64,000 bases of DNA from a virus. Lineage: Duplodnaviria; Heunggongvirae; Uroviricota; Caudoviricetes. How positions within the stretch are numbered: position 1 is the first letter of the stretch; every line of letters starts with the position of its first letter. Shown piece after piece: positions 1 through 64,000 of the stretch. Location: the IMG/VR virus record IMGVR_UViG_2778261035_000005; one strand, 5' to 3'. Below the pieces are notes generated by a model. The model did no database searches and was not told the DNA's origin. It saw only the letters and a list, made by a program, of their open reading frames with translations. The position numbers were made by a program, and so were the translations under genes.

Positions 1-1038
1 AAGATGTCCAAGTCTCGCGGCACCTTTATTAAAGCCAGCACCTGGCTGAATCATTTTGACGCTGACAGCCTGCGTTACTACTACACTGCGAAACTCTCTT
101 CGCGCATTGATGATATCGATCTCAACCTGGAGGATTTCGTTCAGCGCGTGAATGCCGATATCGTGAACAAAGTGGTTAACCTGGCCTCCCGTAATGCAGG
201 CTTTATCAACAAGCGTTTTGACGGCGTGCTGGCAAGCGAACTGGCTGACCCGCAACTGTACAAAACCTTTACTGATGCTGCTGAAGTGATTGGTGAAGCA
301 TGGGAAAGCCGCGAATTTGGTAAAGCGATTCGTGAAATCATGGCGCTGGCTGATCTGGCTAACCGCTATGTCGATGAACAGGCTCCGTGGGTGGTGGCGA
401 AGCAGGAAGGGCGCGATGCCGATCTGCAGGCGATTTGCTCTATGGGCATTAACCTGTTCCGCGTGCTGATGACGTACCTGAAACCGGTACTGCCGAAACT
501 GACTGAACGTGCAGAAGCATTCCTGAATACAGAACTGACCTGGGATGGTATCCAGCAACCGCTGCTGGGCCATAAAGTGAATCCGTTCAAGGCACTGTAT
601 AACCGCATCGACATGAAGCAGGTTGAAGCACTGGTGGAAGCATCCAAAGAGGAAGTAAAAGCCGCTGCCGCGCCAGTAACTGGCCCACTGGCAGATGATC
701 CGATTCAGGAAACCATCACCTTTGACGACTTCGCCAAAGTTGACCTGCGCGTGGCTCTGATTGAAAACGCGGAGTTTGTCGAAGGTTCTGACAAACTGCT
801 TCGCCTGACGCTGGATCTCGGTGGCGAAAAACGTAATGTCTTCTCCGGCATTCGTTCCGCTTATCCAGATCCACAGGCACTGATTGGTCGTCACACCATT
901 ATGGTGGCCAACCTGGCTCCGCGTAAAATGCGCTTCGGTATCTCCGAAGGCATGGTGATGGCTGCTGGCCCCGGCGGGAAAGATATCTTCCTGTTAAGCC
1001 CGGATGCTGGTGCTAAACCAGGCCACCAGGTTAAGTAA
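1..1038 (+). CDS. metG: methionyl-tRNA synthetase, C-terminal part (5' end upstream of window)
   Basis: Frame open from window edge; translation starts at class I KMSKS motif and ends ...AKPGHQVK, recognised from memory as enterobacterial MetRS; stop 1036-1038. Confidence 0.93.
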
Positions 1039-1059
1039 TTAAGCAACCATTCTTCACAA

Positions 1060-1085
1060 TGCCCGGCAATACGCTGGGCATTTTC
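1060..1085 (+). terminator. rho-independent terminator after metG
   Basis: GC hairpin tgcccgg...ctgggca followed by TTTT. Confidence 0.5.
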
Positions 1086-1121
1086 ATTTAGACACAATCC
1101 CTTCTGATTTACACATACCCT

Positions 1122-1188
1122 AAAACAATTTGTTTTCTGCCTTTTGTTGATTGAGATAATAAACCACATAAGAAAACAACTTGTTTTG
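1122..1188 (+). promoter_or_regulatory. promoter/operator cassette: two AAAACAA-N-TTGTTTT palindromes flanking a GATAAT box
   Basis: Palindromes at 1122-1136 and 1173-1187, GATAAT at 1154-1159, immediately upstream of RBS/ATG 1200; same cassette recurs at about ten other gene starts. Confidence 0.55.
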
Positions 1189-1199
1189 GAGTGGTTTAA

Positions 1200-1499
1200 A
1201 TGTTGAACATTACCCAAGCCTACCAGGTGGCATTGATCAGCTCATCTCATACATCAGAGGAAGATGCTCGCCGATTCATGATCGCAAGCAATGAGCTGGA
1301 TTGGGTTTCACAAATTGAGTACGGTTGCATTGTCCACGCCGGGTTACAGGACGATGACTGGAAAGATGAGTTGCGTCGATATGGTATATCCGAGGGCGCG
1401 ATTGCGAACATTCAGAAAGTACTTGATGTAGGCTTTGACTCTGTACATTTTGATTGTGGCGCACCGGTCGTTGAAGGGCTTGAGTGCTGGCAATGGTAA
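1200..1499 (+). CDS. hypothetical small acidic protein (99 aa)
   Basis: ORF with GGAG RBS just 5'; own promoter-palindrome cassette. Confidence 0.55.
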   Translation: MLNITQAYQVALISSSHTSEEDARRFMIASNELDWVSQIEYGCIVHAGLQDDDWKDELRRYGISEGAIANIQKVLDVGFDSVHFDCGAPVVEGLECWQW

Positions 1500-1535
1500 T
1501 CCGGCAATCGCTTCATACTAGATAACGGAGAATTT

Positions 1536-1721
1536 ATGCTTAAAGAAGACTCATATCTACTAAAGGCGCTTGAAATGCGTGGCGTTGAACCTACAGTGAA
1601 AAACGCCCACGATATCTACCTTCAGTTTTCACCGGAGCTGAAACGGCTCATAAATCAATACGGGGTTAATGACTCAAGTGTTAAAGCGATGATAGATGAT
1701 GAATTAGACCATCTCATCTAA
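1536..1721 (+). CDS. hypothetical small protein (61 aa)
   Basis: ORF with GGAG-like RBS (acggag) upstream; short. Confidence 0.4.
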   Translation: MLKEDSYLLKALEMRGVEPTVKNAHDIYLQFSPELKRLINQYGVNDSSVKAMIDDELDHLI

Positions 1722-1873
1722 TCGTTATCCTATGATAATGGTTTCACTTTGAGATTGTTATTTTTCATAGCCAAAGCTGATGTTTGTGGAAGGTGGATTG
1801 ATAAACGGATGCGTATTTAGGTTATACAAGTGAGAAAATTGATAATATATAAACGCGATTTTTATGTGATGGA

Positions 1874-2443
1874 ATGGATGTGATGGAAACCCAGAACCAA
1901 CAAACAAAACCTCTGAATAACATTTATGCGTGGATTCTAGCGTTCATGCCTTTCTTCTTTGGAGTATTGCCGGAAGAGTATACCAATTACGCTATTATAA
2001 TTGGGGGTGTAACTACCATCGGTTTGTTAGTAGCTGACAGAATGGCTCTATCGGAGTCTGGCTGTGAACCACCTTCAATTCTATGGGGGGTATTCCTCCT
2101 GCCTGTCTATCTCTGGAAGCGCGCGACTATTACAAAAGGCAGCAGAGTGCCATTTATCATAATCGTTGCGTCGCTGGCTTGGATTATCTTCATCGGCATC
2201 CCACACAAGGACGAGGTTGCTCTTGAAGAAGCAGCCTGCCCTCTCGTGACAACTATTCTGAAAGAGAATAACGGTTCGACTGCACCAAAATGTATGAAGG
2301 TGACAATAGAGGACAAGGTGACGGATAAGTTCTATAGAGCAACGGCTACACTAGACAATGGTAATGACATTAACATTACTCTGGAACTTACCGGTGACAG
2401 GAACTTCTACGTCCGTGTTCCAAATGTTTATCTGAACAACTAA
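1874..2443 (+). CDS. hypothetical membrane protein (189 aa)
   Basis: ORF with several hydrophobic helices in N-terminal two-thirds. Confidence 0.5.
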   Translation: MDVMETQNQQTKPLNNIYAWILAFMPFFFGVLPEEYTNYAIIIGGVTTIGLLVADRMALSESGCEPPSILWGVFLLPVYLWKRATITKGSRVPFIIIVASLAWIIFIGIPHKDEVALEEAACPLVTTILKENNGSTAPKCMKVTIEDKVTDKFYRATATLDNGNDINITLELTGDRNFYVRVPNVYLNN

Positions 2444-2569
2444 CGGTTGCAACTTATTGATAATGGCGGTCACAATTTGATTCTTTTCTATAAGAATCCG
2501 TTGATCGCCACTACTCCCCTTCCATACCTGCAATCATAACCTTAAATATCAATAGGTTATGGTTGTTTA

Positions 2570-3300
2570 TACAAATAAGAAAACAACTAAATAACAGATC
2601 AACGAAACGTCAACGCTTTCACCCGATTTGGTCTAAAAAATTGATGTTTTCACACATCACTTCTTATACCCGTAACTCTACGCAGCAGACAGCGCCACAG
2701 CGTCCAATTTTCACCACAGACGACTCAACACACCACCAACAAAAACACACGCTCAAAATCGCTCCCGTTGCGTTACATAACCATATAAACAACTTATTTT
2801 CAGGCATAACAAAACAACTAAATAACACACATGCCATTCCCCAAAACAACCAACCTCTTTATGGCAGGCTACCGAAAAGACCCACCTCTTCTTCCCAGGC
2901 TACCGGACAACCAACCTAACTTTCACAGGCAATCCGAAAACATTCATACGCGCGATACCCACGATACGCCATTCCCCAAATAGCGAAGCACACCAGAATC
3001 ACTGAAACCCCCAACGAAGCCTGTAACCGCAAGGTTTCTCTCAATCCCAAAAGACACGAAACATAACAATCACGGGAAATGCCATTACCCAATACACGAA
3101 TAACTACAAAAGCCTTTCACACACTCCAGACAAACAACTCAAACACAACAACGAAAGGAATCGCCCACCTGCCATTACTCCATACACAGAGAAGAACAAT
3201 CACCAAAACGACGAGAACACCCCATAGAAGAACCACCGCAAAACGAACGAAACCACATACACCGACAGAGAAAACAACACACCCAATTCACCAACAGAAA
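2570..3300. other. strand-asymmetric A+C-rich tract (G and T nearly absent on + strand), no credible ORF
   Basis: Direct reading: long runs of only a/c; internal repeats (aaaacaactaaataaca at ~2580 and ~2810); ORF-track proteins here are low-complexity T/P/Q/H/N/K strings. Confidence 0.8.
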
Positions 3301-3484
3301 TAGTCGCCGTATAGAACATTCTGGAAGGAGTGAGCATTAACGCCTATAGAGAGGTTGAGACAGATAAAACACAACATGTATAGCGAAGAAGCCAGGTATG
3401 TATAAGTGGGGAGGGAAGGAGGGGTGTCGCCTCCTTTTTCGTATTTATTCAACTCCTGATTTTATCCCCCCGTAACACCCCTAC

Positions 3485-3645
3485 GGTCAGCCTTCGGTCA
3501 ATACAGGGAAAAGGCTGCATCCTGCTACAGAAACGGCTGGGTTGCCTTCGGGGAACGGCTGGGGATTTTCAGGGAAACGGTCGAGTTGCCTGTGTGGATT
3601 TCGGGAAAAGGCTCGATGCCGGTTCAGGAACGGCGGCGTACCGGT
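3485..3645. repeat. iteron-like array of ~6-7 degenerate ~22-bp direct repeats (core GGGAAACGGCTGG)
   Basis: cagggaaaaggctg / cagaaacggctgggttgcc / tcggggaacggctgggg / tcagggaaacggtcgagttgcc / tcgggaaaaggctcgatgcc / tcaggaacggcggcg in tandem. Confidence 0.6.
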
Positions 3646-3953
3646 ATAGCGAGAGGGAGAGTTGCGGCTACCCACCTGTAATGTGCGGGAAGAAGAGAGG
3701 CGCTCACGTGCAGGTGAACTTACTTACCGCTGGATTCCCTCTGAATGCCCAGCTACAGCATAATTGTGCCAGACAGCCAACGGGTCACAATCGATTTCAG
3801 TAGGTTTTCGGGGAGATGATTATTCTGCCCACCAGCCACCTTCGGCTACTAAATCAGAATAATGTAAAAAGTGTACTCGGTACTGAACCTGAAAACTCAC
3901 TGCCAAAACCACATTCACCGGAATAAAATCCTTTTTCGACTGTGCGTTATTGC

Positions 3954-3990
3954 GATAATAACACCATCAAGAAAACATGTTGTTTAAGGA
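3954..3990 (+). promoter_or_regulatory. promoter/operator cassette (GATAAT + palindrome)
   Basis: gcgataataacaccatcaagaaaacatgttgtttaagga; near-identical to cassettes at 6091 and 6575. Confidence 0.55.
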
Positions 3991-3997
3991 TTGCTTT

Positions 3998-4327
3998 ATG
4001 TTTACAAATATCGACATCAACCAAATCAAGAAATTAACTCAAAAAGAGTTTGATCAGTTTTATGAGTTAGAAGGTTGGTCTTCCACTCTGATCAATTCGC
4101 GGTGGGTGCTTGAGCTGATGACTCGTGATGACGCACCTGCTTTGATGATTTGCGACATGGGTGAAGATGCTGACTTTATGGATATGAGCGAATTTTGTGT
4201 GGACACATACAACCGCAGCCAGAAGTACTACTTCACATGCGATAGCGAAAATGACGTGATTTCTAAGGTCTATCTTCACCTCGTCCAGCATTGGGACGTT
4301 CAGGAGTTTCTTGAAGTATTCGAGTAA
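3998..4327 (+). CDS. hypothetical small acidic protein (109 aa)
   Basis: ORF; ATG 3998 chosen because the track start at 3977 lies inside the operator palindrome; RBS aagga upstream. Confidence 0.55.
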   Translation: MFTNIDINQIKKLTQKEFDQFYELEGWSSTLINSRWVLELMTRDDAPALMICDMGEDADFMDMSEFCVDTYNRSQKYYFTCDSENDVISKVYLHLVQHWDVQEFLEVFE

Positions 4328-4453
4328 CCCCAACCAAAGCCAGCATTGCTGGCTTAATTTCTCTATAGCCGCAGGGAAGAACCTGCATATAGCTCATGCA
4401 CCTGATCAATATGCTTTGTAGCCGTTTTCTTACTGGTATTATTTACGCCATTG

Positions 4454-4469
4454 AGAAAACAAGTTGTTT
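4454..4469 (+). promoter_or_regulatory. operator palindrome GAAAACAAGTTGTTTA
   Basis: Perfect AAACAA-G-TTGTTT palindrome 12 nt upstream of ATG 4481. Confidence 0.5.
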
Positions 4470-4480
4470 ACGGAGTTGTG

Positions 4481-4792
4481 ATGAAAAAATCATTGGTTCT
4501 TGGTCTGGACAAAGACCAGAAGAGAAAAGAGAAGCCTACGCTGGTTGCTCAATTAACTTTGCTGGACATCGTTGCCAATGGAACCTCTATTCGTCTGTTC
4601 CGTGAAACAGCGGTGTCTTTCGATAAAAACACCTTTACTCGTTATGTAATGAATGTTCGTCGCCAGCGTGGAAAAGGCTGGGTGGCATTTCAAAGAATGT
4701 GGCCGGAACATCAGCTCGAACTGGCTTTGATGGAAGTTAACCGCGTGGCCCAGCAAGAGATTCAGAGAGCATCAGTGATGGCAATAGCCTGA
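4481..4792 (+). CDS. hypothetical protein (103 aa)
   Basis: ORF, RBS acggag; track TTG start 4451 lies in operator so ATG 4481 preferred. Confidence 0.55.
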   Translation: MKKSLVLGLDKDQKRKEKPTLVAQLTLLDIVANGTSIRLFRETAVSFDKNTFTRYVMNVRRQRGKGWVAFQRMWPEHQLELALMEVNRVAQQEIQRASVMAIA

Positions 4793-4826
4793 TAATGTGC
4801 AAGTGGTAATTAGTCGACCGTACGAC

Positions 4827-4856
4827 AGCCCCGCCATCCTTACGGGGCTTTTTTGT
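4827..4856 (+). terminator. rho-independent terminator
   Basis: agccccg...cggggct hairpin followed by TTTTTT. Confidence 0.65.
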
Positions 4857-4918
4857 ATTGTAAGTACATACTTACGATCATAGAATAGAAAAATAACCAA
4901 TACACTACGGAGAGTGAA

Positions 4919-5314
4919 ATGACCGTTAAACGCGAAAAACTGACAGTTGATGTTTACTATGCCTCTGAAACCGCCGAAGGTAAGAATGTGGCAAAAATTA
5001 CCGTTGTTACGTACAACACCGAAACTGGTGCCGAAGTCCAGGCCAGTACGATCGTGCGTAAAGGTGATGCCTCCGGCGGCGAGTACGCGACTCAATACCA
5101 GTCCATTCTCGATGCAACTGACCCGCTGCTGCTGAAAATCGAGAACTACTTCCGCCAGGTTGATGAAGAGGTGTTTGAAACCATGATGAATATGGTTAAC
5201 ACCGTATTCGCCTCCAGCCTGAATACCAACACTACCTGGATTGGTCAGTACGGCCTGCGCATTACCTCTGGCATTCCTGCCGACACCTTAATCCCTGAAA
5301 GCGTATTCGCTTAA
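4919..5314 (+). CDS. hypothetical protein (131 aa)
   Basis: ORF with RBS (ggagag) upstream and terminator downstream. Confidence 0.55.
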   Translation: MTVKREKLTVDVYYASETAEGKNVAKITVVTYNTETGAEVQASTIVRKGDASGGEYATQYQSILDATDPLLLKIENYFRQVDEEVFETMMNMVNTVFASSLNTNTTWIGQYGLRITSGIPADTLIPESVFA

Positions 5315-5323
5315 TCCTCTTTA

Positions 5324-5350
5324 AATGGCGCGTAAACCGCGCCATTTTAT
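5324..5350 (+). terminator. rho-independent terminator
   Basis: aatggcgcg-taaac-cgcgccatt hairpin then TTAT. Confidence 0.6.
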
Positions 5351-5357
5351 TATGCCC

Positions 5358-5380
5358 GATAACAATTTGTTTTCTGCCTT
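5358..5380 (+). promoter_or_regulatory. operator palindrome (AACAATTTGTTTTCTGCCTT variant, as at 1122)
   Basis: gataacaatttgttttctgcctt matches 1120-1141 nearly base for base. Confidence 0.5.
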
Positions 5381-5431
5381 ATCTGATTTGTGAAAATGAT
5401 TTCACTGAAGCAACTTAATAAGGAAACCATC

Positions 5432-5806
5432 ATGGGACTTGATATCTATATCGAGACGCAGCCTAAAAACGATCTGAATAACGAGGCATCCAGAAAGCAG
5501 GTTGCTTACTTCCGTAAGTTCAATGCGCTCGTTGGGTGGATGGAGCGCAACGTAGGTGAAGTCGAAAATTGTGAGCTTTTAGAATTAACGATGAATGACA
5601 TTTGCCTTCTGAAAGCTCATTTGATGCACATAAACGAAAGCAATTGCGAAGAGTACTTGCCTACCCGGGAAGGTTTTTTCTTCGGCAGTCAGGAGTACGA
5701 CGAAGGTTACTGGCATGATGTGGGGGAGTTGAAAGAGCTTGTGGAAGATCTGATTAAGAACCACGACTTTCACAATAATAGACTGACCTTCTGCGCCTGG
5801 TGGTAA
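5432..5806 (+). CDS. hypothetical acidic protein (125 aa)
   Basis: ORF; ATG 5432 has aaggaa RBS, upstream GTG/ATG candidates do not. Confidence 0.5.
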   Translation: MGLDIYIETQPKNDLNNEASRKQVAYFRKFNALVGWMERNVGEVENCELLELTMNDICLLKAHLMHINESNCEEYLPTREGFFFGSQEYDEGYWHDVGELKELVEDLIKNHDFHNNRLTFCAWW

Positions 5807-5808
5807 AT

Positions 5809-5952
5809 ATGGGCGATTTCAAGAAACGCCTGAAGGAGAGAGCCGAGATGGTCAGAAAGCGAAACGCCTCTTCTGTCATCAGATACGCAAGGCAGTTTAG
5901 TCGCAACAACAAATCAGTTGAGGAAAAGATCCTTAGCGTAATCGGGCGATAA
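5809..5952 (+). CDS. possible small basic peptide (47 aa), translationally coupled
   Basis: ATG overlaps stop context of previous gene; ends just before terminator hairpin; below ORF-track size cut-off. Confidence 0.3.
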   Translation: MGDFKKRLKERAEMVRKRNASSVIRYARQFSRNNKSVEEKILSVIGR

Positions 5953-5956
5953 TTAT

Positions 5957-5982
5957 TAAGACCACCAGCATTGGTGGTCTTA
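5957..5982 (+). terminator. rho-independent terminator
   Basis: aagaccaccagcattggtggtctt hairpin; paralogous to hairpin at 6429. Confidence 0.6.
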
Positions 5983-6090
5983 AATGACTTTTAATAACCT
6001 AAGGTTAATTTTAAACCTGGCTATCAACTTCCAGAACCTTTCTTGTGTATTCAGCCTGTATTAACTTCTTTTATGCCTTATCTACACTGC

Positions 6091-6122
6091 GATAATTACA
6101 CCAACAAGAAAACAACATGTTT
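6091..6122 (+). promoter_or_regulatory. promoter/operator cassette (GATAAT + palindrome)
   Basis: gcgataattacaccaacaagaaaacaacatgttt. Confidence 0.55.
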
Positions 6123-6141
6123 ACGCAGTGAGGATATGCTC

Positions 6142-6423
6142 ATGACTGATTTCACCATTACCACCAAAGCACAAAATGTATTCCTCGAATCATGGCTGGA
6201 CTTGCCGGAAACAGAACAGCAAGAAATGGATCATGTGGATTATGACGAGCAGGTAAGCACGCGATTCTTCCACTTTGAGGGCTGCGTTTACGACATTGCC
6301 GACTTCATGCGAGATGACCGCTTCCCTGAATGGCACGCCAGTTATCCACTAAACGCCTTTGCCATGCTGATGATCCGTGTGGATGATTCAGGGGATACCA
6401 TCGACATCGGTCTGCTCCACTAA
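6142..6423 (+). CDS. hypothetical small acidic protein (93 aa)
   Basis: ORF; ATG 6142 is 7 nt after RBS tgaggat; many D/E residues. Confidence 0.55.
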   Translation: MTDFTITTKAQNVFLESWLDLPETEQQEMDHVDYDEQVSTRFFHFEGCVYDIADFMRDDRFPEWHASYPLNAFAMLMIRVDDSGDTIDIGLLH

Positions 6424-6428
6424 AGGCT

Positions 6429-6452
6429 AAGGCCACCAATGCTGGTGGCCTT
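6429..6452 (+). terminator. rho-independent terminator
   Basis: aaggccaccaatgctggtggcctt hairpin. Confidence 0.6.
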
Positions 6453-6574
6453 AAATGACCATCCTGTTTCCCTCAGGCTAATAACACCAACCTCTTACCT
6501 CCAGGCAACCGACAAACCCACCTGTTCCCGTCCGGCTACCGCAACTTTCCACTTTGACGCCTTATTCGTACAAC

Positions 6575-6607
6575 GATAATTAACACCAACAAGAAAACAA
6601 TTTGTTA
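6575..6607 (+). promoter_or_regulatory. promoter/operator cassette (GATAAT + palindrome)
   Basis: acgataattaacaccaacaagaaaacaatttgtta. Confidence 0.55.
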
Positions 6608-6627
6608 TTTACGATAAGGAATTAATC

Positions 6628-7110
6628 ATGAATTTTATCGCTACTGTGAACGCACCCGCACATGGCAATATCGCTGTAACGTTCTCTGACATTGAAAAAC
6701 GAGTACTTGGTGCATGGCGCGACAATGAGACGGTAGAACTGTCAGTACAAGAAAAATGCATTATTGCACGCGACATCATTGGTAATCGTCGTTACTCGCG
6801 GGTATTTGAGAAAGCGTATGTGGTAAATTCTGGATTCGGAACGTTCGTCTTCCCGGTACGCTCCGGGCGATTCTGCCAGTCCAAGCTGATTGAGTTCGCT
6901 ACGCAGATTTCTGTCTGGATTAAAACTCAATCGTCGTTCAAATTTTCCGACGATGAAGCAGTATCGCAGGGGATGCGAATCGCCAACAATGCAATTAAAT
7001 GCAAAAATATTACGTATACCGCTGGCGTTGACACATGGAAACTGTTTTGCGCTAACTTTATGCTGAATGTATACGCAAGCAACCGCATCCACATCCTTGA
7101 TGGCGTGTAA
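6628..7110 (+). CDS. hypothetical protein (160 aa)
   Basis: ORF with RBS aagga and downstream hairpin. Confidence 0.55.
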   Translation: MNFIATVNAPAHGNIAVTFSDIEKRVLGAWRDNETVELSVQEKCIIARDIIGNRRYSRVFEKAYVVNSGFGTFVFPVRSGRFCQSKLIEFATQISVWIKTQSSFKFSDDEAVSQGMRIANNAIKCKNITYTAGVDTWKLFCANFMLNVYASNRIHILDGV

Positions 7111-7115
7111 CTGAG

Positions 7116-7141
7116 AAGAGGGCCAGAAACGGCCCTTTCTC
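7116..7141 (+). terminator. terminator-like hairpin
   Basis: gggcc-agaaac-ggccc with flanking AGA/TCT. Confidence 0.45.
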
Positions 7142-7144
7142 TAT

Positions 7145-7290
7145 AGACACCAGCTGCCGCAGGGAAATTTTCAGAAACGGCGAGGAACGTATTCATGAGC
7201 CGACGGGAAACGGCCAGGATTTTTTCGGGAAACGGCTGCATTCGCCTTTATGTAGAAAAAAACATCGGGAAGCTGGTGGAATCCAACCAG
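7145..7290. repeat. second iteron-like array (GGGAAACGGC units)
   Basis: cagggaaatttt / cagaaacggcgagg / acgggaaacggccagg / tcgggaaacggctgcattcgcc / atcgggaagctgg. Confidence 0.55.
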
Positions 7291-7655
7291 CGGTTGTCGG
7301 ACAGGCGAGCGGGGAAAATTATGATGACTTTCGTCGCCTGAGACATCCAGATTTCTTTCGTAGCATAATCACATACGTGATTAAGTGGTGTGATTATGTG
7401 AAAAATCACGCGCACATAATACGCGAGCGGATACGGAACAAAACAAAATGCCGATCCGCGCCGACAAATAAACGCGGATCACATAGCAAGACTAAAAGCC
7501 AATGATTAACCATACGCTATAGCGCAATATAACGCGTTTTAAGCGCGTTAATGTGTTAAGTAATGGGTATGTACTGGTAAGGATATAAAAGCGCGTCTAT
7601 GGCGTTATTTGGGTGCTTATTTTTATGTTGTTGGAGTGAGTTAAAGACAATAAAA

Positions 7656-7722
7656 AACGCGCCATCATTGGCGCGTTATGGTGGGAGTATTGGAAACGAA
7701 AAAAAGCGCCCATAGTGGGCGC
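7656..7722. terminator. pair of hairpin terminators (bidirectional) at 3' end of leftward operon
   Basis: aacgcgcc-atcatt-ggcgcgtt and gcgccca-tag-tgggcgc flanked by A-run / T-run. Confidence 0.6.
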
Positions 7723-7728
7723 TCGATT

Positions 7729-7959
7729 TTATTTGTGTAAACTGATTTTAAATCCCATTTCTACAAACGCTTTTAACATTAAAAATATATCAGCGTCGTT
7801 CACGTCTGCTTTTTTTCGCTCCTGGTCGCTCAATAAGTCAATTTTGCGCGTCGTTTCATCTATAAGCTCGACTGCGCGCCCAGCGTAACCAGCGATCCCA
7901 GCGATGCGATTAACATAATATTCATTATGGACGTTAACGCCAGCGATAAGAACAAACAT
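7729..7959 (-). CDS. hypothetical protein (76 aa)
   Basis: ORF, last gene of leftward operon. Confidence 0.45.
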   Translation of the reverse strand: MFVLIAGVNVHNEYYVNRIAGIAGYAGRAVELIDETTRKIDLLSDQERKKADVNDADIFLMLKAFVEMGFKISLHK

Positions 7960-7980
7960 GATTAAGCTCCTTAAAAAAAA

Positions 7981-8184
7981 TTAAATAGAATTTTGAAGTT
8001 TTCCGATTAATGCGCTTAAACGTAAGTATTCACGTTTGCGCTTGCAATCTCGCTTGCTGTTAAGCAAATCAGAAAACGTAAAATTTAATTGGTCGCGTTG
8101 CGCGATTAAATCATCGATTAATTCCAGTTTATAAGCGCGATACTTTGCGCGATATTCCGCGCGGATCTTGTCATAGCTGACCAT
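7981..8184 (-). CDS. hypothetical protein (about 68 aa)
   Basis: ORF; start moved to internal ATG 8184 with aaggag RBS, because hairpin 8202-8220 overlaps the track start. Confidence 0.45.
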   Translation of the reverse strand: MVSYDKIRAEYRAKYRAYKLELIDDLIAQRDQLNFTFSDLLNSKRDCKRKREYLRLSALIGKLQNSI

Positions 8185-8201
8185 TTTTAAAGCTCCTTTA
8201 A

Positions 8202-8220
8202 AGCGCCCATAGTGGGCGCT
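8202..8220. terminator. intercistronic hairpin (same sequence as 7706-7722)
   Basis: agcgcccatagtgggcgct repeated verbatim. Confidence 0.5.
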
Positions 8221-8232
8221 TGATTCCATTAA

Positions 8233-8883
8233 TTACGCTTTGAAAGCATCAGCTAAATAATTGTAGAAATCATTTTTAATGAAGCGATATTGCTGAGTAC
8301 CAGCTTTCGCGCTCCCAGCTCCTTTGACTTTTTCAACAAGTCCAAGACGTTCGCAAAGATTGATCAACTGGTTGGCTTGAGTATAGCCAGCGTCCAATTT
8401 AATTTCACACGCTTTTTTAGCTTCATTCATTAAATCGAAAACAGCGCCATTGGTGAACGTGTCGATCTCGTCGTTAATCATATCGATTAAAGCGAATACA
8501 CGAGATCCTGACATATCAGCGATGGAATAAACGCATTTACCAGATTTAATTGATTTAACCAGATAAACCAGTTTTTCCAGAGAATAACTATTAGTCATTG
8601 CATCACGGAAAAATACTTCTGGCGCTTGTTTGCTTGCTTTAATCGCATAGTAGAAAACAGAGCATAATTTTTCGTCTTCTACTGCGTTTACGACGTTGTT
8701 GATGAAGTAAGCAAGTTTAGTGGTCGCAGCTTGCATATTTGCTTTGTCTGCTTTAGTGTGCGTACCATTTTTATAATGTTCGTTATATGTTTGAGTTGCC
8801 AGATCTGCTTTTTCGCGCAGTTCATCGGATACAATAGATGCAGCTTCAATGATGGATTTTTTAGAAATGATAATGTTAGCCAT
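8233..8883 (-). CDS. hypothetical protein (216 aa)
   Basis: ORF with RBS aggaaa. Confidence 0.55.
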   Translation of the reverse strand: MANIIISKKSIIEAASIVSDELREKADLATQTYNEHYKNGTHTKADKANMQAATTKLAYFINNVVNAVEDEKLCSVFYYAIKASKQAPEVFFRDAMTNSYSLEKLVYLVKSIKSGKCVYSIADMSGSRVFALIDMINDEIDTFTNGAVFDLMNEAKKACEIKLDAGYTQANQLINLCERLGLVEKVKGAGSAKAGTQQYRFIKNDFYNYLADAFKA

Positions 8884-9166
8884 GATAATTTTTCCTTATG
8901 TAAATTTAAAATTTATTGTCGTTAGCGTCTTCGCTTTCGACGAGTTCAATTATCGATACGCGAAAAAAGATTGCAAGTGTTTTTTTTAAATTTTTTGCAG
9001 GGATGAAAGTCCTAGAAATAAAAGCGAGATCGTCGAAGGTGTTCCCTAAATAAATAATCGATTGCGGCTTTAGACCTTATATATATTTAGGTTATTTGAT
9101 TTGTAGATATAAAGAAGTGATGTGAAAAATAATAACCGGACTTAGCCGGTTATTAACCTTATAGAT

Positions 9167-9475
9167 TTATTGAACAGACTCTACAGCCTTACGATTGGTG
9201 TCAAATAGCGCATCAACGAACTGTGCCGATGACTCGCTAGATTCGCAATCCAACATTGCCCGTTCTTCATTTGCCACTTTCTTACACAGTTCCACATTCT
9301 CACCTATCGCTTTTCCTGCTTTTACGGCTGCCGAAAATTGATACATGCAAACTGATACATTCTGAGACGTTGAGCACACGTCATTCATCAGCGACTGAAT
9401 GACAGGCTTATAGTCCATTGCATTTGCCGCAACTGAGCAAAGTAAAAATAATGGTGGTAACAATATCGATTTCAT
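9167..9475 (-). CDS. secreted Cys-rich small protein (102 aa)
   Basis: N-terminal signal peptide MKSILLPPLFLLCSVAANA; 6 Cys in mature part. Confidence 0.55.
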   Translation of the reverse strand: MKSILLPPLFLLCSVAANAMDYKPVIQSLMNDVCSTSQNVSVCMYQFSAAVKAGKAIGENVELCKKVANEERAMLDCESSESSAQFVDALFDTNRKAVESVQ

Positions 9476-9478
9476 AAC

Positions 9479-10003
9479 TCAAAAAGGCAAAATTCGTTCA
9501 ACCCAATCGAACAAAACAACTATTTTTCTACCGTTCTCGACACGTAGTGTAACCTGACAAGCATCTGCGCCTGCTGACACCCCCTCAATTTCACGGCCAT
9601 CCGCCATGTACACCCTTATAGATTTGTTTGCTTTGTAGGCTTGGTTGCAAATTGCAAAAAAATCGCGGCGTGATGGCCGATTATCGACATAATCAGGGTG
9701 AACTGTTAGTCGACCTTTGAAATCGTGAGCGATACTGTCAACCACACCTGATTCAATTGTACTAATGCGTTCAAGTGGGAGCCTTATACGATTTTCTTTG
9801 TCAAAAGGGGCTGGGCAAAGGTCAACTTTGTTACGAGATGGCATGAGGCCATAAACGTACATGCAAAACGCCTGGCCATCTTCGAGAGTGACCCTTACAG
9901 GAATTTGTTCTCTGCGCCAGAACATCAGTAGTTTTTCAACGTTAGTGTAATCTCGCGGCCAGAGTTCAGCTTGGATACCGTAGGTAATATCTTTGGTTGT
10001 CAT
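9479..10003 (-). CDS. hypothetical protein
   Basis: ORF; start trimmed to ATG 10003 to avoid overlap with upstream lipoprotein gene. Confidence 0.45.
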   Translation of the reverse strand: MTTKDITYGIQAELWPRDYTNVEKLLMFWRREQIPVRVTLEDGQAFCMYVYGLMPSRNKVDLCPAPFDKENRIRLPLERISTIESGVVDSIAHDFKGRLTVHPDYVDNRPSRRDFFAICNQAYKANKSIRVYMADGREIEGVSAGADACQVTLRVENGRKIVVLFDWVERILPF

Positions 10004-10007
10004 GTCA

Positions 10008-10430
10008 TCACAGAGTTGTTGGCAGAATGTCGATGTCACCAGAATTGCTGGTGAACACCCTGAACGCTTTTGTGTCTCCATTCTTCAGAGTCGTTTCTCG
10101 CTCTTGACGAGCGGGGTTTAGAGCACATAAACCTGCACCTTCAAGAGATGCACCCACAATTAATTCTCCGGCATTTAAATGGAAAGTCGCTTTTTCGCCT
10201 GTAGCCAGTTTTGCGACAGTTTCGCCGTTGATGAAAATGGAAGCATCACATCCAGCTCCTACAAAACCTGTGTCTCTCATTACCACCAACGTAGCTGGCG
10301 CTGCGCTTTGATACTTGAACACTTTGGCCTGCGGTGCTGGTTTGGCGTCATGGATTGATATTGGGCGTGATTGGCACGCGGTAAGCATCAACACTGGTAA
10401 CGTTAGTAGAGGGAGAAGCGAGTATTTCAT
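10008..10430 (-). CDS. lipoprotein (141 aa)
   Basis: Signal peptide with lipobox LTAC (MKYSLLPLLTLPVLMLTAC). Confidence 0.6.
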   Translation of the reverse strand: MKYSLLPLLTLPVLMLTACQSRPISIHDAKPAPQAKVFKYQSAAPATLVVMRDTGFVGAGCDASIFINGETVAKLATGEKATFHLNAGELIVGASLEGAGLCALNPARQERETTLKNGDTKAFRVFTSNSGDIDILPTTL

Positions 10431-10498
10431 GATAGTTTTAGAACAGAAAGTGAACAGTATGGGAGACTTCATCTTTGTCTCCCTAATTGATAGCGTGA

Positions 10499-10777
10499 TT
10501 ATTTTAATCTGCTTAATAGCGTTTCGAGATCTTCCTTTGTCATATTAGAGTTCTCATAGATACGCATGATTTTCTCACGAGTCTTAGCGGAAGCCCCGAC
10601 AGAAGATATAACCTTGTCAAAGTCGGCCATTGTCAATTGTTCCAGAATGGTATTTATGACTTCAGCCTTAGACATTTTGATATTTTTTTCTTTTAGTTTC
10701 ACTTGAAACTTTCCAAGTTTGTCATTGGCCTTATCAGACAATGCTACCTGACAGTAAGTTGTTTTCTTTTCACTCAT
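10499..10777 (-). CDS. hypothetical protein (92 aa)
   Basis: ORF directly downstream of helicase gene, 2-nt gap. Confidence 0.5.
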   Translation of the reverse strand: MSEKKTTYCQVALSDKANDKLGKFQVKLKEKNIKMSKAEVINTILEQLTMADFDKVISSVGASAKTREKIMRIYENSNMTKEDLETLLSRLK

Positions 10778-10779
10778 AA

Positions 10780-12339
10780 CTAATCTCGTTTCAGAACTCC
10801 AAAATCGAATGCTCCATCAATAGGCAATACACCTTCTGCAAAGCCAGGTGTGGTGTCGATGATGTGTTTTCGCTCATAAGAGTGAGACAACAGGTATTTG
10901 TTGCTAATGTCAATGAAATCAGTGATAAAACACACGTTTGCCTGATTTTTTTTGGCTCGTAAGCCACGACCGACACGCTGTCTCATTTCAACTTCTGCTT
11001 TCCCACCACCAGCAAGAATGACCGCACCAACGCTTGGCACATCAACACCAACATCCAGAATAGTCGAGCCTATTAAAACATCTATTTCACCAGACGCTAA
11101 ACTATTCAGCTTTGCTTGCCTTGTCGTCTGGTTAGATTCCCCATAGATGAAATCAACTTTAAGACCTGACTCCTTCATCATCTCCATCAGGATTTGCCCG
11201 TGGCGTTTAAGACGAACCAGAGTCATGCAGTTGAGTGAATGTTGCTTATAAAGCAATGCCTCGCGCACAATGGCCTCGTTACGTCCCAAATTATACACGA
11301 TCCCCAACTGATAAGCCTTTTGGTAGGCGGTGCTCATACCAACTCTAAAATTGAGGTGTTTGTTGGCAAGTTCGGCCTTGATTCTGGCCTCGTCTGGCTT
11401 GTAGGCAACTTTATGATAAAGGAAGTACGGCTTTGCCAGAATGCCTCGATCAATCAGGTACTTTTCTGTGACTTTAATTTCAATTCGCCCGGCCACCGCC
11501 ATCAGGCGCATGTTGGCTTCCGTCGAATCCTTCATGAACGGCGTGGCTGTAAGCGCCAGACGATAGTCTGCGTTCACACATAATCTGGCGATGTCATAGA
11601 AATTTGAGCCTGAAGACTCATGCGCCTCTTCCAGAATAAGAAGAGAGACACTTGAAAGGAAGCGTTTCACCAACTCCCGACGTTTGAGGTGGTAGCTTTT
11701 CTTATCTGGTGTTGCATCGCGTGGTGGTTCTTCGAGGAAACTTGCAAGAGTTTGAACTGTAGCGACGTTGATATGTCGTGATACCTGGAACTCACCCGAG
11801 CCAATGACTCCAACCTTTTGGTCTTTTAACCACGGTTCGCCATTTTCGGCGCGGTAGTCGATGGATCTCTGGAAGTTTTCGGCCATTTGAAACATCAGAA
11901 CAGAGCGGGTTGTTAAAAATAATGTCATTCGACCGATACGTGCAGCTGCTTTGCAGGCAACGTTAGATTTCCCGCCACCAGTAGCGATCTGCGCAATCAT
12001 CATTCCCTCTCGAACCAGTGTTTCCACAGTCTGATCCTGATACGCATAATCAGGATTGTATGGGAATGGGTTAACCGCAGGATTTGGTTTACCAAGCGCC
12101 GGGGCTTTGTCTTTGCGGATATGAACACATTTGATGCCCGCCTTGTTCAAGTTCGCCGCTACAGGCTTGGCAAAGCCAGCAGGGAACGAGTTTCTACTCC
12201 AGTTGAACATCGTGCTTGTGCCCTTCCAGTCGCCAGTCTCGACTTCGTAGCTCAACATCTGTTGCACCATTTGCTTTACCTTGTCATCTGCGCCAGAAAT
12301 AAGCGCATTAACTGCGTTAGATACAATCCGAACAGTCAT
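10780..12339 (-). CDS. superfamily 2 DEAD/DEAH-type helicase
   Basis: Walker A ATGGGKS, DEAH-like LILEEAHE, motif III LTATP, motif VI QRVGRGLR. Confidence 0.8.
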   Translation of the reverse strand: MTVRIVSNAVNALISGADDKVKQMVQQMLSYEVETGDWKGTSTMFNWSRNSFPAGFAKPVAANLNKAGIKCVHIRKDKAPALGKPNPAVNPFPYNPDYAYQDQTVETLVREGMMIAQIATGGGKSNVACKAAARIGRMTLFLTTRSVLMFQMAENFQRSIDYRAENGEPWLKDQKVGVIGSGEFQVSRHINVATVQTLASFLEEPPRDATPDKKSYHLKRRELVKRFLSSVSLLILEEAHESSGSNFYDIARLCVNADYRLALTATPFMKDSTEANMRLMAVAGRIEIKVTEKYLIDRGILAKPYFLYHKVAYKPDEARIKAELANKHLNFRVGMSTAYQKAYQLGIVYNLGRNEAIVREALLYKQHSLNCMTLVRLKRHGQILMEMMKESGLKVDFIYGESNQTTRQAKLNSLASGEIDVLIGSTILDVGVDVPSVGAVILAGGGKAEVEMRQRVGRGLRAKKNQANVCFITDFIDISNKYLLSHSYERKHIIDTTPGFAEGVLPIDGAFDFGVLKRD

Positions 12340-12382
12340 AAACCTCTTTCCTTAGTGCCTTTTGTATGTTATTTGGCTATTA

Positions 12383-12404
12383 TAATAAGTAAGTGATTAC
12401 CTAG
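12383..12404. promoter_or_regulatory. TAAGTA-family motif in divergent promoter region
   Basis: taataagtaagtgattacctag between helicase (-) and ParB-like (+) genes. Confidence 0.4.
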
Positions 12405-13102
12405 TGGATTGTAGCAATAAAATGGATGTAAAAATCACGATTTTGCAGGTTGATGTTGCCAACCTTCGCCCGAATACCTGGAACACCAATTCGGTTGGTG
12501 CGCAGAATTTTGAAAAACTGAAAGGTTCTATCGAAAAATTGGGCTTTTTTAAGCCAATTTTGGCTCGTGAACTTGAAGATGGATTTTTTGAAATCCTCGG
12601 CGGCGAACATCGCTGGCGTGCTGCTATTGAGCAAGGAATTTCAACGGTTCCGGTGCTTTCTGTGGGCAAAATTAGCGATGTCGTAGCTAAACAGATGTCA
12701 CTGGTGGACAACGAGCGATACGGTGAAGACGACCAAATCGCATTGCAACGCTTCATTGAAGAAATTCAGTCAGAACTTGACTATCAACTGTCTGAAATCG
12801 CCCCGTATGACGACGAAATCTCGATGGTTTTAGCAAAAGAGGCGGCAATCGACCTTGAAGCACTGGAGGCGTTGTCTCGTGGTAGTGATGAGCCTGTCGA
12901 TACCGACAAACGAGAGAAAACCGAACGTGTGGGTGCGGAACATCAGACCATGCGCTTCAAAGTAACTTTCGATGCGTCAGATCGTGTTGCAGAAACCATA
13001 AAAAACATCATCAAAGAGCAGGCTATTAACACCGGTAATGAAATGGAGAACGCTGGTGAGGCTCTGGTGTGGCTGGTCGACTACTACAAGGAGCGTATGT
13101 AA
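12404..13102 (+). CDS. ParB/Srx-like nuclease-domain protein
   Basis: ParB N-terminal domain signature ...FEILGGEHRWRAA...; GTG 12404 or ATG 12422. Confidence 0.7.
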   Translation: MDCSNKMDVKITILQVDVANLRPNTWNTNSVGAQNFEKLKGSIEKLGFFKPILARELEDGFFEILGGEHRWRAAIEQGISTVPVLSVGKISDVVAKQMSLVDNERYGEDDQIALQRFIEEIQSELDYQLSEIAPYDDEISMVLAKEAAIDLEALEALSRGSDEPVDTDKREKTERVGAEHQTMRFKVTFDASDRVAETIKNIIKEQAINTGNEMENAGEALVWLVDYYKERM

Positions 13103-13770
13103 TGACCAAAAAGTTTGAAATCGTATATCGCGACCCGGCAGATCTTATTCCCTATGAGATGAATGCCAAAAAGCATGATGAACAGCAGATCCGAGATCTA
13201 GCCGCAGCCATTAAAAAGCGCGGATTTGACCAGCCAATTACGGTCGATAAGAACGACGTAATTATTACTGGCCACGGCCGCCGTGAGGCTGCAATTTTTG
13301 CTGGACTTGAGCGCGTACCGGTTATTGTTCGCGATGATCTCAGTGATGACGAGGTTCGTGCGAAGCGCCTTGAAGATAACCGACTTGCCAGCATTGATTA
13401 CGATGCAATTAAGCTACAGAAAGAGCTTGAGTCGCTTGTTCTGGACGATATCGAGGTTTTCGGCTTTGAAGAGCGTGAGTTGAATGTTCTCGTTGGCAGC
13501 ATGACAGAAGAAATGGACACCGACTCGCTAGTTATCGATCTTGGCGAAGAAACTAAACGACAGAAGGATGAACACACCGAGATCAGTCGTGAAGTTGCAG
13601 CGGAAGAAGTACGTGTTGTCGACGTATTGGGCTTTAAAACGCTTCCTGCTGGCTCTGCCATTGTTGTTGGTGATTTGCTTGCCCACATGGAAGAAATGAC
13701 GGGAGAAAGCGGGGTAGACGCATTTGTGGCATATGCGGAGAAGATCTCTTCCGGGGAGATGGCTGCATGA
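13102..13770 (+). CDS. second ParB/Srx-like domain protein
   Basis: ...VIITGHGRREAAIFAG... ParB-like motif; start overlaps previous stop (taATGa). Confidence 0.7.
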   Translation: MTKKFEIVYRDPADLIPYEMNAKKHDEQQIRDLAAAIKKRGFDQPITVDKNDVIITGHGRREAAIFAGLERVPVIVRDDLSDDEVRAKRLEDNRLASIDYDAIKLQKELESLVLDDIEVFGFEERELNVLVGSMTEEMDTDSLVIDLGEETKRQKDEHTEISREVAAEEVRVVDVLGFKTLPAGSAIVVGDLLAHMEEMTGESGVDAFVAYAEKISSGEMAA

Positions 13771-14432
13771 GCAAATACATCATCAACGTATCGTTTCAGA
13801 CACGCGTAAATAAAACCACGCGCACGTTGGAAATCGCTGAGTCGTTCGGGCTTGGCCTGGACGAAAAAGAGTGGACGCTTTACGACAATCTGGAGCTGGA
13901 AGTGAAGCAGGGCGATGTGGTGTACATCACCGGCCAATCCGGTTCCGGCAAATCCGTTGTGCTGCGCGAGTTGCAACGACAGATGAAGGATGAAGGGCTG
14001 TCTGTAGCCTCCATCGATGATTTTACCTTCGATAATGAGGTTAACGTCATCGATCAGTTGGGCAAAACGACCAGCGATGCGCTTGGGTTGTTATCTATGG
14101 CTGGTCTGAACGATGCATATCTGTTTGTTCGCAAGCCTTCTGAAATGTCAGACGGTCAGAAATATCGTCTCAAGATTGCCAAACTGATTGAGTCAGGCGC
14201 TAAAGTGTGGGCTGCTGACGAGTTCGGCGCTGTTCTCGACCGTGTAACCGCTCAGGTTGTGGCGTCTAACCTCCAGCGTGCCGCTCGAAAGGTTGGTGCG
14301 ACGGTAATGGTGGCGACGACTCACGAAGACCTGAAGAACGCGCTGCGCCCGGATATGCAGATCACCAAGCACTACAAAGAACGCGTGAAGGTGGAATATC
14401 ACAATGGTAGTCATGATGAGGTCCATTCATGA
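13767..14432 (+). CDS. ABC-type P-loop ATPase
   Basis: Walker A GQSGSGKS, ABC-signature-like MSDGQKYR, Walker B VWAADEF, H-loop ATTHE; overlaps neighbours by 4 nt. Confidence 0.7.
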   Translation: MSKYIINVSFQTRVNKTTRTLEIAESFGLGLDEKEWTLYDNLELEVKQGDVVYITGQSGSGKSVVLRELQRQMKDEGLSVASIDDFTFDNEVNVIDQLGKTTSDALGLLSMAGLNDAYLFVRKPSEMSDGQKYRLKIAKLIESGAKVWAADEFGAVLDRVTAQVVASNLQRAARKVGATVMVATTHEDLKNALRPDMQITKHYKERVKVEYHNGSHDEVHS

Positions 14433-15319
14433 CGGACATCATCATTAAACGCTACCGCCCTGAAGAGTTTCCGCGTCATCTGGACTTTCTGGAGCGAATG
14501 ACTGTTACAAAGGGAACTGTAGAGGACTGGCACGCTCTTAAGTCGCTTCACTACAAAACAGACGGCAAACCTTTCGCGCCAACTTACTATCGCTGCGAAC
14601 TTGATGACCGTCTGGTGGGCGTCGTGGTTATGGCTTACCCGAAACTACTGTTGGCACCTCGCCACCGCATGTTTCCTAAGTTGAAACCAACCACTAATAC
14701 CACCGTGGCTAACCAGTACTGGGGTCGGTACGTGAATAACAACTTTGCGGTGATCAGTCGCTCAGTTGTGGATACTCAGTATCGTGGCGTAGGCGTCTCT
14801 TATCGAATGATTAACCTGGTTAGCAGGATGCATGACCGGCCAATCATTGAGATCCAGTCCTCGATGAGCAAATACAATCCCTTCGCCATGAAAGCAGGGT
14901 TTAAGTTCATCCGCCCTGAGCGACCGAAGAGCTATGAAAGTGCACTGCGTGTATTCCAGCGCCATTTCCGTTCCGACCCGGGTGATAACGAGGCGATCGT
15001 CAAAGAGTTGTTCGCAATGAGCGAGTCTCGTCGTCGCCGTGCACTGCGTGATCTGGTGGCGGACTACCACAAGAACAGTTCCCTGGCAAAAGCTGGGCGG
15101 AATCGTGGCACGACGATTCAGGACATTGCCGACAGTCTGGTGGACGAGGCCAGCATTGTGAAGCTGCTCAAGGACATTCACAACCTGAGCTTTACGTCTC
15201 CGTTGTATGGTGTGTACCGAAACCCTGACTTTGGCCGTCGACTGCCTGACACGCTGCCACTGCTGGCATTCGACAAACAACCTTTGGATAAACCGTTAGA
15301 AATTGCTTTACCGGCATAA
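14429..15319 (+). CDS. GNAT-fold-like protein (296 aa)
   Basis: Acetyl-CoA-binding-like motif VVDTQYRGVGVSYRMINLV; weak assignment. Confidence 0.45.
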   Translation: MTDIIIKRYRPEEFPRHLDFLERMTVTKGTVEDWHALKSLHYKTDGKPFAPTYYRCELDDRLVGVVVMAYPKLLLAPRHRMFPKLKPTTNTTVANQYWGRYVNNNFAVISRSVVDTQYRGVGVSYRMINLVSRMHDRPIIEIQSSMSKYNPFAMKAGFKFIRPERPKSYESALRVFQRHFRSDPGDNEAIVKELFAMSESRRRRALRDLVADYHKNSSLAKAGRNRGTTIQDIADSLVDEASIVKLLKDIHNLSFTSPLYGVYRNPDFGRRLPDTLPLLAFDKQPLDKPLEIALPA

Positions 15320-15328
15320 GGATTTGCC

Positions 15329-15595
15329 ATGACGTTAACCGATAAACAAAAGGACATCATCAAAACGCTCAATCTCGGTTATGAGCGAGGTCATCTACTT
15401 GACCTGGACGAATTGCTTGAAGTTTTGCCGTACAAGACAACCAAGCAAAGTATCCAGTTCTCAATTCGCGCTCTGATAAAAAAGGGGCTGGTGGAGAAAG
15501 GGCATACGCGCCAACGCAGTGACAATCGCTATCACCGCCGGACTCTTGGGTTAACCACTTTAGGTCGAGCCAAAGCGAAGTTACTGGTGATGTAA
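15329..15595 (+). CDS. small basic protein, possible winged-helix DNA binder
   Basis: 88-aa ORF; helix-rich basic segment SIRALIKKGLVEKG. Confidence 0.4.
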   Translation: MTLTDKQKDIIKTLNLGYERGHLLDLDELLEVLPYKTTKQSIQFSIRALIKKGLVEKGHTRQRSDNRYHRRTLGLTTLGRAKAKLLVM

Positions 15596-15626
15596 TCGGT
15601 CTGGGAGCTTATTTAAAGACCTGCAT

Positions 15627-15675
15627 CTGTATATATAAATAATAAGTAACTTATTAAATATATACGGAAGCAGGC
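15627..15675. repeat. ~50-bp AT-rich palindromic element, copy 1
   Basis: ctgtatatataaataataagtaacttattaaatatatacggaagcagg; near-identical copy at 47203-47252. Confidence 0.75.
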
Positions 15676-15710
15676 TTCGTAAGACATGCCAGACCTAATT
15701 AAACACCCCA

Positions 15711-15750
15711 GAAAACAAGTTGGTTAGCAGATGCAGTAAACAAGTTGTTT
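15711..15750 (+). promoter_or_regulatory. operator palindrome plus half-site (GAAAACAAGTTGG ... AAACAAGTTGTTT)
   Basis: Same motif family as left-arm cassettes. Confidence 0.5.
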
Positions 15751-15751
15751 T

Positions 15752-15780
15752 AGAGCGCATGGACGCGCTCTGTGTGTTTT
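15752..15780 (+). terminator. terminator-like hairpin in leader of packaging operon
   Basis: agagcgc-atggac-gcgctct followed by gtgtgtttt, 12 nt before TerS start. Confidence 0.45.
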
Positions 15781-15790
15781 AGAGGGATCT

Positions 15791-16423
15791 ATGACGGTCG
15801 AAAAAGACGAGGTAAAAACTCGCCTGACACCAGCGGAGTGGGCCGAAGCTGAAGCCAAATGGACGTCAGGCGAATATACACTCTCAAAGCTGGAGGAAGA
15901 GTACGGCATTCGTCGTGAAACACTCTCCAGACATTTCAAAAAGCGAGGATTAGAGAAAGGCGCGGACTCTGTTGGGAAGATGGTTCGTGAGTCTCTTAAA
16001 TCTGACGCAGAGCTTCGCGCTAAAGCCCGTGCGGAAAAGATAGAAGAACGTCGTACACGTTATGACGGCTGGGCGTATGCGTTGGGGCAGATGGTGATGG
16101 TCGAAGTCACTACGGCCAAACGTGAGGGTAAGCCTTTAGGGGCGATTGAGGATTCTCTCAAGAGCTTACAGAGAGCCAGTAATACCCTTGCAAAATGCTT
16201 TGAAGTTTCGTCCAAAGCATTGGGCATGGATCATGCGGAAAATGACGAGGAAGAAATTCCGAACCTGGTATTTGGTGAGCTTACGCCTTCCCAGGTGGCG
16301 AAATTACGTCAGGAAGACGACGAGCCTGAAATCATCGATGACGAATTGCTTGAGACGTTGGAAGAAGAAGCTCTAAGCGAATTTGATGCGACAGATGATG
16401 GAAGTGAAGGGGAGGACGAATAA
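15791..16423 (+). CDS. terminase small subunit candidate
   Basis: Position immediately 5' of TerL with ATGA overlap; HTH-like N-terminus, acidic C-terminus. Confidence 0.5.
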   Translation: MTVEKDEVKTRLTPAEWAEAEAKWTSGEYTLSKLEEEYGIRRETLSRHFKKRGLEKGADSVGKMVRESLKSDAELRAKARAEKIEERRTRYDGWAYALGQMVMVEVTTAKREGKPLGAIEDSLKSLQRASNTLAKCFEVSSKALGMDHAENDEEEIPNLVFGELTPSQVAKLRQEDDEPEIIDDELLETLEEEALSEFDATDDGSEGEDE

Positions 16424-17679
16424 TGGCAATCCCGTCCTCGCTCAGTCTTGTGCAACTGCATTCTGGACAGATGAAAGTCTTCCAGTCTCCGCATCGATTT
16501 AAAGTTGTTTGTGCTGGTCGACGCTGGGGAAAATCCCGGTTGTCGATCTCCACTATTATTCGTGCGGCGGCAAAGGAAAAAAAGCAAAGGGTCTGGTATG
16601 TCGCTCCTACATACCAGATGGCTCGCCAGATTTTGTGGGACGATCTACAGGAAGTTCTGCCTCGTAAGTGGGTTAGGAAAAAGAACGACACCACGATGAC
16701 AATCGTGTTGAAGAACGGTTCGGAGATCGCCCTCAAAGGTGCTGATAAGCCTGACACTCTGCGCGGCGTAGCGTTGCATTTTGTAGTGCTTGATGAATTT
16801 CAGGATATGAAGGCTGACACCTGGTACAAGGTGTTACGACCTACTCTTTCATCGACACGCGGCGGTGCACTGATCATTGGTACGCCAAAAGGCTTCTCGG
16901 AATTTCACAAACTGTGGACTATAGGCCAGAACGTAGAGCTGCAAAGAAAGGGACAGTGGAAGAGCTGGCAGTTTGTAACTGCCGATTCTCCGTTTGTACC
17001 TACGGCGGAAATTGAAGCTGCTAAGAACGATATGGACCCGAAATCGTTCGCTCAGGAGTACCTGGCGAGCTTTGAGAACATGTCCGGGCGCGTTTACTAC
17101 CCGTTCGATCGTAACGTGCATGTAAAACCGCTTCAGTTCAACCCTCGGTTGCCTATATGGGTAGGGCAGGACTTCAACATTGACCCGATGTCTTCAGTAA
17201 TTTTGCAACCTCAGCCAAATGGTGAGCTATGGGCAATTGATGAATTGGTGCTCTTTTCCTCTAACACGGCAGAGGTTTGTGATGAGCTTGAGAGACGCTT
17301 CTGGCGCTGGAAATCACAGATAACGGTATTTCCAGATCCGGCAGGTGCTTATCGCCAACATGCTCGCGGGGAGTCTGACGTCGACATATTCAAAGAGAAG
17401 GGATTCTTACGTGTCGATTATTCGAAAAAGCACCCGCCAATTGCGGATCGTGTTAATGCTGTTAACCGAATGCTGATGACCGCATCTGGAGATATCCGGC
17501 TGTATATCGATCCGAAGTGCAAGCATTTGATTGATTCACTGGAAAAAGTCATCTACAAGCCTGGAACACGAGATATGGATAAGACAGGTGGCATTGAGCA
17601 TAGTGCAGACGCATTGGGCTATCCAGTACATCGTAGGTATCCAGTCAAAAACCGTGTTATTCTTGGTGGTTCTCGATAG
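16423..17679 (+). CDS. terminase large subunit
   Basis: Walker A CAGRRWGKS, Walker B HFVVLDEF, C-terminal nuclease-like region. Confidence 0.85.
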   Translation: MAIPSSLSLVQLHSGQMKVFQSPHRFKVVCAGRRWGKSRLSISTIIRAAAKEKKQRVWYVAPTYQMARQILWDDLQEVLPRKWVRKKNDTTMTIVLKNGSEIALKGADKPDTLRGVALHFVVLDEFQDMKADTWYKVLRPTLSSTRGGALIIGTPKGFSEFHKLWTIGQNVELQRKGQWKSWQFVTADSPFVPTAEIEAAKNDMDPKSFAQEYLASFENMSGRVYYPFDRNVHVKPLQFNPRLPIWVGQDFNIDPMSSVILQPQPNGELWAIDELVLFSSNTAEVCDELERRFWRWKSQITVFPDPAGAYRQHARGESDVDIFKEKGFLRVDYSKKHPPIADRVNAVNRMLMTASGDIRLYIDPKCKHLIDSLEKVIYKPGTRDMDKTGGIEHSADALGYPVHRRYPVKNRVILGGSR

Positions 17680-17705
17680 GTAAGTAATTATCTAAGGTTA
17701 TTCAA

Positions 17706-19280
17706 ATGGAATTGAACGACAAACAAATTAAGGATCTGGTGGCGCGACGCCACCCGGAATACGAAAAGAAAAAAGAACATTGGGACTTCCTCGCCAGCAC
17801 TTACGCTGGCGGGCGTGGTTGGTTTACAGACAATATCTTTCGTTACTTTAAAGAGGGAGATCAGGAGTTTAAGGAGCGAGTTGAACGTGCTTATCGCTTC
17901 AACCATACTCGTGAGGTGGTAAACCTCATCAACAAATATCTCTTTAAAGAAGACATTCATAGAAATATCGAAGAGGCACCAGAGCAGATCCGCATTTTCT
18001 GGAAACGTGCGACTCGCCAGAATGCCTCTATTGACTCATTTATGGCCGCTATTGATTTGCAGTCGTCTATTTACGGTCGCATATGGGTTGTTGTCGATAG
18101 CACGATGAGTGGTGATGTTGAGTCAGTAGCTGACGAGAAAAAGAAAGATGCTCGCGCCTACGCCTACTGGATTTCACCTCAGCAAATGCTGGATGTGGCA
18201 TGGGACGACGACGGGAATATGTTGTGGGCGTTAATTGTGGAAGTCGCTCGTGATGACGCAGATCCTTTTACTTCTACAGGTCAGGAATACCAACGTTATC
18301 GTCTGTGGACACAAAACGAGTGGTATCTGTTCCGTGAGGAAGTGAAGAAGGGCGCTGGTGGAGCAGGTCGCCGTCAGGCAAAAGTTATTTTAGAGGATAG
18401 CGGTGAGCATAATCTCGGCGTAGTTCCTGTGTTTCCTGTTGATTGTATTGGAGAAAGTGAATCACCGTATTTCAGCCCATCGTTGATCGATGATATCGCT
18501 TATCTTGATCGTGCGGTTGCAAACTATCTGTCAAACCTTGATGCCATTATTCAGGATCAGACATTTAGCCAGTTGGCTATACCGGTACAGTCGCTTTTAC
18601 CTGGTGATGAAAACCACACTAAAGTGCTTGAAATGGGCACAAAGCGAGTCTTCACCTACGATTCTGAAGGTGGAAACCAGCCGTTTTATCTGTCACCAGA
18701 CCCGAAACAAGCTCAGATGATCATCACTACGATTAAGACGGTGATTAACGAAATCTACCATTCAGTTGGTGTAGCTGGTGAGCGAACGAAGCAGGACAAC
18801 GCACAGGGAATCGATAATTCATCTGGTGCCGCAAAAATGTATGACTTCCAGCGTGTAAATAGCTTGCTTGTCACAAAAGCAGAGCGTCTGGAAAGGGCTG
18901 AACGCCAAATCATGCTACTGGTTGCGAAATGGATGGGGGTAGATCTGGACGAAGACCACTCTTTAATTGCGTATCCAGAAAGTTTCGATATTCGTGGCCT
19001 TACTGATGAATTTTCTGTTGCCGAGAAACTGTCATTACTTCAGGCACCGGACTCTGTACGTCGTCACCAGATGGAAATGCTTATTGAGAAGATTTTCCCG
19101 AACATTACTGAGGCGATGAAAAAGGAATTTGATAAAGATCTCTTGAATTTTCCTCCAAAAAATGATCTAAATACCCTTGAAAATAAGTCAGTACTTACTT
19201 ATGATCGTGGTACAGCCCAAGAAAGCGGGCAAGATCAACCCCGAGGGAATGGGGACTCATCTACTCAAGAGAACGAGTGA
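17706..19280 (+). CDS. portal protein
   Basis: 524-aa ORF directly after TerL; size and order. Confidence 0.7.
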   Translation: MELNDKQIKDLVARRHPEYEKKKEHWDFLASTYAGGRGWFTDNIFRYFKEGDQEFKERVERAYRFNHTREVVNLINKYLFKEDIHRNIEEAPEQIRIFWKRATRQNASIDSFMAAIDLQSSIYGRIWVVVDSTMSGDVESVADEKKKDARAYAYWISPQQMLDVAWDDDGNMLWALIVEVARDDADPFTSTGQEYQRYRLWTQNEWYLFREEVKKGAGGAGRRQAKVILEDSGEHNLGVVPVFPVDCIGESESPYFSPSLIDDIAYLDRAVANYLSNLDAIIQDQTFSQLAIPVQSLLPGDENHTKVLEMGTKRVFTYDSEGGNQPFYLSPDPKQAQMIITTIKTVINEIYHSVGVAGERTKQDNAQGIDNSSGAAKMYDFQRVNSLLVTKAERLERAERQIMLLVAKWMGVDLDEDHSLIAYPESFDIRGLTDEFSVAEKLSLLQAPDSVRRHQMEMLIEKIFPNITEAMKKEFDKDLLNFPPKNDLNTLENKSVLTYDRGTAQESGQDQPRGNGDSSTQENE

Positions 19281-19301
19281 TAAGTAACAAAAGGAATTTT
19301 T

Positions 19302-20189
19302 ATGAATCTGTGGCAAATGCTTTTGGCCCGTCGTGGTCTGATGGATGTCGCTGAAGCGCATGAGCGTGGAGGCGCTGGCGGTGTAGCTGCTGATAATGAG
19401 CAGAGTACACAAGATCCTGACAAACAGGGTGAACAAAAAGAGCAGCCGAAGGGCGATGACGAATACGCTGGCATGACTCAGGAAGAGTTACTGGCCGAAC
19501 TTCGTAAAACCAAGAAAGCTGGTGCTGAACTGCTGAAGGAGAACATGAAGCGCAAAGAGAAAGAGCGCACATTGGCCGATCAGCTTGCTCAGTACGGTGA
19601 TATCGATCCGGCTCGTGCTCGCCAGCTTTTAGAAGCTGAACAGGCCGCAGAAAACGCACGTCGTGAGGCGGAGCAAGCTGAACTGGAGCGTCGTGGTGAG
19701 TTCGATGCTGTTAAAAAACAGATGATCGAAGCACACCAGGCAGAGCTGGCACAGCGTGACGAACGTTATGCAGCACTGGAAAGTGAAAACGCATCACTGA
19801 AATCTCAATTAGTCGAGATGACCGTGGGCGCTTCCTTCAGTAACTCTCTCTTCCTACGTGACAAAGTTCTGATGACCCCGGCAAAAGCCCGCGTGATCTA
19901 CGGTTCTCATTTTGAAGTGGGTGAAGACGGTAGCGTAGTGGGTTATGACAAACCGGCAGGTCACAAAGAACGAGCTGTTCTGGTTGACGGTGAAGGTAAG
20001 CCGTTGCCGTTTGAATCCGCGATTGAACGCATTGTGCGGGCAGATCCGGAAGCTGACGCATTGATGCGTAGCGAAGCCAAGCAGGGTGTAGGCTCACATT
20101 CCAAATCGACCTACACAATATCCCAACCGAAGAACAAGTCGACTATGGATAAGTTGGCCTCCGGTCTGGGGAAAATTGGACTTAAGTAA
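19302..20189 (+). CDS. scaffolding protein
   Basis: Charged, coiled-coil-rich 295-aa protein between portal and capsid. Confidence 0.55.
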   Translation: MNLWQMLLARRGLMDVAEAHERGGAGGVAADNEQSTQDPDKQGEQKEQPKGDDEYAGMTQEELLAELRKTKKAGAELLKENMKRKEKERTLADQLAQYGDIDPARARQLLEAEQAAENARREAEQAELERRGEFDAVKKQMIEAHQAELAQRDERYAALESENASLKSQLVEMTVGASFSNSLFLRDKVLMTPAKARVIYGSHFEVGEDGSVVGYDKPAGHKERAVLVDGEGKPLPFESAIERIVRADPEADALMRSEAKQGVGSHSKSTYTISQPKNKSTMDKLASGLGKIGLK

Positions 20190-20214
20190 CATCTAAATCA
20201 AAGGGAATTGATAG

Positions 20215-21090
20215 ATGCCATTACTGCGTGAAGAAGCTGAAAAGCTGTCTAACAACGAACTTGAACAGGGTGTGATCGAAACTATCATCGATCGCGATGA
20301 CCTGTTTGCCATCCTGCCTTTTATGAAAATTAATTCAAAGGCATATCTGTACAACCGTGAAAAAACGCTGAGTGAAGCTACCTTCATCGACGTTAACGAC
20401 ACCATCCCTGAAGGTGCAGCAACCTTCGAAGAATGCGTTGCGAAACTGCGTATTCTGGCTGGTGACGTAGACGTTGATAAATTCCTGGCGACCACTATGG
20501 CCGACACCAACAACCAGTTGGCTATTCAGGTTCGTCAGAAAGTTAAAGGTCTGGCTCGTGCGTTCCGTCGCAACCTGATTTTGGGTGACTCCAGCTCCAA
20601 CAACAAGGCGTTTGACGGCATTCCACGCCTGATGCACGCAGATCAGAAGATCGATATCGCCGGTGCATCTATGACTTTCTCTATGTTCGACGAACTGGTC
20701 GATGCGGTGAAAGATCTTGGTGCTGACTGCATCATGATGCGTTCAGAGCACCTGCGTGCTTACCGTGCGCTGCTGCGTACAGTAAACGTAGGTCCGTCTG
20801 AAATCATGATGGAGAACTTCGGTCGTCCGATGCTGTGTCATAACGGCGTTCCGTTCATCATCAACGACTTCATCCCGACCGATGCTGGCAAAGCAAGCAT
20901 CTACTGCCTGCATCTGTCAGAAGAGAACGGCGTTACTGGTCTGTATGGCGGCGACAACGCAGGTATCGTTGTTGAAAACATTGGTACTGTACAGAACAAA
21001 GACGCAGTACGTACCCGTGTGAAGTGGTACTGCTCTCTGGCGAATAAGCACGATAAGGCTATCGCTGCACTGACCAATGTAAAAATTTAA
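20215..21090 (+). CDS. major capsid protein
   Basis: 291-aa ORF, strong RBS, followed by strong terminator; position after scaffold. Confidence 0.75.
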   Translation: MPLLREEAEKLSNNELEQGVIETIIDRDDLFAILPFMKINSKAYLYNREKTLSEATFIDVNDTIPEGAATFEECVAKLRILAGDVDVDKFLATTMADTNNQLAIQVRQKVKGLARAFRRNLILGDSSSNNKAFDGIPRLMHADQKIDIAGASMTFSMFDELVDAVKDLGADCIMMRSEHLRAYRALLRTVNVGPSEIMMENFGRPMLCHNGVPFIINDFIPTDAGKASIYCLHLSEENGVTGLYGGDNAGIVVENIGTVQNKDAVRTRVKWYCSLANKHDKAIAALTNVKI

Positions 21091-21122
21091 TCAGTGTGGT
21101 AGATAGGTAGTTATCTATGTTA

Positions 21123-21150
21123 AAGGGTGGGCTATACGCCCACCCTTTTT
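21123..21150 (+). terminator. rho-independent terminator after capsid gene
   Basis: aaagggtgggc-tata-cgcccaccctttttg. Confidence 0.75.
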
Positions 21151-21163
21151 GTAGGAGCGAGAA

Positions 21164-22084
21164 ATGCCAGAACAAAAGATGAAGATTACGGAAGAGGCAT
21201 TTTCGGATTTTACGGGGCATATGTGCCGTGCCGGATTTACCAATTCTATCTCCGATGAACCTTTAACCGAGCGGCAACAAAGTCAGCTATCTGCTTGTTT
21301 GCAGGCGGTTCCCCTCTCCCAATCCGTAAACATAACCCCGGCTTCACCGTCAGTTTTGGTTGGGAAAACTGTTCAACTTAGTGCAGGTATTAGTATGGGT
21401 AAGAGTGCCAGTTCATTCACCTGGAAGTCAGCAAATGACCAAATTGCAACCGTTAACGGCACTGGATTAGTAACTGGCGTAGCACCAGGCAAAGTAAAAA
21501 TTACTGCAACTGATCAGGAAACCCAGCTTTCCGCTTCAGTGGAAGTCACCGTAAATCCGGTAGCCGTTCAATCCGTAACGGTAACGCCAGAATCAACGTC
21601 TGTTGAGAAAGGGAAATCAGTCAGTCTGAAAGCGAATGTTCAGCCGTCAAATGCGACGAATAAGGCTGTTACCTGGTCTTCCAAAAATGAAGATAAGGCA
21701 ACGGTAGACCAGAGCGGGAACGTTACTGGTGTAGAAGTTGGCACTGCGACGATTGAGATCGTTTCCCAAGATGGCAGCAAAAAGGGAACTGCAACGGTGG
21801 AAGTAACTGCGCCTGTTGTGGCTGTTACCGGCGTCGAAATCGACCCAAATAGCACAACCGTTGAGGCAAACAAAACTGTTCAGCTGACCGCAAATGTCGA
21901 GCCGGCAGGAGCAACAAATAAAACCGTTACTTGGGAATCCAAAAATACCGAGTTTGCAACGGTGGATAGCGAAACCGGTGTTGTAACTGGCGTTGCGGCT
22001 GGTACTGCCACAATCGAGGTTACTACCCAAGATGGTAGCCACAAAGCGACAGCGACCGTAGAAGTCACTGCTGCACAGGAATAA
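21164..22084 (+). CDS. Ig-like (BIG2) repeat protein, probable capsid decoration
   Basis: Three tandem repeats of the pattern TVxLxAxVxPxxATNKxVTWxSxNxxxATVDxxGxVTGV. Confidence 0.7.
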   Translation: MPEQKMKITEEAFSDFTGHMCRAGFTNSISDEPLTERQQSQLSACLQAVPLSQSVNITPASPSVLVGKTVQLSAGISMGKSASSFTWKSANDQIATVNGTGLVTGVAPGKVKITATDQETQLSASVEVTVNPVAVQSVTVTPESTSVEKGKSVSLKANVQPSNATNKAVTWSSKNEDKATVDQSGNVTGVEVGTATIEIVSQDGSKKGTATVEVTAPVVAVTGVEIDPNSTTVEANKTVQLTANVEPAGATNKTVTWESKNTEFATVDSETGVVTGVAAGTATIEVTTQDGSHKATATVEVTAAQE

Positions 22085-22128
22085 TCAATATTGGGCGGCG
22101 AAAGCCGCCCATGTAGAGAGAATGCGTT

Positions 22129-22563
22129 ATGAAACCAGCAAAAATTGTTTTATTAGAACCGCAATTTTCCGGTTATTCGGGAATGTTGTGCGGCGTTCAG
22201 TTCGAGAACGGGGTGTCCGTAGCGGAGTTGCCTTTTATCGATCAGCAAAGGATTTGTGCCTCAATGCGAGCATCAACAGTCGAGGGCAAAAATGTTTCTC
22301 CGTCTGCCGCATACAGTGATCGTGGCGAGTTGACCGCAGACCTGATTACCGAGCCAGCAGCACCTGACATTGTGCCAATGAAACGTGGGACACCAGATGA
22401 ACCGGCCAAACAGATCCAGACTTTCACACGAGAAGAGTTGGAGTCAATTGCAGACAATGAAGGCATTGCCGGTCTACGTGTGATTGGTAATCAGGTTGGT
22501 GTCAAAGCGAAAGGAATTGTCGAGATGATTGAAGGCATCCTGAAAGCACAAGGCGGTGAGTAA
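22129..22563 (+). CDS. head/connector-module protein
   Basis: ORF in structural operon. Confidence 0.45.
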   Translation: MKPAKIVLLEPQFSGYSGMLCGVQFENGVSVAELPFIDQQRICASMRASTVEGKNVSPSAAYSDRGELTADLITEPAAPDIVPMKRGTPDEPAKQIQTFTREELESIADNEGIAGLRVIGNQVGVKAKGIVEMIEGILKAQGGE

Positions 22564-23396
22564 TGGCGCAGATCGACTCGTATCGTAGCGGTGAAGCTGT
22601 TTCCCTTTCATTTGCCTTCAACGTGCTGGATATCGAATCTGCTACCTACACAGTAAAGGACAGCACCGGGGCTATTCTCGTTGATGGCGAGCCGCTAGAA
22701 ATTACCAGCGGTCAAATGTCGATTCCGGTTGTCGTGTCGGCTGAATATAACCAGCTCTCTGAGAAAGAACGCGATCTGCGGTACGTCATTGTGAAGGCTG
22801 TTGCATCGGGTCTGACGCATGAAGAGCGGCAAATGTATGTTCTGCTGAATAGTTTTGAACTGTCGATACCAGAACAGTCGTTTGCAACTGTCGCTGATGC
22901 TCAAATGCAGGCGATCGATATGCTGAATGGGGACACTTTGCTGTCGGATGGTGAAGGCTTAATGCGCAAGCGTCTCATTGAGGCTACCAGACGAATTAAA
23001 ACTTTACCGTTCTCAATCCGCAAAATTCTACGTATCGACTTTGACCGATACGATCGCCCTCAAAATATGCTGAATGTGTATGACATTCCGTGGGGAGCAG
23101 ATGGAGCGTACCGGCATGATTTAGTCGATTGGGAAAAGATGACGCAGGAGAAGTTTGAAGAGTTCCCTGACTACTTCAAAGAAGCGTTGATGCTTGCCGT
23201 TGTCAACGAAGCGTGTGAGATCGCAAATGGCAATGATGTTGCCGCAGCACGAGAGGATGGCATTTTGTCAGAGTCAATCGGTGAAACAACCAACATGTAC
23301 CGTACCGGTAAAGCTGCAAACGTGCATGTGGCTCGCAGTACCTGGCGCTTGCTGGTCAGTTACATCAACAACCGTATGATTGTTCGCCGTGCGTAA
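22563..23396 (+). CDS. head/connector-module protein
   Basis: ORF, start overlaps previous stop. Confidence 0.45.
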   Translation: MAQIDSYRSGEAVSLSFAFNVLDIESATYTVKDSTGAILVDGEPLEITSGQMSIPVVVSAEYNQLSEKERDLRYVIVKAVASGLTHEERQMYVLLNSFELSIPEQSFATVADAQMQAIDMLNGDTLLSDGEGLMRKRLIEATRRIKTLPFSIRKILRIDFDRYDRPQNMLNVYDIPWGADGAYRHDLVDWEKMTQEKFEEFPDYFKEALMLAVVNEACEIANGNDVAAAREDGILSESIGETTNMYRTGKAANVHVARSTWRLLVSYINNRMIVRRA

Positions 23397-23475
23397 CGCC
23401 AGTCGCATTATTTACTTTTGGTCGAAAGGGTTTTTGGCCAGTAATGAGAGCGACCGACAACAACAGAGAGAGAGC

Positions 23476-23820
23476 ATGAATATTTCGTGGCAAACAGAAA
23501 TTGCGATCTACCGCTTTGGCGCAAAGAACGTTTACGGCGAGGCGCAATTACAATTCGTCAGGAAGACGAATGTCGGCGTGGTTAAGTTCGAACAGAGTAA
23601 TGAGAAATCGTCAGTTCGTGCTGATAGCTCTGGTAGTCGTGGTAAGGCGAGTCTGGAGCTGTTTGATGCTGTGTTAGTTGTCCCTTTAGAAGCGGCTGTA
23701 CAACTTGATGATGTGCTGATCCTTGAAGGTCAAAAATTAAAGGTGTCCAGTGTTCATCGCCGCTGGGGGCTACGAGGAAGACCTGGGCATCTTGAAGTAG
23801 GGGCGAATATATGGGTCTGA
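23476..23820 (+). CDS. head-tail joining protein candidate
   Basis: ORF; internal ATG chosen to avoid overlap with previous gene. Confidence 0.4.
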   Translation: MNISWQTEIAIYRFGAKNVYGEAQLQFVRKTNVGVVKFEQSNEKSSVRADSSGSRGKASLELFDAVLVVPLEAAVQLDDVLILEGQKLKVSSVHRRWGLRGRPGHLEVGANIWV

Positions 23821-24284
23821 AATACGATGCGCATCAGTTCAAACGTGCGGGGAATCGACTCAACAACAGCCAGAAAGCATTTAAGCGATATCTTATCCGG
23901 GACATGGAAAAGCTGGCGCGTTTGGTTGAGCGTCTCAGCCGTGCAATGGCCCCGCTGGAAACCGGATCTCTGGAGACAGCCATCTTTGCCAGGGTGATTA
24001 AAGAAGGTTATTCAGGGCTGCGTATTAAGCTTTCTGTGTCTGGAGCAAAACCACGTCAGGGGCATCCGGGCGTAGAAGTAGGTGACTATGCTAAGTACAT
24101 GGAGCTGGGTAAATACCGACTCGGTTATCTTTCTCGAATGAAGAACGTGACAAACCCACCAATTGCCGGTGTTAAACCCCGTGTTGGGCCACACTTTCTG
24201 GAAAGAGCGGTGGAAATTAGCGAGAAGCAGTTCTCAGAAGCGATTCTTGAGGCTGCCAGAAAAGCCGGATTTACGAGAGGTTAA
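23811..24284 (+). CDS. head-tail joining protein candidate
   Basis: ORF in structural operon. Confidence 0.45.
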   Translation: MGLKYDAHQFKRAGNRLNNSQKAFKRYLIRDMEKLARLVERLSRAMAPLETGSLETAIFARVIKEGYSGLRIKLSVSGAKPRQGHPGVEVGDYAKYMELGKYRLGYLSRMKNVTNPPIAGVKPRVGPHFLERAVEISEKQFSEAILEAARKAGFTRG

Positions 24285-24285
24285 T

Positions 24286-24669
24286 GTGTTTATTGAAGCG
24301 TTTGCAAGTTTGATGCAGAAGGCAAAGATTGGCACGGTCGGGACTGACATTTTCTGTCACTACTTGCCTGCCAATGTGAAATCTGGCGTCCTGCTTATTA
24401 ACCCAAATACCGGCATCAGCATCGATCATGAGCTACAGGGCTTTTATCACGAATCATTCACAATCATTGTGCGTGGTTCGTCAATTACTACGACGGTTGA
24501 GAAAGCCAATAAAATCATTGAGATGTTTCCAGTAGAGGAAACGGAATCTGGTGGTGTTTATTTTCGACTTGTACGACCGATGGCGATGCCAATCATTTAT
24601 CCCAAAAATGATGGGGCATTAATAGAAGCAGGCATTCCTGTTGAATTTGCTGGCTATTTATTGAATTAA
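24286..24669 (+). CDS. tail completion protein candidate
   Basis: GTG 24286 directly after previous stop; track ORF 24163 otherwise overlaps 120 nt. Confidence 0.4.
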   Translation: MFIEAFASLMQKAKIGTVGTDIFCHYLPANVKSGVLLINPNTGISIDHELQGFYHESFTIIVRGSSITTTVEKANKIIEMFPVEETESGGVYFRLVRPMAMPIIYPKNDGALIEAGIPVEFAGYLLN

Positions 24670-24677
24670 CTCAATTG

Positions 24678-24693
24678 GTAAGTATATACTTAC
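24678..24693. promoter_or_regulatory. perfect palindrome GTAAGTATATACTTAC
   Basis: Member of TAAGTA motif family, upstream of major tail gene. Confidence 0.45.
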
Positions 24694-24743
24694 TATTAGC
24701 GCAATGAATGCGTAGAATTAACGGAAAAAGGAGTTTTCCATCA

Positions 24744-25490
24744 ATGTCTAATACCCATGTAAAAAACATCAAACTTGGTGCCTGTAAGGTGTCGTTTGGT
24801 GGTGTGGATTTGGGTTACACCAAAGGTGGTGTTCAGGTTGAAGTAGCCACTGAAACGCTGAAAGTCACCGTCGATCAGTTGGGGCAGACCGTAATTTCCG
24901 AATTAGTTCAGGGGCGCAACATTACCATCACCGCGCCTCTGGCTGAGTCTGTACTCCAAAACATGGTTGACCTGATGCCTGGTTCTACTCTGAGCGAAGA
25001 TGACAACTCTGTCACGATCACATCTGCACAGGGCGTTAACCTGATTGATGTGGCGAAGGAGCTGGTTCTGACTCCGCAGGACACCACCGACTATGTGTTG
25101 ACCATCCCGAAAGCGGCAACCGCGGGCAACTTCACTATGACCTACCAGTCTGATGATGTTCGTGTGTTCTCTGTTCAGTTCAGCGCATACCCGGATGATG
25201 AAGGCGTTCTGGGCAAAATGAGCGGTCCTAAACCGGTAAAAACTGTGTCGATCTCACCGGAATCTCCAACCGTAAAAGCTGGAGAAACTGTGCAACTGAC
25301 AGCCGAAATCACTCCAGCTGATGCCGCAGACAAAACCGGTGTTTGGGAATCCGAAGACCAGGAAAAGGCCACGGTAGATCAAACGGGTCTTGTGCGCGGT
25401 GTGGCGCAGGGTACTGCAAACATCTCCTTCACCAGCAATAGCGGTTCTAAGAAGGCTACTAAGTCAGTAACGATTAACTCCGCAGATTAA
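24744..25490 (+). CDS. major tail protein with C-terminal Ig-like (BIG2) domain
   Basis: aaggag RBS before ATG 24744; C-terminus has the same BIG2 pattern as 21164 gene; position before G/GT and tape measure. Confidence 0.7.
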   Translation: MSNTHVKNIKLGACKVSFGGVDLGYTKGGVQVEVATETLKVTVDQLGQTVISELVQGRNITITAPLAESVLQNMVDLMPGSTLSEDDNSVTITSAQGVNLIDVAKELVLTPQDTTDYVLTIPKAATAGNFTMTYQSDDVRVFSVQFSAYPDDEGVLGKMSGPKPVKTVSISPESPTVKAGETVQLTAEITPADAADKTGVWESEDQEKATVDQTGLVRGVAQGTANISFTSNSGSKKATKSVTINSAD

Positions 25491-25545
25491 TCAGTAATTA
25501 AGCAGAGGCTCAGGATGAGCCTCTCTTTTAAAAGGATTTTAACCA

Positions 25546-25863
25546 ATGACCAAATTACTCGATCTCGATTCCATTCTGCCTCCGAAGAAAAGCATCAAAT
25601 TTGGCGGTCAGGAATATCCCATCGTTGAAATGACGGTAGGTCTGTTCGTTTCCATCAAGCAGATGGAAGGCAAAGATCTCATGAACATGTCTCCTGTTGA
25701 GCAAGTGACAGCTTATGCAGATCTGGTTCGTAAGGTTATCCCTTCAGTACCTGACGAAGTTCTTGAAAAACTGACTGTTCCGCAACTCCAGCAGATCTTC
25801 ACCTTCGCTATGGAAGTGATTGATGAAGAAAACGAAAAAGCGGCTGGCGAAGGGGCAAAGTAA
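25546..25863 (+). CDS. tail assembly chaperone (lambda G-like)
   Basis: Small ORF between major tail and tape measure genes. Confidence 0.6.
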   Translation: MTKLLDLDSILPPKKSIKFGGQEYPIVEMTVGLFVSIKQMEGKDLMNMSPVEQVTAYADLVRKVIPSVPDEVLEKLTVPQLQQIFTFAMEVIDEENEKAAGEGAK

Positions 25864-26213
25864 TTTCCCGCGATGAATCCGGGACAAGGACCGTCTCAAT
25901 AGATCTCGGATTCTATTTCAGTCGTGTAGTTGCTCACTACGCCGTGTCGCCATTAGAGCTACTGAACGTTCCTCTCACGATGTTCTGGATGCTCAGTCGC
26001 AATATAGACCGTCTGCGTGCGGAAGAGGATGTCCGCAACTTACAAGTCGCTCGTGCGTCCCAGGCGGATGGCGAGGCTGTGAAGGCGTTCATGGAGGGTT
26101 TGCAACTCAGGATTGGAAGACCAGTCGTAACAGATAAAGTCTACGATCCAAGCCAGGATAAGGCAGACCCTGACGCCAAAGAGCAACTGATGCAAATATT
26201 TGGCAGAGGATGA
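25857..26213 (+). CDS. frameshift extension of tail chaperone (lambda GT-like), reached by -1 slip
   Basis: The -1 frame is open across the G stop (CAAAGTAA) and continues to 26213, overlapping tape-measure start. Confidence 0.45.
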   Translation, partial: KVISRDESGTRTVSIDLGFYFSRVVAHYAVSPLELLNVPLTMFWMLSRNIDRLRAEEDVRNLQVARASQADGEAVKAFMEGLQLRIGRPVVTDKVYDPSQDKADPDAKEQLMQIFGRG

Positions 26214-29200
26214 CAAGGGAATGTCACAAAACGTAGAGTTTATCCTGTCGCTGGAAGACAAACAGTTTACAGCGTCAATCGATCGTGCGGGGAAACTGCT
26301 TACTCGATTTGGTGAGCAGGTAACAAAGCCTGCTCAAAAAATCCAAACCTTTGAACGCTCTTTGGGTTCGGTCGCCCGTATCATTGGCGTTCTGGAAAGC
26401 AAGCTCGATTCTACGGCAGATAAACTACAGGATGTAGCTGCCGGTTTTGAGCTTGCTTCAGATGCTACGCGTAAAATGCGTGGCAACATCACCAGCCTCA
26501 ATTCTGGTCTTAAAGCCCTGATTGAGCGCGTCGATACGACAACTTCTTCAGTAGATAAACTCACCGCGTCATTACGTAAAGTGCAATCAGAGCTAAATGA
26601 TTTCTCTGATTGGGCGACCTATGCAAGCAAAAGCGCAAGCCGCTTTGGTACGGAGGTCAAAGAAGCCTCTGCGTCCGTGAGTGGCATGAATACGCGCCTT
26701 AATACCACGACGAAGCGACTCAGTAATTGGGGTGTCACAACGAGTCAGGCTGCCGAGGGACTGAAAAAGGTTCGTGAGCAGATGGACGAAGTTATCGGAC
26801 GTCAGCAACTGATTAGCAAGCCGGTACGCGTTCGTACATCTGGCAGTGGCGATGGTGGTAGCGGGCAGCGTAGCGGCGCTTCTAGTCACAGCGGTAAAAA
26901 TAACGAAGGAGGTATGTTCTCTGGCCTTCGTGGCAACATTTTCCTGCTTGGCGAGATCGGAGATGCAGCCAGAACGATTACTGACATCATGTTTGGGTGG
27001 CAGAAGCCTATTGTTGAAGCTGCGGCCGAAATGGAACGTATGCGGGTGATGCTTCGAGGGTTGAATAAGGAGAAGTCCAACCCTGGCCAGGCTGCCGCTG
27101 ATGATATGAAGTACATCGTAGACATGGCGCAAAATGCGCCGTTCGCGATGCAGGCGTTAACAGATTCCTTCGTGAAGTTTCGTTCTGCTGGCTTAGATCC
27201 AACCGATGGCTCTCTGAAGGCGCTGGTGGACTCCGTTGCTCGTTTTGGTGGTGATAGTGAGCTGTTGAAACGTGCGGCTGTGGCCGTTCAGCAGATGTCC
27301 GGTAAGGGCGTCGTGTCAATGGAAGAGCTACGTCAGCAATTAGGTGAAGCCGTTCCTAACGCGATGCAGGCAATGGCAGACGCCGCAGGCATCACTATGG
27401 GGGAACTGACTAAAGCCGTTGCCAGCGGTACGGTTGAGGCAAAGCAGGCGTTGTCTCTGATGTTTGTTGGTCTGCGTGCGGAGAACGAGAACGCAGCGAA
27501 AGACATGATGCAAACCTACACAGGTGCGCTGGCACAACTTCAGACCTCATTTACGCTATTTGCAGATCGTGTTGGTCAGGCCGGATATCTGGATTCTCTA
27601 TCAAAGGGGATGAAAGAACTGGCTTCAATCATGAATAGCGCGGAAGGGATTTCGTTTGCCAATTCTTTAGGTTCGGGGTTAACGACGGCAATCGATGGGT
27701 TGCGTCAGCTTGCTCAATGGTTAGCAAAGAACCAAGAGTTGGTAATTAATCTCGGTAAGGTTGTGGCCGCGATGGTTGCGTTCAAACTGATGCGAGCAGG
27801 GGTCATGGGGGTAGTTGGCGCTGGCAGCCAGATGGTTAGCACCTTTGCCACGATGGCGACCGCTATACAGACTCCATTTAACCTCGGCGCTACAGCAGTA
27901 ACTCGATTCAATCGTGCGGCACGTCTGGGGCTGGCTCCGATCCCCTCTCTTATTTTCGCCATCCGTGGGGCGATTACGGGGCTTAAAGGCGCTTTTGCAG
28001 GATTAACGGCGTTCATTGCGGCAAACCCTATAGGGGCAGCATTTACAGTCGCCACTGTAGCTGTTGCTGGCCTAATCACGTACATGACCATGCTCCGCAG
28101 CGAAACTTCAAAGGTCGTTGACGAGATTAGGAAAATACCAGAGGCGATGACGGCGGCCAAACGTGCACAAATGGCCGACCGCGCAGAAAAGCTCGAAAAG
28201 CAGATTCTTGCTGATCAACGAGCATTAAAAACTGGTGAGGGTGTTAATTACGTATCTAACTCTGCCGGTGTTATTACTCACAAAGAGTCGAAGGCTGACA
28301 TCGAAGCACGCCTGAAAAAAAATCAGGAGGAGTATCAAAAGATAACCGGCACGATAGCTCTTGGTGACGGCGCTGTAGCAAAGCGTTTGGCTAAAGAGGC
28401 TGCCGAATCTCAGATTGAGAAAATTCGAGCGGAAAACCAGATTTTCGCGGCAACATTCGTGAAAGCCCGGCAAGAGGCTCTGGATAAGATCCGGAAAATC
28501 AATGATGACGGTTCACTTTCAGATGACGAAAAGAACAAGCTATTGGCACCGTTACGTGAAACGGTAAACAAAAGCTATCTGGAGCCTGCGCAAAAACTGG
28601 TTGATTCACTTTCTTCTCGTAAGAATGCGACCGAGAAGCAAATTGCGACTCTTAATGATCAGCTTGAAAAAGCCAAAAAGGATGGAAATACCGAGCAGAT
28701 CCAGAAACTGCAAGGCAGTATTCGTGGTTATCAGGAGCATTTGGAAGCCGTTGCTCAGGAGCTGACTCAGGCAGAGTTCGAGAGAGATAACGCGGCCAAA
28801 ACTGGTAAGGGCGTAATGTCAAACCAGGGGACTGTTCTGGGGTTAGGTACAACTGATAAAGCTGCTCAGAAGGCGTTGGCGCAATATATGCGAAACCAGA
28901 TGGATTCTGCGACTTATCAGCGTACTTTGCCTGACGGCACTCCGATGATGGACTTCGAAGGTAAGCCGATTATTGGGCCTAAACAACTCAAGACGCAGCT
29001 TAATTTGCAGAAAGCATCCAGTGCCAGCTCTCTGGAGAAAATGAGCGATGAAGAGCGTGCCGCAGCCATTGCCGCACTTACTAAAGCTCGTGAACAGGAT
29101 GCAGCAGCTGCCGAGAAAGCAGCCCAACGATCAGCTAACGCCTCGCAGCGTGCGGCCAAGAAGGAACAGGCAGCGCAACAGAAACTGGCAGCCGGATACC

Positions 29201-30774
29201 AGAAGGCTCTGGACAAGGCTGATCAGCTTATGGGGCAAATGGGTGAAAGCTCTAAGGCTACGGTATCGTTTGATCAGTCTCTTCGCGATACAACGAAATC
29301 GCTGACAGATTTGGCTAATGCGGTACCTAACGAGTTCATCACTCAAGAGATGATCGACAAGGCGAAAAAACGTCTTGAAGACCTCAAAAATGCGACACCT
29401 GAATATCGCGAGATGTTTAATCGCCGCAATGTTGAGCAGATGATCTCCACTTGGGCACCGGAGGCGGATTCCATTATTAGTGCTGGCTATACGCCGTCTC
29501 GCGAAGAGAAAGTTGCTGATTTCGAAGACACCTACAACCGCAATCTCAAAGCGTTGATAGAACTTCGTGATAAGGCGTCTGATCCTAAAGTTGTGGCGCT
29601 TTATACAAAGAAAATCAATCAACTGATTGCTGCTGGCAATACCGCGCTTATTAAAGAGACGGGGACTGCGACGCAGAAGTTGGCACTGGAATACGAAAAT
29701 CTGGCAGAGCAGATCGAAAGCACCTGGACTGATTTGTTTAGTGGCTTAACTGATGTCCTGACTGATTTCGTTATTAACGGGAAGATGAGCTTCTCCAGCC
29801 TATCTCAGTCCATTTTGAAAGATATCACCAATATGGTCGTGAAGTCGCAGATCACGCTGCCTCTAATGAACATGTTGGGGATGGGAACCACCGCAGCTGG
29901 TAGTTCACAGAGTGGTAATTTGCTCACCGGGGTTGCTTCCGCAGTTGCCAATCAAGGTGTGCGCATAAGCAACACTGTTAATGGCGACAAGTCGGTAGGA
30001 GAAGCCACGAAGGAGACGTCCAGTTCGGTAACTGGATTGGGGCAAACAACACAGCAGACCACCAGCGCAATTGGCACTGCAACAAATGCGATTGGTAGCT
30101 GGGTATCAGGGCTATTTGATAGCACCGAAGCCAAAGATGCTGAGACAAAAGCAGTGAAGGATTCCATCTTCTCGATGCAGAACCTCAGCTCTGTTACCGG
30201 CGCGCTGTCTGCCGCGTTTGCAATGCTTGGAGCTAATGCTTCCGGCTCTGGTAATAAGTGGTTGAGTTTTGGAGCAACGGTTGCATCTGGTCTTGTTTCA
30301 GCTTGGGCTGGCGGTGGTTTCGACAGCGTGACATCAAGCTCTGCTAAAACCGCAACCAGCAGTGTGGCTGACGGAACTAAAGGCATTCCTGCAATCCCGA
30401 AGTTTGCAAATGGAGGAATATTCGGAAAAGACGGCGTGATCCCGCTCCGGGCATACCAGAAAGGCGGTATTGCTAACTCGCCTCAATTAGCGTTGTTTGG
30501 GGAAGGTTCTATGAATGAGGCGTATGTTCCATTGCCTGATGGCCGAACAATCCCTGTAACGCTCAGTACCGATGGTATGAGTGGAGGCGGAAATGTTCTT
30601 TCTCCTGTATCAATTGAGATCAACGTCCATAGTGACGGTAGCACGACAGAATCCGGCGATACAGAAAGCATATGGAACAATGCCGCTCAACGGATGAAAG
30701 CAATCGCGCTTGAGACTATCGCTCAAGAGAAACGCCCTGGCGGGTCACTCAACCCAAACACTCAACGTAACTAA
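26200..30774 (+). CDS. tail tape measure protein
   Basis: 1524 aa, helix-rich with hydrophobic central segment; position. Confidence 0.9.
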   Translation: MAEDDKGMSQNVEFILSLEDKQFTASIDRAGKLLTRFGEQVTKPAQKIQTFERSLGSVARIIGVLESKLDSTADKLQDVAAGFELASDATRKMRGNITSLNSGLKALIERVDTTTSSVDKLTASLRKVQSELNDFSDWATYASKSASRFGTEVKEASASVSGMNTRLNTTTKRLSNWGVTTSQAAEGLKKVREQMDEVIGRQQLISKPVRVRTSGSGDGGSGQRSGASSHSGKNNEGGMFSGLRGNIFLLGEIGDAARTITDIMFGWQKPIVEAAAEMERMRVMLRGLNKEKSNPGQAAADDMKYIVDMAQNAPFAMQALTDSFVKFRSAGLDPTDGSLKALVDSVARFGGDSELLKRAAVAVQQMSGKGVVSMEELRQQLGEAVPNAMQAMADAAGITMGELTKAVASGTVEAKQALSLMFVGLRAENENAAKDMMQTYTGALAQLQTSFTLFADRVGQAGYLDSLSKGMKELASIMNSAEGISFANSLGSGLTTAIDGLRQLAQWLAKNQELVINLGKVVAAMVAFKLMRAGVMGVVGAGSQMVSTFATMATAIQTPFNLGATAVTRFNRAARLGLAPIPSLIFAIRGAITGLKGAFAGLTAFIAANPIGAAFTVATVAVAGLITYMTMLRSETSKVVDEIRKIPEAMTAAKRAQMADRAEKLEKQILADQRALKTGEGVNYVSNSAGVITHKESKADIEARLKKNQEEYQKITGTIALGDGAVAKRLAKEAAESQIEKIRAENQIFAATFVKARQEALDKIRKINDDGSLSDDEKNKLLAPLRETVNKSYLEPAQKLVDSLSSRKNATEKQIATLNDQLEKAKKDGNTEQIQKLQGSIRGYQEHLEAVAQELTQAEFERDNAAKTGKGVMSNQGTVLGLGTTDKAAQKALAQYMRNQMDSATYQRTLPDGTPMMDFEGKPIIGPKQLKTQLNLQKASSASSLEKMSDEERAAAIAALTKAREQDAAAAEKAAQRSANASQRAAKKEQAAQQKLAAGYQKALDKADQLMGQMGESSKATVSFDQSLRDTTKSLTDLANAVPNEFITQEMIDKAKKRLEDLKNATPEYREMFNRRNVEQMISTWAPEADSIISAGYTPSREEKVADFEDTYNRNLKALIELRDKASDPKVVALYTKKINQLIAAGNTALIKETGTATQKLALEYENLAEQIESTWTDLFSGLTDVLTDFVINGKMSFSSLSQSILKDITNMVVKSQITLPLMNMLGMGTTAAGSSQSGNLLTGVASAVANQGVRISNTVNGDKSVGEATKETSSSVTGLGQTTQQTTSAIGTATNAIGSWVSGLFDSTEAKDAETKAVKDSIFSMQNLSSVTGALSAAFAMLGANASGSGNKWLSFGATVASGLVSAWAGGGFDSVTSSSAKTATSSVADGTKGIPAIPKFANGGIFGKDGVIPLRAYQKGGIANSPQLALFGEGSMNEAYVPLPDGRTIPVTLSTDGMSGGGNVLSPVSIEINVHSDGSTTESGDTESIWNNAAQRMKAIALETIAQEKRPGGSLNPNTQRN

Positions 30775-30816
30775 CTATCGACTGCCCCGACCGGGGCAGT
30801 CTCACAAGGATGTGAG

Positions 30817-31152
30817 ATGGAAAGACAAACGTTTAATTGGTATCCAGATTACGAATCTGAAAAGAGCGTAAAACCGAATGTAACGGTACTTAATTTTGGT
30901 GATGACTACGAGCAGCGACAGGCTCAAGGTCTTAATCGTATTAAAGAAGAATGGTCGTTAACCTTTACCAGATCATACAACGAAATTAATGCAATCGATG
31001 ACTTCCTGACTGAGCGATCAGGTGTTGAATCGTTCTATTGGGTTAATCCAAGAGGCAAGCAGATTGTAGTTGTATGTGACAGTCATACGGTCAAGCGATA
31101 TCAGGGGTACTGTGTCTTAACTGCTACATTCAGACAAGTATTTGAGGCTTAA
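30817..31152 (+). CDS. minor tail protein (lambda M-like)
   Basis: 111 aa directly after tape measure; M-L-K-I-J order. Confidence 0.65.
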   Translation: MERQTFNWYPDYESEKSVKPNVTVLNFGDDYEQRQAQGLNRIKEEWSLTFTRSYNEINAIDDFLTERSGVESFYWVNPRGKQIVVVCDSHTVKRYQGYCVLTATFRQVFEA

Positions 31153-31234
31153 GCATCTGGATAAGTAAGTACTAATTTACTATCATTGTGGCGCTGACAG
31201 GATGTTAGCGCCTACTTATTTCAAGGATGAAACA

Positions 31235-31933
31235 ATGGGAATTAAAGCTGATATTCAGAGCTTATCTCCCTCTGCACTCATTGAGTTGTTCGTATTGGAT
31301 ATGTCGAACACAACTTCAGGGGGGAAGCTATTCTTCCACGCCGGAACAAACGAACTGATGCAACCGGTCGTCTGGCAAGGAGTGACATACGAGCCGTGGC
31401 CAATCAAAGCATCAGGCTTTGACAAAACTGGCCAGGGAACGTTGCCACGTCCAAAAATTCAGGTATCGAACTTTGCCGGAACCGTCTCTGCGGAAGTTCA
31501 GGCGAACGATGATCTTGTTGGCTGCCGCATTATTCGCAAGATGACGCTGGCTCGCTTCCTCGATGCCGTTAATTTTAAAGACGGCAACCCAACAGCAGAT
31601 CCAAACCAACATTTCCCGGATGAAATGTGGTTTATCGAACAGAAAACTCTCGAAACTCATCAGGTTGTCGAGTTTGAATTGTCCAGTGTGTTCGATTTGA
31701 TGGGGGTGCAACTGCCGTATCGTCAGATCATTAAAAACACCTGCCCGTGGAAATACCGAGGGCCAGAATGCGGCTATACCGGTCCATATTTCGACAAAAA
31801 TAACCAGCAGACGTCTATGTCTGGTGCGGATTACTGCACAAAACGTTATGACGCCTGTAATGCGCGTCGGAATTATTTTGCCGACGGTGTGATCCATTTT
31901 GGCGGATTTATTGGAGCTACGCGGTATGGGTAA
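31235..31933 (+). CDS. minor tail protein (lambda L-like)
   Basis: Cys cluster near C-terminus (CPWKYRGPECGY...C...C) as in L-type proteins. Confidence 0.7.
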   Translation: MGIKADIQSLSPSALIELFVLDMSNTTSGGKLFFHAGTNELMQPVVWQGVTYEPWPIKASGFDKTGQGTLPRPKIQVSNFAGTVSAEVQANDDLVGCRIIRKMTLARFLDAVNFKDGNPTADPNQHFPDEMWFIEQKTLETHQVVEFELSSVFDLMGVQLPYRQIIKNTCPWKYRGPECGYTGPYFDKNNQQTSMSGADYCTKRYDACNARRNYFADGVIHFGGFIGATRYG

Positions 31934-32723
31934 TAAAGCAATCCCTGAGCTTGGCTCTGACGTTATGCAGCGAATCTATCTCTGCGCCATAAATCGCTAC
32001 CCTAATGAAGCGTGTGGCTTTCTGGTTAGAACTAATGGCGACAAATATCGCTTTATGGAAGCGCGGAATGTTTCGGAGAACCCGCAGAACACTTTTGTAA
32101 TGCACGTTGACGACATTATGGCGGCAGAGGATGCGGGTGATGTTATCGCAATCTGGCATTCACATACTGATGAATCAGCAGAAGCATCTTATGCCGATCG
32201 TGCAGGCTGCGAAGCGACGGAAGTTCCGTGGATGATTCTGGCTATTCGCAAGAATGTTGAGGGAGATGCCCCTTTCCATTTTAGCGAGATGAATGTGATC
32301 ACACCTGATGGTTTCGAAATGCCATACCTGGGCAGACCGTATGTATTTGGCGTATTTGATTGCTGGATGTTGTGTCGGGACTATTTGAAGCGTGAGTTTA
32401 ACGTCGAACTAAACCCGAACGCACACCTGCATATTCCATCGTGGTACACCGGCGATAACGACATTCTCGATCAGAACTACCGAAACGAAGGATTGGTACG
32501 GCTTGCGCCCGGAACAGAACCTCAACGTGGGGACGTCTTCTTTATCCAATACGGAAAAATGCCTGACCACTGTGCGGTTTATATCGGCGATGGAATGATT
32601 CTTCATCACCAGATCGACCGCCTTAGTTGTCGTGCTTATTACGGCGGGATGTATCAGAAACATACGACGCATCACTTGCGTCACAGAGACTTGCTCAAGG
32701 GAGATGAGACGTGTCTGAGTTAG
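31926..32723 (+). CDS. tail tip protein (lambda K-like; JAB/MPN + NlpC/P60)
   Basis: JAMM-like IWHSHTDESAEASYAD and Cys/His peptidase motifs (FDCWMLC, HCAVY). Confidence 0.75.
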   Translation: MGNKAIPELGSDVMQRIYLCAINRYPNEACGFLVRTNGDKYRFMEARNVSENPQNTFVMHVDDIMAAEDAGDVIAIWHSHTDESAEASYADRAGCEATEVPWMILAIRKNVEGDAPFHFSEMNVITPDGFEMPYLGRPYVFGVFDCWMLCRDYLKREFNVELNPNAHLHIPSWYTGDNDILDQNYRNEGLVRLAPGTEPQRGDVFFIQYGKMPDHCAVYIGDGMILHHQIDRLSCRAYYGGMYQKHTTHHLRHRDLLKGDETCLS

Positions 32724-33304
32724 TTCATGTGCAGCTTGGCGGCCCTATGGCCAAACATTTTGGCCGCCACTGGCATCTAAAGGTGCGCAATACAAAACAG
32801 GCTCTGGATTTAATTGAGGCCAACAAGCCAGGGTTTAAAGCATGGATGAAGCGCAACATCAAAACCTATGACAGATACCACATCCAGATCACCAATAAAC
32901 AGGGCCACAAGTGGTCTGTGGACGAGAGTGAATATCAGATGATGGGGCAGTCTGACAACATTGCAAAAATCCGCATTACCCCTGTTCCGCGAGGGAGCGG
33001 CGGATCTGCTTTTGGGTGGTTTCAGACGGTAGTAGGGGCCGCTTTGTTGGTTGTATCGGCGGTAATGATGCCTGCTTTAGCACCTCTCGGTTTGTCACTG
33101 ATGATGGGCGGTATATCACAAATCATATCGCCGCAAGCCACTAACGAAAGTGTGAGGCAAGCGGATAATTCGAACTCATATTATTTCGACGGCCCTCAAA
33201 ATACAGAAAACCAGGGAAACCCAGTACAACTTATCTACGGCGAGGAAATTCTGGTTGGCTCACAGGTTGTGAGTTCTTCAATCACGATTGACCAGCTAAT
33301 GTAA
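32711..33304 (+). CDS. tail assembly protein (lambda I-like)
   Basis: 197 aa with hydrophobic glycine-rich centre; position. Confidence 0.65.
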   Translation: MSELVHVQLGGPMAKHFGRHWHLKVRNTKQALDLIEANKPGFKAWMKRNIKTYDRYHIQITNKQGHKWSVDESEYQMMGQSDNIAKIRITPVPRGSGGSAFGWFQTVVGAALLVVSAVMMPALAPLGLSLMMGGISQIISPQATNESVRQADNSNSYYFDGPQNTENQGNPVQLIYGEEILVGSQVVSSSITIDQLM

Positions 33305-33315
33305 ACAAGGATTTT

Positions 33316-36300
33316 TTGAACATGGAACAGTTCAAGAAGAAAAAGCTACCGCTGTTTATTGCCGGTGCGGGTGGTAAAAAAAGCAGCAAAAGCTCCAGCC
33401 GTACACCGGTTGAAGCCGACGATACCGTAAATTCTCGTGCAATGGCCGCTATCCTCGATCTTCTTGGGGAAGGGGTAATTGGCGGCTTAGTAAATGGCGC
33501 AAGATCTATTTTTATCGACGATCTGCCGATTGTAAATGAAGACGGTTCCTCCAACTTCAGCGGAATCACATGGGATTTTCGCGACGGTTCACAAGACCAG
33601 ACTCCAATGTCTGGCTTTGATTTCGTTGAAACGCCTAAATCCGTCAATATCCAGTTAAAAAAAACACATTATGTAACGGTTTCAATCGATAACGATGAAG
33701 CTGATCGGGTTCGTGTCATCATGAAGTTTCCTTCTTTGCGAAGCATAGATAAAAAAACTGGTGACACGAACGGTACGACTGTTGAGTACAAGTTCCAGAT
33801 AGCAAATGGCGACTCAACATTTGTAGATGTGGTCGCGGAAGGTGAAAAAAGCGTTGGCATTAAGCTAACAGCAAAGAAGACCAGCGTTTATTACCGTAGC
33901 TACGAGCTGAAGCTGCCTAAGCCTGGACGCGCATACAAGGTTCGTGTAGTCCGTATTACCGATGATAACAGTAGCCAGTATCTCTATAACGATACATGGG
34001 TGGATTCAATCGGGGAAATTGTCGATACACCGATGAACTATCCAAACTCTGTTTTAGTTGGATTGAAGGTAAACTCTGAGCAATTCGGCAGCACCATGCC
34101 ATCTCGCTCTTATCTGGTGCGTGGCCTAAAAATTCGAGTACCTTCAAACTATAACGAGTCCAGTAACACTTACGCTGGGGTATGGGATGGCACTTTTAAG
34201 CTGTTGTCTTCTTCGAACCCCGCGTGGATTCTCTTTGATTTGCTGACCAATGCTCGATATGGCCTTGGTCAGTATGTGTCGGAATCTATGATTGACCTTG
34301 GCCAGTTGTACCAGATTGGTCGATATTGTGACGAAGAGGTCGATGATGGCTTTGGTGGCAAAGAGAAACGCTTTGCAATCAATACGCAGATCACCAGTCG
34401 ACAGGACGCATACCGACTAATTCAGGATATTGCTGGAGCATTCCGCGGCATGGTGTTTTGGGCTGGTGGGATGGTTAACATCATGCAGGATAGCCCATCA
34501 GATCCGGTAATGATGTTTACCAACTCTAACGTCAAAGATGGATTGTTTACCTATAAAGGTTCTGCGCGTAAAGATCGCCCATCCGTTGCGCTCGTAACCT
34601 ACAACAACAAGGAGGACGGTTATAAGCAAAACATCGAGTACGTTGAAGATCAGGACGCAATGCGCCGTTATGGTGAGCGTAAGACAGAAGTCGTAGCATT
34701 TGGCTGTACAAGCCGAGGGCAGGCTCACCGAGTTGGTTTGTGGCTTTTATATACCGCCAGAATGGAGTCGGATGTAATTACATTTACTGCCGGCTTAGAC
34801 GCGTCATTTCTGATGCCTGGTGAAACCGTTCTGATTCAGAACAAATATCGCGCAGGCAAACGTAACTCAGGTCGAATTGTGGCGTTTACCAAAAACAGCG
34901 TCACACTCGATGCGCCGGTGTCGTTAGCCAAAGGCGGCTGCTTTATTCGAATACTGAATCAGGAAGGCAAAATCGTTGAACGCGATGTTCTTGAAACTGG
35001 CGAAAATATAACAAAAGTTACGTTTTCAAAATCCCTGTCTTCGGCTGAAACGCCTGTTTTGAACGGCGTCTGGACTATTACAGAACCAGACCTCGAACCT
35101 ATGCGCGTTCGCATCGTTAACATCGCGCAGGGGGAAACGCCGGGTAGCTTTGACATCACCGCTGTTGAGAACAATCCGTCTAAATATGAGGCGATCGACA
35201 ATGGTGCAACGCTTATCCCGCAAAATACGACGGTATTGGACCCGACTTACTCCAAGCCGTCTAATTTGCAAATCACCGAAGGGACTTATCTCTCAAGCCC
35301 TGGCAACCTGTCAGTAAAACTGACTGCAACATGGGAAGGGAAATCTCCAGAGTATTGGATCAGTTGGCGACGTTCTGATGAAAACAATGTATCGAACTGG
35401 CAATCGGCGCGTGTAACCGAAGAGCAATACGAAATCGTTAATGTTGCGGAGAATGGACGCTACGACTTCCAGCTGTATGCGGTTTCATTCAACGGTAAAA
35501 AAACAGAGATTATCAGTACCGTTTATCAGGTGCTGGGCACAATGACACCGCCAGATGCCCCAACGTCATTAACGGTCGTTGGAGACTATCGTAATGTGAT
35601 ACTGAATTGGGTTAATCCAGATTCGGTAGACCTTGATCACATTAATGTTTACGCATCCCAGACCAACAATCTGGATACGGCGAAACTGATCGCAGAGTCT
35701 GCAAGCACCACCTTTACACATGCTGGTCTTGGGGATAGCGAAACGTGGTATTACTGGGTTCGAGCATCGAACAAGCGAGGTATGTTAAGTCCTCCGAACT
35801 CAAACTTGGGTACAGAGGCGACAACTCGCGATGTACTGTCGTTCCTGACTGGCAAAATTACATCTTCCGAGCTTGGTCAGGCTCTGCTTGAGGACATCAA
35901 CAGCAAAGTCTCTCAAGAAGCAGTTGACGAGTTAAATGAGCATATCAACCAGAGCGTCGAATCTTTGGAGGGGTCGGTAAACGACGTTAAGGAAGATATA
36001 GCTGAATTAGATAAGCAGTTCAGCGATAACCTCGCGGATTTTGAAATAAAATTCAACGAGCGTAGCGATGCTTTGGAGAACGCACAAACCGAGCTTAAAG
36101 GTGAGGTTTCGGCAACGATCGACAAGGTCAATGAAGCGTTTGAAAAAATTGATGCTACTGATGCTGCAATTGTTGAAATCGAAAACACCGTATCTGAACA
36201 CGATAAAGCTCTCGCTAATACAGTCGAGGCAATAAAGGCTGCAAGAGATGAAGCGGCGGCTCTTATTGCTAAGGAAAGCGAGGCTCGTGTTGAAGGCGAT

Positions 36301-38049
36301 GCTGCAAACGCTAAACAATTGGAAGTGTTGCAGTCAACGGTAGAGGAAAGCTCCGCTGCCGTTGAAGAAATGAAAAAGACGGTTGCAGAGGTCGATCGTG
36401 CAAGTGCAGAACTGACTACGAACATTGAGGCTTTGGCCAAAACAAATATTGACCTGGCTCTTCGTCAAGATGAAGACCAGCACAAGCAGATGGTCAATAA
36501 CGCGAAGATCGCAACAACACAGAAAACCTTTGCTGATGATATGTCTGCAATGGCCACGAAGGTTGAGGAAATTCGCGTAGAAATTGGCGAAGACATTAAG
36601 GCCAGTATTCTGGAAGAGTCCACCGCTCGTGCCGATGGCGATGAAGCGTTGGCAAAGCGTGTCACTCAGCTGCAATCTAAGTTTGAAGGAGATATCAGCG
36701 CGGCGATTAGTACAGAGCAGGAGGCTCGTACATCTGCCGATGAAGCTCTGACGACACAGATCACTCAGCTTGAGTCGAAAGTAAGCAACGATATCGTCGC
36801 AGCTATTAAGGAAGAGCAAGAAGCCCGAGCAACGGAAGATTCGGCTCTGGCAAGCCAGATCACCCAACTTCAGGCAAAGGTTGATGATGATATTTCTGCT
36901 GCAATACGTAGTGAGCAGGAGGCCCGAGCAAGCGGGGACTCTGCGTTAGCCAAACAAATAAACCAGCTTCAGTCAAAGGTTGACGGTGATATATCCGCGG
37001 CCATCACTCAGGAGCAGGAGGCCAGAGCAAGTGCTGACCAGGCGCTCTCACGAGAAATTAACAGCCTGCGAGCACAAACCGGAACTGATATTGCCGCAGC
37101 GGTTGCTGTAGAGACAAAAGCAAGGACTGATGCCGATAGTGCATTGTCTACCCAGATTACGTCTCTTACAGCAAAAGCTAATGATCTCGAGGCGTCTCTT
37201 GCCAGAGAAACAACGGCTCGTGCAGATGGTGATACCGCTTTAACAAAAGAGGTTTCAAGTTTAAAAGCACAGACAGCGAAAGATATTAGTGCGGCCGTTG
37301 CAGTTGAAACGCAGGCTCGAACTGATGCTGACTCGGCGTTGTCGTCTCAGATCACCAAGCTGACCTCTCAATACAAAGAGGATATTAAAGCGGCTGTAGC
37401 AACCGAAACGAAAACGCGTACAGAGCAAGATGCTGCATTGGCGACTCAAATCACAAACTTAGAGTCTCAAACAGCAGCCAACATTTCTGCGGCGGTCACA
37501 ACTGAAACGACAGCGAGAACGCAGGCAGATAATGCTCTAAGTGGGCGAATCGATACTCTGAAAGCAGAGGTGGATGGAAATACCGCGACAATTCAACAGC
37601 AGGCAACAGCCATTGCTGATACCAACAAAAAAGTCTCAACCGCGTGGACGTTGAAAATGGAGACTTCAACGAGCGGAGGGCAGAAGTATGTTGCCGGTAT
37701 TGCGCTTGGTATCGACACCACCGGTCTTTCTCAGTTTTTGGTGCAGGCGGACAGATTTGGTTTGGTCAACTCTGTTAACGGGAAGATCACCACGCCATTT
37801 GTTATCGAAAACAGTATCGCCTATATGAATGGTGCGTATATCAAGGATGGCACAATCACCAATGCAAAAGTAGGCGATCTGCAATCTACCAATTTTGTTA
37901 GCGGTAGATCTGGATGGCGGTTCGGCAAAAATGGAACGCTTGAGATTAACGGTAATAGCGGCGGCAATGGGCGATTGGTCATAAATGGTCAGCGGATTGA
38001 CGTTTATGACGATAACAACGTCCTCCGAGTGAGAATTGGCCTTCTGTGA
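33316..38049 (+). CDS. host specificity / central tail fibre protein (lambda J-like) with inserted tandem coiled-coil repeats
   Basis: 1577 aa; J-like N-terminal two-thirds; ~36.25-37.6 kb holds ~14 repeats of EQEARxxADxALxxQITxLxSKVxxDIxAAI. Confidence 0.8.
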   Translation: MNMEQFKKKKLPLFIAGAGGKKSSKSSSRTPVEADDTVNSRAMAAILDLLGEGVIGGLVNGARSIFIDDLPIVNEDGSSNFSGITWDFRDGSQDQTPMSGFDFVETPKSVNIQLKKTHYVTVSIDNDEADRVRVIMKFPSLRSIDKKTGDTNGTTVEYKFQIANGDSTFVDVVAEGEKSVGIKLTAKKTSVYYRSYELKLPKPGRAYKVRVVRITDDNSSQYLYNDTWVDSIGEIVDTPMNYPNSVLVGLKVNSEQFGSTMPSRSYLVRGLKIRVPSNYNESSNTYAGVWDGTFKLLSSSNPAWILFDLLTNARYGLGQYVSESMIDLGQLYQIGRYCDEEVDDGFGGKEKRFAINTQITSRQDAYRLIQDIAGAFRGMVFWAGGMVNIMQDSPSDPVMMFTNSNVKDGLFTYKGSARKDRPSVALVTYNNKEDGYKQNIEYVEDQDAMRRYGERKTEVVAFGCTSRGQAHRVGLWLLYTARMESDVITFTAGLDASFLMPGETVLIQNKYRAGKRNSGRIVAFTKNSVTLDAPVSLAKGGCFIRILNQEGKIVERDVLETGENITKVTFSKSLSSAETPVLNGVWTITEPDLEPMRVRIVNIAQGETPGSFDITAVENNPSKYEAIDNGATLIPQNTTVLDPTYSKPSNLQITEGTYLSSPGNLSVKLTATWEGKSPEYWISWRRSDENNVSNWQSARVTEEQYEIVNVAENGRYDFQLYAVSFNGKKTEIISTVYQVLGTMTPPDAPTSLTVVGDYRNVILNWVNPDSVDLDHINVYASQTNNLDTAKLIAESASTTFTHAGLGDSETWYYWVRASNKRGMLSPPNSNLGTEATTRDVLSFLTGKITSSELGQALLEDINSKVSQEAVDELNEHINQSVESLEGSVNDVKEDIAELDKQFSDNLADFEIKFNERSDALENAQTELKGEVSATIDKVNEAFEKIDATDAAIVEIENTVSEHDKALANTVEAIKAARDEAAALIAKESEARVEGDAANAKQLEVLQSTVEESSAAVEEMKKTVAEVDRASAELTTNIEALAKTNIDLALRQDEDQHKQMVNNAKIATTQKTFADDMSAMATKVEEIRVEIGEDIKASILEESTARADGDEALAKRVTQLQSKFEGDISAAISTEQEARTSADEALTTQITQLESKVSNDIVAAIKEEQEARATEDSALASQITQLQAKVDDDISAAIRSEQEARASGDSALAKQINQLQSKVDGDISAAITQEQEARASADQALSREINSLRAQTGTDIAAAVAVETKARTDADSALSTQITSLTAKANDLEASLARETTARADGDTALTKEVSSLKAQTAKDISAAVAVETQARTDADSALSSQITKLTSQYKEDIKAAVATETKTRTEQDAALATQITNLESQTAANISAAVTTETTARTQADNALSGRIDTLKAEVDGNTATIQQQATAIADTNKKVSTAWTLKMETSTSGGQKYVAGIALGIDTTGLSQFLVQADRFGLVNSVNGKITTPFVIENSIAYMNGAYIKDGTITNAKVGDLQSTNFVSGRSGWRFGKNGTLEINGNSGGNGRLVINGQRIDVYDDNNVLRVRIGLL

Positions 38050-38142
38050 TAGTAGAAAAAAATATTTACATCGGTAAAAATAAGTAGGTACTTACTTTAT
38101 GGTGGGCAAGGATAGCCCACCAAATCAAGGAGCATATTCAAC

Positions 38143-41100
38143 ATGTGGTACAGGGAAGGTACTATCACATTTACACAGGGTAGCAATACCCTCGTTGGTG
38201 TTGGAACAGCCTGGAACGTAACAGCTAATGGTGTGTTGCCGGGCATGATCGTCATTGGCCCCGACAATAAGCTGTATGAGATCAAGCGCGTAACCAGTGA
38301 TACAAACATTGTTCTCTCAGAACCTTATACCGGCGAAACTCAGTCTGAAGTTCCGTGCCGAATCATTACGACCTATGAAGGTGACTTAACGCAGTTTAGC
38401 GCGCGCTTTACTGCACTAATGTCGCGTATGTCGGCTGATTCCAAGTCTATGCGCAGTTGGTTGACTGCTCTTGATGAGGTGACAATCGAGCGTGAAGACG
38501 GTACAGAAGTGACCGTTAAGCCGCTAATGCAGATCGTCAACGAGCACAACGAAAACGTTGAGTGGTATAAAAATAACACTGACGCGATTGATGCTGCTGG
38601 CGACAAAGCTCGTGAGGCGGCGGCCAGTGCTGCCGCAGCGGCAGAAAGCGCCAATACCGCTGGAGAAAAAGCATCTCAAGCGTCTCAAAGTGCATCCGCT
38701 GCGGCATCCTCACAAAGTGCTGCAAGTGCGAGTGCAACTGCTGCGAAAAGATCTGAAACGAACGCAGAGGCCGCCAAAGAAGCGGCAGCAGAATCAGCGT
38801 CTGTAGCATCGACCAAAGCATCGGAGGCTGCAATATCTGCGTCCAGTGCCTCTGCATCTAAGGATGCAGCCAAAGCATCAGAGACTAACGCTTCATCGAG
38901 TGCAAACGCGGCTGCATCATCGGCAACAGAAGCTGCAAATTCCTCTAAGGCAGCAAAAACGTCAGAGGCAAACGCAAAAGCATCTGAAACGGCAGCCGAA
39001 CAGAGTGCATCGTCTGCAAACAGTTCGAAATCTGCGGCAGAAGCGTCAGCAAGTGCAGCCTCAGCAAGTGCGGATAGTGCTTCATCAAGTGCAACAGCGG
39101 CAGGAAAATCTGCGGATAGCGCATTGTCATCCGCGACAACAGCTACCACAAAAGCGACAGAGGCGACGAGTCAGGCTACAGCTGCTAAAAATTCAGCATC
39201 GGCAGCAAAAACCTCTGAAACAAATGCAAAGACCTCAGAAGACAATGCTGCTTCCTCTAAGGCGGCAGCTGCTGAATCTGCAAGTTCTGCGTCTGCATCA
39301 GCCACCTCAGCATCCGCTTCAAAAGATGAGGCGACCAAGCAGGCATCAGCAGCGAAGAGCAGTGCTTCAACGGCATCCACGAAGGCAACAGAGGCGGCAG
39401 GCAGTGCGACAGCTGCATCTCAGAGCAAAACTGCTGCTGAATCCGCTGCGACCCGTGCGGAAGCTGCCGCTGATCGTGCTGAAGAGATTGCCGGTGCAGT
39501 TGCGATGGAAGACGCAAGCCTTACCACCAAAGGTGTTGTGAAACTTAGCAGTGCTGTCGACAGCACCAGTGAATCGCTGGCCGCAACGCCAAAAGCAGTT
39601 AAAGCAGCCAATGACAATGCGAATAGCAGGGTGCCATCTAACCGAAAAGTTAACGGTAAAGCACTGACTGCGGATATCACATTAACGCCGAAAGATATTG
39701 GTACTTTAAATTCAGTAACGATGTCTTTCTCTGGCGGGGCTGGGTGGTTCAAACTGGCTACGGTTACCATGCCACAAGCGAGTTCCATCGTTTACATCGC
39801 ATTGATTGGTGGCGCTGGTTACAACGTCGGCTCCCCACATCAGGCAGGCATTTCAGAACTGGTTCTACGAGCAGGCAATGGAAACCCCAAAGGGATTACA
39901 GGTGCTTTGTGGAAGCGTACAGCTGTCGGATTAACGAATTTCGCCTGGATCAACACATCCGGCGATACATATGATATTTACGTTGAGATTGGCAATTATG
40001 CGACGAGTGTAAATATCCATTGGGATTGTACTGCAAATGCGACAGTTTCTATTTATACATCGCCAACATATTCAGCGAGTAAGCCTTCCAGCGTTACCGA
40101 TGGTGTTGTTTATACGATGTATAGCACACATCAGAAACCGACGCCGTTAGATATTGGTGCACTGCCAACAACCGGAGGAACAGTTTCAGGTCCGTTGTCT
40201 GTTACTGGTGGGATCACCGGAACATTAAATGGTAATGCAAGTACAGCAACGAAATTACAGACGGCAAGATCTATCGGTGGAGTTGGTTTCGACGGTTCTG
40301 CCAATATTAATCTTCCAGGTGTAAACACTACGGGTAATCAGAACACCACTGGTAATGCCGCAACTGCTACAAAACTACAGACGGCAAGAACTATCGGCGG
40401 CGTGAGCTTTGATGGTACTGCAAATATTAATTTGCCAGGTGTTAATACGACTGGTAATCAGAATACAACAGGTAATGCGGCTACTGCTACGAAGTTGCAG
40501 ACTGCGCGTACTATTAATGGGGTGTCGTTTGACGGTTCGGCAAATATTTCCTTGTCACCAGCAAATATAGGTTGCCCAGCATCTCCTACTGGTTGGTTAA
40601 CTACAGGAAGTAATGGCGGAGCAATAACAACAGCCCAGTTAGTGACGTTATTGCAAAATAATGGAGCCTTTAACACAAAGTCATGGATTGCTCGATGTGC
40701 GTGGGCCTATGCCAATAGTGCAACCATACCAAATAGTGAAACTGGTTGTGGCGTTATTCCATTGGCAGGAGCTGTTATAGAGGTATTTAATAACGGTAGT
40801 AGCTCAAACAATTATACGATCCGTATAACAACGGCCACAACGACGAGTGTCTCTGGTGCTCTCACTAATGCGGAGTTTATCTATGTATTTAATGGCACAG
40901 ATTATTCTCCAGGATGGCGAAGAGTATATAACACGAAAAACAAACCAACAGCCTCTGATGTCGGTGCATTACCTCTTACCGGTGGTACATTATCTGGAGG
41001 TTTGACATCTTCTGGCGAGATCATTTCAAAATATGCAAATGGTTTCCGCATTGCTTACGGTAGCTTTGGGTTCTTTATCCGTAATGATGGGTCGAACACA

Positions 41101-42171
41101 TATTTCATGCTAACAGCATCAGGAGACACATTAGGTTCATGGAACGGTTTGCGACCGATTACAATTAACAATACCAGCGGTGCTGTATCAATTGGTAATG
41201 GACTAAATGTGACTGGTGGCGTAAATGGTAGTTTGAACGGTAATGCTTCAACAGCTACGAAGTTGCAAACAGCGAGAAACATCAATGGTGTTAAGTTTGA
41301 TGGCTCAGGCGATATCAACATTAATACATTGGTATCTCGTGGCCGAGTTACGGCGTTAAGCGGTTCTGCTCAAGGTACTGCTGGCATTCAAATGTACGAG
41401 GCGTACAGCAATAGCTACCCGACCACGTATGGCAACGTATTGCACATGAAAGGTGCGAGTGCTGCTGGTGAGGGCGAGTTGCTTATTGGCTGGAGTGGTA
41501 CGAGCGGTGCACATGCGCCGGTTTTCATTCGCTCCCGAAGAGATACCACTGATGCGGCATGGTCAGCGTGGGCGCAGGTATATACCGCTAAGGATTCAAT
41601 ACCTGGTGTGAATACAACCGGTAATCAGAACACTACTGGTAATGCTGCCACCGCCACAAAATTGCAGACAGCAAGGAAAATTGCTGGTGTGGCGTTTGAT
41701 GGCTCTGCCGATATTACTTTGACTGCGGCTAACCTTAATGCCTATACGAAAACAGAGGTAACAAACCTTCTAAGTTCCTATGTGAAGAGCAGTGCTCTTC
41801 CAAGTATGACTGTGCGAACTTCCTCTGTTTCAGGTGGGGATATGGGCATGAGTTTGTCCACATTCATTAGCCACCTAAAATCAAATGGGGCGTTTAGCAA
41901 AAGTTATTGGATTGGCTTTGGCGATGCTATGGGATTCAATGCTGGCAGTATCAACAATATAACGGGATTTGGTGCTGTAGAATTAGCAGAATCTATAATC
42001 GAAGTTTTTAATCTACCTAACGGTGATTATACAATTCGTTTAACAACGTCACATAAAGCTGACTACGGTGGAGTTACAAACGCAATCCTCGTTTATCACT
42101 ACCGTAGTAATAGAAGTCCGTCAGGTCAATGGCTGAAATTTGCAGGTACTGTTGGGGCAACAAGTAACTGA
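38143..42171 (+). CDS. side tail fibre (lambda Stf-like)
   Basis: Ala/Ser-rich KTSETNAK-type repeats and repeated GNQNTTGNAATATKLQTAR...FDGSANINLPGVNTT motifs typical of Stf/long tail fibres. Confidence 0.8.
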   Translation: MWYREGTITFTQGSNTLVGVGTAWNVTANGVLPGMIVIGPDNKLYEIKRVTSDTNIVLSEPYTGETQSEVPCRIITTYEGDLTQFSARFTALMSRMSADSKSMRSWLTALDEVTIEREDGTEVTVKPLMQIVNEHNENVEWYKNNTDAIDAAGDKAREAAASAAAAAESANTAGEKASQASQSASAAASSQSAASASATAAKRSETNAEAAKEAAAESASVASTKASEAAISASSASASKDAAKASETNASSSANAAASSATEAANSSKAAKTSEANAKASETAAEQSASSANSSKSAAEASASAASASADSASSSATAAGKSADSALSSATTATTKATEATSQATAAKNSASAAKTSETNAKTSEDNAASSKAAAAESASSASASATSASASKDEATKQASAAKSSASTASTKATEAAGSATAASQSKTAAESAATRAEAAADRAEEIAGAVAMEDASLTTKGVVKLSSAVDSTSESLAATPKAVKAANDNANSRVPSNRKVNGKALTADITLTPKDIGTLNSVTMSFSGGAGWFKLATVTMPQASSIVYIALIGGAGYNVGSPHQAGISELVLRAGNGNPKGITGALWKRTAVGLTNFAWINTSGDTYDIYVEIGNYATSVNIHWDCTANATVSIYTSPTYSASKPSSVTDGVVYTMYSTHQKPTPLDIGALPTTGGTVSGPLSVTGGITGTLNGNASTATKLQTARSIGGVGFDGSANINLPGVNTTGNQNTTGNAATATKLQTARTIGGVSFDGTANINLPGVNTTGNQNTTGNAATATKLQTARTINGVSFDGSANISLSPANIGCPASPTGWLTTGSNGGAITTAQLVTLLQNNGAFNTKSWIARCAWAYANSATIPNSETGCGVIPLAGAVIEVFNNGSSSNNYTIRITTATTTSVSGALTNAEFIYVFNGTDYSPGWRRVYNTKNKPTASDVGALPLTGGTLSGGLTSSGEIISKYANGFRIAYGSFGFFIRNDGSNTYFMLTASGDTLGSWNGLRPITINNTSGAVSIGNGLNVTGGVNGSLNGNASTATKLQTARNINGVKFDGSGDININTLVSRGRVTALSGSAQGTAGIQMYEAYSNSYPTTYGNVLHMKGASAAGEGELLIGWSGTSGAHAPVFIRSRRDTTDAAWSAWAQVYTAKDSIPGVNTTGNQNTTGNAATATKLQTARKIAGVAFDGSADITLTAANLNAYTKTEVTNLLSSYVKSSALPSMTVRTSSVSGGDMGMSLSTFISHLKSNGAFSKSYWIGFGDAMGFNAGSINNITGFGAVELAESIIEVFNLPNGDYTIRLTTSHKADYGGVTNAILVYHYRSNRSPSGQWLKFAGTVGATSN

Positions 42172-42189
42172 TTTAGACATTATTTATAT

Positions 42190-42221
42190 GGCTGTGAGGT
42201 TTAAAATGCGATCTCACAGCC
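42190..42221 (+). terminator. terminator after tail fibre gene
   Basis: ggctgtgag...ctcacagcc hairpin. Confidence 0.55.
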
Positions 42222-42290
42222 GCAATCATAGGGATATATTAGTGAGTTACTAGATACGAATTTGAACAGCCGTTAAACGGTATATACATA

Positions 42291-42310
42291 GATAGGTAAG
42301 TATATACCTA
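42291..42310. promoter_or_regulatory. palindrome ATAGGTAAGTATATACCTAT
   Basis: TAAGTA-family motif upstream of lysis cassette. Confidence 0.45.
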
Positions 42311-42373
42311 TAATTGAAAGGAGAAGTGTGATATAAATCCGCCATCCCGATTTGACTTTTCATGGAGGAAAAC

Positions 42374-42697
42374 ATGTCGAACGAGATGGCGGGCGTTACA
42401 ACAGAGCAAGTTGAGCGTATAGCCGCGATCGTTGCTCGGGAGGTTGTTGGCAAATTAGGTAAAGAGCTACGTGAAGAAATTGGCCAGGAGGTCAATGATC
42501 AGCTGAAAACCTACTTTGGTGATATGACCCCGGCGCAACATAGTATTCAACACTCCAATCTGGACAAACTCCTTAACCGGTTAGATTCCATCTCAAGTGG
42601 GTTCTTTGGCGGCATTGTTTCTAAAATAACGTCGTTCATTATTACCGCACTGCTTTTGGGGTTAGCCGCGTATGGCGTAAAAAGTGGACTGCAATAA
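42374..42697 (+). CDS. holin candidate (small protein with C-terminal TM helix)
   Basis: ggagg RBS before ATG 42374; hydrophobic ITSFIITALLLGLAAYGV; first gene of lysis cassette. Confidence 0.4.
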   Translation: MSNEMAGVTTEQVERIAAIVAREVVGKLGKELREEIGQEVNDQLKTYFGDMTPAQHSIQHSNLDKLLNRLDSISSGFFGGIVSKITSFIITALLLGLAAYGVKSGLQ

Positions 42698-42710
42698 CAG
42701 GAGATCAAGG

Positions 42711-43403
42711 ATGAAGACTCCGAGAGGCATTCGTAATAATAACCCCGGTAATCTTGATAAAGGATCACCGTGGCAAGGTCTGGTTGCGAATCCAGACGAA
42801 CCGCGCTTTTGCACGTTTAAAGACCCTGTTTGGGGGATTCGTGCGCTGGCGGTGACTCTAATTACCTACCACGATAAACGTCGCGCAAAAGACGGCACAA
42901 GTATCGATACCATTCGTGAAGTTATTGAACGCTGGGCACCGCCGAATGAAAACAATACTGACGCCTACATTAATGAGGTTTCTAAAGCCGTTGGTGTAAC
43001 CGCAGACATGATCATCGATCTGCATGATTACGACATCCTTCGACCTTTGGTTGAGGCAATCATTCGCCACGAGAATGGCCGAGGCCCGCTAAAAACGCTG
43101 AACACCTGGTATGCGGCAGAAGTTATTGAGGAAGGTCTGCGTCGAGCTGGCGTTGTTAAGCCGGTGAAAACCGTGAAGGCTGTTCCTGTAACTAAAGAAA
43201 CCGCAGGCGCAACTGTTACAGCAGGTATTGGTCTGGCGCAGCTGGCCGATGTTATGCCGCAGGTTTCCGCTGCTATGGATAAAGCACAAGGTCATATCTC
43301 TAGCGGGGATACAGTACGCATCATCTTCGGTATTGCCACTATTGTTGTGGCAGGATTCATTGCCTGGTCGCAGGTAAGAAAACATCAGAAAGGGATGGTC
43401 TAA
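42711..43403 (+). CDS. endolysin candidate with C-terminal membrane anchor (family not recognised)
   Basis: Position holin-X-Rz-Rz1; caggag RBS before ATG 42711; C-terminal hydrophobic helix. Confidence 0.35.
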   Translation: MKTPRGIRNNNPGNLDKGSPWQGLVANPDEPRFCTFKDPVWGIRALAVTLITYHDKRRAKDGTSIDTIREVIERWAPPNENNTDAYINEVSKAVGVTADMIIDLHDYDILRPLVEAIIRHENGRGPLKTLNTWYAAEVIEEGLRRAGVVKPVKTVKAVPVTKETAGATVTAGIGLAQLADVMPQVSAAMDKAQGHISSGDTVRIIFGIATIVVAGFIAWSQVRKHQKGMV

Positions 43404-43404
43404 T

Positions 43405-43656
43405 ATGCTAGGCAGCCTGATGACAAAGCTAAAAGTTGCTTTGATTACGCTGGCTGCCGTTCTTTTCGTTCTTGTCGGCGCTTACACGATGGGCGGGAAT
43501 GCGGCGCGACGAGCAATGGAAGAGAAGGCAAAACAGGAAGACAGAAAACGACTTCAAAGCACAGTGGAAGTGGTGAATGAGACGAGCAATAAAATACGTC
43601 AGAAAGATGCTTCTGCCGTTCATCGTGAGTTGTATGATAAGTGGGTGCGTCATTAA
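43405..43656 (+). CDS. i-spanin (Rz-like)
   Basis: N-terminal TM helix then charged coiled-coil-like segment; 83 aa. Confidence 0.6.
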   Translation: MLGSLMTKLKVALITLAAVLFVLVGAYTMGGNAARRAMEEKAKQEDRKRLQSTVEVVNETSNKIRQKDASAVHRELYDKWVRH

Positions 43657-43792
43657 ACCACAAACCGCCAGCGTATTGTTCTGCGATGGAGCTGGGCCTA
43701 TCTATATCAGCAATAATGATGTGATGACCGAAGAAACCGAACGCCAAATCCTTTTTCACAATACGATGGGAGAGAGAGTTTGCGGTTGGTGA
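43607..43792 (+). CDS. o-spanin (Rz1-like lipoprotein), overlapping Rz out of frame
   Basis: Lipobox MISGC; starts inside Rz in another frame and extends beyond it. Confidence 0.55.
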   Translation: MLLPFIVSCMISGCVIKPQTASVLFCDGAGPIYISNNDVMTEETERQILFHNTMGERVCGW

Positions 43793-43799
43793 TGCGAAG

Positions 43800-43817
43800 T
43801 TCCCCTCACTTGAGGGG
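43800..43817. terminator. bidirectional terminator between lysis genes and toxin gene
   Basis: cccctcacttgagggg hairpin. Confidence 0.55.
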
Positions 43818-43823
43818 AGTACA

Positions 43824-44345
43824 TTATTCTTCGAACAATTTTTCGATAGATTTTGTAGGATAGAACAAAGAACGCTCGTTGTTACCAACCAGCTGGATAA
43901 AGCCTAAACTTTTATAAAACGCCTTGGCTTTGTCATTTAACGCCTCAACGAAAAGTCCATGAATGCCTACAGCAAGAGATGCATTGTACACAACGCGCAT
44001 TGCATGTGTTACAAGCATTGAGCCAAATCCTTGACCTTGAAGGGACTTGTCCAAAGCCAGCCTACCCAAAGTAACACTTGGAACATTCCGATAAGGTACC
44101 TTCTTTTGCTGGCTTCTTGAAGGTAAGGACTCCTTTTCAAAGCAGCTACCTGACAAAGTGTAATACCCTAACACTTTTGGTCTGCCTTCTTTCGTGCAAA
44201 GCACATAAGCGCGAAGAATTTTTCCCTCATGCTGCCTTTTTAAGTGGTTGGTTAAAAAGGCATTTAGTGATTCTTCACCGCAATCAAAACCATTCAAATC
44301 ATAATCTTTCTCTCCAGAGAAAATTTCTATCTTTATATTATCCAC
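43824..44345 (-). CDS. GNAT-family acetyltransferase toxin (TacT/AtaT-like)
   Basis: GNAT motif GRLALDKSLQGQGFGSMLV; immediately downstream of DUF1778-type antitoxin. Confidence 0.75.
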   Translation of the reverse strand: MDNIKIEIFSGEKDYDLNGFDCGEESLNAFLTNHLKRQHEGKILRAYVLCTKEGRPKVLGYYTLSGSCFEKESLPSRSQQKKVPYRNVPSVTLGRLALDKSLQGQGFGSMLVTHAMRVVYNASLAVGIHGLFVEALNDKAKAFYKSLGFIQLVGNNERSLFYPTKSIEKLFEE

Positions 44346-44352
44346 GAGTAAA

Positions 44353-44622
44353 CTACTCCATGCTTTTCAGACGATCAGCAGCTCGTTTCAGCTTGTCGTT
44401 CGGTGCCGGAGGATTGCTTATAGCGTCCATAACCAGATTCCAGGATTCTTCATTCAGAACTAGTCTACGGTGTTGCTCTATAACTTTCACGGCACGTTCA
44501 GATGCACTGCTAACCATAAACTGAGTAATGCTCTGGTTAGACATTGCGGCAGCTTCCTCGATGATGCTTTTATCGTCATCGGTTAATCTCAAATCGATGC
44601 GCTGCTTTTTTAGTGCTGACAT
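44353..44622 (-). CDS. DUF1778/RHH antitoxin (TacA/AtaR-like)
   Basis: MSALKKQRIDLRLTDDDKSIIEEAA... characteristic N-terminus; antitoxin-first order. Confidence 0.75.
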   Translation of the reverse strand: MSALKKQRIDLRLTDDDKSIIEEAAAMSNQSITQFMVSSASERAVKVIEQHRRLVLNEESWNLVMDAISNPPAPNDKLKRAADRLKSME

Positions 44623-44890
44623 GTATTCCTCCTGATGGCCGTGATGTAGGAAGGCCATCAATCTCCTCTGTTCAAACTGAGTTTTCGACTCAAAAATTAC
44701 TTTAAAAGGCTATAGCCCATTACGTGTGCATTATCAAATTGTGTACGGCATATCACCGTACTTGTAATATAGAGGTCATTGTTACTTTTTTCAACAGACA
44801 AATACAAGCTATGATTGCCAATTGTTAATCACAACCTACCATTTAACCTTTACACCGCAGCCGTAGGCATTTAGGCTATATCACATATAA

Positions 44891-44906
44891 GAAAACAAGT
44901 TGTTTC
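44891..44906 (+). promoter_or_regulatory. operator palindrome GAAAACAAGTTGTTTC upstream of parA
   Basis: Same palindrome family as left arm. Confidence 0.5.
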
Positions 44907-44940
44907 AGACAATAATAATAGACGCAAAGGGAACTCTCCA

Positions 44941-45609
44941 ATGACCAAGATCTTTGTGGTTGGCGGCACAAAGGGCGGGCCTGGCAAATCCACCGTTGCC
45001 CAGCAAATTGCCGTTTGCCTGAAAGTCAAAAAGAAGAAGAAGGTTTATATCACTGATATAGATATTCAGCGCACGACAACAAGCTGGTGTGAAGACCGTC
45101 GACAGAACGAAGACCTTGAGCTGATTCCTTTTGCATACGTTCAGGATGACATCATTAAGCACCTAAAATCGCTTCAGGGTAGAGCTGAGTTTGTAGTGGT
45201 AGATGCTGGTGGCTTTGACTCCGAAATTCAGCGACAAGCGATGCTGATGGCCGACGTTATCATTATCCCGCTTCGTCCTAAGCGTCGTGATTTGAAATCT
45301 CTGCGTGACATCGATCCTATTATCGACAATGTTCGTAATGTAAACGATAAAGTGAAGGTCCGCGCGGTCATGAACCAGTGCCCGGCTTTGCCATCACAAG
45401 TGTCTCGCATTCTGGCGGCTAAAGAGATTGTCGAGACGTTTGGCATCGAGTCTGCGCCAGTCAATCTATATAACCGCAACGTCTACGATGATGCGGAAGA
45501 GTCTGGTCGTTCTATCTTTGAAATGACCGGTAGCGAGCGCGACAAAAAGGCGGAAGCCGAGTTTGAAGAATTTGTAGATTATCTGTTGAGTCTGGAGGAA
45601 GAAGAATAA
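44941..45609 (+). CDS. parA: ParA-family partition ATPase
   Basis: Deviant Walker A GGTKGGPGKST; 222 aa. Confidence 0.85.
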   Translation: MTKIFVVGGTKGGPGKSTVAQQIAVCLKVKKKKKVYITDIDIQRTTTSWCEDRRQNEDLELIPFAYVQDDIIKHLKSLQGRAEFVVVDAGGFDSEIQRQAMLMADVIIIPLRPKRRDLKSLRDIDPIIDNVRNVNDKVKVRAVMNQCPALPSQVSRILAAKEIVETFGIESAPVNLYNRNVYDDAEESGRSIFEMTGSERDKKAEAEFEEFVDYLLSLEEEE

Positions 45610-45968
45610 TGTCCATGAAAATGGGTGACCTAGCAAAGCGCAAAGAGCCTGATGCACCGGCCAAGAACACAACTCCTTTGCGCCAACCAGTCAGACCACA
45701 GGGACGCCCGACTCGTGGCAAAGAGAAAATTAAAAGCCGCACAATGTCACTGGAAGACGAATACTTCGAACTGCTGGAGATGATGAAGTTCATCCCTCGC
45801 TTCGAGAAATTCACCCGCTCTGATGTGATTCGTGCTGCTATTTTCCATCTTGCGGAGAAGACACCGCAGGAAATCGAGGACATCGTAAAGCTGAACGAGG
45901 CGATCACAGCTGCCGATGTCACGATGCGTACCGATGAAATTAAACGCGAGTTGATGAAGAAAGGTTAA
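45609..45968 (+). CDS. RHH centromere-binding protein (ParG-like)
   Basis: Basic disordered N-terminus + C-terminal RHH-like segment; ATGA overlap with parA. Confidence 0.55.
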   Translation: MSMKMGDLAKRKEPDAPAKNTTPLRQPVRPQGRPTRGKEKIKSRTMSLEDEYFELLEMMKFIPRFEKFTRSDVIRAAIFHLAEKTPQEIEDIVKLNEAITAADVTMRTDEIKRELMKKG

Positions 45969-45971
45969 TAA

Positions 45972-45997
45972 TGTGGGCTGTCTAGCCCACATTATTT
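45972..45997 (+). terminator. terminator after partition operon
   Basis: aatgtgggc-tgtcta-gcccacatt then TTTT. Confidence 0.6.
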
Positions 45998-46019
45998 TAA
46001 TTAAAGTGGAGTGATAATT

Positions 46020-46772
46020 ATGCATTCGTTAGTATTTGCATTTAAAAACATACTCAAGAATGTTATAAACATACTAGGGATGTTAAATATTTTTTTGTCT
46101 GTGAGGGTGAGGAGAAAAGATATAAAAGATAAATTAAAGGAACTTAACAAAGAAAAAGAACAATTAAAAAGCGAAGAAATTATTATTGATTTATACAAGA
46201 AAAAACTCGCATCTAGCAAGGGGAAAGCTAATGATAAAATCAAAGGAAAAATAATTCACTATATTATTGCTAGAGAGTTGGGGAATGATCCTGATAATGA
46301 AGATTTGCGACATAATCTTTTTACAAAGATAAAAGAATCAGAAGAACAGGTTGAAGTTCTGGTTCATCAAAGAGAAGTAAGTGAGCAGGCGAACAAAAAA
46401 GAAACGGTTGTCAATTTATTTTTATTGTATGAAAAAAATAAATTGTTTAAAGCTAAGGGGTTGGCTGTGTTTCTTATAGTTATAAACTTAATTATAGTTG
46501 CGACTCTCGATCTTCCAGCTTGGTCATTGATTATAAGTTTTTTTATTCTCTCTTTGATTATGTTGAAAGATCAGATACTTACTATTCGTGTCTCTAAAGG
46601 ATATTTTGGCACAAGTGCGTATGAAGCGGTTCAATTGCTTAAATTCATCAGAGAAAATTCAGACAAATTTGACTCAGATGATAATGACGGTAGCCCACGA
46701 CGGATATTGAATCCGAAGGGAACAACAAAAAAATCAGACAACCTATTCGATAAAGGGTGGCAAAATGTTTGA
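46020..46772 (+). CDS. AT-rich gene: membrane protein (about 250 aa)
   Basis: N-terminal TM, K/E-rich coiled-coil segment, two more TM helices; composition visibly more AT-rich than flanks. Confidence 0.55.
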   Translation: MHSLVFAFKNILKNVINILGMLNIFLSVRVRRKDIKDKLKELNKEKEQLKSEEIIIDLYKKKLASSKGKANDKIKGKIIHYIIARELGNDPDNEDLRHNLFTKIKESEEQVEVLVHQREVSEQANKKETVVNLFLLYEKNKLFKAKGLAVFLIVINLIIVATLDLPAWSLIISFFILSLIMLKDQILTIRVSKGYFGTSAYEAVQLLKFIRENSDKFDSDDNDGSPRRILNPKGTTKKSDNLFDKGWQNV

Positions 46773-47187
46773 CCTTGACGCCATCACTAAGTTCTTAAAT
46801 CAGTGTTTTGATCTACTTTTGCTCAAGCAGCCTTTAAGAACTGTTTTCGGAATACTGATTGGTTTCATTATTTTTGTTTTTGTTTACACGTTTAGGTTTG
46901 CGATAGCTCAAGATTTTTATGAAATAGATGGCGTGCATTACGCTGCATGTTTCGTCATCGGTGTTTTAGTTGTTCACACAAGAACATTTTTTGACGTTAT
47001 CAAGGGCACCGCAGTTGATGAAGAAATAGATAGTATGATCAGAGTTATTACGAAGCAGCCACACCTATCTAACCATCAAAAAAACATAATGATTGCTGAA
47101 ATACTTCAAAAAGAAATTGCAGCCATAAGTCAAAAGAGATTGGATAAAGTTGCACAAGAAATAACGGAGAAAAAGACAACTGATTAA
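46765..47187 (+). CDS. AT-rich gene: small membrane protein with two TM helices
   Basis: Overlaps stop of previous gene; hydrophobic segments LRTVFGILIGFIIFVFVYTF and VHYAACFVIGVLVV. Confidence 0.55.
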   Translation: MFDLDAITKFLNQCFDLLLLKQPLRTVFGILIGFIIFVFVYTFRFAIAQDFYEIDGVHYAACFVIGVLVVHTRTFFDVIKGTAVDEEIDSMIRVITKQPHLSNHQKNIMIAEILQKEIAAISQKRLDKVAQEITEKKTTD

Positions 47188-47202
47188 TTTAATTACCTGT
47201 TT

Positions 47203-47252
47203 CTGTATATAAATAATAAGTAACTTATTAAATATATATACGGAAGCAGGTC
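47203..47252. repeat. ~50-bp AT-rich palindromic element, copy 2
   Basis: ctgtatataaataataagtaacttattaaatatatatacggaagcagg. Confidence 0.75.
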
Positions 47253-47358
47253 TTTTAAAAGACACCCACCAGAACAACTCCCTTCCGTTTCCACTTCCAA
47301 AAACTGCCACCAGTCGCTATCATCCGCTCATTGTGATAAGTAAGTAACTACCTACCAG

Positions 47359-48108
47359 GTGAGCCACATGAGCCAAATCTTTTTCGATACCATCGACAAC
47401 AACCAGTACGACTTCATGACAGAGTGGAATACCGCTGTTATGGACAAGTGGGTTGCTGAAAACATTGGTTTGTCGCGCTGCAAAGACGAGGCTGAACTCT
47501 TCGAGACGAAGTGGTTTGATTACCGCGACATGCATCCTCTCATGGCCACCTGCCTTTTTACGGAGGCATACAAACGTCAGTACTCAAATATCATGCTGAC
47601 GCACGGTCGCGAACACTTTGAAACAGCTCCGTTCACCACCGGGTTAAAACGCCTGCCTTATCAGGAGTTGTCGACTGCCAATAAAACGTCTCTATGGAAA
47701 GCACGCCAGTTTGCTGACCGCTATTGCTGCTCATACGACTACTTTATCTCCACCGTTCTTTCCGCAGCTGCACGACGGCTGTGGGACAAGCTGCCGCGCC
47801 CACAGCATTTATGGCAGCCAGAACTGATTGAGATATTTGAAGAGAAATTAGCCAGACGCGCAACAACCCGTCTGGATGACTCTCTGGTTAGCTTTAAGCA
47901 TATGGGAGACATGCAGTTCAACCCGATTCAGGAAAGCTATTTTGAATGGATTCTGGAGCGTTTGCGCACCATCCCTCGCAGTAAGCGCATACGCGCAATT
48001 TTCTCCGCTATCTGGCTAATGGAAATCGTTCCAGAGCGCCTTATTTCCGCCCACTTTCCAGAAGAACTGGAAGAAGCACGGCGGTTTATTGATCCCCTAT
48101 CTAATTAA
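47359..48108 (+). CDS. hypothetical protein (249 aa), possibly replication-associated
   Basis: ORF (GTG 47359 or ATG 47368) immediately upstream of helicase. Confidence 0.5.
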   Translation: MSHMSQIFFDTIDNNQYDFMTEWNTAVMDKWVAENIGLSRCKDEAELFETKWFDYRDMHPLMATCLFTEAYKRQYSNIMLTHGREHFETAPFTTGLKRLPYQELSTANKTSLWKARQFADRYCCSYDYFISTVLSAAARRLWDKLPRPQHLWQPELIEIFEEKLARRATTRLDDSLVSFKHMGDMQFNPIQESYFEWILERLRTIPRSKRIRAIFSAIWLMEIVPERLISAHFPEELEEARRFIDPLSN

Positions 48109-48118
48109 CTAATACTAG

Positions 48119-48134
48119 AAAACAATTTGTTTAA
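48119..48134 (+). promoter_or_regulatory. operator palindrome GAAAACAATTTGTTTA upstream of helicase
   Basis: Same palindrome family. Confidence 0.5.
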
Positions 48135-48151
48135 AAAACAAAGGAAAGCAC

Positions 48152-49492
48152 ATGACCGAACTTTGCCATACAGGACGCGGGCTGTCCGAAGAGTTTGATG
48201 AAGATTTCCAGAACAGACTGACGGCATATTTTTGTCGTGATCACGAGTTTCTTACTCGTGCGGGAGATCTGGTTGTGCCTAGCCAATTTGCCAATGCGGC
48301 CAATGCCATATTGGTTAATATGGTTTCGGGCTATTACCGTATGTACAAGAGCGCGCCTTCTTCATCTGCGATTCTGGATATGCTTAAGCGTGCGAAACGC
48401 GATAAGACCATCCGTGAGGAACTCTTCCCGGATGTTGTTGCTGCGTTTAAGCGCATCCTTGCAGAAAAATTGTCTGATACCTCGTACATGGTTGACCAGG
48501 TATCCACATTCGCAAAAAGTGTAGCGTTTGATGATGCTCTGATTAAAGCTGCTGAACTGAAAGAGAAGGGCGACTTTCAGGGGGCGATGGCAATCATGGC
48601 CAAGGTTCAGCAGATAGGCTCGAACGAAGCGACCGGAATCTATGACTACTACACCTCCGCAAGTGAGCGATTGAAAGCGCGTGAATATGAGGCTTCAGAG
48701 GAGTATGTGCCAAACAGCATTACAACTGGACTCCCTCTGCTTGATAGATTGCTGTACCAAAAAGGCTGGGCAAAGCGCGAAATGGTGCTCTTCATGGGTT
48801 TTGCTAAATCCGGTAAATCGACCGCAATGGGTGAGTTTTCCATAAACGCAACGCTTGCTGGCTACAATGTTCTGTATCTCTCGCTGGAGGTTCACACCAC
48901 CATTTTATCCGACCGTTTTGATGCAAGATTGTCGGAGACAGAAATGTCCAAGCTGGTGGAACGGCGCGATGAGGTTCATCGTAAGTTGGCAGAGTTGGGA
49001 GCCACGAAGGGGATTGGTAGTTTGTGGGTGGTTGAGCGTCCGTCAGGAAGTATGTCACCGGCAGATCTGGACCGTATGCTTAACAGCATGAAAGCCAACG
49101 GCATGGTGCCTGACATGGTTGTTGTCGACTACGCAGATTTGATGCGTGCCAGTTATGACCTTCGTGATGATCGCGCCAACATTCGTAGTATCTACACCGA
49201 TTTACGTGCTCTTTATGACAAGCATAACGTTGCTGGAATAACGGCATCGCAGACAAACCGTGAAGGTGGCGCGTCAGAAGTTGCCACAATGATGCACGCC
49301 GCCGACAACATCGAAAAAGTACGTATTGCTGACCTGGTAATAACGATCAACAAAACCGAAGAAGAAGAAGCGAAAGGAGAGGCTCGTCTCTACTTTGCTG
49401 GTTCGCGTAACCAGCAGGGAGGGATCAGCATTCGCGTTAAACAAAACCTCGAACAAATGCGCTTCATTGAGCGAATCTTAGACGTTACCTAA
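48152..49492 (+). CDS. DnaB-like replicative helicase (RecA-fold)
   Basis: Walker A GFAKSGKST, Walker B VVVDYADLM. Confidence 0.65.
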   Translation: MTELCHTGRGLSEEFDEDFQNRLTAYFCRDHEFLTRAGDLVVPSQFANAANAILVNMVSGYYRMYKSAPSSSAILDMLKRAKRDKTIREELFPDVVAAFKRILAEKLSDTSYMVDQVSTFAKSVAFDDALIKAAELKEKGDFQGAMAIMAKVQQIGSNEATGIYDYYTSASERLKAREYEASEEYVPNSITTGLPLLDRLLYQKGWAKREMVLFMGFAKSGKSTAMGEFSINATLAGYNVLYLSLEVHTTILSDRFDARLSETEMSKLVERRDEVHRKLAELGATKGIGSLWVVERPSGSMSPADLDRMLNSMKANGMVPDMVVVDYADLMRASYDLRDDRANIRSIYTDLRALYDKHNVAGITASQTNREGGASEVATMMHAADNIEKVRIADLVITINKTEEEEAKGEARLYFAGSRNQQGGISIRVKQNLEQMRFIERILDVT

Positions 49493-49573
49493 AAAATAAG
49501 CGTGGAGAACACCTCCACGCTTGATTCATTGGTGAAACAACTTTTCTTTTGCCAAACCACAAAAGAAAAACAC

Positions 49574-50755
49574 ATGAGCCTTTATGTTATATCAACATTT
49601 AGGTTGGTAACAATATTGCCTGTTAAAAGTGGAATTATCGTGAGCGAGCTGAAAGAGTTAATTACCGAATTAGATTTTGAACAATGGTTGGACACTGAAG
49701 GTATCGTTTATCGACGTGGAGGCGTGAGTACTCGCGGTCGTGAAGTGAATATCAAGGAGTGTCCGGTATGCGGCAGCTCCAACTGGAAGGTATATTTCAA
49801 TCTGACCAGTGGCGTCGGTAAATGCTTCGCTGGTGATCATCCCGAAGAGATTCAGTTCAATAAGCTGGTCTTCCTCAAGCACTACAGCGGCAAATCACGA
49901 CGACAGTTCGAGGAATATGTGCAGAACGCCCTTCTTTCCCAGGGGTGGGCACCAAAGAAAGAAGAGCTAGTGCTTGCAAGCACAGTCGAGTTAGAGGGGC
50001 CAGTTGCACTCCCTCGTCATTACGAACTTCCTATAGATGGCCGTCTTCCAGACTATCTGGTTGAACGAAATATATCGCCTGAAATGGCAAAGTATTTTGA
50101 CCTACGATACTGCGTCGAAGGTAAGCACGCCTATGTAGATCCGTATACAGATCAGGTTAAAGGACAGATATTCGATATGCGAATACTGATACCGGTTTAC
50201 GATCTGGATGGGGTAATGAAGACATTTCAGGGACGAGACATTACCGGTACAGCAGAACGCCGCTACCTCTTTCCTATGCAGCTTCCAGCTTCAGGTAAGT
50301 TTCTCTACAACGGCTATAATGCAGTCGGCAAACAGACTGTAGTTGTCTGTGAGGGGGCGTTCGATGTTATGGGGGTTAAACGAGCTATTTTTGACGAAGA
50401 AACATTACGTGATTACGTGGAACCAATAGGAACGTTCGGGATGCATCTATCTGGTAACACCACTCAGGATGCAGAAGATCAGTTAGGCGCGTTCCTGACG
50501 CTCAAGGCGCGTGGGTTACGTAATGTGATCATGATGTGGGATAGTGAAAAGCAAGCTATACGAAACACTATGGCCGCAGCCAGGCGACTGACCAGTATCG
50601 GTCTTAATGTGAAAATTGCATGTTTGGGCGAGGAAGGACTCGACCCCGGCGATGCGACCCCGGGGCAGATTATCAAAGCCTACTATTGCGCAAAACCTTA
50701 CTCACGACAGCTTGAACTTTTAAGCAAGGTAAAAGGCATAGCAGCATTAGTTTGA
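49574..50755 (+). CDS. DnaG-type primase (zinc ribbon + TOPRIM)
   Basis: CPVCGSSNW...CFAGDH zinc ribbon; TOPRIM VVVCEGAFD and MMWDSEKQ; start uncertain (49502 GTG / 49574 ATG). Confidence 0.75.
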   Translation: MSLYVISTFRLVTILPVKSGIIVSELKELITELDFEQWLDTEGIVYRRGGVSTRGREVNIKECPVCGSSNWKVYFNLTSGVGKCFAGDHPEEIQFNKLVFLKHYSGKSRRQFEEYVQNALLSQGWAPKKEELVLASTVELEGPVALPRHYELPIDGRLPDYLVERNISPEMAKYFDLRYCVEGKHAYVDPYTDQVKGQIFDMRILIPVYDLDGVMKTFQGRDITGTAERRYLFPMQLPASGKFLYNGYNAVGKQTVVVCEGAFDVMGVKRAIFDEETLRDYVEPIGTFGMHLSGNTTQDAEDQLGAFLTLKARGLRNVIMMWDSEKQAIRNTMAAARRLTSIGLNVKIACLGEEGLDPGDATPGQIIKAYYCAKPYSRQLELLSKVKGIAALV

Positions 50756-51892
50756 ACCAGTATTAGTCACGTACACATTGACCGAAAATGATTTAACTTC
50801 TGTGTTGAAGTTGTCAGTCATTACCGCGAGGTAGGCATTCTTGGTATCTCTGAATTGCTTCAGTATGATTTGAACGTTATCGGTGCAAACAAACGAGGTA
50901 GCCAGATTGCCTCCTTTCTCTGAAAAATCCTTCAGGAAGGTGCAGTCAACTTTGCCATCATTAGCGGTGAAGGTAGCATCATCACCCTGCCAGGTAAATG
51001 TAGCGTTAACGCCCTTATCAATGGATTTAGCAATAAGTCGCTGGGTGGCGGATTTTGTTTTGGCTTTGGAAGCCGGCGCTCGATATTTGCCGCTTTCTTT
51101 CAGTTCTGCAATGTAATCACAGCCATTTTTATCTTCTTTATCACAAGCAGCCTGATAAAGCTCAGCTGCTTTTTTATAGTCTTTTTTAACCCCTTCACCA
51201 TACTCATACATAATGCCAAGATTTGTCATGGCATCGGCGTTTCCGAGTTCAGCAGCTTTTTTATACCACTTAATTGCTTCGGCATCGTTGCGTTTAACAC
51301 CTAAACCGTCATCGTATAAGGTGCCTAATGCGAACATGCCATCTGAACTACCTTGATCCGCCGCTTTTTTGTAATAAGTAAAAGCTTTTTTATAACTCTT
51401 TTGTACACCTTTACCATATTGGTAATACGCACCAAGAAGGTAGCTAGCTTTAACATACCCGGCATCAGAGGCTAGATTGAAGTATTTAATGGCGAGCGCA
51501 TGATCTACTTTACCAAGCATCCCCTTTTGATAAATAGCACCAAGATTGTTATAGGCTCTACCTTCACGAGCATCTCCCGCAAGTTTGTAGTACTCAACTG
51601 CTTTATTTAAGTCTTTATCTACACCCTCGCCAAATGTGTACATAACCCCAAGTGCATAATATGCTACTTTGTCTCCCTTTTCTGCAGCGAGATCAATCCA
51701 CTTCTTGGCCTCAACTACATCCTTATCAAAACCATTGATACCATCAAAATAATTTGTCCCTAACTCACTTTGTGCTGCGGTATCCCCTGCGGTAGCGGCT
51801 TCTATCAGCGTTTGTTTATTGTCTGCGTTAACGAATCCAGAGCTAAAAAGCAAAGTTAATGCCAGCAACGATGAAGATTTTATGTATTTCAT
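50747..51892 (-). CDS. secreted Sel1-repeat protein
   Basis: Signal peptide MKYIKSSSLLALTLLFSSGFVNA, then ~8 Sel1-type repeats and a ~110-aa C-terminal domain. Confidence 0.8.
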   Translation of the reverse strand: MKYIKSSSLLALTLLFSSGFVNADNKQTLIEAATAGDTAAQSELGTNYFDGINGFDKDVVEAKKWIDLAAEKGDKVAYYALGVMYTFGEGVDKDLNKAVEYYKLAGDAREGRAYNNLGAIYQKGMLGKVDHALAIKYFNLASDAGYVKASYLLGAYYQYGKGVQKSYKKAFTYYKKAADQGSSDGMFALGTLYDDGLGVKRNDAEAIKWYKKAAELGNADAMTNLGIMYEYGEGVKKDYKKAAELYQAACDKEDKNGCDYIAELKESGKYRAPASKAKTKSATQRLIAKSIDKGVNATFTWQGDDATFTANDGKVDCTFLKDFSEKGGNLATSFVCTDNVQIILKQFRDTKNAYLAVMTDNFNTEVKSFSVNVYVTNTGSN

Positions 51893-52125
51893 ATTTTTTG
51901 TTCTGTTGATATAGGATGAACAGTTTAGACGCGGCAAGTGTCAAGTGTGCGAAAAATGGTACTTAAATTTAGTTAATATGTCAGCTTTGTTGATTTAGTT
52001 TATGGTCGGTAAAGTTACTAGGAAACTAATAACCATAAGAAATAGTACGTCATTTAATTATTGTGGCACTGCTCGTGTTTTGATTAACTAATACCTGCGA
52101 TAAATATAAATAAAGGGAAGCCAAC

Positions 52126-52539
52126 ATGAGCAAAAATAAGCTGATTTTAACAGGAGCTTTATTGTCTTTGTTTGCTTTAGTGGGGTGTAAGCCTACAGAC
52201 GAGAAGGCTATTGCTCTGGGCCAACAAGCAATTGCGGATGATATGAAAGATCCCACGTCGGTGATGTTTAGGAAAGATAAGTTTGTCAGGACTGATCATG
52301 ACGATGGGAGTGTGACAGGCTTTGTGTGCGGAGAATTGAACGCCAAAAATGGCTTTGGTGCATACGTGGGCTATCACTCATATGTTGTTGAACTCGAAAT
52401 GAAGCCAAAGGGCATGTTTTCGAAAGGGGTGGTATACAAAATCCTATCGAAGTCGTTGGCACCTAATGATCCTCATGACTTACAGCGTTATAAGCAGGTC
52501 TACAGAAAGATGTGCAACAGTGAGGCTGTAGCTCATTAA
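52126..52539 (+). CDS. lipoprotein
   Basis: Lipobox LVGC in MSKNKLILTGALLSLFALVGC; RBS aaggga. Confidence 0.65.
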   Translation: MSKNKLILTGALLSLFALVGCKPTDEKAIALGQQAIADDMKDPTSVMFRKDKFVRTDHDDGSVTGFVCGELNAKNGFGAYVGYHSYVVELEMKPKGMFSKGVVYKILSKSLAPNDPHDLQRYKQVYRKMCNSEAVAH

Positions 52540-52664
52540 TGGTGAATGCCGGGCAGACTATAAGCCCGGCATCTTCGTATAGGGAACTATTGCGCCTAAA
52601 ATGATAAGTAGATACATACTTAGTTTTTTGTAAGAATACTTTCATCTGTTAGCTAGGAGTTGGT

Positions 52665-53441
52665 ATGAAAGACGAAATTCAGAAATTGGCCTGTGACATC
52701 ATTGATAAAACAGGTTTAGAAATCAGCGAGGGCAGTCGACTAGACATCATTGGAAAGGCCGTCAATACAGCAATGAATCATATCGCTGCTCGTATGGACG
52801 AGATCCCGCTACCAGGGTTGCCTTATCTGAAAGTTGAGTTACACGTATGGGGCGAACCTTCTTGTGCACGGCGTTCTGCATTAGTTGTTTTTATTAGCAA
52901 AGAAAACCCGCTCAGTCTTAAAGTGCAGGTTGGAGCATGGCTTGATGGCAGAGTGATCTACACAAATACCGTTTTTTGTCTTTCAAACGACGAAACTATT
53001 GAAGCGGCCATTCAAGAAGCAGTTCTAGCAATGCGCAGCAGCGGTTTGATGAAGAATAACTACGAAGAGTACTTGCGTTCGATAAGTGGTGAAAAGACAT
53101 TATCTCTGAAAGCAGATTTCGTTACCCCGAAAAATCTGTTGGAAGTTTTGATTAATAAAGGGGCTAATAGTGCCGTAAATGTAATCAGAGAGAGTGAATA
53201 CGCGTCTCTTTGGGATATGTGCAAAAGCCAGTTGGATCTTGTGCATATCGTTGTTGATGCGGGGAAGGCTTGTGATGGCGTAATGGCGGAATTTGCTGGG
53301 AAGATGGTCAGGATTGCTAACGAATTACCGATGATTAAGCAAGAGGCTAAATCATACGCCACCAATCATGTCACAGAGCTTCTTGCCCCTTATCGCTTAG
53401 AAAGCGATCAGCGCAAGATGATTAGCTGGGGAAGTTGGTAA
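52665..53441 (+). CDS. hypothetical protein (258 aa)
   Basis: ORF with RBS aggag. Confidence 0.5.
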   Translation: MKDEIQKLACDIIDKTGLEISEGSRLDIIGKAVNTAMNHIAARMDEIPLPGLPYLKVELHVWGEPSCARRSALVVFISKENPLSLKVQVGAWLDGRVIYTNTVFCLSNDETIEAAIQEAVLAMRSSGLMKNNYEEYLRSISGEKTLSLKADFVTPKNLLEVLINKGANSAVNVIRESEYASLWDMCKSQLDLVHIVVDAGKACDGVMAEFAGKMVRIANELPMIKQEAKSYATNHVTELLAPYRLESDQRKMISWGSW

Positions 53442-53508
53442 GCTCTCTGTGTGTCGTTTTTTACGCAAACAATGATAGGTAAGCACAAGATTATTTCTGG
53501 CGGTAATT

Positions 53509-53979
53509 GTGAAAGCTGATTTATCAAAAATCCCTTCTATTTCAGGAAATAACGGTTATTCACTTCGTTGTGAGGAAGTAAAGATAAACGGTGAGTCGGC
53601 ATATTGCAGCTATTCCGTTTGCCAGCACACCATTCTTGCCTTCAAAGAAAACCGTCTTCCTCGAACTTCTTTCCAGTCGTGCGCAACCGCTATTAAAGCA
53701 GGCAAATGCAAGGCGTTAAAAATGATGGTTGAAGAGATTCGTAAAGGAGAATCTCTGTATTTCGAAGATATGACCGCACTCATTAAGGAGGTTGAAGAAC
53801 GGAATAAACAAGCCAGAACTATAAAACGAAAACGTGACAGTGTAACGATTAATAGCATGGTTAAGAAGAGCGCCACATCACAAACAGCGATCACTGACGT
53901 GTATGCGGCGTTGCTTGAAGAAACAACAAAAGAAACACATGAGCAAATCGATCAACATATGGAGGCAAAACAACAATGA
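53509..53979 (+). CDS. hypothetical protein with Cys-rich N-terminus
   Basis: ORF (GTG start); C-x11-C-x4-C-x17-C arrangement. Confidence 0.45.
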   Translation: MKADLSKIPSISGNNGYSLRCEEVKINGESAYCSYSVCQHTILAFKENRLPRTSFQSCATAIKAGKCKALKMMVEEIRKGESLYFEDMTALIKEVEERNKQARTIKRKRDSVTINSMVKKSATSQTAITDVYAALLEETTKETHEQIDQHMEAKQQ

Positions 53980-55298
53980 AAAAGTTGATCGCACTTAAGC
54001 ATAAGCTGGACGAAATGAAAGCTATGGGAACCAATGCAAAAAAAGAGGCATTGGCCAACATGGATGACTTCGAGCAAAGCATGGTTTCATTGATGCTCAA
54101 CCCTTTCATCCGTTTTGGGGTAAAGAAATACAAAGTGGTAGAGCCGCTTAGTGAGTCCGTCCCAAGTGACGAAAAAGCCATTGATATACTGAATAAGCTG
54201 GCCTCTCGCGAGCTGACGGGGAACGCAGCAATAGCTGCTGTTGAGTCTATCGTGGCGTCAATGTGCGCCGATGGGCAGGACGTCTTCCGTCGTTTCCTCT
54301 TAAAAGATCCGAAAGCTGGCGTTGGGATTAGCCTATGCAACAAGGTTTTTGAAAATCCCATTCCGAAATTCGAGGTGCAGCTGGCGTCACCGTATAAAGA
54401 AAAAGGCGACAAATACCCCTTCAAGCCAAACCCTAAAGCAAAATGGCCGATGATTGGCAGCCTTAAGCTCGATGGTTTGCGAGTAATTTGCGAGGTTATT
54501 GTTGACGAGGAAGAGGTTAACTTCCTTTCTCGTACTGGTAATCCAATCACGTCTCTCGATCACTTAAAGCCAGCCATGCTCGAATTAGGCAAACTTTCAG
54601 GCCACAAACACATCTTCTTCGATGGTGAAGGAACAGCCGGTTCATTTAACCAGTCCGTATCTGCATTGCGCAAAAAGAACGTGCAGGCAATTGGCGCTAT
54701 TTATCATGTTTTCGACTTCTTCCTACCGGAATGGCGAGCACAGGCTAAATCCAAAGAGTATGCAAAGACAGGTATGAAGCTGAAAGAGCGCCTGGCTATG
54801 CTGGTGGCGTTGTTCAAAAACGATCGCAGTGAAGGCTACACACAAGACATTCACCTGCATCCGTTCTACATCATCCATAGCCACGAAGACTTCATCGAAC
54901 GCTTCATGAAACGCCTGGACGATAACGAAGAAGGGGAGATGGGCAAAGATCCGAACTCTGTTTACGAGTTTAAACGTACCCGCAGCTGGTGGAAGTTAAA
55001 AGACGAAGACTCAGAAGATGGTGAAATTATCGACTTTGAGCCGGGCGACCCGGACTCTGGTTTTGCCAACACGCTTGGAAAAATTGTTATTCGCCTTGAA
55101 AACGGTGTGATTGTTCGTGCGAGCGGCATTAAGCATAAATATCTGGACGAGATCTGGAACAACAAAGAGAAGTACCGTGGTCGTATTGTCGAGGTTCATT
55201 GTCACGAGAAAACGCCGGATGGCAGCTTACGCCACCCACGACTGAAATGGCCGCGTTGCTTACGCGATACAGAAGATCGAATCGGAGATAAAGAATGA
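53976..55298 (+). CDS. ATP-dependent DNA ligase
   Basis: Adenylation motif I KLDG (SLKLDGLRVI) with downstream nucleotidyltransferase-like motifs. Confidence 0.75.
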   Translation: MKKLIALKHKLDEMKAMGTNAKKEALANMDDFEQSMVSLMLNPFIRFGVKKYKVVEPLSESVPSDEKAIDILNKLASRELTGNAAIAAVESIVASMCADGQDVFRRFLLKDPKAGVGISLCNKVFENPIPKFEVQLASPYKEKGDKYPFKPNPKAKWPMIGSLKLDGLRVICEVIVDEEEVNFLSRTGNPITSLDHLKPAMLELGKLSGHKHIFFDGEGTAGSFNQSVSALRKKNVQAIGAIYHVFDFFLPEWRAQAKSKEYAKTGMKLKERLAMLVALFKNDRSEGYTQDIHLHPFYIIHSHEDFIERFMKRLDDNEEGEMGKDPNSVYEFKRTRSWWKLKDEDSEDGEIIDFEPGDPDSGFANTLGKIVIRLENGVIVRASGIKHKYLDEIWNNKEKYRGRIVEVHCHEKTPDGSLRHPRLKWPRCLRDTEDRIGDKE

Positions 55299-55474
55299 TG
55301 CTCGGCTGGATGATTGCATTTTTAGCAGTTGGTTTTTTCATCGGTATTGTGGTGATGTCCAGTTGCATTAATGACTACATTAAAAACGGTGTTATAGAAA
55401 GACGCGGTCGCATTTATCGCATTGTAGAAATAACCAACACCGTGAAGGAGATTAAGGATGATCGTATTAAGTAA
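55295..55474 (+). CDS. small single-TM protein (59 aa)
   Basis: ATG overlaps ligase stop; paralogous to 55670 ORF; below ORF-track size cut-off. Confidence 0.35.
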   Translation: MMLGWMIAFLAVGFFIGIVVMSSCINDYIKNGVIERRGRIYRIVEITNTVKEIKDDRIK

Positions 55475-55673
55475 ACGGGAGAAGGAAACACTTTATGAAA
55501 TCAGTAAGTGGCCGGAGTTCCCTGAGTACTGGAAGCCTAAAACGCGGGCTAAGTTAGAGCGGTTAGGGTTGGTTGCAAACGTTTCTGAAACGAGGGGGTC
55601 GGCCAACTACCAGTTAACTGATAAAGGGAAAGTATTGCTACAGCAATTAGTAGAATCAGGAGCGTTAAAATGA
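55458..55673 (+). CDS. small protein (71 aa)
   Basis: Good RBS aaggag before ATG 55458. Confidence 0.5.
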   Translation: MIVLSKREKETLYEISKWPEFPEYWKPKTRAKLERLGLVANVSETRGSANYQLTDKGKVLLQQLVESGALK

Positions 55674-55822
55674 TTCCATACATCTCATTAGCTTTTATGG
55701 GTGGCTTTCTTATCGGCTTCGGCATCTGTCGTGATTTAATTAAGCAGGAACTTAAAACCAAAACACTGTGCATCGGAAAGCGTGTGTATCGGGTAGTTCA
55801 TGAAACAAAGGTTAGAAAATGA
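55670..55822 (+). CDS. small single-TM protein (50 aa)
   Basis: MIPYISLAFMGGFLIGFGIC...; begins with the 13-bp repeat AATGATTCCATAC. Confidence 0.4.
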   Translation: MIPYISLAFMGGFLIGFGICRDLIKQELKTKTLCIGKRVYRVVHETKVRK

Positions 55823-56109
55823 GCAATTTAACTTCTTGGGACTGGTGGTTGGCCACCTATTTCTTAGCGGCCGGAGTCGCATTCGCCTTTTACGTAGGTC
55901 AGTTAGTCGTAAAACTGTTGCTGATTAAATTTGCTAGTCATAAACGTATCGATGATGGTCTGTGGCGTCTTGGCACCCTGGTGGAAACTCGCTACGGGCA
56001 ACTTAAGGAGAACGAAACCATTACTATCCAAGCGAAACGATTCACTGCCACCATCACAAGAACACCTAGTCGTAGAGTGGCCTTGATCAAAAAAGTCGCA
56101 ACCGAATAA
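55819..56109 (+). CDS. membrane protein (96 aa)
   Basis: ATGA overlap with previous ORF; N-terminal TM helix. Confidence 0.5.
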   Translation: MSNLTSWDWWLATYFLAAGVAFAFYVGQLVVKLLLIKFASHKRIDDGLWRLGTLVETRYGQLKENETITIQAKRFTATITRTPSRRVALIKKVATE

Positions 56110-56115
56110 AAACAC

Positions 56116-56140
56116 AATGATAAGTATTTACTTACTTATC
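56116..56140. promoter_or_regulatory. palindrome GATAAGTA-N6-TACTTATC
   Basis: gataagtatttacttacttatc. Confidence 0.45.
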
Positions 56141-56682
56141 TTTTATGTATAAGATGACTTTGTTTTCGTTGAGACGCGACTGTTTGAACTTAAATACAAG
56201 TGCAAACGAAGAAGTCTATCTGGCAGTAGCCTAATAAGCCAAACACCAGCGAGGTCAGTTTCCAGCCTCGTTACCGAAATGGGACACACTGAGCGAGTGT
56301 GATTGCAGAACGCAGGAGGGAACATGAATGTTCCCTCCGATGAAGTAACAGAATGGGCGGTCAGTATATTTTCAACTCATATACGACTCCCGGATTCTTA
56401 TCCAATGACCGCCCATCCTGTTACGTCATTTTGTTCAATTATGTCGTTTATACTGGGTTAAAAAGCGGCGACGTAGCCCGGCTGGTATGGTTAGCCAGCA
56501 CACAACGTTGAGGCCATTACATTTTTATCAATTCTAAGGTTCTATTCACAGAGATACCGGCGAGCGTTGATATGTAACATGTTGGGCAAACATTCAATCG
56601 GAGTAGTGGCCTCAACGTTGTGAAGACAGGATAGTTGTGTAGGTTTAACCACTGTTGCCATTGGTGCCTGTTTTCACAACAA

Positions 56683-56772
56683 ATGATTCCATACATCACA
56701 TTGTATAAATTACAAAGTAAGTGCAGTCCTCAGAAACATCATCTACTTAAAGATTTTGCCTTCTACTATTGA
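56683..56772 (+). pseudogene. truncated duplicate of the 5' end of the 55670 small-ORF
   Basis: AATGATTCCATAC repeated; frame closes after 29 codons. Confidence 0.3.
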
Positions 56773-56888
56773 GCGAAGTCGAAAGCGTCTGGCACTAACG
56801 AAAAGTGCAAGTAGCGGTGCGTTTCCTGGCAGAAACTAAACCGTCGCGATTGGCACTGTTGAGTAATAAATACTGGCAGTGCCGAATT

Positions 56889-56963
56889 GATGGTGTAGCT
56901 CAGCGGTAGAGCAGTTGGCTGTTAACCAACTGGTCGGTGGTTCGAATCCACCCACCATCGCCA
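56889..56963 (+). tRNA. tRNA-Asn (anticodon GTT)
   Basis: Cloverleaf read by hand: acceptor gatggtg/caccatc, anticodon loop ctGTTaa, T-loop ggtggttcgaatccacc, 3' CCA. Confidence 0.85.
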
Positions 56964-56965
56964 AT

Positions 56966-57041
56966 GCCGGTTTAGCTCAGTTGGTAGAGCACCTGCCTTG
57001 TAAGCAGGATGTCAGCGGTTCGAATCCGTTAACCGGCACCA
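56966..57041 (+). tRNA. tRNA-Thr (anticodon TGT)
   Basis: acceptor gccggtt/aaccggc, anticodon stem cctgc/gcagg, loop ctTGTaa, T-loop ttcgaat, 3' CCA. Confidence 0.85.
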
Positions 57042-57254
57042 ACACAACAGGAAAGAGCATTGAGAACCGCCGAGACTGCCCTGTTTGAAGCGTAAGTCCG
57101 TGCAAACGTCATACAGTGCTCTTTTCGTTGTGGTGAATGCGGCTAAGCGCACGCGGGGAAATGGTTATATTGATCCTTTGTGATGACTATTGGCTCCGTC
57201 CACGGTGGATAACCAGCCAAAGGACACCGGGAAGCACCCGGCACCACAACAATT

Positions 57255-57341
57255 GGAGAGTAGGGAGCATGGTGCTCAAGCGGTCTTGAAAACCGTCCCA
57301 TTGCGCAAGCGATGATGGTTCGATTCCATTACTCTCCGCCA
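57255..57341 (+). tRNA. tRNA-Ser-like (anticodon TGA, long variable arm), D-arm atypical
   Basis: acceptor ggagagt/actctcc, anticodon loop ctTGAaa, variable-arm hairpin cattgc-gcaa-gcgatg, T-loop ggttcgattcc, 3' CCA. Confidence 0.6.
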
Positions 57342-57496
57342 GACACAGCGTTGAGCGGTTTGGCCTTTTAATCACCCAGATTAAGACTCCGCTAACATAA
57401 ACCAGACCGCTCAACGCTGTGATAGACAATTACGGCAGACGTTCTTAACCATAGCTTGCTAACATCCTAGCAACACTTTTTTTCAGCGCAAAATTC

Positions 57497-57521
57497 AAAG
57501 GGGCTTCGGCCCCTTTTTGGC
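57497..57521. terminator. bidirectional rho-independent terminator
   Basis: aaaggggcttcggcccctttttgg. Confidence 0.75.
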
Positions 57522-57525
57522 TGGG

Positions 57526-58806
57526 TTAATTAAAACCGAATGAATCAAGTTCTGCTTTTAATTTATCGACCATTTTTTCAACTTCAACCACAATTTCGCC
57601 AATCACCTTTTCTTTGTGTTGATTAGAGCTAAGTTCAAAATAGGCGTTATATAACGCATAACGAGACAGAAAATTTCTAATCTCATTAGCGGGTCTAATG
57701 GTGTAGCCATCGGTTAACACGATATCGGTCTGTCTAGAGTGCTTCTCGTTGAGTTTTATTAGCCGCTTTATCTGTTTTTCATCCTTGAGCACTATCACTT
57801 TGTTAGCTGCAATTTCAAGCTCCCAGCCGACAAAATAACGCAGCGTAGAATTTAATTTAGCCACTTCCTCGGCTGCAATTTCCATTTTCAGCTCAATGTA
57901 GTTTCGCATATGCATAGGTAGGTCATTAAATCTTTGCAGCAAATGTTGTCGGCAGGGGTTGTTGTAAGACCAAAGAACTGCAAACGTAAGCCTATGATAA
58001 CAGCTTATCGCATTGGTATTACAGGCCGAATCACCAACAATCATGCGATCAACATAAAACTCTACGTCTTTTTGGTATTCTTTATTGAATATATCAGCGG
58101 CATAGGTGTCCAGGTAATGAACTTTAGATATTGCATCTTCAAAGAAAAGTTCATTTTCGAAGAAGTTGTATTTGTTCAGGAGACGATAAAGTTTCTTTGC
58201 GTCGTAGGTTTTGCTATTGTCGACATTAAGACCAAAAATAGCAATCAGCAGACTTACTTTTGGACTAATGCTGTTGCGCAGTTGTTCTATGTAAGATCTC
58301 TTTTCACTATCCGCAGATGACGGCAGATAGAAGTCTTTATCTACATAATTTAGAATTAAAATAATGTGGTTAACATACTTAATATAAACAGGGTTTTTTG
58401 TTGCATAGTAATAAACGCCCTTGACGACTTTTATATTCAATTTCAAATTGTACTGACTATCATCCAGTAAGGTTTTGTTAACATCCTCAAGTAATTTATT
58501 ATGCTGTTCAAGTAATATGCCGTACCATTCCTTAAAAGAAGATTTTTTCATTTCAAGAAGCGAAGCCGCCGTCAGCCTGGTCGCTCTCATTGCCGCCTTT
58601 GCACTATGCCTTGCCTCATAAGCGGCCCATGCTGTGGCTAAAAAGGCAAGTGAAGTAGCAAGCGTACCTATAACCTCTACGTTTTCCTTGACGGTATCCC
58701 AGAAAATAATCATCACTGTCCCAAGTATGAGGATTAACAAAACAGGCATTTTATCAGTGTCTTTGGTTAATTTTGAAACTGAATGATACCTAATCGACCA
58801 TACCAT
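57526..58806 (-). CDS. AT-rich gene: membrane-anchored protein (426 aa) of unknown function
   Basis: Two N-terminal TM helices then ~330-aa soluble domain; no motif recognised; composition visibly AT-rich. Confidence 0.6.
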   Translation of the reverse strand: MVWSIRYHSVSKLTKDTDKMPVLLILILGTVMIIFWDTVKENVEVIGTLATSLAFLATAWAAYEARHSAKAAMRATRLTAASLLEMKKSSFKEWYGILLEQHNKLLEDVNKTLLDDSQYNLKLNIKVVKGVYYYATKNPVYIKYVNHIILILNYVDKDFYLPSSADSEKRSYIEQLRNSISPKVSLLIAIFGLNVDNSKTYDAKKLYRLLNKYNFFENELFFEDAISKVHYLDTYAADIFNKEYQKDVEFYVDRMIVGDSACNTNAISCYHRLTFAVLWSYNNPCRQHLLQRFNDLPMHMRNYIELKMEIAAEEVAKLNSTLRYFVGWELEIAANKVIVLKDEKQIKRLIKLNEKHSRQTDIVLTDGYTIRPANEIRNFLSRYALYNAYFELSSNQHKEKVIGEIVVEVEKMVDKLKAELDSFGFN

Positions 58807-58955
58807 TTCAGCTAGTTTAAAGCTGTCTTGCCGGTTCTAGTGTGTCAACCTCACAAAGCCATTTCTGCTTAGTAACCAAACACATTAAATAGGTAATGAC
58901 TCACCTATTCATTTTAGCTATAGTCACGACACTTACTCACTTGAAAGGACTCTAT

Positions 58956-59081
58956 ATGGGAAACAAACGTAAACAGGCGCGTCGCGCAGCTCGTCAGGCA
59001 GTGAAGTCAAAGCCACGCATCCACGGCTACGAAATTGACACAATCATCGTTAATGAACAGCAGTTGCACGAGGTGAAGTGA
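58956..59081 (+). CDS. possible small basic protein
   Basis: ATG 58956 with RBS aaggac; ATGA overlap with glutaredoxin gene. Confidence 0.3.
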   Translation: MGNKRKQARRAARQAVKSKPRIHGYEIDTIIVNEQQLHEVK

Positions 59082-59326
59082 TGAAAGTCGTTATCTACGG
59101 ACGAGATAACTGCTCATACTGCAAACGTGCGGTCGAGCTGGCGAAGCAACTAAAGGGACATGGCTACGGTGATTATGAGTACATAAACATCACCACTGCC
59201 GGTATCGATAAGGAAAAACTTAGCGAAATTGTTGGTAAACCGGTAGAGACTATCCCCCAGGTGCTGATCGATGGCCAGCCGATTGGCGGATACACAGAGA
59301 TGGCATCTTTCGTAAGTTTCTTATAA
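59078..59326 (+). CDS. glutaredoxin-like protein
   Basis: CxxC active site (YGRDNCSYCKRA) and thioredoxin-fold size (82 aa). Confidence 0.75.
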   Translation: MMKVVIYGRDNCSYCKRAVELAKQLKGHGYGDYEYINITTAGIDKEKLSEIVGKPVETIPQVLIDGQPIGGYTEMASFVSFL

Positions 59327-59364
59327 GTAAAAGCCACATCTTTGTACATATAGTACATATAACA

Positions 59365-59388
59365 AAAAAGGCCCATATGGGCCTTTTT
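59365..59388. terminator. bidirectional terminator
   Basis: aaaaaggcccatatgggccttttt. Confidence 0.75.
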
Positions 59389-59510
59389 CATAACTTCTAG
59401 CTAACCACTACAGTGGCTTAAAGACCACTTCACCCTTGCGTTCAGCTTCAGCTTTAGCAGTCATGAATCGTTTGATCATTTCGACTTTGCTAGCATGGAT
59501 AGTTTTAAAA

Positions 59511-60065
59511 TCAATCTTCCCTTTGTTTTGGGTAGTGTTGTGTTCGTATCGCATAGGAAGCTCCGTCATTTAAATAAGTTAGGCCACGCTCTTGTGTAAA
59601 TCTCTTCACATATCTCTTGTATGTGGCCATCAGTTCTTCGCGTTCTGCCGCAAAGAATAAAATCTGTATGCCTTCATTGTCGGCAACTTTGAGCATTAAG
59701 TCAACTAAAGTACCGTAAAGGTATTGAAGTTCACCTAAAGTAAGATTAAAAGACCCTTCGGGTTTGGCAAATACGTTAATTGGCTCTTCCGCTCCAAGAG
59801 CGACATTCTGGAGCTGTTCTTGCTGCCTGTCAAGTTGAATCATGTCCACAAAACTAACGACAGATACACACAACCCATAAACATCAGCACCTAACATATT
59901 ATGCATAGTTTCTGCGGCAACAGGATCTAAAGAAGGAGGGCAAAAGACTAAACGGTATCTAGCCTTACGAGCTTCATTGCCAGAGAAAACAAAGTCTATA
60001 TCTAAATATGACAGATCACCCGGCAATGAAGCCAAACCAGGTGTAACCAACTTATGCAAGTGCAT
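59511..60065 (-). CDS. hypothetical protein (184 aa)
   Basis: ORF. Confidence 0.45.
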   Translation of the reverse strand: MHLHKLVTPGLASLPGDLSYLDIDFVFSGNEARKARYRLVFCPPSLDPVAAETMHNMLGADVYGLCVSVVSFVDMIQLDRQQEQLQNVALGAEEPINVFAKPEGSFNLTLGELQYLYGTLVDLMLKVADNEGIQILFFAAEREELMATYKRYVKRFTQERGLTYLNDGASYAIRTQHYPKQRED

Positions 60066-60201
60066 CTGTCTCGAATCCCTCTTTATTAGTATAAGTTGTC
60101 TTATTGTACCCTACCAAACGTTTATATGCATTGTTATGTATTATTTTGATTTTCAATATTACCTCCTAGAACGAAGGGTAGATTTCAAAAAACGCACCCT
60201 C

Positions 60202-60234
60202 AATGATTCCATACCTACTATGTATGGAATCATT
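60202..60234. repeat. inverted repeat AATGATTCCATA-N9-TATGGAATCATT upstream of integrase (candidate recombination site)
   Basis: 12-bp perfect arms; left arm is third copy of AATGATTCCATAC (also at 55669 and 56682). Confidence 0.5.
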
Positions 60235-60332
60235 ACTGAAAATGAGTTACTTTTACTCTTGATCCTATAAGAATCTATGCCTAATATACTGTTTACTTAT
60301 ACAGTGCATCGGCGTAACTCGGTGATTGTCAT

Positions 60333-61436
60333 ATGAAAAATAGCTTTGACAGAGCACGCGCTGCGGAGAACACCTCAAAAGAGGCGATTGAGTATCTCGA
60401 AAGAGCATCTCAAATGCAGGCCGTTATGATCTCCCAGGTCAGCAATGACATGAGATTCTCGGACGCATTCATGTTATTCACTCGCTTATCTCTGCTGATA
60501 ACAAGACGTCGGCCAGAGATCGCTGTTCATTGTATTTTGATACATGTTTTGCCGCACATTGCCGATGTAAAAGTAAGTGATATTAATAGGTTCATGGTGA
60601 ACCAACTGGTCAACCCACTAATACTGGATGGCAAAATTGTTATGGGTCGCCGCGTTTTCTCTCTGATGAAGCAGTTCCTCAGCTGGTGCGCCTTCCAGGG
60701 GATGATCGACGTGTCACCGTTAAACGATATGTCACTTAACAAAGTTGCCGGTGGCGCAAAGCCCACACCTCGCGAGCGGAAGCTAACCGACGCAGAGGTA
60801 TGGGTGTTCTGGAATATATGGGACTACTTCAATGTGTGTGCTGGTACAAAATGGGCGGCCAGGCTATGTCTTGTATCCGCAAGACGACCTGACGAAGTAC
60901 TGCGGGCTAAAAAAAGTGAGTTCAACCTCCAGCGTGGGGTTTGGAATCAAGGCAAGAGAAACAAATCAGCCCGTGAGCATTCTCTGCCTTTAAGCACATT
61001 AATGCGCACATGCATTGAAGAGTTATTCGAATATGGTAAAGGCAGCCAGTGGCTTGTGCCTTCGAATAAAAAAATCGGGAAAGATCTTCCGATGTCTAAA
61101 GTGGCAATAGCCCAGGCATTACGCCGTATCCTGGAACGACCAGAACTGATGGAGCTTGAGCCATTTACACCACGAGATTTGCGTCGTACTGCGCGTAGTT
61201 ACTTCCCAGCATTAGGCATAAGCCAGGAGGTATCACGTAAAATCATGAACCACAGTCTTGAGGGGATAGATCGGGTCTACGACCGGCACGATTATATGGA
61301 CGAGATGCGAGACGCCTTAGAAAGTTTCTCGACGTACATCGCATCAATCGTAGAGCAACCGGATTTAGACGAAATTGACCACAAATTCAAGGGAGATCGT
61401 CTATCGACAGAGCTTATTCGTGTAAATTTTTCATAG
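60333..61436 (+). CDS. tyrosine integrase / site-specific recombinase
   Basis: C-terminal catalytic motifs ...PRDLRRTARS... and NHSLEGIDRVYDRHDY (H-x-x-R ... Y). Confidence 0.75.
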   Translation: MKNSFDRARAAENTSKEAIEYLERASQMQAVMISQVSNDMRFSDAFMLFTRLSLLITRRRPEIAVHCILIHVLPHIADVKVSDINRFMVNQLVNPLILDGKIVMGRRVFSLMKQFLSWCAFQGMIDVSPLNDMSLNKVAGGAKPTPRERKLTDAEVWVFWNIWDYFNVCAGTKWAARLCLVSARRPDEVLRAKKSEFNLQRGVWNQGKRNKSAREHSLPLSTLMRTCIEELFEYGKGSQWLVPSNKKIGKDLPMSKVAIAQALRRILERPELMELEPFTPRDLRRTARSYFPALGISQEVSRKIMNHSLEGIDRVYDRHDYMDEMRDALESFSTYIASIVEQPDLDEIDHKFKGDRLSTELIRVNFS

Positions 61437-61817
61437 AGACTTTATGGCCTCAACAACCTTTTGTGATGCGCCTTTCTCTTTACCGAATCGCTCGTTATAT
61501 GCAGCAAGAACCTGTTTTTCGTCCTCGTTAAGAGGAGCAGTGCCTTCTTTGTATAAAAATGCTGCGAGTTCGGGTTGGCGTTCTTCCAGCACCATCATCA
61601 TAAGACGACTTGGCTCAATACCCAGTGCCAGCGCCAGCGGACGAACCTTATCGATAGGCAAAGGAATTTTGCCGCTTTTAATTAAAGAAAGGTTGTTGGC
61701 GTTTTTATACCCAATTGTTTTGGCTATCTGGGCCTGGCTCATAGGTGAGGATTCAATCAACCCTGCGATAAAAGCAGCGTAGCGACTTTCTATAAATTCA
61801 ATCTTGTTGTCAGACAT
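61431..61817 (-). CDS. XRE-family HTH repressor (CI/Cro-like)
   Basis: HTH MSQAQIAKTIGYKNANNLSLIKSGK; divergent from downstream rightward genes. Confidence 0.7.
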   Translation of the reverse strand: MSDNKIEFIESRYAAFIAGLIESSPMSQAQIAKTIGYKNANNLSLIKSGKIPLPIDKVRPLALALGIEPSRLMMMVLEERQPELAAFLYKEGTAPLNEDEKQVLAAYNERFGKEKGASQKVVEAIKSL

Positions 61818-62068
61818 TGTTACAACCTTTGCGCGTTCAATTCTCTCTGGTAAGTGCTTACCGATATTACATCAAAGGTTAGGGTTGTAAAGCTATTATC
61901 ATTTTTTTCGGCAGGCACTTTAAAGACCGGACAAAGACCAATGCATGGTGAAAAACTAGCCCCAAATAGGTAAGAAAATTAACTTGCATCTAATATGGAT
62001 GTATTCAGTATTGATATAAATTTTAGTAGTATTCCTTACAATAGTATAAGTAAGAATGGATTGATTGA

Positions 62069-62281
62069 ATGAACACCACTATTTCCAGCCTAATAGCTCT
62101 TGAGATCGGACACGTACAAAAATTAGCTGATGAGTGTGTAGCTGACATCCTCACCGAGCTACCGAATGAGCAGATTGAGGTTGGTGTGAATGACACAACT
62201 GGCTTTATATTCGAACTTAACAACAAACGCTTCACGCTTATCAATACCGGCTCCGGGTCTTTAGCCGTCAGAACCTGTTAA
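62069..62281 (+). CDS. small protein (70 aa), Cro-position
   Basis: ORF divergent from repressor. Confidence 0.35.
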   Translation: MNTTISSLIALEIGHVQKLADECVADILTELPNEQIEVGVNDTTGFIFELNNKRFTLINTGSGSLAVRTC

Positions 62282-62379
62282 TCCCTCTTCTACCTGCGCG
62301 AATGGCTTAGTTCCCTGTTCGCGCAGTGCTACATTAAACACACTAGTAAATAATTTGTTTTCATAACAAAGGATTAGCC

Positions 62380-64000
62380 ATGTCCAAAAAACGTTCCATC
62401 AAAGAGGTTCAGGACTTCCGTGACAGTGTAAAACGAGTAGTCGCTCTCCTTTCAGGTAAAAACATCCCTGTTGCAGAACGAGGGGACGACGCTTATGTAC
62501 GCTATAACGATGATGGAGAGCCAATTCTCGTAAACATCCCATCAATCCCAGATAACGCAACACCGGCATTGATGAATGCAGTACGCGGATTTCTAGATCA
62601 TGAAGTTGCTCACATTTTGTTTACCGATATTCATGTGTCCAACAAAATGAGAGAAAAAGGACACGTCCCTTCCTGGTCACTATGGAATGCCTTAGAAGAC
62701 GTGTTCATCGAGCGAAAAATGGGGCAGGTCTTTAACGGAACAAGACGTAATCTGATGGCAACTCAGCGCCTGATAATCGAAAAAGTCTTTAAACCAAAGG
62801 CTTCAGAGGCTATTACTTATTGTGGCAAAGATCAGCGCGCGCTTTTTCTAAACTTCTTTCTCTGTCCGGTTGTAAGAGCCTGGGATGGCCAAGCACCGTT
62901 CGTAGATTTCATGGATGAATACTGGCCTGTCATTGAGAAACCAATTTCATTATTAAAAGAACATGGTATCGATGTGGCCGTGCGTAACATGTCTTGCACC
63001 GAGGATTGTTTAAAGGTGGCTGCGACCATAGCTAAGATCCTCAAAGACACAGAAAGTGAAAGCAAAGGTAAGGAGTCAGCTCCGGGAAAAACTCCCGATC
63101 CTTCAGACGCTGACCAAGCGGATTCCTCTGGAGAAAGTAATGAAGACAATGAAGATCACAAGACACATGAGATGCTAGATAACCACATATCTATAGATGA
63201 TGAGTCACACGGTAAGTACATACATGATGATAACGATAGTGATGATTCAGATAATTCTGAATCATCAGAAACAATATTCGATGATACAAAAAATGATAAA
63301 GAGGTATTAGATTCTGATACTTCCAATAGCGCGACGACAGAAGCAACTACCTCGGATCACGAAAAAAGAAAAACGGCAGAAGACGGCTCTTCAGACATTC
63401 CCACTCCGTCCAAAATGAGTCTGGAAGAGGCTTTAGAGGAGCTTGATAGCATGGAAGATGAAGTCGGAGGCATGACAGAAGATGCACTATCCGAAACGAT
63501 TAAAAGCGAGTTAACAGAAAGCTCGAAAAGCGAATACAGGCCATACAATCGCTCATACGACTTCATCGGTTCGATTGATCAGGCAGAAGCCCATATCAAA
63601 CGGCTTATTAAAACATTCTCCGATATTGATTTAGGTGGATATCCAATCAGCCGTTATCGCATCGTTCCTGAAGGCAACCAACTCTTCGACAAATATATTG
63701 AAAAGCATCTTTCGTCAGGTGTTTCGTCGACGCTGGCAAAAGACCTGGAGCGTGCAATTGCAAGCAGAAACAGAGTTCAGTTTATACCGGGCCAGCGTCG
63801 GGGGCGCATTCATGGTTCTAGTATCTACAGATTAGCAATGAATGATGATCGCGTGTTTCGTAAAAAAGAAGAATCTAAGGCCGTTAACGCCTGTGTTCAA
63901 CAAGTGATTGATTTATCAGGTTCAATGAGCGGCGAAACGATTAAACTGGCTCTTGCAAGTGCATATACCATCGCCGATGCGCTTGATCGAATAAATGTTC
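62380..64000 (+). CDS. CobT-like protein with acidic linker and C-terminal vWA domain (3' end beyond window)
   Basis: ATG 62380 after palindrome taatttgttttc and RBS aaggat; D/E/S-rich region; MIDAS motif DLSGSM near window end; not in ORF track because no stop in window. Confidence 0.65.
   Translation, partial: MSKKRSIKEVQDFRDSVKRVVALLSGKNIPVAERGDDAYVRYNDDGEPILVNIPSIPDNATPALMNAVRGFLDHEVAHILFTDIHVSNKMREKGHVPSWSLWNALEDVFIERKMGQVFNGTRRNLMATQRLIIEKVFKPKASEAITYCGKDQRALFLNFFLCPVVRAWDGQAPFVDFMDEYWPVIEKPISLLKEHGIDVAVRNMSCTEDCLKVAATIAKILKDTESESKGKESAPGKTPDPSDADQADSSGESNEDNEDHKTHEMLDNHISIDDESHGKYIHDDNDSDDSDNSESSETIFDDTKNDKEVLDSDTSNSATTEATTSDHEKRKTAEDGSSDIPTPSKMSLEEALEELDSMEDEVGGMTEDALSETIKSELTESSKSEYRPYNRSYDFIGSIDQAEAHIKRLIKTFSDIDLGGYPISRYRIVPEGNQLFDKYIEKHLSSGVSSTLAKDLERAIASRNRVQFIPGQRRGRIHGSSIYRLAMNDDRVFRKKEESKAVNACVQQVIDLSGSMSGETIKLALASAYTIADALDRINV

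What the first reader, a model, noticed from the sequence alone, without database searches (positions are those of the whole stretch)
1120..6610. Recurring promoter-operator cassette (GATAAT + AAAACAA-N-TTGTTT palindrome) in front of about ten genes
Near-identical cassettes lie immediately 5' of the RBS at 1122/1173, 3954, 4454, 5358, 6091 and 6575, and again at 15711-15750 (packaging operon), 44891 (parA), 48119 (helicase) and 62348 (CobT-like). The palindrome sits between a -10-like GATAAT and the Shine-Dalgarno, where a repressor operator or a 5'-UTR hairpin would act. This looks like one regulon tying the small-gene array to partition, replication and packaging.
Basis: seen in the sequence. 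Interest (0 to 1): 0.7.

Follow-up and report, generated by a model that had tools for sequence, protein, structure and literature searches.

The report
Shared operator palindrome in phage-plasmid promoters
A 15-base palindrome (AAAACAA-N-TTGTTTT) sits at two fixed positions around the promoters of at least 15 transcription units of an SSU5-family phage-plasmid of E. coli; it is most likely the binding site of one element-encoded repressor, not yet identified, that keeps partition, replication, packaging and accessory genes quiet in the carrier state.

Summary
The window is an SSU5-like phage-plasmid, near-identical to pWP4-S18-ESBL-07_2 and 97% to phage Cyrano. AAAACAA-N-TTGTTTT ("M1") occurs 15 times at ≤2 mismatches (0.5 expected); 12 copies lie in promoters of 10 genes, and 20 copies exist in the whole 110-kb element.

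Placement follows the promoter, not the ribosome site. The palindrome starts 12-13 nt after an extended -10 (TGnGATAAT; centre about +14), ends exactly 18 nt before it (centre about -38), or both, 51 bp apart. Distance to the ATG varies from 10 to 73 nt.

Across relatives the arms are invariant while the central base and flanks drift. The RNA hairpin is no more stable than shuffles. In a published Cyrano lysogen transcriptome, M1-preceded genes sit at background except the parA operon.

Best reading: a DNA operator of a dimeric repressor, forming one regulon. The binder is not established. I favour the small protein encoded after ParA (probably ribbon-helix-helix, ParG/omega-like). The 88-aa MarR-like winged-helix protein is the main rival.

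This is a new member of a known kind (dispersed-operator regulons: P1 C1, RK2 KorA/KorB, pSM19035 omega). I found no description of it in the papers searched.

The parts
1122..1136 (+). M1 palindrome, perfect (AAAACAATTTGTTTT), upstream position (O-up, centre about -38 of the 1155-1160 promoter)
   Evidence: ends exactly 18 nt before the GATAAT hexamer; 51 bp centre-to-centre from the 1173 copy
1152..1160 (+). extended -10 TGAGATAAT of the first array promoter
   Evidence: no -35 found by the sigma-70 scan
1173..1187 (+). M1 palindrome, perfect (AAAACAACTTGTTTT), downstream position (O-down, centre about +14); precedes the SD and ATG at 1200 (DUF5983 protein)
   Evidence: starts 12 nt after the -10
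3951..3986 (+). cassette: TGCGATAAT (3951-3959), 12 nt, then M1 (3972-3986, AAAACATGTTGTTTA); precedes the gene at 3998-4327
4434..4470 (+). cassette: TGGTATTAT (4434-4442), 13 nt, then M1 (4456-4470); precedes the gene at 4481-4792
5359..5397 (+). O-up-only cassette: M1 (5359-5373, ATAACAATTTGTTTT), 18 nt (ctgccttatctgatttgt), then GAAAAT (5392-5397, with TG at 5389-5390). The O-down has decayed (aagcaacttaataagg). Precedes the gene at 5432-5806
   Evidence: sits just after a terminator-like hairpin at 5325-5345
6088..6123 (+). cassette: TGCGATAAT (6088-6096), 12 nt, then M1 (6109-6123). A decayed O-up remnant 'cttcttttatgccttat' lies upstream; the pMT1 orthologue still has both operators. 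Precedes the gene at 6142-6423
6575..6608 (+). cassette: GATAAT (6575-6580), 13 nt, then M1 (6594-6608); precedes the gene at 6628-7110
15712..15751 (+). two M1 copies 25 bp apart (15712-15726 and 15737-15751) in front of the terminase small-subunit / late operon (terS 15791-16423)
   Evidence: the same pair is present in pMT1 and Cyrano, and a single perfect copy in the diverged Klebsiella lineage
44849..44906 (+). parA promoter: -35 TTTACA (44849-44854), 17-nt spacer, -10 TAGGCT (44872-44877), then M1 (44892-44906, AAAACAAGTTGTTTC)
   Evidence: the whole core is conserved in 33 distinct upstream variants while sequence further upstream is mosaic
44941..45609 (+). parA: small Walker ATPase (222 aa), type Ib-like
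   Evidence: MipZ 7e-14, AAA_31 9e-14, CbiA; for coordinates
45615..45968 (+). 117-aa protein after ParA: my favoured candidate M1-binding repressor. It has a disordered basic N-terminus with an MGDLAK motif, an invariant SRTMS.EDE strand and an FTRSDVIRAAI helix, and is probably ribbon-helix-helix, ParG/omega-like
   Evidence: expressed in the Cyrano lysogen (CYRAN_29, 89 normalised counts against a background of 9.8)
48119..48133 (+). M1 in front of the DnaB-like helicase (48152-49492)
   Evidence: TAGAAAACAA-N-TTGTTTAA is unchanged in 34 of the 37 full-length upstream variants; the other three change one or two arm bases. Otherwise only the central base changes, while the -10 and spacer diverge
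62347..62361 (+). M1 (TAAATAATTTGTTTT) in front of the CobT-like gene (62380-), 11 nt after TGCTACATT
   Evidence: the pMT1 orthologue has a perfect copy
15329..15595 (+). 88-aa MarR-like winged-helix protein: the main rival candidate binder, and the last gene of the ParB-like operon
61431..61817 (-). Xre/HTH_19 repressor (128 aa); probably not the M1 binder

Best explanation
M1 (AAAACAA-N-TTGTTTT) is a DNA operator for a dimeric, or dimer-of-dimers, DNA-binding protein encoded by the phage-plasmid. It sits at two fixed places around host sigma-70 promoters that depend on an extended -10 and lack a -35. One place is centred about +14, where a bound protein blocks open-complex formation or promoter escape. 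The other is centred about -38, where it blocks upstream RNA polymerase contacts. Some promoters carry both, 51 bp (about five helical turns) apart. Occupancy keeps at least 15 transcription units silent in the plasmid-prophage state: the array of self-contained promoter-gene-terminator units after metG, the terS late operon, helicase-primase, cobT-cobS, nrdB, a TerB-like gene and others. The parA operon, which carries one copy, runs at an intermediate, autoregulated level. The binder I consider most likely is the 117-aa protein encoded after ParA, acting as both partition adaptor and global repressor, as omega does in pSM19035. What is shown: the motif, its enrichment, its fixed geometry, its phylogenetic footprint, the silence of the downstream genes in a lysogen, and the weakness of the RNA hairpin. 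What is inferred: that a protein binds it, that the effect is repression, and which protein it is.
For: - Enrichment: 15 copies at ≤2 mismatches in the window against 0.5 expected. There are 20 in the whole element and 17 of these are in promoter context, although only 15% of the element is intergenic.
- Geometry: all 11 upstream-type copies in three lineages end exactly 18 nt before a TGn-GATAAT-type hexamer. Downstream-type copies start 12-13 nt (range 10-13) after the -10. Pairs are 51 bp apart in this element, pMT1 and the Klebsiella plasmid. The gap to the ATG varies from 10 to 73 nt.
- No canonical -35 was found at these promoters. TG is present 1 nt upstream of the -10.
- Footprint: at the helicase promoter, 34 of the 37 full-length upstream variants keep both arms and vary the central base, while the -10 and spacer diverge. 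The parA operator is unchanged in all 33 variants apart from the central base. M1 has the same consensus and about 20 copies in a lineage whose helicase is only 70% identical, and it is present in the Cronobacter-type and a more distant lineage.
- Between this window and that Klebsiella plasmid, only the 40-85-bp cassettes align at nucleotide level (75-92%, six of seven at 81-92%); the genes between them are unrelated.
- RNA hairpin: -0.1 to -1.9 kcal/mol, no better than shuffles. No Rfam family matches.
- Cyrano lysogen RNA-seq (PMC9928086 S1 Table): 12 of 15 M1-preceded first genes are below log2 4 (floor 2.32). parA/CYRAN_29/30 give 50/89/55 normalised counts against a background of 9.8.
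- For the ParA-adjacent protein: it is expressed in the lysogen, and an M1 or M1-like site lies in the parA promoter in all six lineages examined. Its strand and helix motifs are invariant in 14 homologues. Remote family members reach Pfam RHH_8 and RHH_1 at threshold. In Moellerella, which has no M1 regulon, the only promoter-context M1-like site (AAAACAATATATTTT) and two direct repeats containing the half-site (ATAACAAGGC) lie upstream of parA.
Against: - No binding or transcription-start data exist. Transcription starts are inferred only from -10 consensus.
- pMT1 keeps 7 M1 copies, one of them perfect, but has lost the type Ib parA/parG-like module. pMT1 is a recent, degenerate chimera, so this is weak evidence, but it does count against the favoured binder.
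- The 88-aa winged helix is better conserved (78% against 51% in the diverged lineage) and is a bona fide MarR-like fold.
- M1 genes were not significantly co-induced with parA across RNA-seq conditions (p=0.2).
- How the regulon would be released during lytic growth is unknown.
Confidence: 0.68

Rival explanations
1. M1 is bound by the 88-aa MarR-like winged-helix protein (15329-15595). This is the last gene of the ParB-like operon and lies immediately upstream of the double M1 site at terS. It would act during lytic growth as a temporal regulator that shuts off, or otherwise times, the M1 promoters, rather than as a lysogenic repressor.
For: - The AlphaFold model (pLDDT 82) matches the MarR-family proteins MepR, ZitR, AdcR and MarR with TM 0.7-0.75. 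MarR dimers bind 16-20-bp palindromes.
- It is the best-conserved small DNA-binding candidate: 78% identity in the diverged Klebsiella lineage and 89% in pMT1, with an invariant putative recognition helix TTKQSIQFSIRALIKKGLV.
- It is present in every M1-bearing lineage, including pMT1.
- Its gene abuts the terS operators.
Against: - It is at background in the lysogen (CYRAN_123, 7.8), where M1 promoters are already silent. It therefore cannot explain that silence.
- Its recognition helix is conserved in the Moellerella plasmid, which has no M1 before terS or anywhere else except upstream of parA.
- Sites at +14 and -38 flanking the same -10 are not activator positions.
Confidence: 0.18
2. The palindrome acts at the RNA level. 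It would be a 5'-UTR element next to the ribosome-binding site, bound by a translational repressor such as the FljA homologue (9479-10003, minus strand, with a weak Hfq-like match), or a 5'-terminal hairpin that stabilises the mRNA.
For: - Most copies lie between the predicted start and the Shine-Dalgarno.
- The element encodes a strong FljA homologue (PF03614, E=1.5e-84). From established knowledge, FljA of Salmonella represses fliC through its mRNA leader.
- AAG-AAAACAA is A-rich and the right arm is U-rich.
Against: - The hairpin is thermodynamically negligible and no better than shuffles.
- Spacing is fixed to the -10, while the distance to the ATG varies from 10 to 73 nt.
- Eleven copies sit upstream of the -10, several directly after terminators, where they would not be in that gene's mRNA.
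- In Klebsiella-type helicase promoters the best -35/-10 pair (TTGATT-N16-TACGAT) places the start inside the palindrome.
- Mismatches often break pairing, for example A·G at 15712.
- The FljA homologue is only 36% identical in a lineage with an unchanged M1.
Confidence: 0.05
3. The similarity reflects a portable promoter cassette that has been copied in front of newly acquired genes, like the PeSL cassettes of T4-type phages. On this view the palindrome is a passenger or a recombination substrate, not a regulated operator.
For: - The roughly 70-bp cassette (palindrome, ctgcctt.t, N11, TGnGATAAT, N9, AG, palindrome) recurs with 75-92% identity in front of unrelated genes and is the only nucleotide similarity to the diverged Klebsiella array.
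- Decayed half-cassettes are common.
- Each array gene is its own promoter-gene-terminator unit.
Against: - M1 also occurs, without the rest of the cassette, in the differently built parA, helicase, cobT, nrdB and terS promoters.
- The arms are under tighter constraint than the neighbouring -10 and spacer, and the central base is free.
- Duplication explains the spread but not the maintenance. The two readings are compatible: a cassette that spreads a promoter together with its operator.
Confidence: 0.06
4. M1 is bound by a host (Enterobacteriaceae) transcription factor, so the regulon reads a host signal.
For: - M1 is invariant across elements from E. coli, Klebsiella, Salmonella, Yersinia and Cronobacter, while most element-encoded candidates diverge.
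- It is missing in the Morganellaceae host.
- pMT1 keeps it after losing the par module.
Against: I know of no E. coli regulator with this consensus. KdgR (AAACA-N-TGTTT core) and PhoP (TGTTTA direct repeats) resemble half-sites but differ in spacing or orientation; this is from memory and was not tested. I did not scan the host chromosome.
Confidence: 0.05

Closest known systems
Omega (ParB) regulon and parS heptads of pSM19035 (inc18)
   Same: A small ParA plus a small ribbon-helix-helix ParB whose 7-bp repeats overlap several promoters, so the partition adaptor is also a global repressor. Two dimers bind tightly to two heptads in direct or inverted orientation (PMC9499535). M1 can be read as two heptads (AAAACAA) in inverted orientation. 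One copy lies in the parA promoter.
   Different: Omega sites are 7-10 contiguous heptads with no gap, at three promoter types (six parS sites). M1 is two heptads separated by 1 bp, at 15 or more promoters, including phage replication and packaging genes. In pSM19035, two heptads are poor cofactors for ParA activation, so M1 alone may not be a centromere. There is no detectable sequence homology to omega, and binding is untested.
KorA/KorB global regulon of IncP-1 plasmids (RK2)
   Same: Short palindromic operators are repeated at many promoters of one replicon, tying replication, partition and other functions together. One of the regulators is the partition protein. Operators occupy defined positions relative to promoters. 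(Established knowledge; not tested here.)
   Different: KorB is an HTH ParB-family protein and KorA a small HTH protein. Their operator sequences (TTTAGC(G/C)GCTAAA and GTTTAGCTAAAC) are unrelated to M1. The two ParB-N-domain proteins in this element are silent in the lysogen.
C1 repressor and its dispersed operators in phage-plasmid P1
   Same: In a plasmid prophage, one repressor controls many operators scattered around the genome, in front of replication and accessory genes, for example the DnaB analogue ban. (Established knowledge.)
   Different: P1 operators are asymmetric 17-mers (ATTGCTCTAATAAATTT) bound by a monomer. M1 is a two-fold symmetric 15-mer. In this element the immunity-type repressor (Xre) seems tied to the other palindrome, M2, not to M1.
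PeSL (promoter-early stem-loop) cassettes of T4-type phages
   Same: Short conserved promoter modules precede each small accessory gene in a hyperplastic region, flanked by terminator hairpins, and are conserved where the genes between them are not. (Established knowledge: Arbiol et al. 2010; compare.)
   Different: PeSLs are not known to carry a shared operator. Here the conserved core is a palindrome that also occurs in non-cassette promoters elsewhere in the genome.
FljA and the fliC mRNA leader (Salmonella phase variation)
   Same: A homologue (PF03614, E=1.5e-84) is encoded in the window, and most M1 copies lie in predicted 5' leaders.
   Different: FljA acts on one host mRNA. M1 geometry follows the promoter, not the RBS, and M1 also lies outside transcripts.

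Membership tests
Dispersed-operator regulon of a plasmid or prophage (generic: one palindrome, many promoters, one repressor) | The same short palindrome is significantly over-represented and concentrated in promoter regions | tested here: met
   15 copies against 0.5 expected in the window; 17 of 20 copies in the element are in promoter context although only 15% of the sequence is intergenic
Dispersed-operator regulon of a plasmid or prophage (generic: one palindrome, many promoters, one repressor) | Fixed position relative to core promoter elements | tested here: met
   18 nt before the -10 in 11 of 11 upstream-type copies; 12-13 nt after the -10 in the downstream type; pairs spaced 51 bp in three lineages
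Dispersed-operator regulon of a plasmid or prophage (generic: one palindrome, many promoters, one repressor) | Purifying selection on the half-sites but not on the centre or flanks | tested here: met
Dispersed-operator regulon of a plasmid or prophage (generic: one palindrome, many promoters, one repressor) | Downstream genes are co-repressed in the carrier state | tested here: inconclusive
   Published lysogen RNA-seq: 12 of 15 first genes are at background, but so are most lytic genes. There was no specific co-induction (p=0.2).
Dispersed-operator regulon of a plasmid or prophage (generic: one palindrome, many promoters, one repressor) | A cognate protein binds the site | not testable with these tools
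   needs EMSA, footprinting or ChIP
Type Ib partition module with an RHH centromere-binding protein acting as transcriptional repressor (ParG / omega type) | Small Walker-type ParA (about 200-220 aa) followed by a small non-HTH ParB gene | tested here: met
   222-aa MipZ/AAA_31/CbiA ATPase, then a 117-aa ORF 5 nt downstream
Type Ib partition module with an RHH centromere-binding protein acting as transcriptional repressor (ParG / omega type) | The ParB has a ribbon-helix-helix fold with a flexible basic N-terminal tail | tested here: inconclusive
Type Ib partition module with an RHH centromere-binding protein acting as transcriptional repressor (ParG / omega type) | Its binding repeats lie in its own promoter (autoregulation) | tested here: inconclusive
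   M1 or an M1-like site lies in the parA promoter in all six lineages, and the operon runs at an intermediate level in the lysogen. That this protein binds M1 is not shown.
Type Ib partition module with an RHH centromere-binding protein acting as transcriptional repressor (ParG / omega type) | An array of contiguous repeats serves as the centromere | tested here: not met
   There is no contiguous array of four or more heptads next to parA. Only isolated two-heptad palindromes occur, with pairs 25 or 51 bp apart.
Structured cis-regulatory RNA in the 5'-UTR | A stable or covarying secondary structure, or membership of a described RNA family | tested here: not met
   energies no better than shuffles; Rfam finds only two tRNAs in the window
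P1 C1-type operator network | Asymmetric 17-bp operator and a C1-family repressor | tested here: not met
   M1 is a two-fold symmetric 15-mer. No C1 homologue appears in the annotations used; I did not search for one specifically.

The most novel reading that the evidence does not exclude
In SSU5-family phage-plasmids (which include pHCM2 of S. Typhi, the phage part of pMT1 of Y. pestis, and carriers of resistance genes in E. coli and Klebsiella), the partition adaptor encoded after ParA is also the global repressor. Through roughly 20 M1 operators it would directly silence phage replication (helicase-primase, nrdB), packaging (terS) and a fast-evolving array of accessory genes. Plasmid segregation and prophage quiescence would then be controlled by one protein, alongside the classical Xre immunity repressor, which has its own dispersed operator set (M2). 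The dense M1 array after metG might also serve as a dispersed centromere.
Probability: 0.3. Interest if true: 0.7.

Novelty: new member of a known kind. Interest (0 to 1): 0.45.

Why it matters
SSU5-like phage-plasmids are common in clinical Enterobacteriaceae; 719 PLSDB plasmids match this 6-kb region. They carry resistance genes, and almost nothing is known about how they regulate themselves. I found no description of their operators in the papers I could search. One 2026 preprint on a phage-plasmid promoter mechanism could not be opened.

A defined operator with a clear consensus, about 20 mapped sites and a short list of candidate binders turns their lysogeny and partition control into a directly testable problem. 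It gives a handle for de-repressing or curing these elements. It also shows how a promoter-plus-operator cassette lets newly acquired genes enter an existing regulon.

Tried and rejected
- **RNA hairpin or riboswitch-like element.** Folding eight sites gave -0.1 to -1.9 kcal/mol, z -0.3 to +0.6. Rfam found nothing at the sites. Rejected.
- **Xre repressor as binder.** Its control region lacks M1 and holds a perfect copy of another palindrome. That palindrome changes spacing where the repressor's C-terminal half changes, while M1 stays the same. Rejected as unlikely.
- **92-aa RHH-like protein (10499-10777, minus strand; well expressed in the lysogen).** The predicted DNA-facing strand residues differ between lineages that share an identical M1 (TYCQVAL / IHCQVQL / VSCHLKL). 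Unlikely.
- **71-aa protein (55458-55673).** Off in the lysogen and absent from pMT1. Unlikely.
- **FljA homologue.** See the RNA-level rival explanation.
- **Co-induction test on the published RNA-seq** (macrophage 1 h against LB): not significant, p=0.2.
- **Exact-pattern scan of IMG/VR with AGAAAACAANTTGTTTA**.
- **Homologues of the 88-aa and 117-aa proteins**. Both families are confined to SSU5-like elements, so no independent replicon was available for a co-occurrence test. The invariant DNA-reading residues left no variation for a covariation test.
- **Recombination breakpoints at the cassettes.** The one replacement seen against Cyrano (window 1500-2455) does not end at M1.
- **The preprint 10.64898/2026.08.19.745698,** on a phage-plasmid promoter mechanism, is listed by the search but could not be read.

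Full report
**What the window is.** The 6-kb region matches 719 PLSDB plasmids and ten phage records. Among them are Escherichia phage Cyrano (97%) and the SSU5-like phage-plasmids of E. coli, Klebsiella, Salmonella, Enterobacter and Yersinia. The window is near-identical to pWP4-S18-ESBL-07_2 (NZ_AP022089.1, 110,167 bp; window 40000-64000 is 100% identical), with window position 1 at record 106271. I fetched that whole record. It is a siphovirus-type plasmid prophage with T4-like replication and recombination genes, RepA, a small ParA, an Xre repressor and an integrase.

The motif is a 15-bp palindrome, AAAACAA-N-TTGTTTT, which I call M1.
- In the window it occurs 2, 8 and 15 times at 0, ≤1 and ≤2 mismatches. 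Shuffles gave 0, 0.05 and 0.5.
- The tool's own dinucleotide-preserving control on a 14-nt version gave 23 strand-matches, against a mean of 1.08 and a maximum of 6.
- The whole element has 20 copies at ≤2 mismatches. Seventeen are in promoter context although only 15% of the sequence is intergenic. The copies outside the window precede nrdB, a TerB-like gene and three further genes.

**Anatomy.** The copies fall into two positional classes.
- In the downstream class, a -10 hexamer is followed after 12-13 nt (range 10-13) by the palindrome. The hexamer is usually GATAAT preceded by TGn, which makes an extended -10. This puts the palindrome at roughly +6 to +21.
- In the upstream class, the palindrome is followed after exactly 18 nt by TGn-GATAAT or TGn-GAAAAT. 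All 11 such cases in three lineages have this spacing, which puts the palindrome at -45 to -31.
- Three cassettes carry both positions, 51 bp centre to centre: window 1122/1173, pMT1 58243/58294 and the Klebsiella plasmid 39085/39034. A second recurrent spacing is 25 bp, seen at terS here, in pMT1 and in Cyrano, and at another promoter in the Klebsiella plasmid.
- The full cassette reads [M1]-ctgcctt(a/t)t-N10/11-TGnGATAAT-N9-(A/T)AG-[M1]. Many copies have one decayed operator. Window 6075 keeps a remnant of the upstream one, which is still intact in the pMT1 orthologue. Window 5400 keeps a remnant of the downstream one.
- The sigma-70 scan finds no -35/-10 pair at these promoters. It does find terminator-like hairpins after most array genes, so each small gene is a self-contained promoter-operator-gene-terminator unit.
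- The distance from palindrome to start codon ranges from 10 to 73 nt. The element is therefore positioned relative to the promoter, not the ribosome-binding site.

**Conservation.**
- At the helicase promoter I recovered 37 full-length upstream variants from IMG/VR contigs. In 34 of them TAGAAAACAA-N-TTGTTTAA is unchanged, and the other three change one or two arm bases. The central base varies (T, A or C) and the -10/spacer region diverges freely.
- At parA the operator and core promoter are unchanged apart from the central base in all 33 variants, while sequence further upstream is mosaic.
- A diverged Klebsiella plasmid (NZ_CP101792.1; helicase 70% identical, median protein identity about 60%) has 20 M1 copies with the same consensus and many two-operator cassettes.
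- In a blastn of window 900-7300 against that plasmid, only the 40-85-bp cassettes align (75-92% identity, six of seven at 81-92%). The genes between them are unrelated.
- pMT1 of Y. pestis keeps seven copies at orthologous promoters.
- A Cronobacter-type lineage and a still more distant one have M1 before parA and before the helicase gene.
- A Moellerella plasmid of the same family has no M1 regulon.

**DNA or RNA.** Eight sites were folded as RNA and gave -0.1 to -1.9 kcal/mol, with z-scores from -0.3 to +0.6 against shuffles. In several, the minimum-energy fold is not the palindrome hairpin at all. Rfam finds only two tRNAs in the window. Four observations fit a double-stranded DNA site read by a two-fold symmetric protein and not an RNA element:
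- the fixed spacing to the -10;
- the class of sites upstream of the -10, several of them just after terminators;
- pairing-breaking mismatches, such as A·G at 15712;
- Klebsiella-type helicase promoters whose best -35/-10 pair would start transcription inside the palindrome.

**Repressor or activator.** One protein occupying both +14 and -38 around the same extended -10 promoter is a repression geometry. The published transcriptome of the Cyrano lysogen LF82 (PMC9928086, S1 Table) agrees. After mapping M1 in Cyrano, 12 of the 15 M1-preceded first genes are below log2 4, where the floor is 2.32. Promoters with TGnGATAAT should be active unless they are repressed. The clear exception is the parA operon, at 50, 89 and 55 normalised counts against a background of 9.8. 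I did not find specific co-induction of M1 genes across conditions (p=0.2), so the transcriptome is only consistent with repression and does not prove it.

**Who binds.**
- *Xre repressor (61431-61817).* It has no M1 in its own divergent control region. Instead that region holds a perfect copy of another palindrome, ATA-GGTAAGTGCTTACC-TAT ("M2"). M2 has 13 copies at ≤2 mismatches in the element and at least 8 are intergenic. They abut -10-like hexamers before the ParB-like operon, holin, grxA, nrdA, dam and others. In the diverged Klebsiella lineage M2 keeps the TAAG/CTTA half-sites but changes spacing (GATAAGTA-NN-TACTTATC). There the Xre protein keeps its recognition helix but has a different C-terminal half. 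M2 therefore tracks Xre, and M1 is a separate regulon.
- *92-aa RHH-like protein.* It is well expressed in the lysogen, but its predicted DNA-facing residues vary between lineages that share M1.
- *88-aa protein (15329-15595).* It is a convincing MarR-like winged helix (pLDDT 82; TM 0.7-0.75 to MepR, ZitR and MarR) and is highly conserved. However, it is off in the lysogen (7.8), and it keeps its recognition helix in Moellerella, where M1 is absent.
- *117-aa protein after ParA (45615-45968).* It is expressed in the lysogen. It has a disordered basic N-terminus with a conserved MGDLAK motif, an invariant SRTMS.EDE segment, and an FTRSDVIRAAI helix typical of helix 2 of ribbon-helix-helix proteins. 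Remote members of its small family reach Pfam RHH_8 and RHH_1 at threshold on that segment. Its own promoter carries M1 or an M1-like site in all six lineages examined. In Moellerella, the only promoter-context M1-like site, together with two direct repeats containing the half-site (ATAACAAGGC), lies upstream of parA. This fits a protein that began as an autoregulator of par and acquired a regulon when its operator spread with a promoter cassette.
- *Weaknesses of the 117-aa candidate.* The fold is not confirmed. pMT1 keeps M1 without this gene, although pMT1 is a recent chimera that replaced the par module. No binding data exist.
- *My estimates.* About 0.35 for the 117-aa protein, about 0.2 for the winged helix, and the rest for another element-encoded protein or a host factor.

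**Comparison with known systems.** Functionally the closest are the following.
- Omega of pSM19035: an RHH ParB whose heptads overlap several promoters and which binds two heptads in direct or inverted orientation (PMC9499535).
- KorA/KorB of RK2.
- The C1 operator network of P1.
- For the way a conserved promoter module precedes each accessory gene, the PeSL cassettes of T4-type phages.

M1 differs from each in sequence, in symmetry or repeat number, in its two-position geometry around an extended -10, and in the kind of genes it controls. As a member of the generic class of dispersed-operator regulons it meets the sequence-level criteria I could test. Membership of the ParG/omega class is only partly supported. 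One feature, a contiguous repeat array serving as centromere, is not met.

**Verdict.** The finding is real and non-trivial. The hairpin alternative and the proposed regulators are not supported. It is a new member of a known kind in a clinically widespread but poorly studied family. I rate its interest as moderate. It would be higher if the partition protein proves to be the global repressor.

Noticed in passing
window 61849-61862 (perfect); also 12388-12401, 17679-17692, 42295-42308, 58892-58905; outside the window at record 81033, 90587, 92801, 97779: There is a second dispersed palindrome, ATA-GGTAAGTGCTTACC-TAT (M2). It abuts -10-like hexamers before the ParB-like operon, portal, holin, grxA, the Xre repressor, nrdA, dam and others. 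In a diverged Klebsiella lineage the half-sites are kept but the spacing changes, together with the Xre protein's C-terminal half. It is probably the immunity repressor's operator set, though a P1-late-promoter-like activator site is an alternative.
   Followed up: partly
window 9479-10003, minus strand: A strong homologue of FljA, the Salmonella post-transcriptional repressor of phase-1 flagellin (PF03614, E=1.5e-84, plus a weak Hfq match). It is expressed at a low level in the Cyrano lysogen and rises in macrophages. It might silence host flagellin in carriers.
   Followed up: partly
window about 2560-3340: An ~800-bp stretch with no annotated gene, 70% A+C (G 13%, T 17%). It starts at an M1-type promoter whose palindrome has lost its right arm here (AAGAAAACAActaaat, 2577-2592) but is intact in the Klebsiella lineage. 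It contains several AAAACAA half-sites and ends near a terminator-like hairpin at 3413-3440. It may be a long non-coding CA-rich transcript.
   Followed up: no
window 15752-15771: A GC-rich hairpin (AGAGCGC-ATGGAC-GCGCTCT) followed by GTGTGTTTT lies between the double M1 operator and the terS ribosome site. The stem is conserved in pMT1 with a different loop. It may be a leader terminator or attenuator of the late operon. A different, weaker hairpin that is not terminator-like occupies this position in the diverged Klebsiella lineage.
   Followed up: no
window 59511-60065, minus strand: The homologue of CYRAN_43 is by far the most highly expressed Cyrano gene in the lysogen (about 7,000 normalised counts against a background of 10). 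Its function is unknown. The signal could come from an overlapping small RNA.
   Followed up: no
window 10499-10777, minus strand: A 92-aa protein next to the UvsW-like helicase has a ribbon-helix-helix-like N-terminus and is well expressed in the lysogen (CYRAN_117, 114 counts). Its putative DNA-reading residues are lineage-specific, so it probably has its own, different target.
   Followed up: partly
L215 (Moellerella plasmid NZ_CP093251.1), record about 15350-15460: Upstream of parA in a relative that lacks the M1 regulon, I saw AAGAAAACAATATATTTT and two exact direct repeats of ATAACAAGGC 21 bp apart, just before the start codon. This looks like an ancestral or alternative arrangement of the same heptad.
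   Followed up: partly
window 56889-57038: Two tRNA genes (Rfam, 75-76 bits). Cyrano annotates tRNA-Asn, tRNA-Thr and tRNA-Ser at the equivalent place.
   Followed up: no

What the first reader, a model, noticed from the sequence alone, without database searches (positions are those of the whole stretch)
1200..7110. Array of small, mostly acidic proteins, each with its own promoter and terminator: candidate anti-defence island
Seven or more short ORFs (93-160 aa), several strongly D/E-rich, are each insulated by a private promoter-operator cassette and hairpin terminator. That architecture is typical of early-expressed anti-restriction and DNA-mimic genes in phages and plasmid leading regions. 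None has a motif I can assign.
Basis: inference. Interest (0 to 1): 0.7.

Follow-up and report, generated by a model that had tools for sequence, protein, structure and literature searches.

The report
Operator-gated small-gene array, SSU5 phage-plasmid
This stretch of an SSU5/pHCM2-type phage-plasmid of E. coli carries ten small, mostly acidic genes of unknown function that are kept silent in the resident plasmid by a shared promoter-operator; one of the ten belongs to a family that sits beside known anti-restriction genes in conjugative elements, so an anti-defence role is plausible but unproven.

Summary
Window 1200-7110 holds ten genuine small genes (47-189 aa); six have pI below 5. D, E, F, G-H, I and J are separate units that each end in a hairpin terminator. 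A-B-C looks like one operon.

The "private" cassettes are one conserved element: an extended -10 followed by the palindrome AAACAA-N-TTGTTT. It has 14 matches in the window against 0.47 expected. It also precedes the terminase operon, parA, the replicative helicase and a cobT-like gene, so it marks an element-wide regulon. Its regulator is unidentified.

Published RNA-seq of the 97%-identical phage Cyrano shows the array near zero in the lysogen and 4-30-fold higher under stress.

No protein matches Ocr, ArdA, ArdB or T7 gp5.9. Protein I has no known fold. Protein G (pLDDT 94) resembles YfbM and the DNA mimic DMP12. G homologues lie beside ArdA or ArdB/KlcA in two kinds of conjugative element. 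A is DUF5983. F has a different promoter, shared with the tail-protein gene at 24708. I and J are conserved core genes.

Verdict: a repressor-gated establishment or early-gene array; anti-defence is plausible for some members and unproven.

The parts
1115..1190 (+). Promoter-operator cassette of the A-B(-C) unit: upstream palindrome 1123-1135, extended -10 TGaGATAAT (hexamer 1155-1160), downstream palindrome 1174-1186 (centres 51 bp apart)
   Evidence: same arrangement in SSU5, pHCM2 and pLAO18
1200..1499 (+). Gene A, 99 aa, pI 4.3, DUF5983 C-terminal domain (RefSeq starts it at 1278)
   Evidence: Pfam PF19419 E=7.5e-13; phrog_5003; charge
1536..1721 (+). Gene B, 61 aa, pI 4.9, no cassette of its own, 36 nt after A
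   Evidence: sub-threshold gp5.9 hit of 17.1 bits against a cutoff of 24.5
1874..2443 (+). Gene C, 186-189 aa predicted membrane protein; variable among relatives (absent in Cyrano)
2444..3976 (+). Conserved noncoding block. It contains an A/C-rich segment (2600-3300), half-operator cassettes (2575-2596, 2806-2827), a full palindrome (2787-2799), 30-nt tandem repeats (2849-2939), a hairpin plus T run (3413-3440), and GGGAAAMGGC-type direct repeats (about 3500-3640)
   Evidence: no Rfam match
3945..3990 (+). Cassette of D: TGcGATAAT (hexamer 3954-3959), palindrome 3973-3985
3998..4327 (+). Gene D, 109 aa (116 aa from 3977), pI 4.2, net charge -14; an ORFan confined to E. coli SSU5-type elements
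4337..4355 (+). Terminator hairpin after D
   Evidence: -12.4 kcal/mol, z -4.3
4434..4470 (+). Cassette of E: TGgTATTAT (hexamer 4437-4442), palindrome 4457-4469
4481..4792 (+). Gene E, 103 aa, pI 10.5; conserved in E. coli, Salmonella, Klebsiella and SSU5
4826..4850 (+). Terminator hairpin plus T run after E
4858..4886 (+). Separate promoter of F: TTGTAA-17-TAGAAT enclosing the inverted repeat GTAAGTAcaTACTTAC (4860-4875). The same element lies at 24678, upstream of the tail-protein gene at 24708
4919..5314 (+). Gene F, 131 aa, pI 4.5; syntenic across the supergroup but fast-diverging (37-54% aa identity)
5327..5347 (+). Terminator hairpin after F
   Evidence: -15.2 kcal/mol, z -5.2
5359..5397 (+). 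Promoter of G-H: upstream-type palindrome 5360-5372 over the -35 position, extended -10 TGtGAAAAT (hexamer 5392-5397)
5432..5806 (+). Gene G, 124 aa, pI 4.7, net charge -12. Broad family with the motifs MGLD..YFRKxN..LPTxxGFFFGSxEYDxxY..WW; YfbM/DMP12-like fold
   Evidence: genomic contexts
5809..5952 (+). Gene H, 47 aa, pI 11.3, starts 2 nt after the G stop codon; the only array gene of this window clearly transcribed in the Cyrano lysogen
5956..5983 (+). Terminator hairpin after H; paralogous to the one after I
6067..6122 (+). Cassette of I: TGcGATAAT (hexamer 6091-6096), palindrome 6110-6122
   Evidence: the 62 nt upstream are 90% identical in pHCM2, pFra and SSU5, where dS exceeds 1
6142..6423 (+). 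Gene I, 93 aa, pI 4.1, net charge -15; core gene of the SSU5 supergroup including Yersinia pMT1/pFra; no recognisable fold
6428..6454 (+). Terminator-like hairpin after I (weak T tail)
6486..6545 (+). Two more copies of the 30-nt repeat ACCnACCTnTT-N5-CnGGCnACCG
6552..6607 (+). Cassette of J: GATAAT 6575-6580, palindrome 6595-6607
6628..7110 (+). Gene J, 160 aa, pI 9.2; core gene of the SSU5 supergroup
7117..7141 (+). Terminator hairpin after J
   Evidence: -17.7 kcal/mol, z -4.8
7160..7240 (+). Three to four more GGGAAAMGGC-type direct repeats, closing the D-J segment
15713..15780 (+). The same operator outside the array: two palindromes (15713-15725, 15738-15750), then a GC hairpin plus T run, just upstream of terS (15791)
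44893..44905 (+). The same operator upstream of the type Ib parA (44941)
48120..48132 (+). The same operator upstream of the DnaB-like helicase (48152); a weaker copy at 62348-62360 precedes the cobT-like gene

Best explanation
The interval is the accessory establishment or early-gene module of an SSU5/pHCM2-type phage-plasmid.

Shown: Most units are read from an extended -10 sigma-70 promoter. A 13-bp palindrome, AAACAA-N-TTGTTT, lies about 12 nt downstream of the -10 hexamer, near the predicted transcription start. In some units a second copy lies 51 bp upstream over the -35 position. Each unit ends in an intrinsic terminator. The same operator also heads the late (terminase) operon, parA, the replicative helicase and a cobT-like gene.

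Inferred: One element-encoded DNA-binding protein, not yet identified, holds this regulon down while the element resides as a plasmid. When the DNA enters a naive cell, or after induction, the promoters fire from host RNA polymerase alone until the regulator accumulates.

Inferred: The products are unrelated small proteins, mostly strongly acidic. The acidic ones most likely act by binding and neutralising host proteins, either defence nucleases or DNA-binding proteins. G is the best anti-defence candidate. I, J and E may instead serve core lytic or regulatory functions. F belongs to a different promoter class, shared with the tail-protein gene at 24708.
For: Identity of the element:
- The interval is 97-98% identical to about 110-kb E. 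coli plasmids and to phage Cyrano, with SSU5/pHCM2 synteny.

Cassette:
- 14 matches in the window against 0.47 expected.
- Nearly invariant in Salmonella, Klebsiella and Yersinia relatives. For I, the 62 nt upstream are 90% identical, while synonymous sites in the gene are saturated (dS above 1).
- Paired sites lie exactly 51 bp apart, and the upstream one is outside the transcript. This favours a DNA operator over an RNA element.
- An exact-pattern scan of one genome per species found the cassette in three Enterobacterales genomes (Kluyvera, Buttiauxella, Y. pestis) and one contig binned to a Bacillota MAG.

Silence in the plasmid state:
- In Cyrano, log2(fpkm+5) in LB culture is 2.3-4.4 for A, D, E, F, G and I, where the floor is 2.32.
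- Values rise to 5-7.8 inside macrophages, where an SOS-type gene rises from 7.4 to 12.3 (PMC9928086).

Proteins:
- Acidity is enriched relative to the rest of the window.
- The genes are real: dN/dS is 0.08-0.18 for E, G, I and J.
- The ten proteins are not paralogues of one another.
- G homologues lie next to ArdA, or next to ArdB/KlcA with a PolyVal peptidase and a relaxase. Others lie among early or nucleotide-metabolism genes of 138-165-kb phages.
- A is a DUF5983 protein. That family otherwise lies downstream of cbtA in CP4-44-like islands.
Against: - No array protein matches any characterised anti-defence family. PADLOC was not run because it holds defence models, not anti-defence models.
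- I and J are conserved in every SSU5-group element, including the Yersinia plasmid, under strong purifying selection. This fits a core function better than anti-defence cargo.
- A published DefenseFinder screen found only Rad in a minority of SSU5-group elements (10.1101/2025.09.12.675607).
- The regulator is unidentified, and there is no time course after infection. The RNA-seq is a population average from a related element, not from this one.
- parA carries the operator but is moderately expressed in the lysogen, so repression is not all-or-none.
Confidence: 0.5

Rival explanations
1. The array, or at least E, I and J together with the noncoding block, is a core lytic-cycle module for regulation, origin function or DNA metabolism. 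Under this reading it is not an anti-defence island, and acidity is incidental.
For: - I and J are present with the same cassettes in E. coli, Salmonella, Klebsiella, Enterobacter and Yersinia elements, with dN/dS near 0.1.
- E and J are basic.
- The D-J segment is flanked by iteron-like GGGAAAMGGC repeats, and a conserved 1.5-kb repeat-rich noncoding block lies next to it.
- The operator is shared with the helicase, parA and terS.
- F shares its promoter with the tail-protein gene at 24708.
Against: - RepA lies elsewhere, at 60.6-61.7 kb of Cyrano, outside the window.
- No array protein has a recognisable DNA-binding or enzymatic domain.
- A, B, C and D vary between close relatives.
- The G family travels with ArdA or ArdB in conjugative elements that have no phage cycle.
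Confidence: 0.3
2. The genes are competition or exclusion functions directed at other mobile elements or at the host cell. Examples would be superinfection exclusion, toxin or antitoxin-like functions, or host-shutoff kil genes, as opposed to inhibitors of defence systems.
For: - C is a membrane protein of the kind often used for exclusion.
- A belongs to a family tied to cbtA/cbeA toxin-antitoxin loci.
- H is a 47-aa, highly basic peptide expressed in the lysogen.
- Tight repression is what one expects for toxic kil-type genes; the analogy is the IncP kil-kor regulon (my own knowledge).
Against: - Exclusion genes are normally expressed in the lysogen, but all array genes of this window except H are silent there.
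- No toxin domain was detected.
Confidence: 0.12
3. The genes are lysogenic-conversion morons that benefit the host while the element resides as a plasmid.
For: Each has its own promoter and terminator, which is the classic moron layout. H (CYRAN_109) was listed as a moron in LF82.
Against: A, D, E, F, G, I and J lie at or near the detection floor in the lysogen. The authors' five-fold criterion excluded them.
Confidence: 0.05

Closest known systems
IncP-1 (RK2) kil-kor regulon (kilA/klaABC, kilC/klcA-klcB, kilE/kle operons under KorA/KorB/KorC)
   Same: Sets of small genes of mostly unknown function sit behind promoters that all carry the same palindromic operators. The same operators also control replication and partition genes. 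The regulon is strongly repressed once the element is established and is thought to fire on entry. One member, KlcA (ArdB-type), is an anti-restriction protein. This comparison rests on my own knowledge, not on a test made here.
   Different: The operator sequence is different (AAACAA-N-TTGTTT). The regulator here is unknown. The element is a siphovirus phage-plasmid without conjugation genes. No sequence homology to kla, klc or kle proteins was found.
Phage-plasmid P1 C1 regulon (many dispersed C1 operators controlling lytic and accessory operons)
   Same: It is a phage-plasmid in which one repressor-operator pair, repeated at many promoters around the genome, holds accessory and lytic operons off in the plasmid state (my own knowledge). 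The distribution of sites here is analogous.
   Different: P1 operators are asymmetric 17-mers; these are symmetric 13-mers. The cI-like HTH gene of this element (61431-61817) has different repeats in its own control region, so it is probably not the protein that binds this palindrome.
Anti-defence islands in the leading region of conjugative plasmids (Samuel et al. 2024, PMC11541004)
   Same: Both are clusters of small genes on one strand that are expressed at establishment. The G family lies beside ArdA or ArdB in such elements. Relatives of this element carry DUF1380 and DUF4942-methyltransferase genes at the same locus.
   Different: There is no oriT or relaxase; PLSDB types these plasmids as non-mobilizable. 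The promoters are ordinary double-stranded sigma-70 promoters with an operator, not Frpo single-strand promoters. No known anti-defence gene is present.
Neisseria DNA mimic DMP12 (PDB 3w1o) and E. coli YfbM (PDB 1ryl, DUF1877)
   Different: Sequence identity is 9-14%. The N-terminal domain of DapD scores higher. The conserved motifs of the G family are aromatic, not acidic. The surface charge pattern and binding to HU were not tested.
T7 Ocr / T7 gp5.9 / ArdA (classical acidic anti-restriction or anti-RecBCD DNA mimics)
   Same: They are small, very acidic and expressed first on entry.

Membership tests
SSU5/pHCM2-type phage-plasmid (the element as a whole) | Nucleotide identity and synteny with known members (SSU5, pHCM2, Cyrano) | tested here: met
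   97-98% identity to E. coli plasmids and to Cyrano; same gene order as pHCM2, SSU5 and Klebsiella members
SSU5/pHCM2-type phage-plasmid (the element as a whole) | A siphovirus structural and lysis module together with plasmid partition and replication genes | tested here: met
   The terminase, capsid, tail and lysis genes, ParA, the helicase and the primase are in the window by synteny with the Cyrano annotation. RepA lies outside the window.
ArdA / Ocr / ArdB-KlcA anti-restriction families | Significant match to PF07275, PF03230 or the Ocr family | tested here: not met
   No such hit for any of the ten proteins at E up to 0.1; nothing in NCBIfam; no PDB sequence match
T7 gp5.9 RecBCD inhibitor (PF25708) | Score above the Pfam gathering threshold over most of the 46-position model | tested here: not met
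   B scores 17.1 bits against a cutoff of 24.5, with only residues 2-18 aligned
DNA mimic proteins (functional class) | Strong net negative charge | tested here: met
   A -11, D -14, G -12, I -15; pI 4.1-4.7
DNA mimic proteins (functional class) | A fold or surface that imitates the phosphate pattern of DNA | tested here: inconclusive
DNA mimic proteins (functional class) | Binds the DNA-binding site of a target protein | not testable with these tools
   Needs pull-down or co-structure experiments
Plasmid leading-region anti-defence island | Lies next to oriT and the relaxase, on the strand that is transferred first | tested here: not met
   PLSDB types these plasmids as non-mobilizable. No relaxase gene is annotated in the Cyrano regions syntenic with the window.
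Plasmid leading-region anti-defence island | Frpo/ssi single-strand promoters | not tested
   The promoters seen are double-stranded extended -10 promoters with an operator. No Frpo model was available.
Plasmid leading-region anti-defence island | Shares gene families with such islands | tested here: met
   G homologues are adjacent to ArdA or ArdB/KlcA. DUF1380 and DUF4942 genes are present at the locus in relatives.
DUF5983 (PF19419) | Score above the gathering threshold over the full domain | tested here: met
   A scores 49 bits against a cutoff of 27, covering model positions 3-90 of 90
Global repressor regulon of a plasmid or phage-plasmid (Kor or C1 type) | One operator repeated at many promoters, including maintenance and lytic operons | tested here: met
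   14 sites against 0.47 expected, lying at the promoters of A, D, E, G, I, J, terS, parA, the helicase and the cobT-like gene
Global repressor regulon of a plasmid or phage-plasmid (Kor or C1 type) | Target genes are silent in the established state | tested here: met
   Published RNA-seq of the 97%-identical Cyrano; parA is only partly repressed
Global repressor regulon of a plasmid or phage-plasmid (Kor or C1 type) | An identified cognate repressor | tested here: inconclusive
   Candidates are the 88-aa winged-helix-like protein at 15329-15595, the 119-aa RHH-like protein at 45609-45968 (absent from Yersinia), J, E and the FljA-like protein. None could be assigned.
Prophage morons | Own promoter and terminator, and expression in the lysogen | tested here: not met
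   The layout fits, but of the array genes in this window only H is expressed in the lysogen

The most novel reading that the evidence does not exclude
SSU5-type phage-plasmids run a previously undescribed, element-wide repressor-operator regulon (AAACAA-N-TTGTTT). On entry it releases a battery of small acidic inhibitors. Among them is a new anti-defence family (G, with a YfbM/DMP12-like fold) shared with conjugative-element leading regions and with large lytic phages. The adjacent conserved 1.5-kb A/C-rich noncoding block would be a functional long RNA or an unusual origin or loading site belonging to the same programme.
Probability: 0.25. Interest if true: 0.75.

Novelty: new variant of a known kind. 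Interest (0 to 1): 0.55.

Why it matters
SSU5/pHCM2-type phage-plasmids are common in E. coli, Klebsiella, Salmonella Typhi, Shigella and, as pMT1, in Yersinia pestis. A published screen with current tools found almost no anti-defence genes in them.

If the array is their establishment module, it offers about six untested small proteins as inhibitor candidates. The G family stands out because it is shared with conjugative plasmids and large phages.

The cassette is a compact, portable promoter-operator. Identifying its regulator would explain how this widespread element switches between plasmid and phage life.

The conserved A/C-rich noncoding block is an unexplained feature in its own right.

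Tried and rejected
- Family libraries. Pfam, NCBIfam and PHROGs on all ten proteins gave only DUF5983 for A and "unknown function" PHROGs.
- PDB sequence searches for D, E, F, G, I and J, and a profile search for G, gave nothing meaningful. The multicystatin hit to D has no domain that passes.
- Exact-sequence cluster names were all "hypothetical". Gene I is labelled "ABC transporter", which nothing supports.
- Structure of G against viral predicted structures: only uncharacterised phage proteins, several of them from large Pseudomonas, Erwinia and Klebsiella phages. The AFDB library was unavailable.
- Paralogy among the ten proteins: none.
- RNA-element reading of the palindrome. Rejected as the main reading because a second copy lies 51 bp upstream, outside the transcript, and the possible hairpin would be only 4-5 A-U-rich pairs.
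- The cI-like repressor as the operator-binding protein. Unlikely, because its own control region carries different repeats (GTAAG/CTTAC type), which resemble the F and tail-protein-gene promoters instead.
- The RHH partition protein as the binding protein. It is weakened by its absence from Yersinia plasmids that keep the cassettes, but not excluded, because those plasmids are close relatives of pHCM2.
- Host regulator boxes (LexA, Fis, IHF, CRP and others), compared from memory: no fit. The LexA pattern has only chance-level matches in the window, and the one inside the array (4595) lies within gene E.
- Iteron-like repeats as the plasmid origin. Unlikely, because RepA is far away.
- Literature search for the motif: no paper found.
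- The distant Pectobacterium relative. The operator is not clearly conserved there, so no covariation test was possible.

Full report
**What the window is.** The first ORF (4-1038) is the C-terminal part of a methionyl-tRNA synthetase. Window 1000-7500 matches, at 97-98% identity and over its full length, about 110-kb plasmids of 245 complete E. coli genomes, and never a chromosome. It also matches Escherichia phage Cyrano and related phages. Gene order agrees with Cyrano, Salmonella phage SSU5, S. Typhi pHCM2, Klebsiella relatives and Yersinia pestis pFra/pMT1. The rest of the window carries ParB-like genes, terminase, capsid, tail and lysis genes, a toxin-antitoxin pair, a type Ib ParA, a DnaB-like helicase, a primase, a ligase, an integrase-like gene and a cI-like repressor. 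The element is therefore an SSU5/pHCM2-type phage-plasmid. The finding lies between metG and the regulatory/helicase/ParB-like block that precedes terS.

**Checking the observation: the genes.** The + strand of 1200-7110 carries ten ORFs, A to J. Coordinates are in the parts list.
- Nine of the ten match full-length PHROG families, all of unknown function.
- dN/dS against Salmonella, Klebsiella, Yersinia and SSU5 orthologues is 0.08-0.18 for E, G, I and J, so they are real genes. F is much more diverged, with dN of 0.36-0.71.
- A, B, D, F, G and I have pI 4.1-4.9. A, D, G and I have net charges of -11 to -15. E, H and J are basic, and C is a membrane protein.
- Acidity is enriched. Four array ORFs have net charge per residue below -0.08. 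None of 33 other small ORFs in the window does.
- The ten proteins are unrelated to one another.

**Checking the observation: terminators and layout.** Stable hairpins, mostly followed by T-rich runs, lie after D, E, F, H, I and J.
- D, E, F, G-H, I and J are insulated units.
- A and B are 36 nt apart with no terminator between them. C has no cassette. A-B(-C) therefore looks like one operon.

**The cassette.** The "private" promoter-operator cassettes are copies of one element.
- The layout is TG-n-GATAAT (or TATTAT), about 12 nt (ACACCAACAAG), then the palindrome AAACAA-N-TTGTTT, then 8-20 nt containing a Shine-Dalgarno sequence, then ATG.
- This downstream-type site is present for A, D, E, I and J.
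- A second, upstream-type copy lies exactly 51 bp upstream over the -35 position, directly after the previous terminator. It is found at A in this window, and at A- and I-type cassettes in pHCM2, SSU5, Klebsiella and pFra. G has only this upstream type.
- With up to one mismatch the palindrome occurs 14 times in 64 kb against 0.47 expected, with none of 100 shuffles reaching 14.
- Eight sites lie in 1123-6607. The others precede terS (two sites, followed by a hairpin terminator), parA, the DnaB-like helicase and a cobT-like gene. One more lies at 46436.
- The core of the cassette is almost invariant in Salmonella, Klebsiella and Yersinia relatives. For I, the 62 nt upstream are 90% identical, while synonymous sites in the gene are saturated.
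- An exact-pattern scan of one genome per bacterial species found the cassette in three Enterobacterales genomes (Kluyvera, Buttiauxella, Y. pestis) and in one contig binned to a Bacillota MAG.
- No paper in the searchable library contains the motif.
- The out-of-transcript upstream copy and the fixed 51-bp spacing favour a DNA operator bound by a dimeric protein over an RNA element.

**A different promoter for F.** F is read from TTGTAA-17-TAGAAT, which encloses the inverted repeat GTAAGTAcaTACTTAC. That promoter type recurs once in the window, in front of the tail-protein gene at 24708.

**Expression.** The 97%-identical phage-plasmid Cyrano was profiled in its natural lysogen LF82 (PMC9928086, Table 1 and S1 Table).
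- In LB culture the orthologues of A, D, E, F, G and I lie at or near the floor: log2(fpkm+5) of 2.3-4.4, where the floor is 2.32. J is slightly higher (4.0-5.1).
- Of the array genes present in this window, only H (CYRAN_109) passes the authors' five-fold criterion. In Cyrano a coiled-coil gene absent from this window (CYRAN_102) also passes.
- Inside macrophages a LexA-like S24 peptidase gene rises from 7.4 to 12.3, and the array genes rise 4-30-fold (D to 7.5-7.8, J to 7.4-7.7, I to about 6, F to 7.3).
- terS, the helicase and the cobT-like gene are also low in the lysogen. parA is moderate.
- The array is therefore not a set of morons. It is repressed in the plasmid state.
- F, like the capsid and tail genes, is higher at 6 h than at 1 h. 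D and J peak at 1 h. These are population averages and not a time course.

**Who binds the operator.** This is unresolved.
- The control region of the cI-like HTH gene (61431-61817) carries other repeats.
- The 119-aa protein after ParA looks like a ribbon-helix-helix centromere-binding protein (my reading of the sequence) and is expressed in the lysogen. It is absent from Yersinia plasmids that keep the cassettes.
- The 88-aa protein just upstream of the terS operators looks like a winged helix (my reading). It is present in all relatives checked, including Yersinia.
- J and E are basic and sit behind the operator themselves.
- An FljA-like protein (PF03614, E = 2.5e-84) lies nearby.
- None of these candidates has a PDB or Pfam match that would decide the matter.

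**What the proteins are.**
- No match to ArdA, Ocr, ArdB/KlcA or any other named family was found, except that A is a DUF5983 protein. In E. coli that family lies downstream of the cbtA toxin in CP4-44-like islands.
- B's hit to T7 gp5.9 is 17 bits over 17 residues, below the cutoff.
- D is an ORFan of E. coli SSU5-type elements.
- I and J are confined to the SSU5 supergroup but are present throughout it.
- F is syntenic across the group but only 37-54% identical between genera. It also occurs in a 52-kb Klebsiella phage-plasmid just upstream of terS.
- G is the informative one. It has 79 homologues down to 29% identity, with invariant motifs.
- A 37%-identical homologue of G lies two genes from ArdA in an IncI-like plasmid.
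- A 48%-identical homologue directly precedes an ArdB/KlcA-type gene, a PolyVal metallopeptidase and a TraI_2 relaxase.
- Other G homologues lie among early or nucleotide-metabolism genes of 138-165-kb phages.
- Relatives of this element carry DUF1380, DUF4942-methyltransferase and SAM-methyltransferase genes at the same locus.

**The noncoding block.** Positions 2444-3976 have no ORF conserved between E. coli, Salmonella and Klebsiella versions, yet they align at 72% identity. A block of similar composition and repeats can be recognised even in a Pectobacterium relative.
- Positions 2600-3300 are 37-49% A and 30-35% C on the + strand.
- The block contains cassette-like half operators, one full palindrome, three tandem 30-nt repeats (with two more copies at 6486-6545) and a conserved hairpin terminator at 3413-3440.
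- It also contains GGGAAAMGGC-type direct repeats at about 3500-3640, which recur at 7160-7240 and so flank genes D-J.
- Rfam finds nothing.
- ORFs called there in Cyrano are silent in the lysogen.
- I could not assign a function. A C-rich long RNA, an origin-like site or a ParB-type loading site are untested ideas.

**Interpretation.**
- Shown: the genes, their charge, the shared cassette and its element-wide distribution and conservation, the terminators, and silence in a closely related lysogen.
- Inferred: a single element-encoded repressor; firing on entry or induction; and action of the acidic products by binding host proteins.
- The anti-defence reading rests on guilt by association (G, and more weakly A and the families in relatives), on fold resemblance (G) and on charge. 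It is not established for any gene.
- The strong conservation of I and J, the basic E and J, and the late-type promoter of F argue that the array is functionally mixed.
- I put 0.5 on a repressor-gated establishment or early array that contains at least some host- or defence-neutralising proteins. I put 0.3 on a mainly core lytic or regulatory module. Exclusion functions and morons get small weights.

**Comparison with known systems.** In logic, the nearest systems are the IncP-1 kil-kor regulon and the P1 C1 regulon. In content, the nearest is the leading-region anti-defence island of conjugative plasmids (PMC11541004). This locus is not a member of any of them. The operator is different and its regulator unknown, there is no oriT or relaxase, and no known anti-defence gene is present. 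I class it as a new variant of a known kind.

Noticed in passing
window 2444-3976: A conserved 1.5-kb noncoding block lies inside the reported interval. It has an A/C-rich strand (A 37-49%, C 30-35% over 2600-3300), several repeat families and its own hairpin terminator. It is conserved in Salmonella and Klebsiella relatives and recognisable in a Pectobacterium relative. Its function is unknown.
   Followed up: partly
window 3500-3640 and 7160-7240: Direct repeats of GGGAAAMGGC type (about 6-8 and 3-4 copies, spaced 21-31 nt) flank genes D-J. They look like iterons or a centromere, but RepA lies elsewhere in the element.
   Followed up: partly
window 15713-15790: Two operator palindromes are followed by a GC hairpin plus T run immediately upstream of terS. 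The layout is conserved in pHCM2, Klebsiella and pFra. A promoter-then-terminator arrangement suggests that the late operon needs antitermination.
   Followed up: no
window 4858-4886 and 24670-24705: Gene F and the tail-protein gene at 24708 share a distinct promoter containing the inverted repeat GTAAGTAyATACTTAC. A related GTAAGTGCTTAC lies in the control region of the cI-like repressor (61850). This may be a second regulon.
   Followed up: partly
window 44941-45968: A 222-aa type Ib ParA is followed by a 119-aa protein whose C-terminal half looks like a ribbon-helix-helix. Cyrano annotates that protein as a RelE/ParE toxin. It is expressed in the lysogen and absent from Yersinia pMT1/pFra.
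   Followed up: partly
window 9479-10081 (- strand): An FljA-like "repressor of phase-1 flagellin" (PF03614, E = 2.5e-84) with a weak Hfq-domain hit is conserved next to the array in all relatives. From memory, FljA is reported to bind mRNA; its target here is unknown.
   Followed up: no
window 60289-60304: A LexA-box-like CTGTTTACTTATACAG lies just upstream of the integrase-like gene (60333). The Cyrano orthologue rises in macrophages.
   Followed up: no
window, whole: Chi sites (GCTGGTGG) occur 10 times on the + strand and 4 times on the - strand. Three lie in or next to array terminator hairpins (5962, 6441, 7272).
   Followed up: no
window 5809-5952: Gene H (47 aa, pI 11.3) starts 2 nt after the G stop codon, yet in Cyrano it is transcribed about 10-fold more than G in the lysogen. 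This implies an internal promoter or a separate small transcript.
   Followed up: no
window 6142-6423: RefSeq and UniRef name gene I "ABC transporter". Nothing supports this for a 93-aa soluble acidic protein with no Pfam hit.
   Followed up: yes
L013 2440-2480 (SSU5); also pHCM2, pLAO18 and Klebsiella L005 about 1140: Relatives carry, to the left of the noncoding block, a small gene behind a canonical LexA box (TACTGTTTATATATACAGTA) and a TTGACC-17-TATAAT promoter. This window lacks it.
   Followed up: no
L021 34260-35150 (Pectobacterium plasmid Drgb1): A Shedu SduA-domain defence gene is inserted within the tail-gene module of a distant SSU5-like element.
   Followed up: no
L017 5202-6390: A 138-kb phage contig carries two tandem paralogues of the G family next to a PIF1/UvrD-like helicase, a dUTPase and a DNA ligase.
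   Followed up: no

What the first reader, a model, noticed from the sequence alone, without database searches (positions are those of the whole stretch)
7116..7722. Non-coding hub with a second iteron array and multiple hairpins between the two divergent gene blocks
About 600 bp without a convincing ORF, containing GGGAAACGGC repeats (7145-7290), palindromes around 7385-7440 (tcacatacgtgatta / tgtgattatgtga), an inverted repeat gatccgcg-N12-cgcggatc (7453-7480) and two strong hairpins. It could be an origin, a control region or a small RNA locus.
Basis: seen in the sequence. Interest (0 to 1): 0.45.

Follow-up and report, generated by a model that had tools for sequence, protein, structure and literature searches.

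The report
Orphan iteron array at terminator junction
The 600-bp gene-free stretch is where two gene blocks of an SSU5/pMT1-type phage-plasmid run into each other and stop, and it also holds a strongly conserved, evenly spaced repeat array that looks like a phage replication-origin binding site but has no known binding protein.

Summary
The window is an E. coli SSU5/pHCM2/pMT1-family phage-plasmid. The 618-bp gap (7111-7728) is ORF-free and unannotated. It keeps a similar length (about 550-645 bp) in hundreds of relatives from Yersinia pestis to Klebsiella. Its ends are intrinsic terminators: 7117-7138 on the + strand, and 7656-7677 and 7704-7724 on the - strand. The left third is a phased array of the 10-bp repeat SRGRAAMGGY. 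A second array with six copies at 22-bp spacing lies at 3506-3634. These two arrays hold 10 of the 13 matches in the 110-kb genome. They are not the plasmid Rep iterons, which are ACCGCTGACAGCATA and lie next to rep. In unrelated phages, near-identical 22-bp arrays (GGAAACGGC-N6-GCC) sit inside lambda-O-like replication-initiator genes. My best reading (confidence 0.4) is DNA iterons of the phage backbone, serving as a lytic origin or a replication-control pair, with the binding protein unknown. No O-like protein, DnaA boxes or long AT-rich element were found. The rival reading is RNA operator sites for the neighbouring FljA-family protein, which I show to be a tandem Hfq-like protein. I found no support for a conserved structured small RNA.

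The parts
6628..7110 (+). Last gene of the rightward block (160 aa, function unknown). Its stop codon lies 14 bp before the first repeat copy.
   Evidence: ORF. PHROG phrog_1641, E 2.5e-96, no function assigned. AF2 model has pLDDT 89 and no PDB fold match. No similarity to the O-like N-terminal domain.
7117..7144 (+). Hairpin GGGCC-AGAAAC-GGCCC followed by TTTCTCT. It is the terminator-like end of the rightward block. Its loop and 3' arm carry repeat copy 7124-7133 (CAGAAACGGC).
   Evidence: Fold -13.6 kcal/mol, z -3.65. The hairpin is kept in all lineages through a register shift, GGGGC-TGGAAAC-GCCCC.
7161..7246 (+). Iteron-like array 2. Strong copies lie at 7172-7181, 7205-7214 and 7227-7236. 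Weaker in-phase GGRA sites lie at 7161, 7183 and 7216. The last unit has the dyad GGC(7234-7236)-N7-GCC(7244-7246).
   Evidence: TTTTCGGGAAACGGC is invariant in 12 lineages. The 22-bp spacing is invariant, and the other spacings are 33/34 and 46/48 bp. The GRAA cores lie at 7164, 7174, 7185, 7207, 7218 and 7229, about one helical turn apart (read).
7247..7291 (.). Short AT-rich patch (7247-7265), a degenerate repeat copy GGGAAGCTGG (7267), and the palindrome GCTGGT/ACCAGC (7272-7291).
   Evidence: Sequence. GCCTTTATGTAGAAAAC is conserved across lineages.
7340..7420 (.). Lineage-specific module. It holds a promoter-like site GAGACA-18-CATAAT (7340-7369, + strand) overlapped by the palindromes TAATCAC-N4-GTGATTA (7366-7383), CATAATCACA/TGTGATTATG and ATTATGTG/CACATAAT. 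This could be an operator and promoter, but nothing has been tested.
   Evidence: Only the 14-mer TGTGATTATGTGAA is shared with other lineages, and it sits at a different position there.
7440..7481 (-). Hairpin GATCCGCG-N12-CGCGGATC with a T-run on the - strand, which makes it terminator-like. It is present only in the E. coli lineage.
   Evidence: Five of its 8 pairs break in other lineages (helix 4).
7562..7574 (.). Conserved 13-mer AATGGGTATGTAC of unknown role.
   Evidence: Nearly invariant in alignment A1.
7656..7677 (-). Second intrinsic terminator of the leftward block: a 9-bp stem followed by TTTTTTATTG on the - strand.
   Evidence: The stem is invariant in 12 lineages while the 4-nt loop varies.
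7690..7699 (+). A further repeat-like copy, TTGGAAACGA, lying between the two terminators.
   Evidence: GAAACG is invariant in alignment A1.
7704..7724 (.). Bidirectional intrinsic terminator directly after the stop codon of gene 7729-7959.
   Evidence: The stem is invariant in 12 lineages.
7729..7959 (-). Last gene of the leftward block (76 aa, function unknown).
   Evidence: phrog_1585, E 2.6e-39.
3506..3634 (+). Array 1: six copies of the same motif at 3506, 3528, 3550, 3572, 3603 and 3625. Units are 22 bp with GGC-N5/6-GCC. The array lies in a second ORF-poor gap.
   Evidence: The spacing 22, 22, 22, 31, 22 is conserved in distant lineages. The gap is conserved in 717 plasmid records.
9479..10003 (-). 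FljA-family gene (174 aa) built of two tandem Hfq/Sm-like domains. It is the candidate binder in the rival RNA-level reading.
   Evidence: Pfam Flag1_repress, E 1.5e-84. AF2 model pLDDT 82. The top 50 Foldseek PDB matches listed are all Hfq, TM 0.67-0.86.

Best explanation
The gap 7111-7728 is the conserved, gene-free junction where a rightward block of small genes and a short leftward block (helicase ... FljA-like ... 76-aa gene) converge in an SSU5/pHCM2/pMT1-family phage-plasmid.

Shown. Both ends are intrinsic terminators that stop the two blocks. The left third, together with a second site 3.6 kb upstream, is a phased array of a 10-bp direct repeat. The unit is 22 bp, GGRAAMGGC-N6-GCC. 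The array belongs to the conserved phage backbone and not to the plasmid replicon.

Inferred. The arrays act as double-stranded DNA. They are iterons: cooperative binding sites on one face of the helix for a phage-encoded protein that has not been identified. They work like the iterons of a lambda-type origin, or like the P4 ori/crr pair. That would make them the cis-acting sites of the phage's own lytic replicon or of its control. The element encodes its own DnaB-like helicase, primase and Pol III alpha.

The variable middle part (7290-7655) is a lineage-specific module of promoter-like and operator-like palindromes and weak terminators. I cannot assign it a role.
For: Identity and conservation. 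The window is 97-99.8% identical to E. coli SSU5-like phage-plasmids. The gap is found in 770 plasmid records, including Y. pestis pMT1, Salmonella, Klebsiella and Enterobacter, and in all 12 phage records that match, SSU5 itself among them. It is unannotated in every record fetched.

Convergent genes and terminators.

The repeat. Ten of the 13 genome-wide matches fall in the two arrays, and all ten are on the + strand. TTTTCGGGAAACGGC is invariant across lineages that are about 66% identical elsewhere. The spacing 22, 22, 22, 31, 22 is conserved although the spacer sequences have diverged, and one lineage shortens 31 to 22, so both stay near whole helical turns.

Not plasmid Rep iterons. The rep gene lies more than 40 kb away and is flanked by about 13 copies of ACCGCTGACAGCATA. 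The arrays are the same in IncFIB and rep_cluster_488 relatives.

Analogy to known origins. A scan of viral contigs for three GRAAMGG cores at 22-bp spacing found about 30 non-SSU5 contigs with at least three repeat copies. In 12 of them the array lies in the middle of a same-strand ORF of 330-520 aa. All 10 such ORFs scanned match PHROG families for replication initiation (O-like or other), DnaD-like helicase loader or primosomal protein. Three more arrays lie in or beside replication-initiation or primosomal genes. Klebsiella phage ST405-OXA48phi1.2 carries seven copies of ATGGAAACGGC-N6-GCCGAAT in the gene that occupies the lambda-O position after cI-cro-cII, followed by an AT-rich repeat. 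The unit design GGRAACGGC-N6-GCC is shared with the SSU5 arrays.

Own replisome. The genome encodes DnaB-like helicase, primase and DnaE but has no annotated lytic initiator or origin.
Against: No O-like or other recognisable initiator is encoded. This was tested with phmmer, with domain profiles and with tblastn on the gaps. The adjacent 160-aa protein has an unmatched fold.

The arrays lie outside any gene and just after terminator-like hairpins, at a point where transcription converges. That is not a typical place for an origin.

Neither gap has DnaA boxes. Only about 20-30 bp of AT-rich DNA flanks the arrays. GC skew is uninformative.

The match to O-gene iterons was found with a pattern built from the SSU5 motif, so part of the likeness is selection. 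No DNA homology extends beyond the repeat units.

Helical phasing is only approximate: the spacings 46/48 bp are out of phase.

All copies lie on the sense strand of the upstream genes, and an RNA-binding protein gene lies 1.8 kb away, so action at the RNA level is not excluded.

There are no experimental data for this locus in the literature I could reach.
Confidence: 0.4

Rival explanations
1. RNA-level operator or sponge. The arrays would be read as + strand RNA, either as read-through past the leaky upstream hairpins or from a promoter of their own. They would be multi-site binding platforms for the conserved FljA-family protein encoded at 9479-10003. This protein is a tandem Hfq-like RNA binder that, in Salmonella, blocks translation of fliC by binding the operator region of its mRNA. 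In the phage-plasmid it would control phage transcripts after transcription or be titrated by the arrays.
For: The gene matches Pfam Flag1_repress at E 1.5e-84. It is core to the family, including non-motile hosts such as Y. pestis and Klebsiella. The model shows two helix-plus-five-strand Sm domains, and the top 50 Foldseek PDB matches listed are all Hfq. [quoted passage not shown] The E. coli fliC 5' UTR contains GGGUGGAAACCC. The first array-2 copy sits in the loop of a conserved GC hairpin, (U)GGAAAC. The 12-mer TGAGCCGACGGG is shared between array 2 and the fliC 5' UTR. All copies are on the sense strand. The hairpin upstream of array 1 keeps its pairs through G-C/G-U/A-U changes that work only on the + strand.
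Against: The arrays are not in a 5' UTR beside a start codon. The next gene after array 1 has its own promoter-like element about 300 nt downstream. The 12-mer is confined to the E. coli lineage, and an unrelated 12-mer match to the same UTR occurs elsewhere in the window by chance. The exact 22-nt spacing and the 31-to-22 change fit DNA helical phasing better than an RNA ring. There is no covariation for hairpins that would present the motif. The phage protein is only 37-39% identical to the more distant Flag1_repress homologues found, one of them beside a probable flagellin gene. Look-alike arrays elsewhere are DNA origin iterons.
Confidence: 0.15
2. A DNA-level site with a non-replicative role. 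The arrays would bind a phage protein that acts as a transcriptional roadblock or insulator behind the terminators, as a silencing or partition loading site (for example for the two ParB_N proteins at 12422-13770), or as a packaging recognition site. The two arrays bracket a 3.6-kb cluster of small genes, several of them preceded by a copy of the same promoter-like element.
For: Both arrays start just after terminator-like hairpins at the end of + strand units. They bracket genes at 3977-7110, four of which carry the repeated promoter-like element TGCGATAATAACACC...AAACA. Two ParB_N proteins and an ABC-type ATPase are encoded nearby. One look-alike array (L176) lies beside a weak match to a small terminase subunit. 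From memory, the lambda cosB R sites share the core GGAAACG.
Against: There is no positive link to any of these proteins. TerL is of the T4 type, and the putative small subunit has no Nu1 domain. The partition genes differ between lineages while the arrays do not (and the IncFIB typing). ParB sites are usually palindromic. Most look-alike arrays are linked to replication initiators.
Confidence: 0.25
3. The gap encodes a small regulatory RNA, or a type I toxin-antitoxin-like pair, in its central part (7340-7655). The repeats would be incidental.
For: There are promoter-like sites at 7298-7325 and 7340-7369 on the + strand, and several terminator-like hairpins on both strands: 7 found against 2.5 expected. 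There is a weak Rfam Hrs1 hit at 7649-7716, E 0.017. A small hydrophobic ORF lies at 7599-7715.
Against: The central part is a mosaic with different sequence in different lineages. There is no covariation above shuffles. The Rfam hit is far below the gathering score and consists of the two terminators. The small ORF shrinks to 9 codons in some lineages (read from A1). The Y. pestis RNA-seq catalogue lists two intergenic sRNAs on pMT1, and both map elsewhere. This reading also leaves the invariant arrays unexplained.
Confidence: 0.1

Closest known systems
Lambda-type phage origins: iterons inside the O-like initiator gene. Here these are the phrog_9773/391 initiators, for example Klebsiella phage ST405-OXA48phi1.2.
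   Same: Both have four to seven direct repeats on one strand with a 22-bp period. They share the core GGAAACGGC and a partial dyad GGC-N6-GCC, and a short AT-rich stretch lies on the 3' side.
   Different: The SSU5-family arrays are intergenic, lie behind terminators and come as two arrays 3.6 kb apart. The genome encodes no detectable O-like protein. The AT-rich patch is only about 20 bp. No homology extends beyond the repeat units.
Satellite phage-plasmid P4 ori and crr (recalled from the literature, not tested here).
   Same: Two clusters of the same short repeat lie several kilobases apart in a phage-plasmid. In P4 both are needed in cis and both are bound by the initiator.
   Different: The P4 repeats are octamers bound by the alpha primase-helicase. 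No alpha-like protein was identified here, and no function has been tested.
Iterons of theta-replicating plasmids (P1 incC/incA, F, R6K, and RepFIB of pMT1).
   Same: Both are direct repeats about two helical turns apart. A second array at a distance is reminiscent of copy-control (handcuffing) arrays.
   Different: The element's own Rep gene has different iterons right beside it. The arrays persist unchanged where the replicon type differs. There are no DnaA boxes.
The FljA operator in the fliC mRNA leader.
   Same: An FljA-family gene is a conserved neighbour. The motif core GGAAAC also occurs in the fliC leader hairpin, and one E. coli-lineage unit shares 12 nt with the leader.
   Different: The fliC leader has a single site in a 5' UTR. 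Here there are 4-6 regularly spaced copies that are not next to a start codon, and the sequence match is lineage-specific and within the range of chance.
Tandem intrinsic terminators at convergent operon ends.
   Same: GC-rich hairpins with U-tracts lie directly after the stop codons, and one is bidirectional.
   Different: Nothing unusual. This part of the finding is ordinary.

Membership tests
Iterons of the resident plasmid replicon | The repeats flank or adjoin the cognate rep gene and have the same sequence as the repeats at rep. | tested here: not met
   The RepB-family gene lies at 74163-75377 of NZ_AP022089.1, more than 40 kb away, and is flanked by about 13 copies of ACCGCTGACAGCATA. 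The motif RGRAAACGGC is absent from that 50-kb half of the genome.
Iterons of the resident plasmid replicon | The repeats co-vary with the replicon type. | tested here: not met
   The arrays are the same in IncFIB relatives and in rep_cluster_488 relatives.
Iteron-type origin in general | At least 3 direct repeats of 17-22 bp spaced about two helical turns apart. | tested here: met
   Array 1 has spacings 22, 22, 22, 31, 22. Array 2 has 48, 33, 22. The 22-bp spacing is conserved across lineages.
Iteron-type origin in general | An adjacent AT-rich unwinding element and DnaA/IHF sites. | tested here: not met
   No DnaA box with at most 1 mismatch lies in either gap. Only a 20-30 bp AT-rich patch is present. 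IHF sites were checked only by eye.
Lambda-type phage origin | The iterons are embedded in the middle of an O-like initiator gene. | tested here: not met
   The arrays are intergenic. tblastn of O-like proteins against both gaps matches only the repeat units.
Lambda-type phage origin | A cognate O-like initiator is encoded by the element. | tested here: not met
   phmmer and hmmsearch of O-like proteins and domain profiles against all ORFs of the 110-kb genome give no hit better than E 0.02. A divergent initiator cannot be excluded.
Lambda-type phage origin | Iteron unit with partial dyad symmetry. | tested here: inconclusive
   GGC-N5-7-GCC is present in about half of the units, for example 3528, 3572, 3603 and 7227.
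Replication origin (functional definition) | Replication initiates at the site. | not testable with these tools
   This needs marker-frequency analysis, 2D gels or an ori-cloning assay.
Intrinsic (Rho-independent) terminator | A GC-rich hairpin followed by a U-tract, downstream of a stop codon on the same strand. | tested here: met
   Met for 7656-7677 (-), 7704-7724 (both strands) and 7117-7138 (+, with a weak U-tract). The stems of the first two are invariant in 12 lineages.
Known RNA family (Rfam 15) | A score at or above the family's gathering threshold. | tested here: not met
   The best hit is Hrs1 at 27.4 bits against a gathering score of 56.4. Gap 1 gives no hit.
Conserved structured small RNA | Base pairs maintained by compensatory changes across lineages. 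| tested here: not met
   Only one pair shows a double change, and the covariation score of 0.035 equals the shuffles. Whole-gap alifold favours neither strand.
FljA operator RNA | An FljA-family protein is encoded by the element. | tested here: met
   Pfam Flag1_repress, E 1.5e-84.
FljA operator RNA | The site lies in the 5' leader of the repressed mRNA. | tested here: not met
   Array 2 is followed by no + strand gene. Array 1 lies about 340 nt upstream of the next start codon, with a promoter-like element in between.
FljA operator RNA | Binding of the protein to the RNA. | not testable with these tools
   This needs EMSA or CLIP.
CsrA-titrating sRNA (CsrB-like) | GGA is present in every repeat, preferably in hairpin loops. 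| tested here: not met
   The conserved copies CAGAAACGGC (7124, 7172, 3528) lack GGA. The invariant part is RAAACGG, not GGA.

The most novel reading that the evidence does not exclude
The two arrays are RNA platforms for the FljA-family tandem-Hfq protein, not DNA sites. Read-through transcripts carrying 4-6 regularly spaced GGRAAMGG sites would wrap around or titrate an Sm-like oligomer. This would give SSU5/pHCM2/pMT1 phage-plasmids a post-transcriptional switch between lysis and lysogeny or copy-number control, derived from the flagellar phase-variation repressor. A second unexcluded variant is that the arrays are initiator-less 'orphan' lambda-type iterons that capture or titrate the O proteins of co-resident lambdoid phages.
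Probability: 0.15. Interest if true: 0.8.

Novelty: new variant of a known kind. Interest (0 to 1): 0.45.

Why it matters
SSU5-like phage-plasmids are common in clinical Enterobacteriaceae, and the family includes Y. pestis pMT1 and S. Typhi pHCM2. In the literature I could reach, their lytic origin, immunity and copy control are essentially unmapped. A pair of invariant, unannotated repeat arrays in the conserved backbone is a concrete and cheap-to-test candidate for the missing cis-acting site. If the arrays are the lytic origin or a control site, they give a handle for curing these elements, engineering them or typing them. If the binder turns out to be the FljA-like tandem-Hfq protein, that would be a new kind of phage regulatory circuit. 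The terminator part of the finding is ordinary.

Tried and rejected
1. Plasmid Rep iterons. Rejected: the rep gene has different repeats.

2. Known RNA families. Rfam on both gaps gives nothing above threshold.

3. Published Y. pestis sRNAs. The two intergenic pMT1 entries in the catalogue, sR082 and sR083, map near ymt and IS elements, not at this locus.

4. Structured RNA. RNAalifold on 25-47 sequences on both strands, and pair counts, show no covariation signal.

5. Coding potential. The small ORFs in the gap are not conserved (A1).

6. DnaA boxes. None in either gap.

7. GC skew. It is dominated by gene orientation and is uninformative.

8. A split O gene, with the upstream 160-aa protein as an O-like DNA-binding domain. 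HHalign probability is 0.1%. The confident AF2 model has no PDB neighbour.

9. An O-like initiator elsewhere in the genome. Not found.

10. Decay of an O gene in the gaps. tblastn hits only the repeats, and there is no DNA homology beyond the units.

11. Lambda cosB/Nu1-like packaging site, a lead recalled from memory. TerL is of the T4 type, and the putative TerS matches phrog_867 ('DNA binding domain') but has no Pfam match, so no Nu1 domain.

12. CsrA sponge. Conserved copies lack GGA.

13. fliC-leader mimicry. The 12-mer match exists, but a chance 12-mer match also occurs elsewhere in the window, and the match is lineage-specific.

14. Group-A O-like genes in E. coli genomes, to test a hijacking idea. 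No megablast match.

15. Literature on the SSU5 origin, packaging or FljA. Nothing relevant could be found. The primary FljA papers (PMC1347349, PMC156219) and the 2026 heteroresistance preprint were not retrievable.
Full report
WHAT THE WINDOW IS. Window 6600-8300 is 97-98% identical to Escherichia phages CMS-2020a, PhiR41_1 and Cyrano. The gap itself is 99.8% identical to plasmid pWP4-S18-ESBL-07_2. These are SSU5-like phage-plasmids. The gap sequence is recognisable in 770 plasmid records: Klebsiella 312, Escherichia 220, Enterobacter 90, Yersinia 55 (which includes pMT1) and Salmonella 49. It is also found in all 12 phage records that match, including SSU5 itself. In every record I fetched, the stretch between a 160-aa gene and a gene of about 70 aa carries no annotation and is about 550-645 bp long.

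CHECK OF THE OBSERVATION. The geometry is wrong, however. Gene 6628-7110 is on the + strand and gene 7729-7959 is on the - strand. Both are real PHROG families, and both end at the gap, so the blocks converge.

The 'two strong hairpins' at 7656-7677 and 7704-7724 carry U-tracts on the - strand, and the second also has one on the + strand. Their stems are invariant in 12 lineages, while the loop of the first varies. They are tandem terminators of the leftward block. The hairpin at 7117-7138 (-13.6 kcal/mol, z -3.65) closes the rightward block.

The GATCCGCG-N12-CGCGGATC hairpin and the palindromes at 7364-7420 are real but lineage-specific. In other lineages 5 of the 8 pairs of that hairpin break, and the whole stretch from about 7290 to 7560 is a recombinant mosaic. 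The small ORFs in the gap are not conserved (A1).

THE REPEAT. GGGAAACGGC occurs at 7205 and 7227. CAGAAACGGC occurs at 7124 (inside the first hairpin) and at 7172. Written as [CG][AG]G[AG]AA[AC]GG[CT], the motif has 12 + strand hits and 1 - strand hit in the whole 110-kb genome, against 3.4 expected per strand. Ten of the hits form two clusters: 3506, 3528, 3550, 3572, 3603, 3625, and 7124, 7172, 7205, 7227.

TTTTCGGGAAACGGC is invariant in lineages that are only about 66% identical across the gap. The spacing 22, 22, 22, 31, 22 of array 1 is kept exactly in lineages whose spacer sequences have diverged. In one Klebsiella lineage the 31 becomes 22. In array 2 the GRAA cores at 7164, 7174, 7185, 7207, 7218 and 7229 lie one or two helical turns apart (read). 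This is selection on a binding site and on its geometry, not on a fold: RNAalifold finds almost no compensatory change in the array.

WHAT THE REPEAT IS NOT.
- It is not the iteron set of the plasmid replicon. The RepB-family gene lies more than 40 kb away and is flanked by about 13 copies of ACCGCTGACAGCATA. Relatives typed IncFIB and rep_cluster_488 carry the same arrays.
- It has no DnaA boxes.
- It matches no Rfam family.
- It is not a reported Y. pestis sRNA.
- It is not a CsrA sponge, because conserved copies lack GGA.

WHAT IT RESEMBLES. I scanned IMG/VR for three GRAAMGG cores at 22-bp spacing. Besides array 1 of the SSU5 family, about 30 unrelated contigs carry arrays with at least three copies of a very similar core. 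Examples are ATGGAAACGGCACAAACGCCGA (5 copies), TGGAAACGGCAATATCGCCGA (5-6 copies) and NGGGAACGGCAGAATTGCCGA (3-4 copies).

In 12 of these contigs the array lies in the middle (about aa 125-200) of a same-strand ORF of 330-520 aa. All 10 such ORFs that I scanned match PHROG families for replication initiation (O-like or other), DnaD-like helicase loader or primosomal protein. Three further arrays lie in or beside replication-initiation or primosomal genes.

A named example is Klebsiella phage ST405-OXA48phi1.2. The gene at the lambda-O position, after cI, cro and cII, holds seven copies of ATGGAAACGGC-N6-GCCGAAT at 22- or 45-bp spacing, followed by AT-rich ATACAGATC repeats. This is the classic lambda arrangement of an origin inside the O gene (textbook knowledge). 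The SSU5 units share the core, the period and a partial dyad GGC-N6-GCC.

The likeness has limits. It was found with a pattern derived from the SSU5 motif. No DNA homology extends beyond the units. The SSU5-type genome encodes no detectable O-like protein. I also tested whether the 160-aa gene that ends 14 bp before array 2 is a detached O-like DNA-binding domain. HHalign gives a probability of 0.1%, and a confident model (pLDDT 89) has no PDB neighbour. That idea is therefore not supported.

THE NEIGHBOURING FljA-LIKE GENE. The conserved 'transcriptional regulator' at 9479-10003 is a full-length Flag1_repress (FljA) family member, E 1.5e-84. It is 37-39% identical to the more distant Flag1_repress homologues found, one of which lies next to a probable flagellin gene. 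Its two halves align with each other. The AF2 model shows the helix-plus-five-strand pattern twice, and the top 50 Foldseek PDB matches listed are all Hfq.

FljA represses fliC by binding the operator region of its mRNA (PMC4122451). The fliC leader contains GGGUGGAAACCC and shares TGAGCCGACGGG with array 2. However, an unrelated 12-mer match to the same leader also occurs elsewhere in the window, and the array match is restricted to the E. coli lineage. I keep this as a rival reading at the RNA level. It is attractive because the gene is retained in non-motile hosts. It is weakened by the spacing evidence and by the position of the arrays outside any leader.

MECHANISM I COMMIT TO (confidence 0.4). 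The ends of the gap terminate the two converging blocks; this is shown. The arrays are DNA iterons of the phage backbone, bound cooperatively by an unidentified phage protein. They act as the origin, or as a paired control site, of the phage's own replicon, in the way lambda ori iterons or the P4 ori/crr pair work. This is inferred from motif, phasing, conservation, independence from the plasmid replicon, the presence of a phage replisome without a known origin, and the analogy above.

A non-replicative DNA role (roadblock, silencing or partition site, packaging site) gets 0.25. The FljA/RNA reading gets 0.15. A central small RNA gets 0.1.

NOVELTY AND INTEREST. Terminators at a convergent junction are ordinary. 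The arrays are a new variant of a known kind: lambda-type-looking iterons that are intergenic, duplicated 3.6 kb apart and without a recognisable initiator, in a widespread and clinically relevant family. I found no annotation or literature for them. Interest is 0.45: a clear, cheap, testable lead rather than a surprise in itself.

Noticed in passing
window 9479-10003 (- strand): The family-wide 'transcriptional regulator' belongs to the FljA (Flag1_repress) family and is built of two tandem Hfq/Sm-like domains (AF2 pLDDT 82; the top 50 Foldseek PDB matches listed are all Hfq). It is retained in phage-plasmids of non-motile hosts (Klebsiella, Y. pestis pMT1), so its target there cannot be flagellin mRNA.
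   Followed up: partly
window 3506-3634 and the ORF-poor stretch about 2444-3977: This is a second and larger array (six copies, 22-bp period) of the same motif. It lies in a roughly 1.5-kb stretch with no annotated gene in the near-identical RefSeq plasmid (whose PLSDB gene table may be incomplete). About 680 bp of it (3300-3980) is conserved in 717 plasmid records, though not reported among the Yersinia hits. Just upstream lie CC(U/A/G)CGG and GCC-UUCG-GGC elements that look like UNCG tetraloops on the + strand.
   Followed up: partly
window 3947-3990, 4454-4470, 6088-6114, 6581-6599: A repeated element TTATTGCGATAATAACACCAWCAAGAAAACAWGTTGTTT precedes four of the small + strand genes. It looks like an extended -10 promoter (TGCGATAAT) followed by an AAACA..TGTTT palindrome. 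It recurs several times per genome in distant relatives. It may be a family of co-regulated early promoters with an operator.
   Followed up: partly
NZ_AP022089.1 73.6-75.4 kb (L135 13459-13997 and 15150-15212), outside the window: These are the plasmid's true iterons: about 13 copies of ACCGCTGACAGCATA flanking the RepB-family gene.
   Followed up: yes
window 7196-7207 against the E. coli K-12 fliC leader (L138): The 12-mer TGAGCCGACGGG and the nearby ACGGCGA are shared between array 2 and the 5' end of the fliC mRNA leader, but only in the E. coli lineage of the phage-plasmid. This could be chance or host mimicry.
   Followed up: partly
L235 (Klebsiella phage ST405-OXA48phi1.2, MK416007.1 6116-7210) and IMG/VR loci L147, L152, L167, L171, L178, L212, L219: A group of lambdoid phages (at least one infecting Klebsiella) has O-position genes annotated only as 'hypothetical'. 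These genes carry 5-7 internal iterons TGGAAACGGC-N6-GCCGA followed by AT-rich GATC-containing repeats. They are unannotated lambda-type origins.
   Followed up: partly
window 46042-46171: A 21-bp repeat TTAAAAACATACTCAAGAATG (2.2 copies) and a 13-bp repeat lie in a 32% GC stretch. The stretch sits just downstream of the ParA-like gene and its small partner, at the start of the first of three unknown genes that precede the DnaB-like helicase gene. It is an alternative candidate for a centromere or origin.
   Followed up: no
window 40231-40548: A 120-nt tandem repeat of about 2.4 copies and 76-78% identity lies inside a large tail protein gene.
   Followed up: no
window 7599-7715 (+ strand): A small ORF (38 aa, hydrophobic N-terminus MALFGCLFLCCW) overlaps the terminator region. 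A related frame gives 23 aa in some lineages but only 9 aa in others, so it is probably not a gene.
   Followed up: partly
window 12422-14432: Two consecutive ParB_N-domain genes and an ABC-type ATPase gene start the long rightward block that leads to the terminase gene. Their DNA target is unknown.
   Followed up: no
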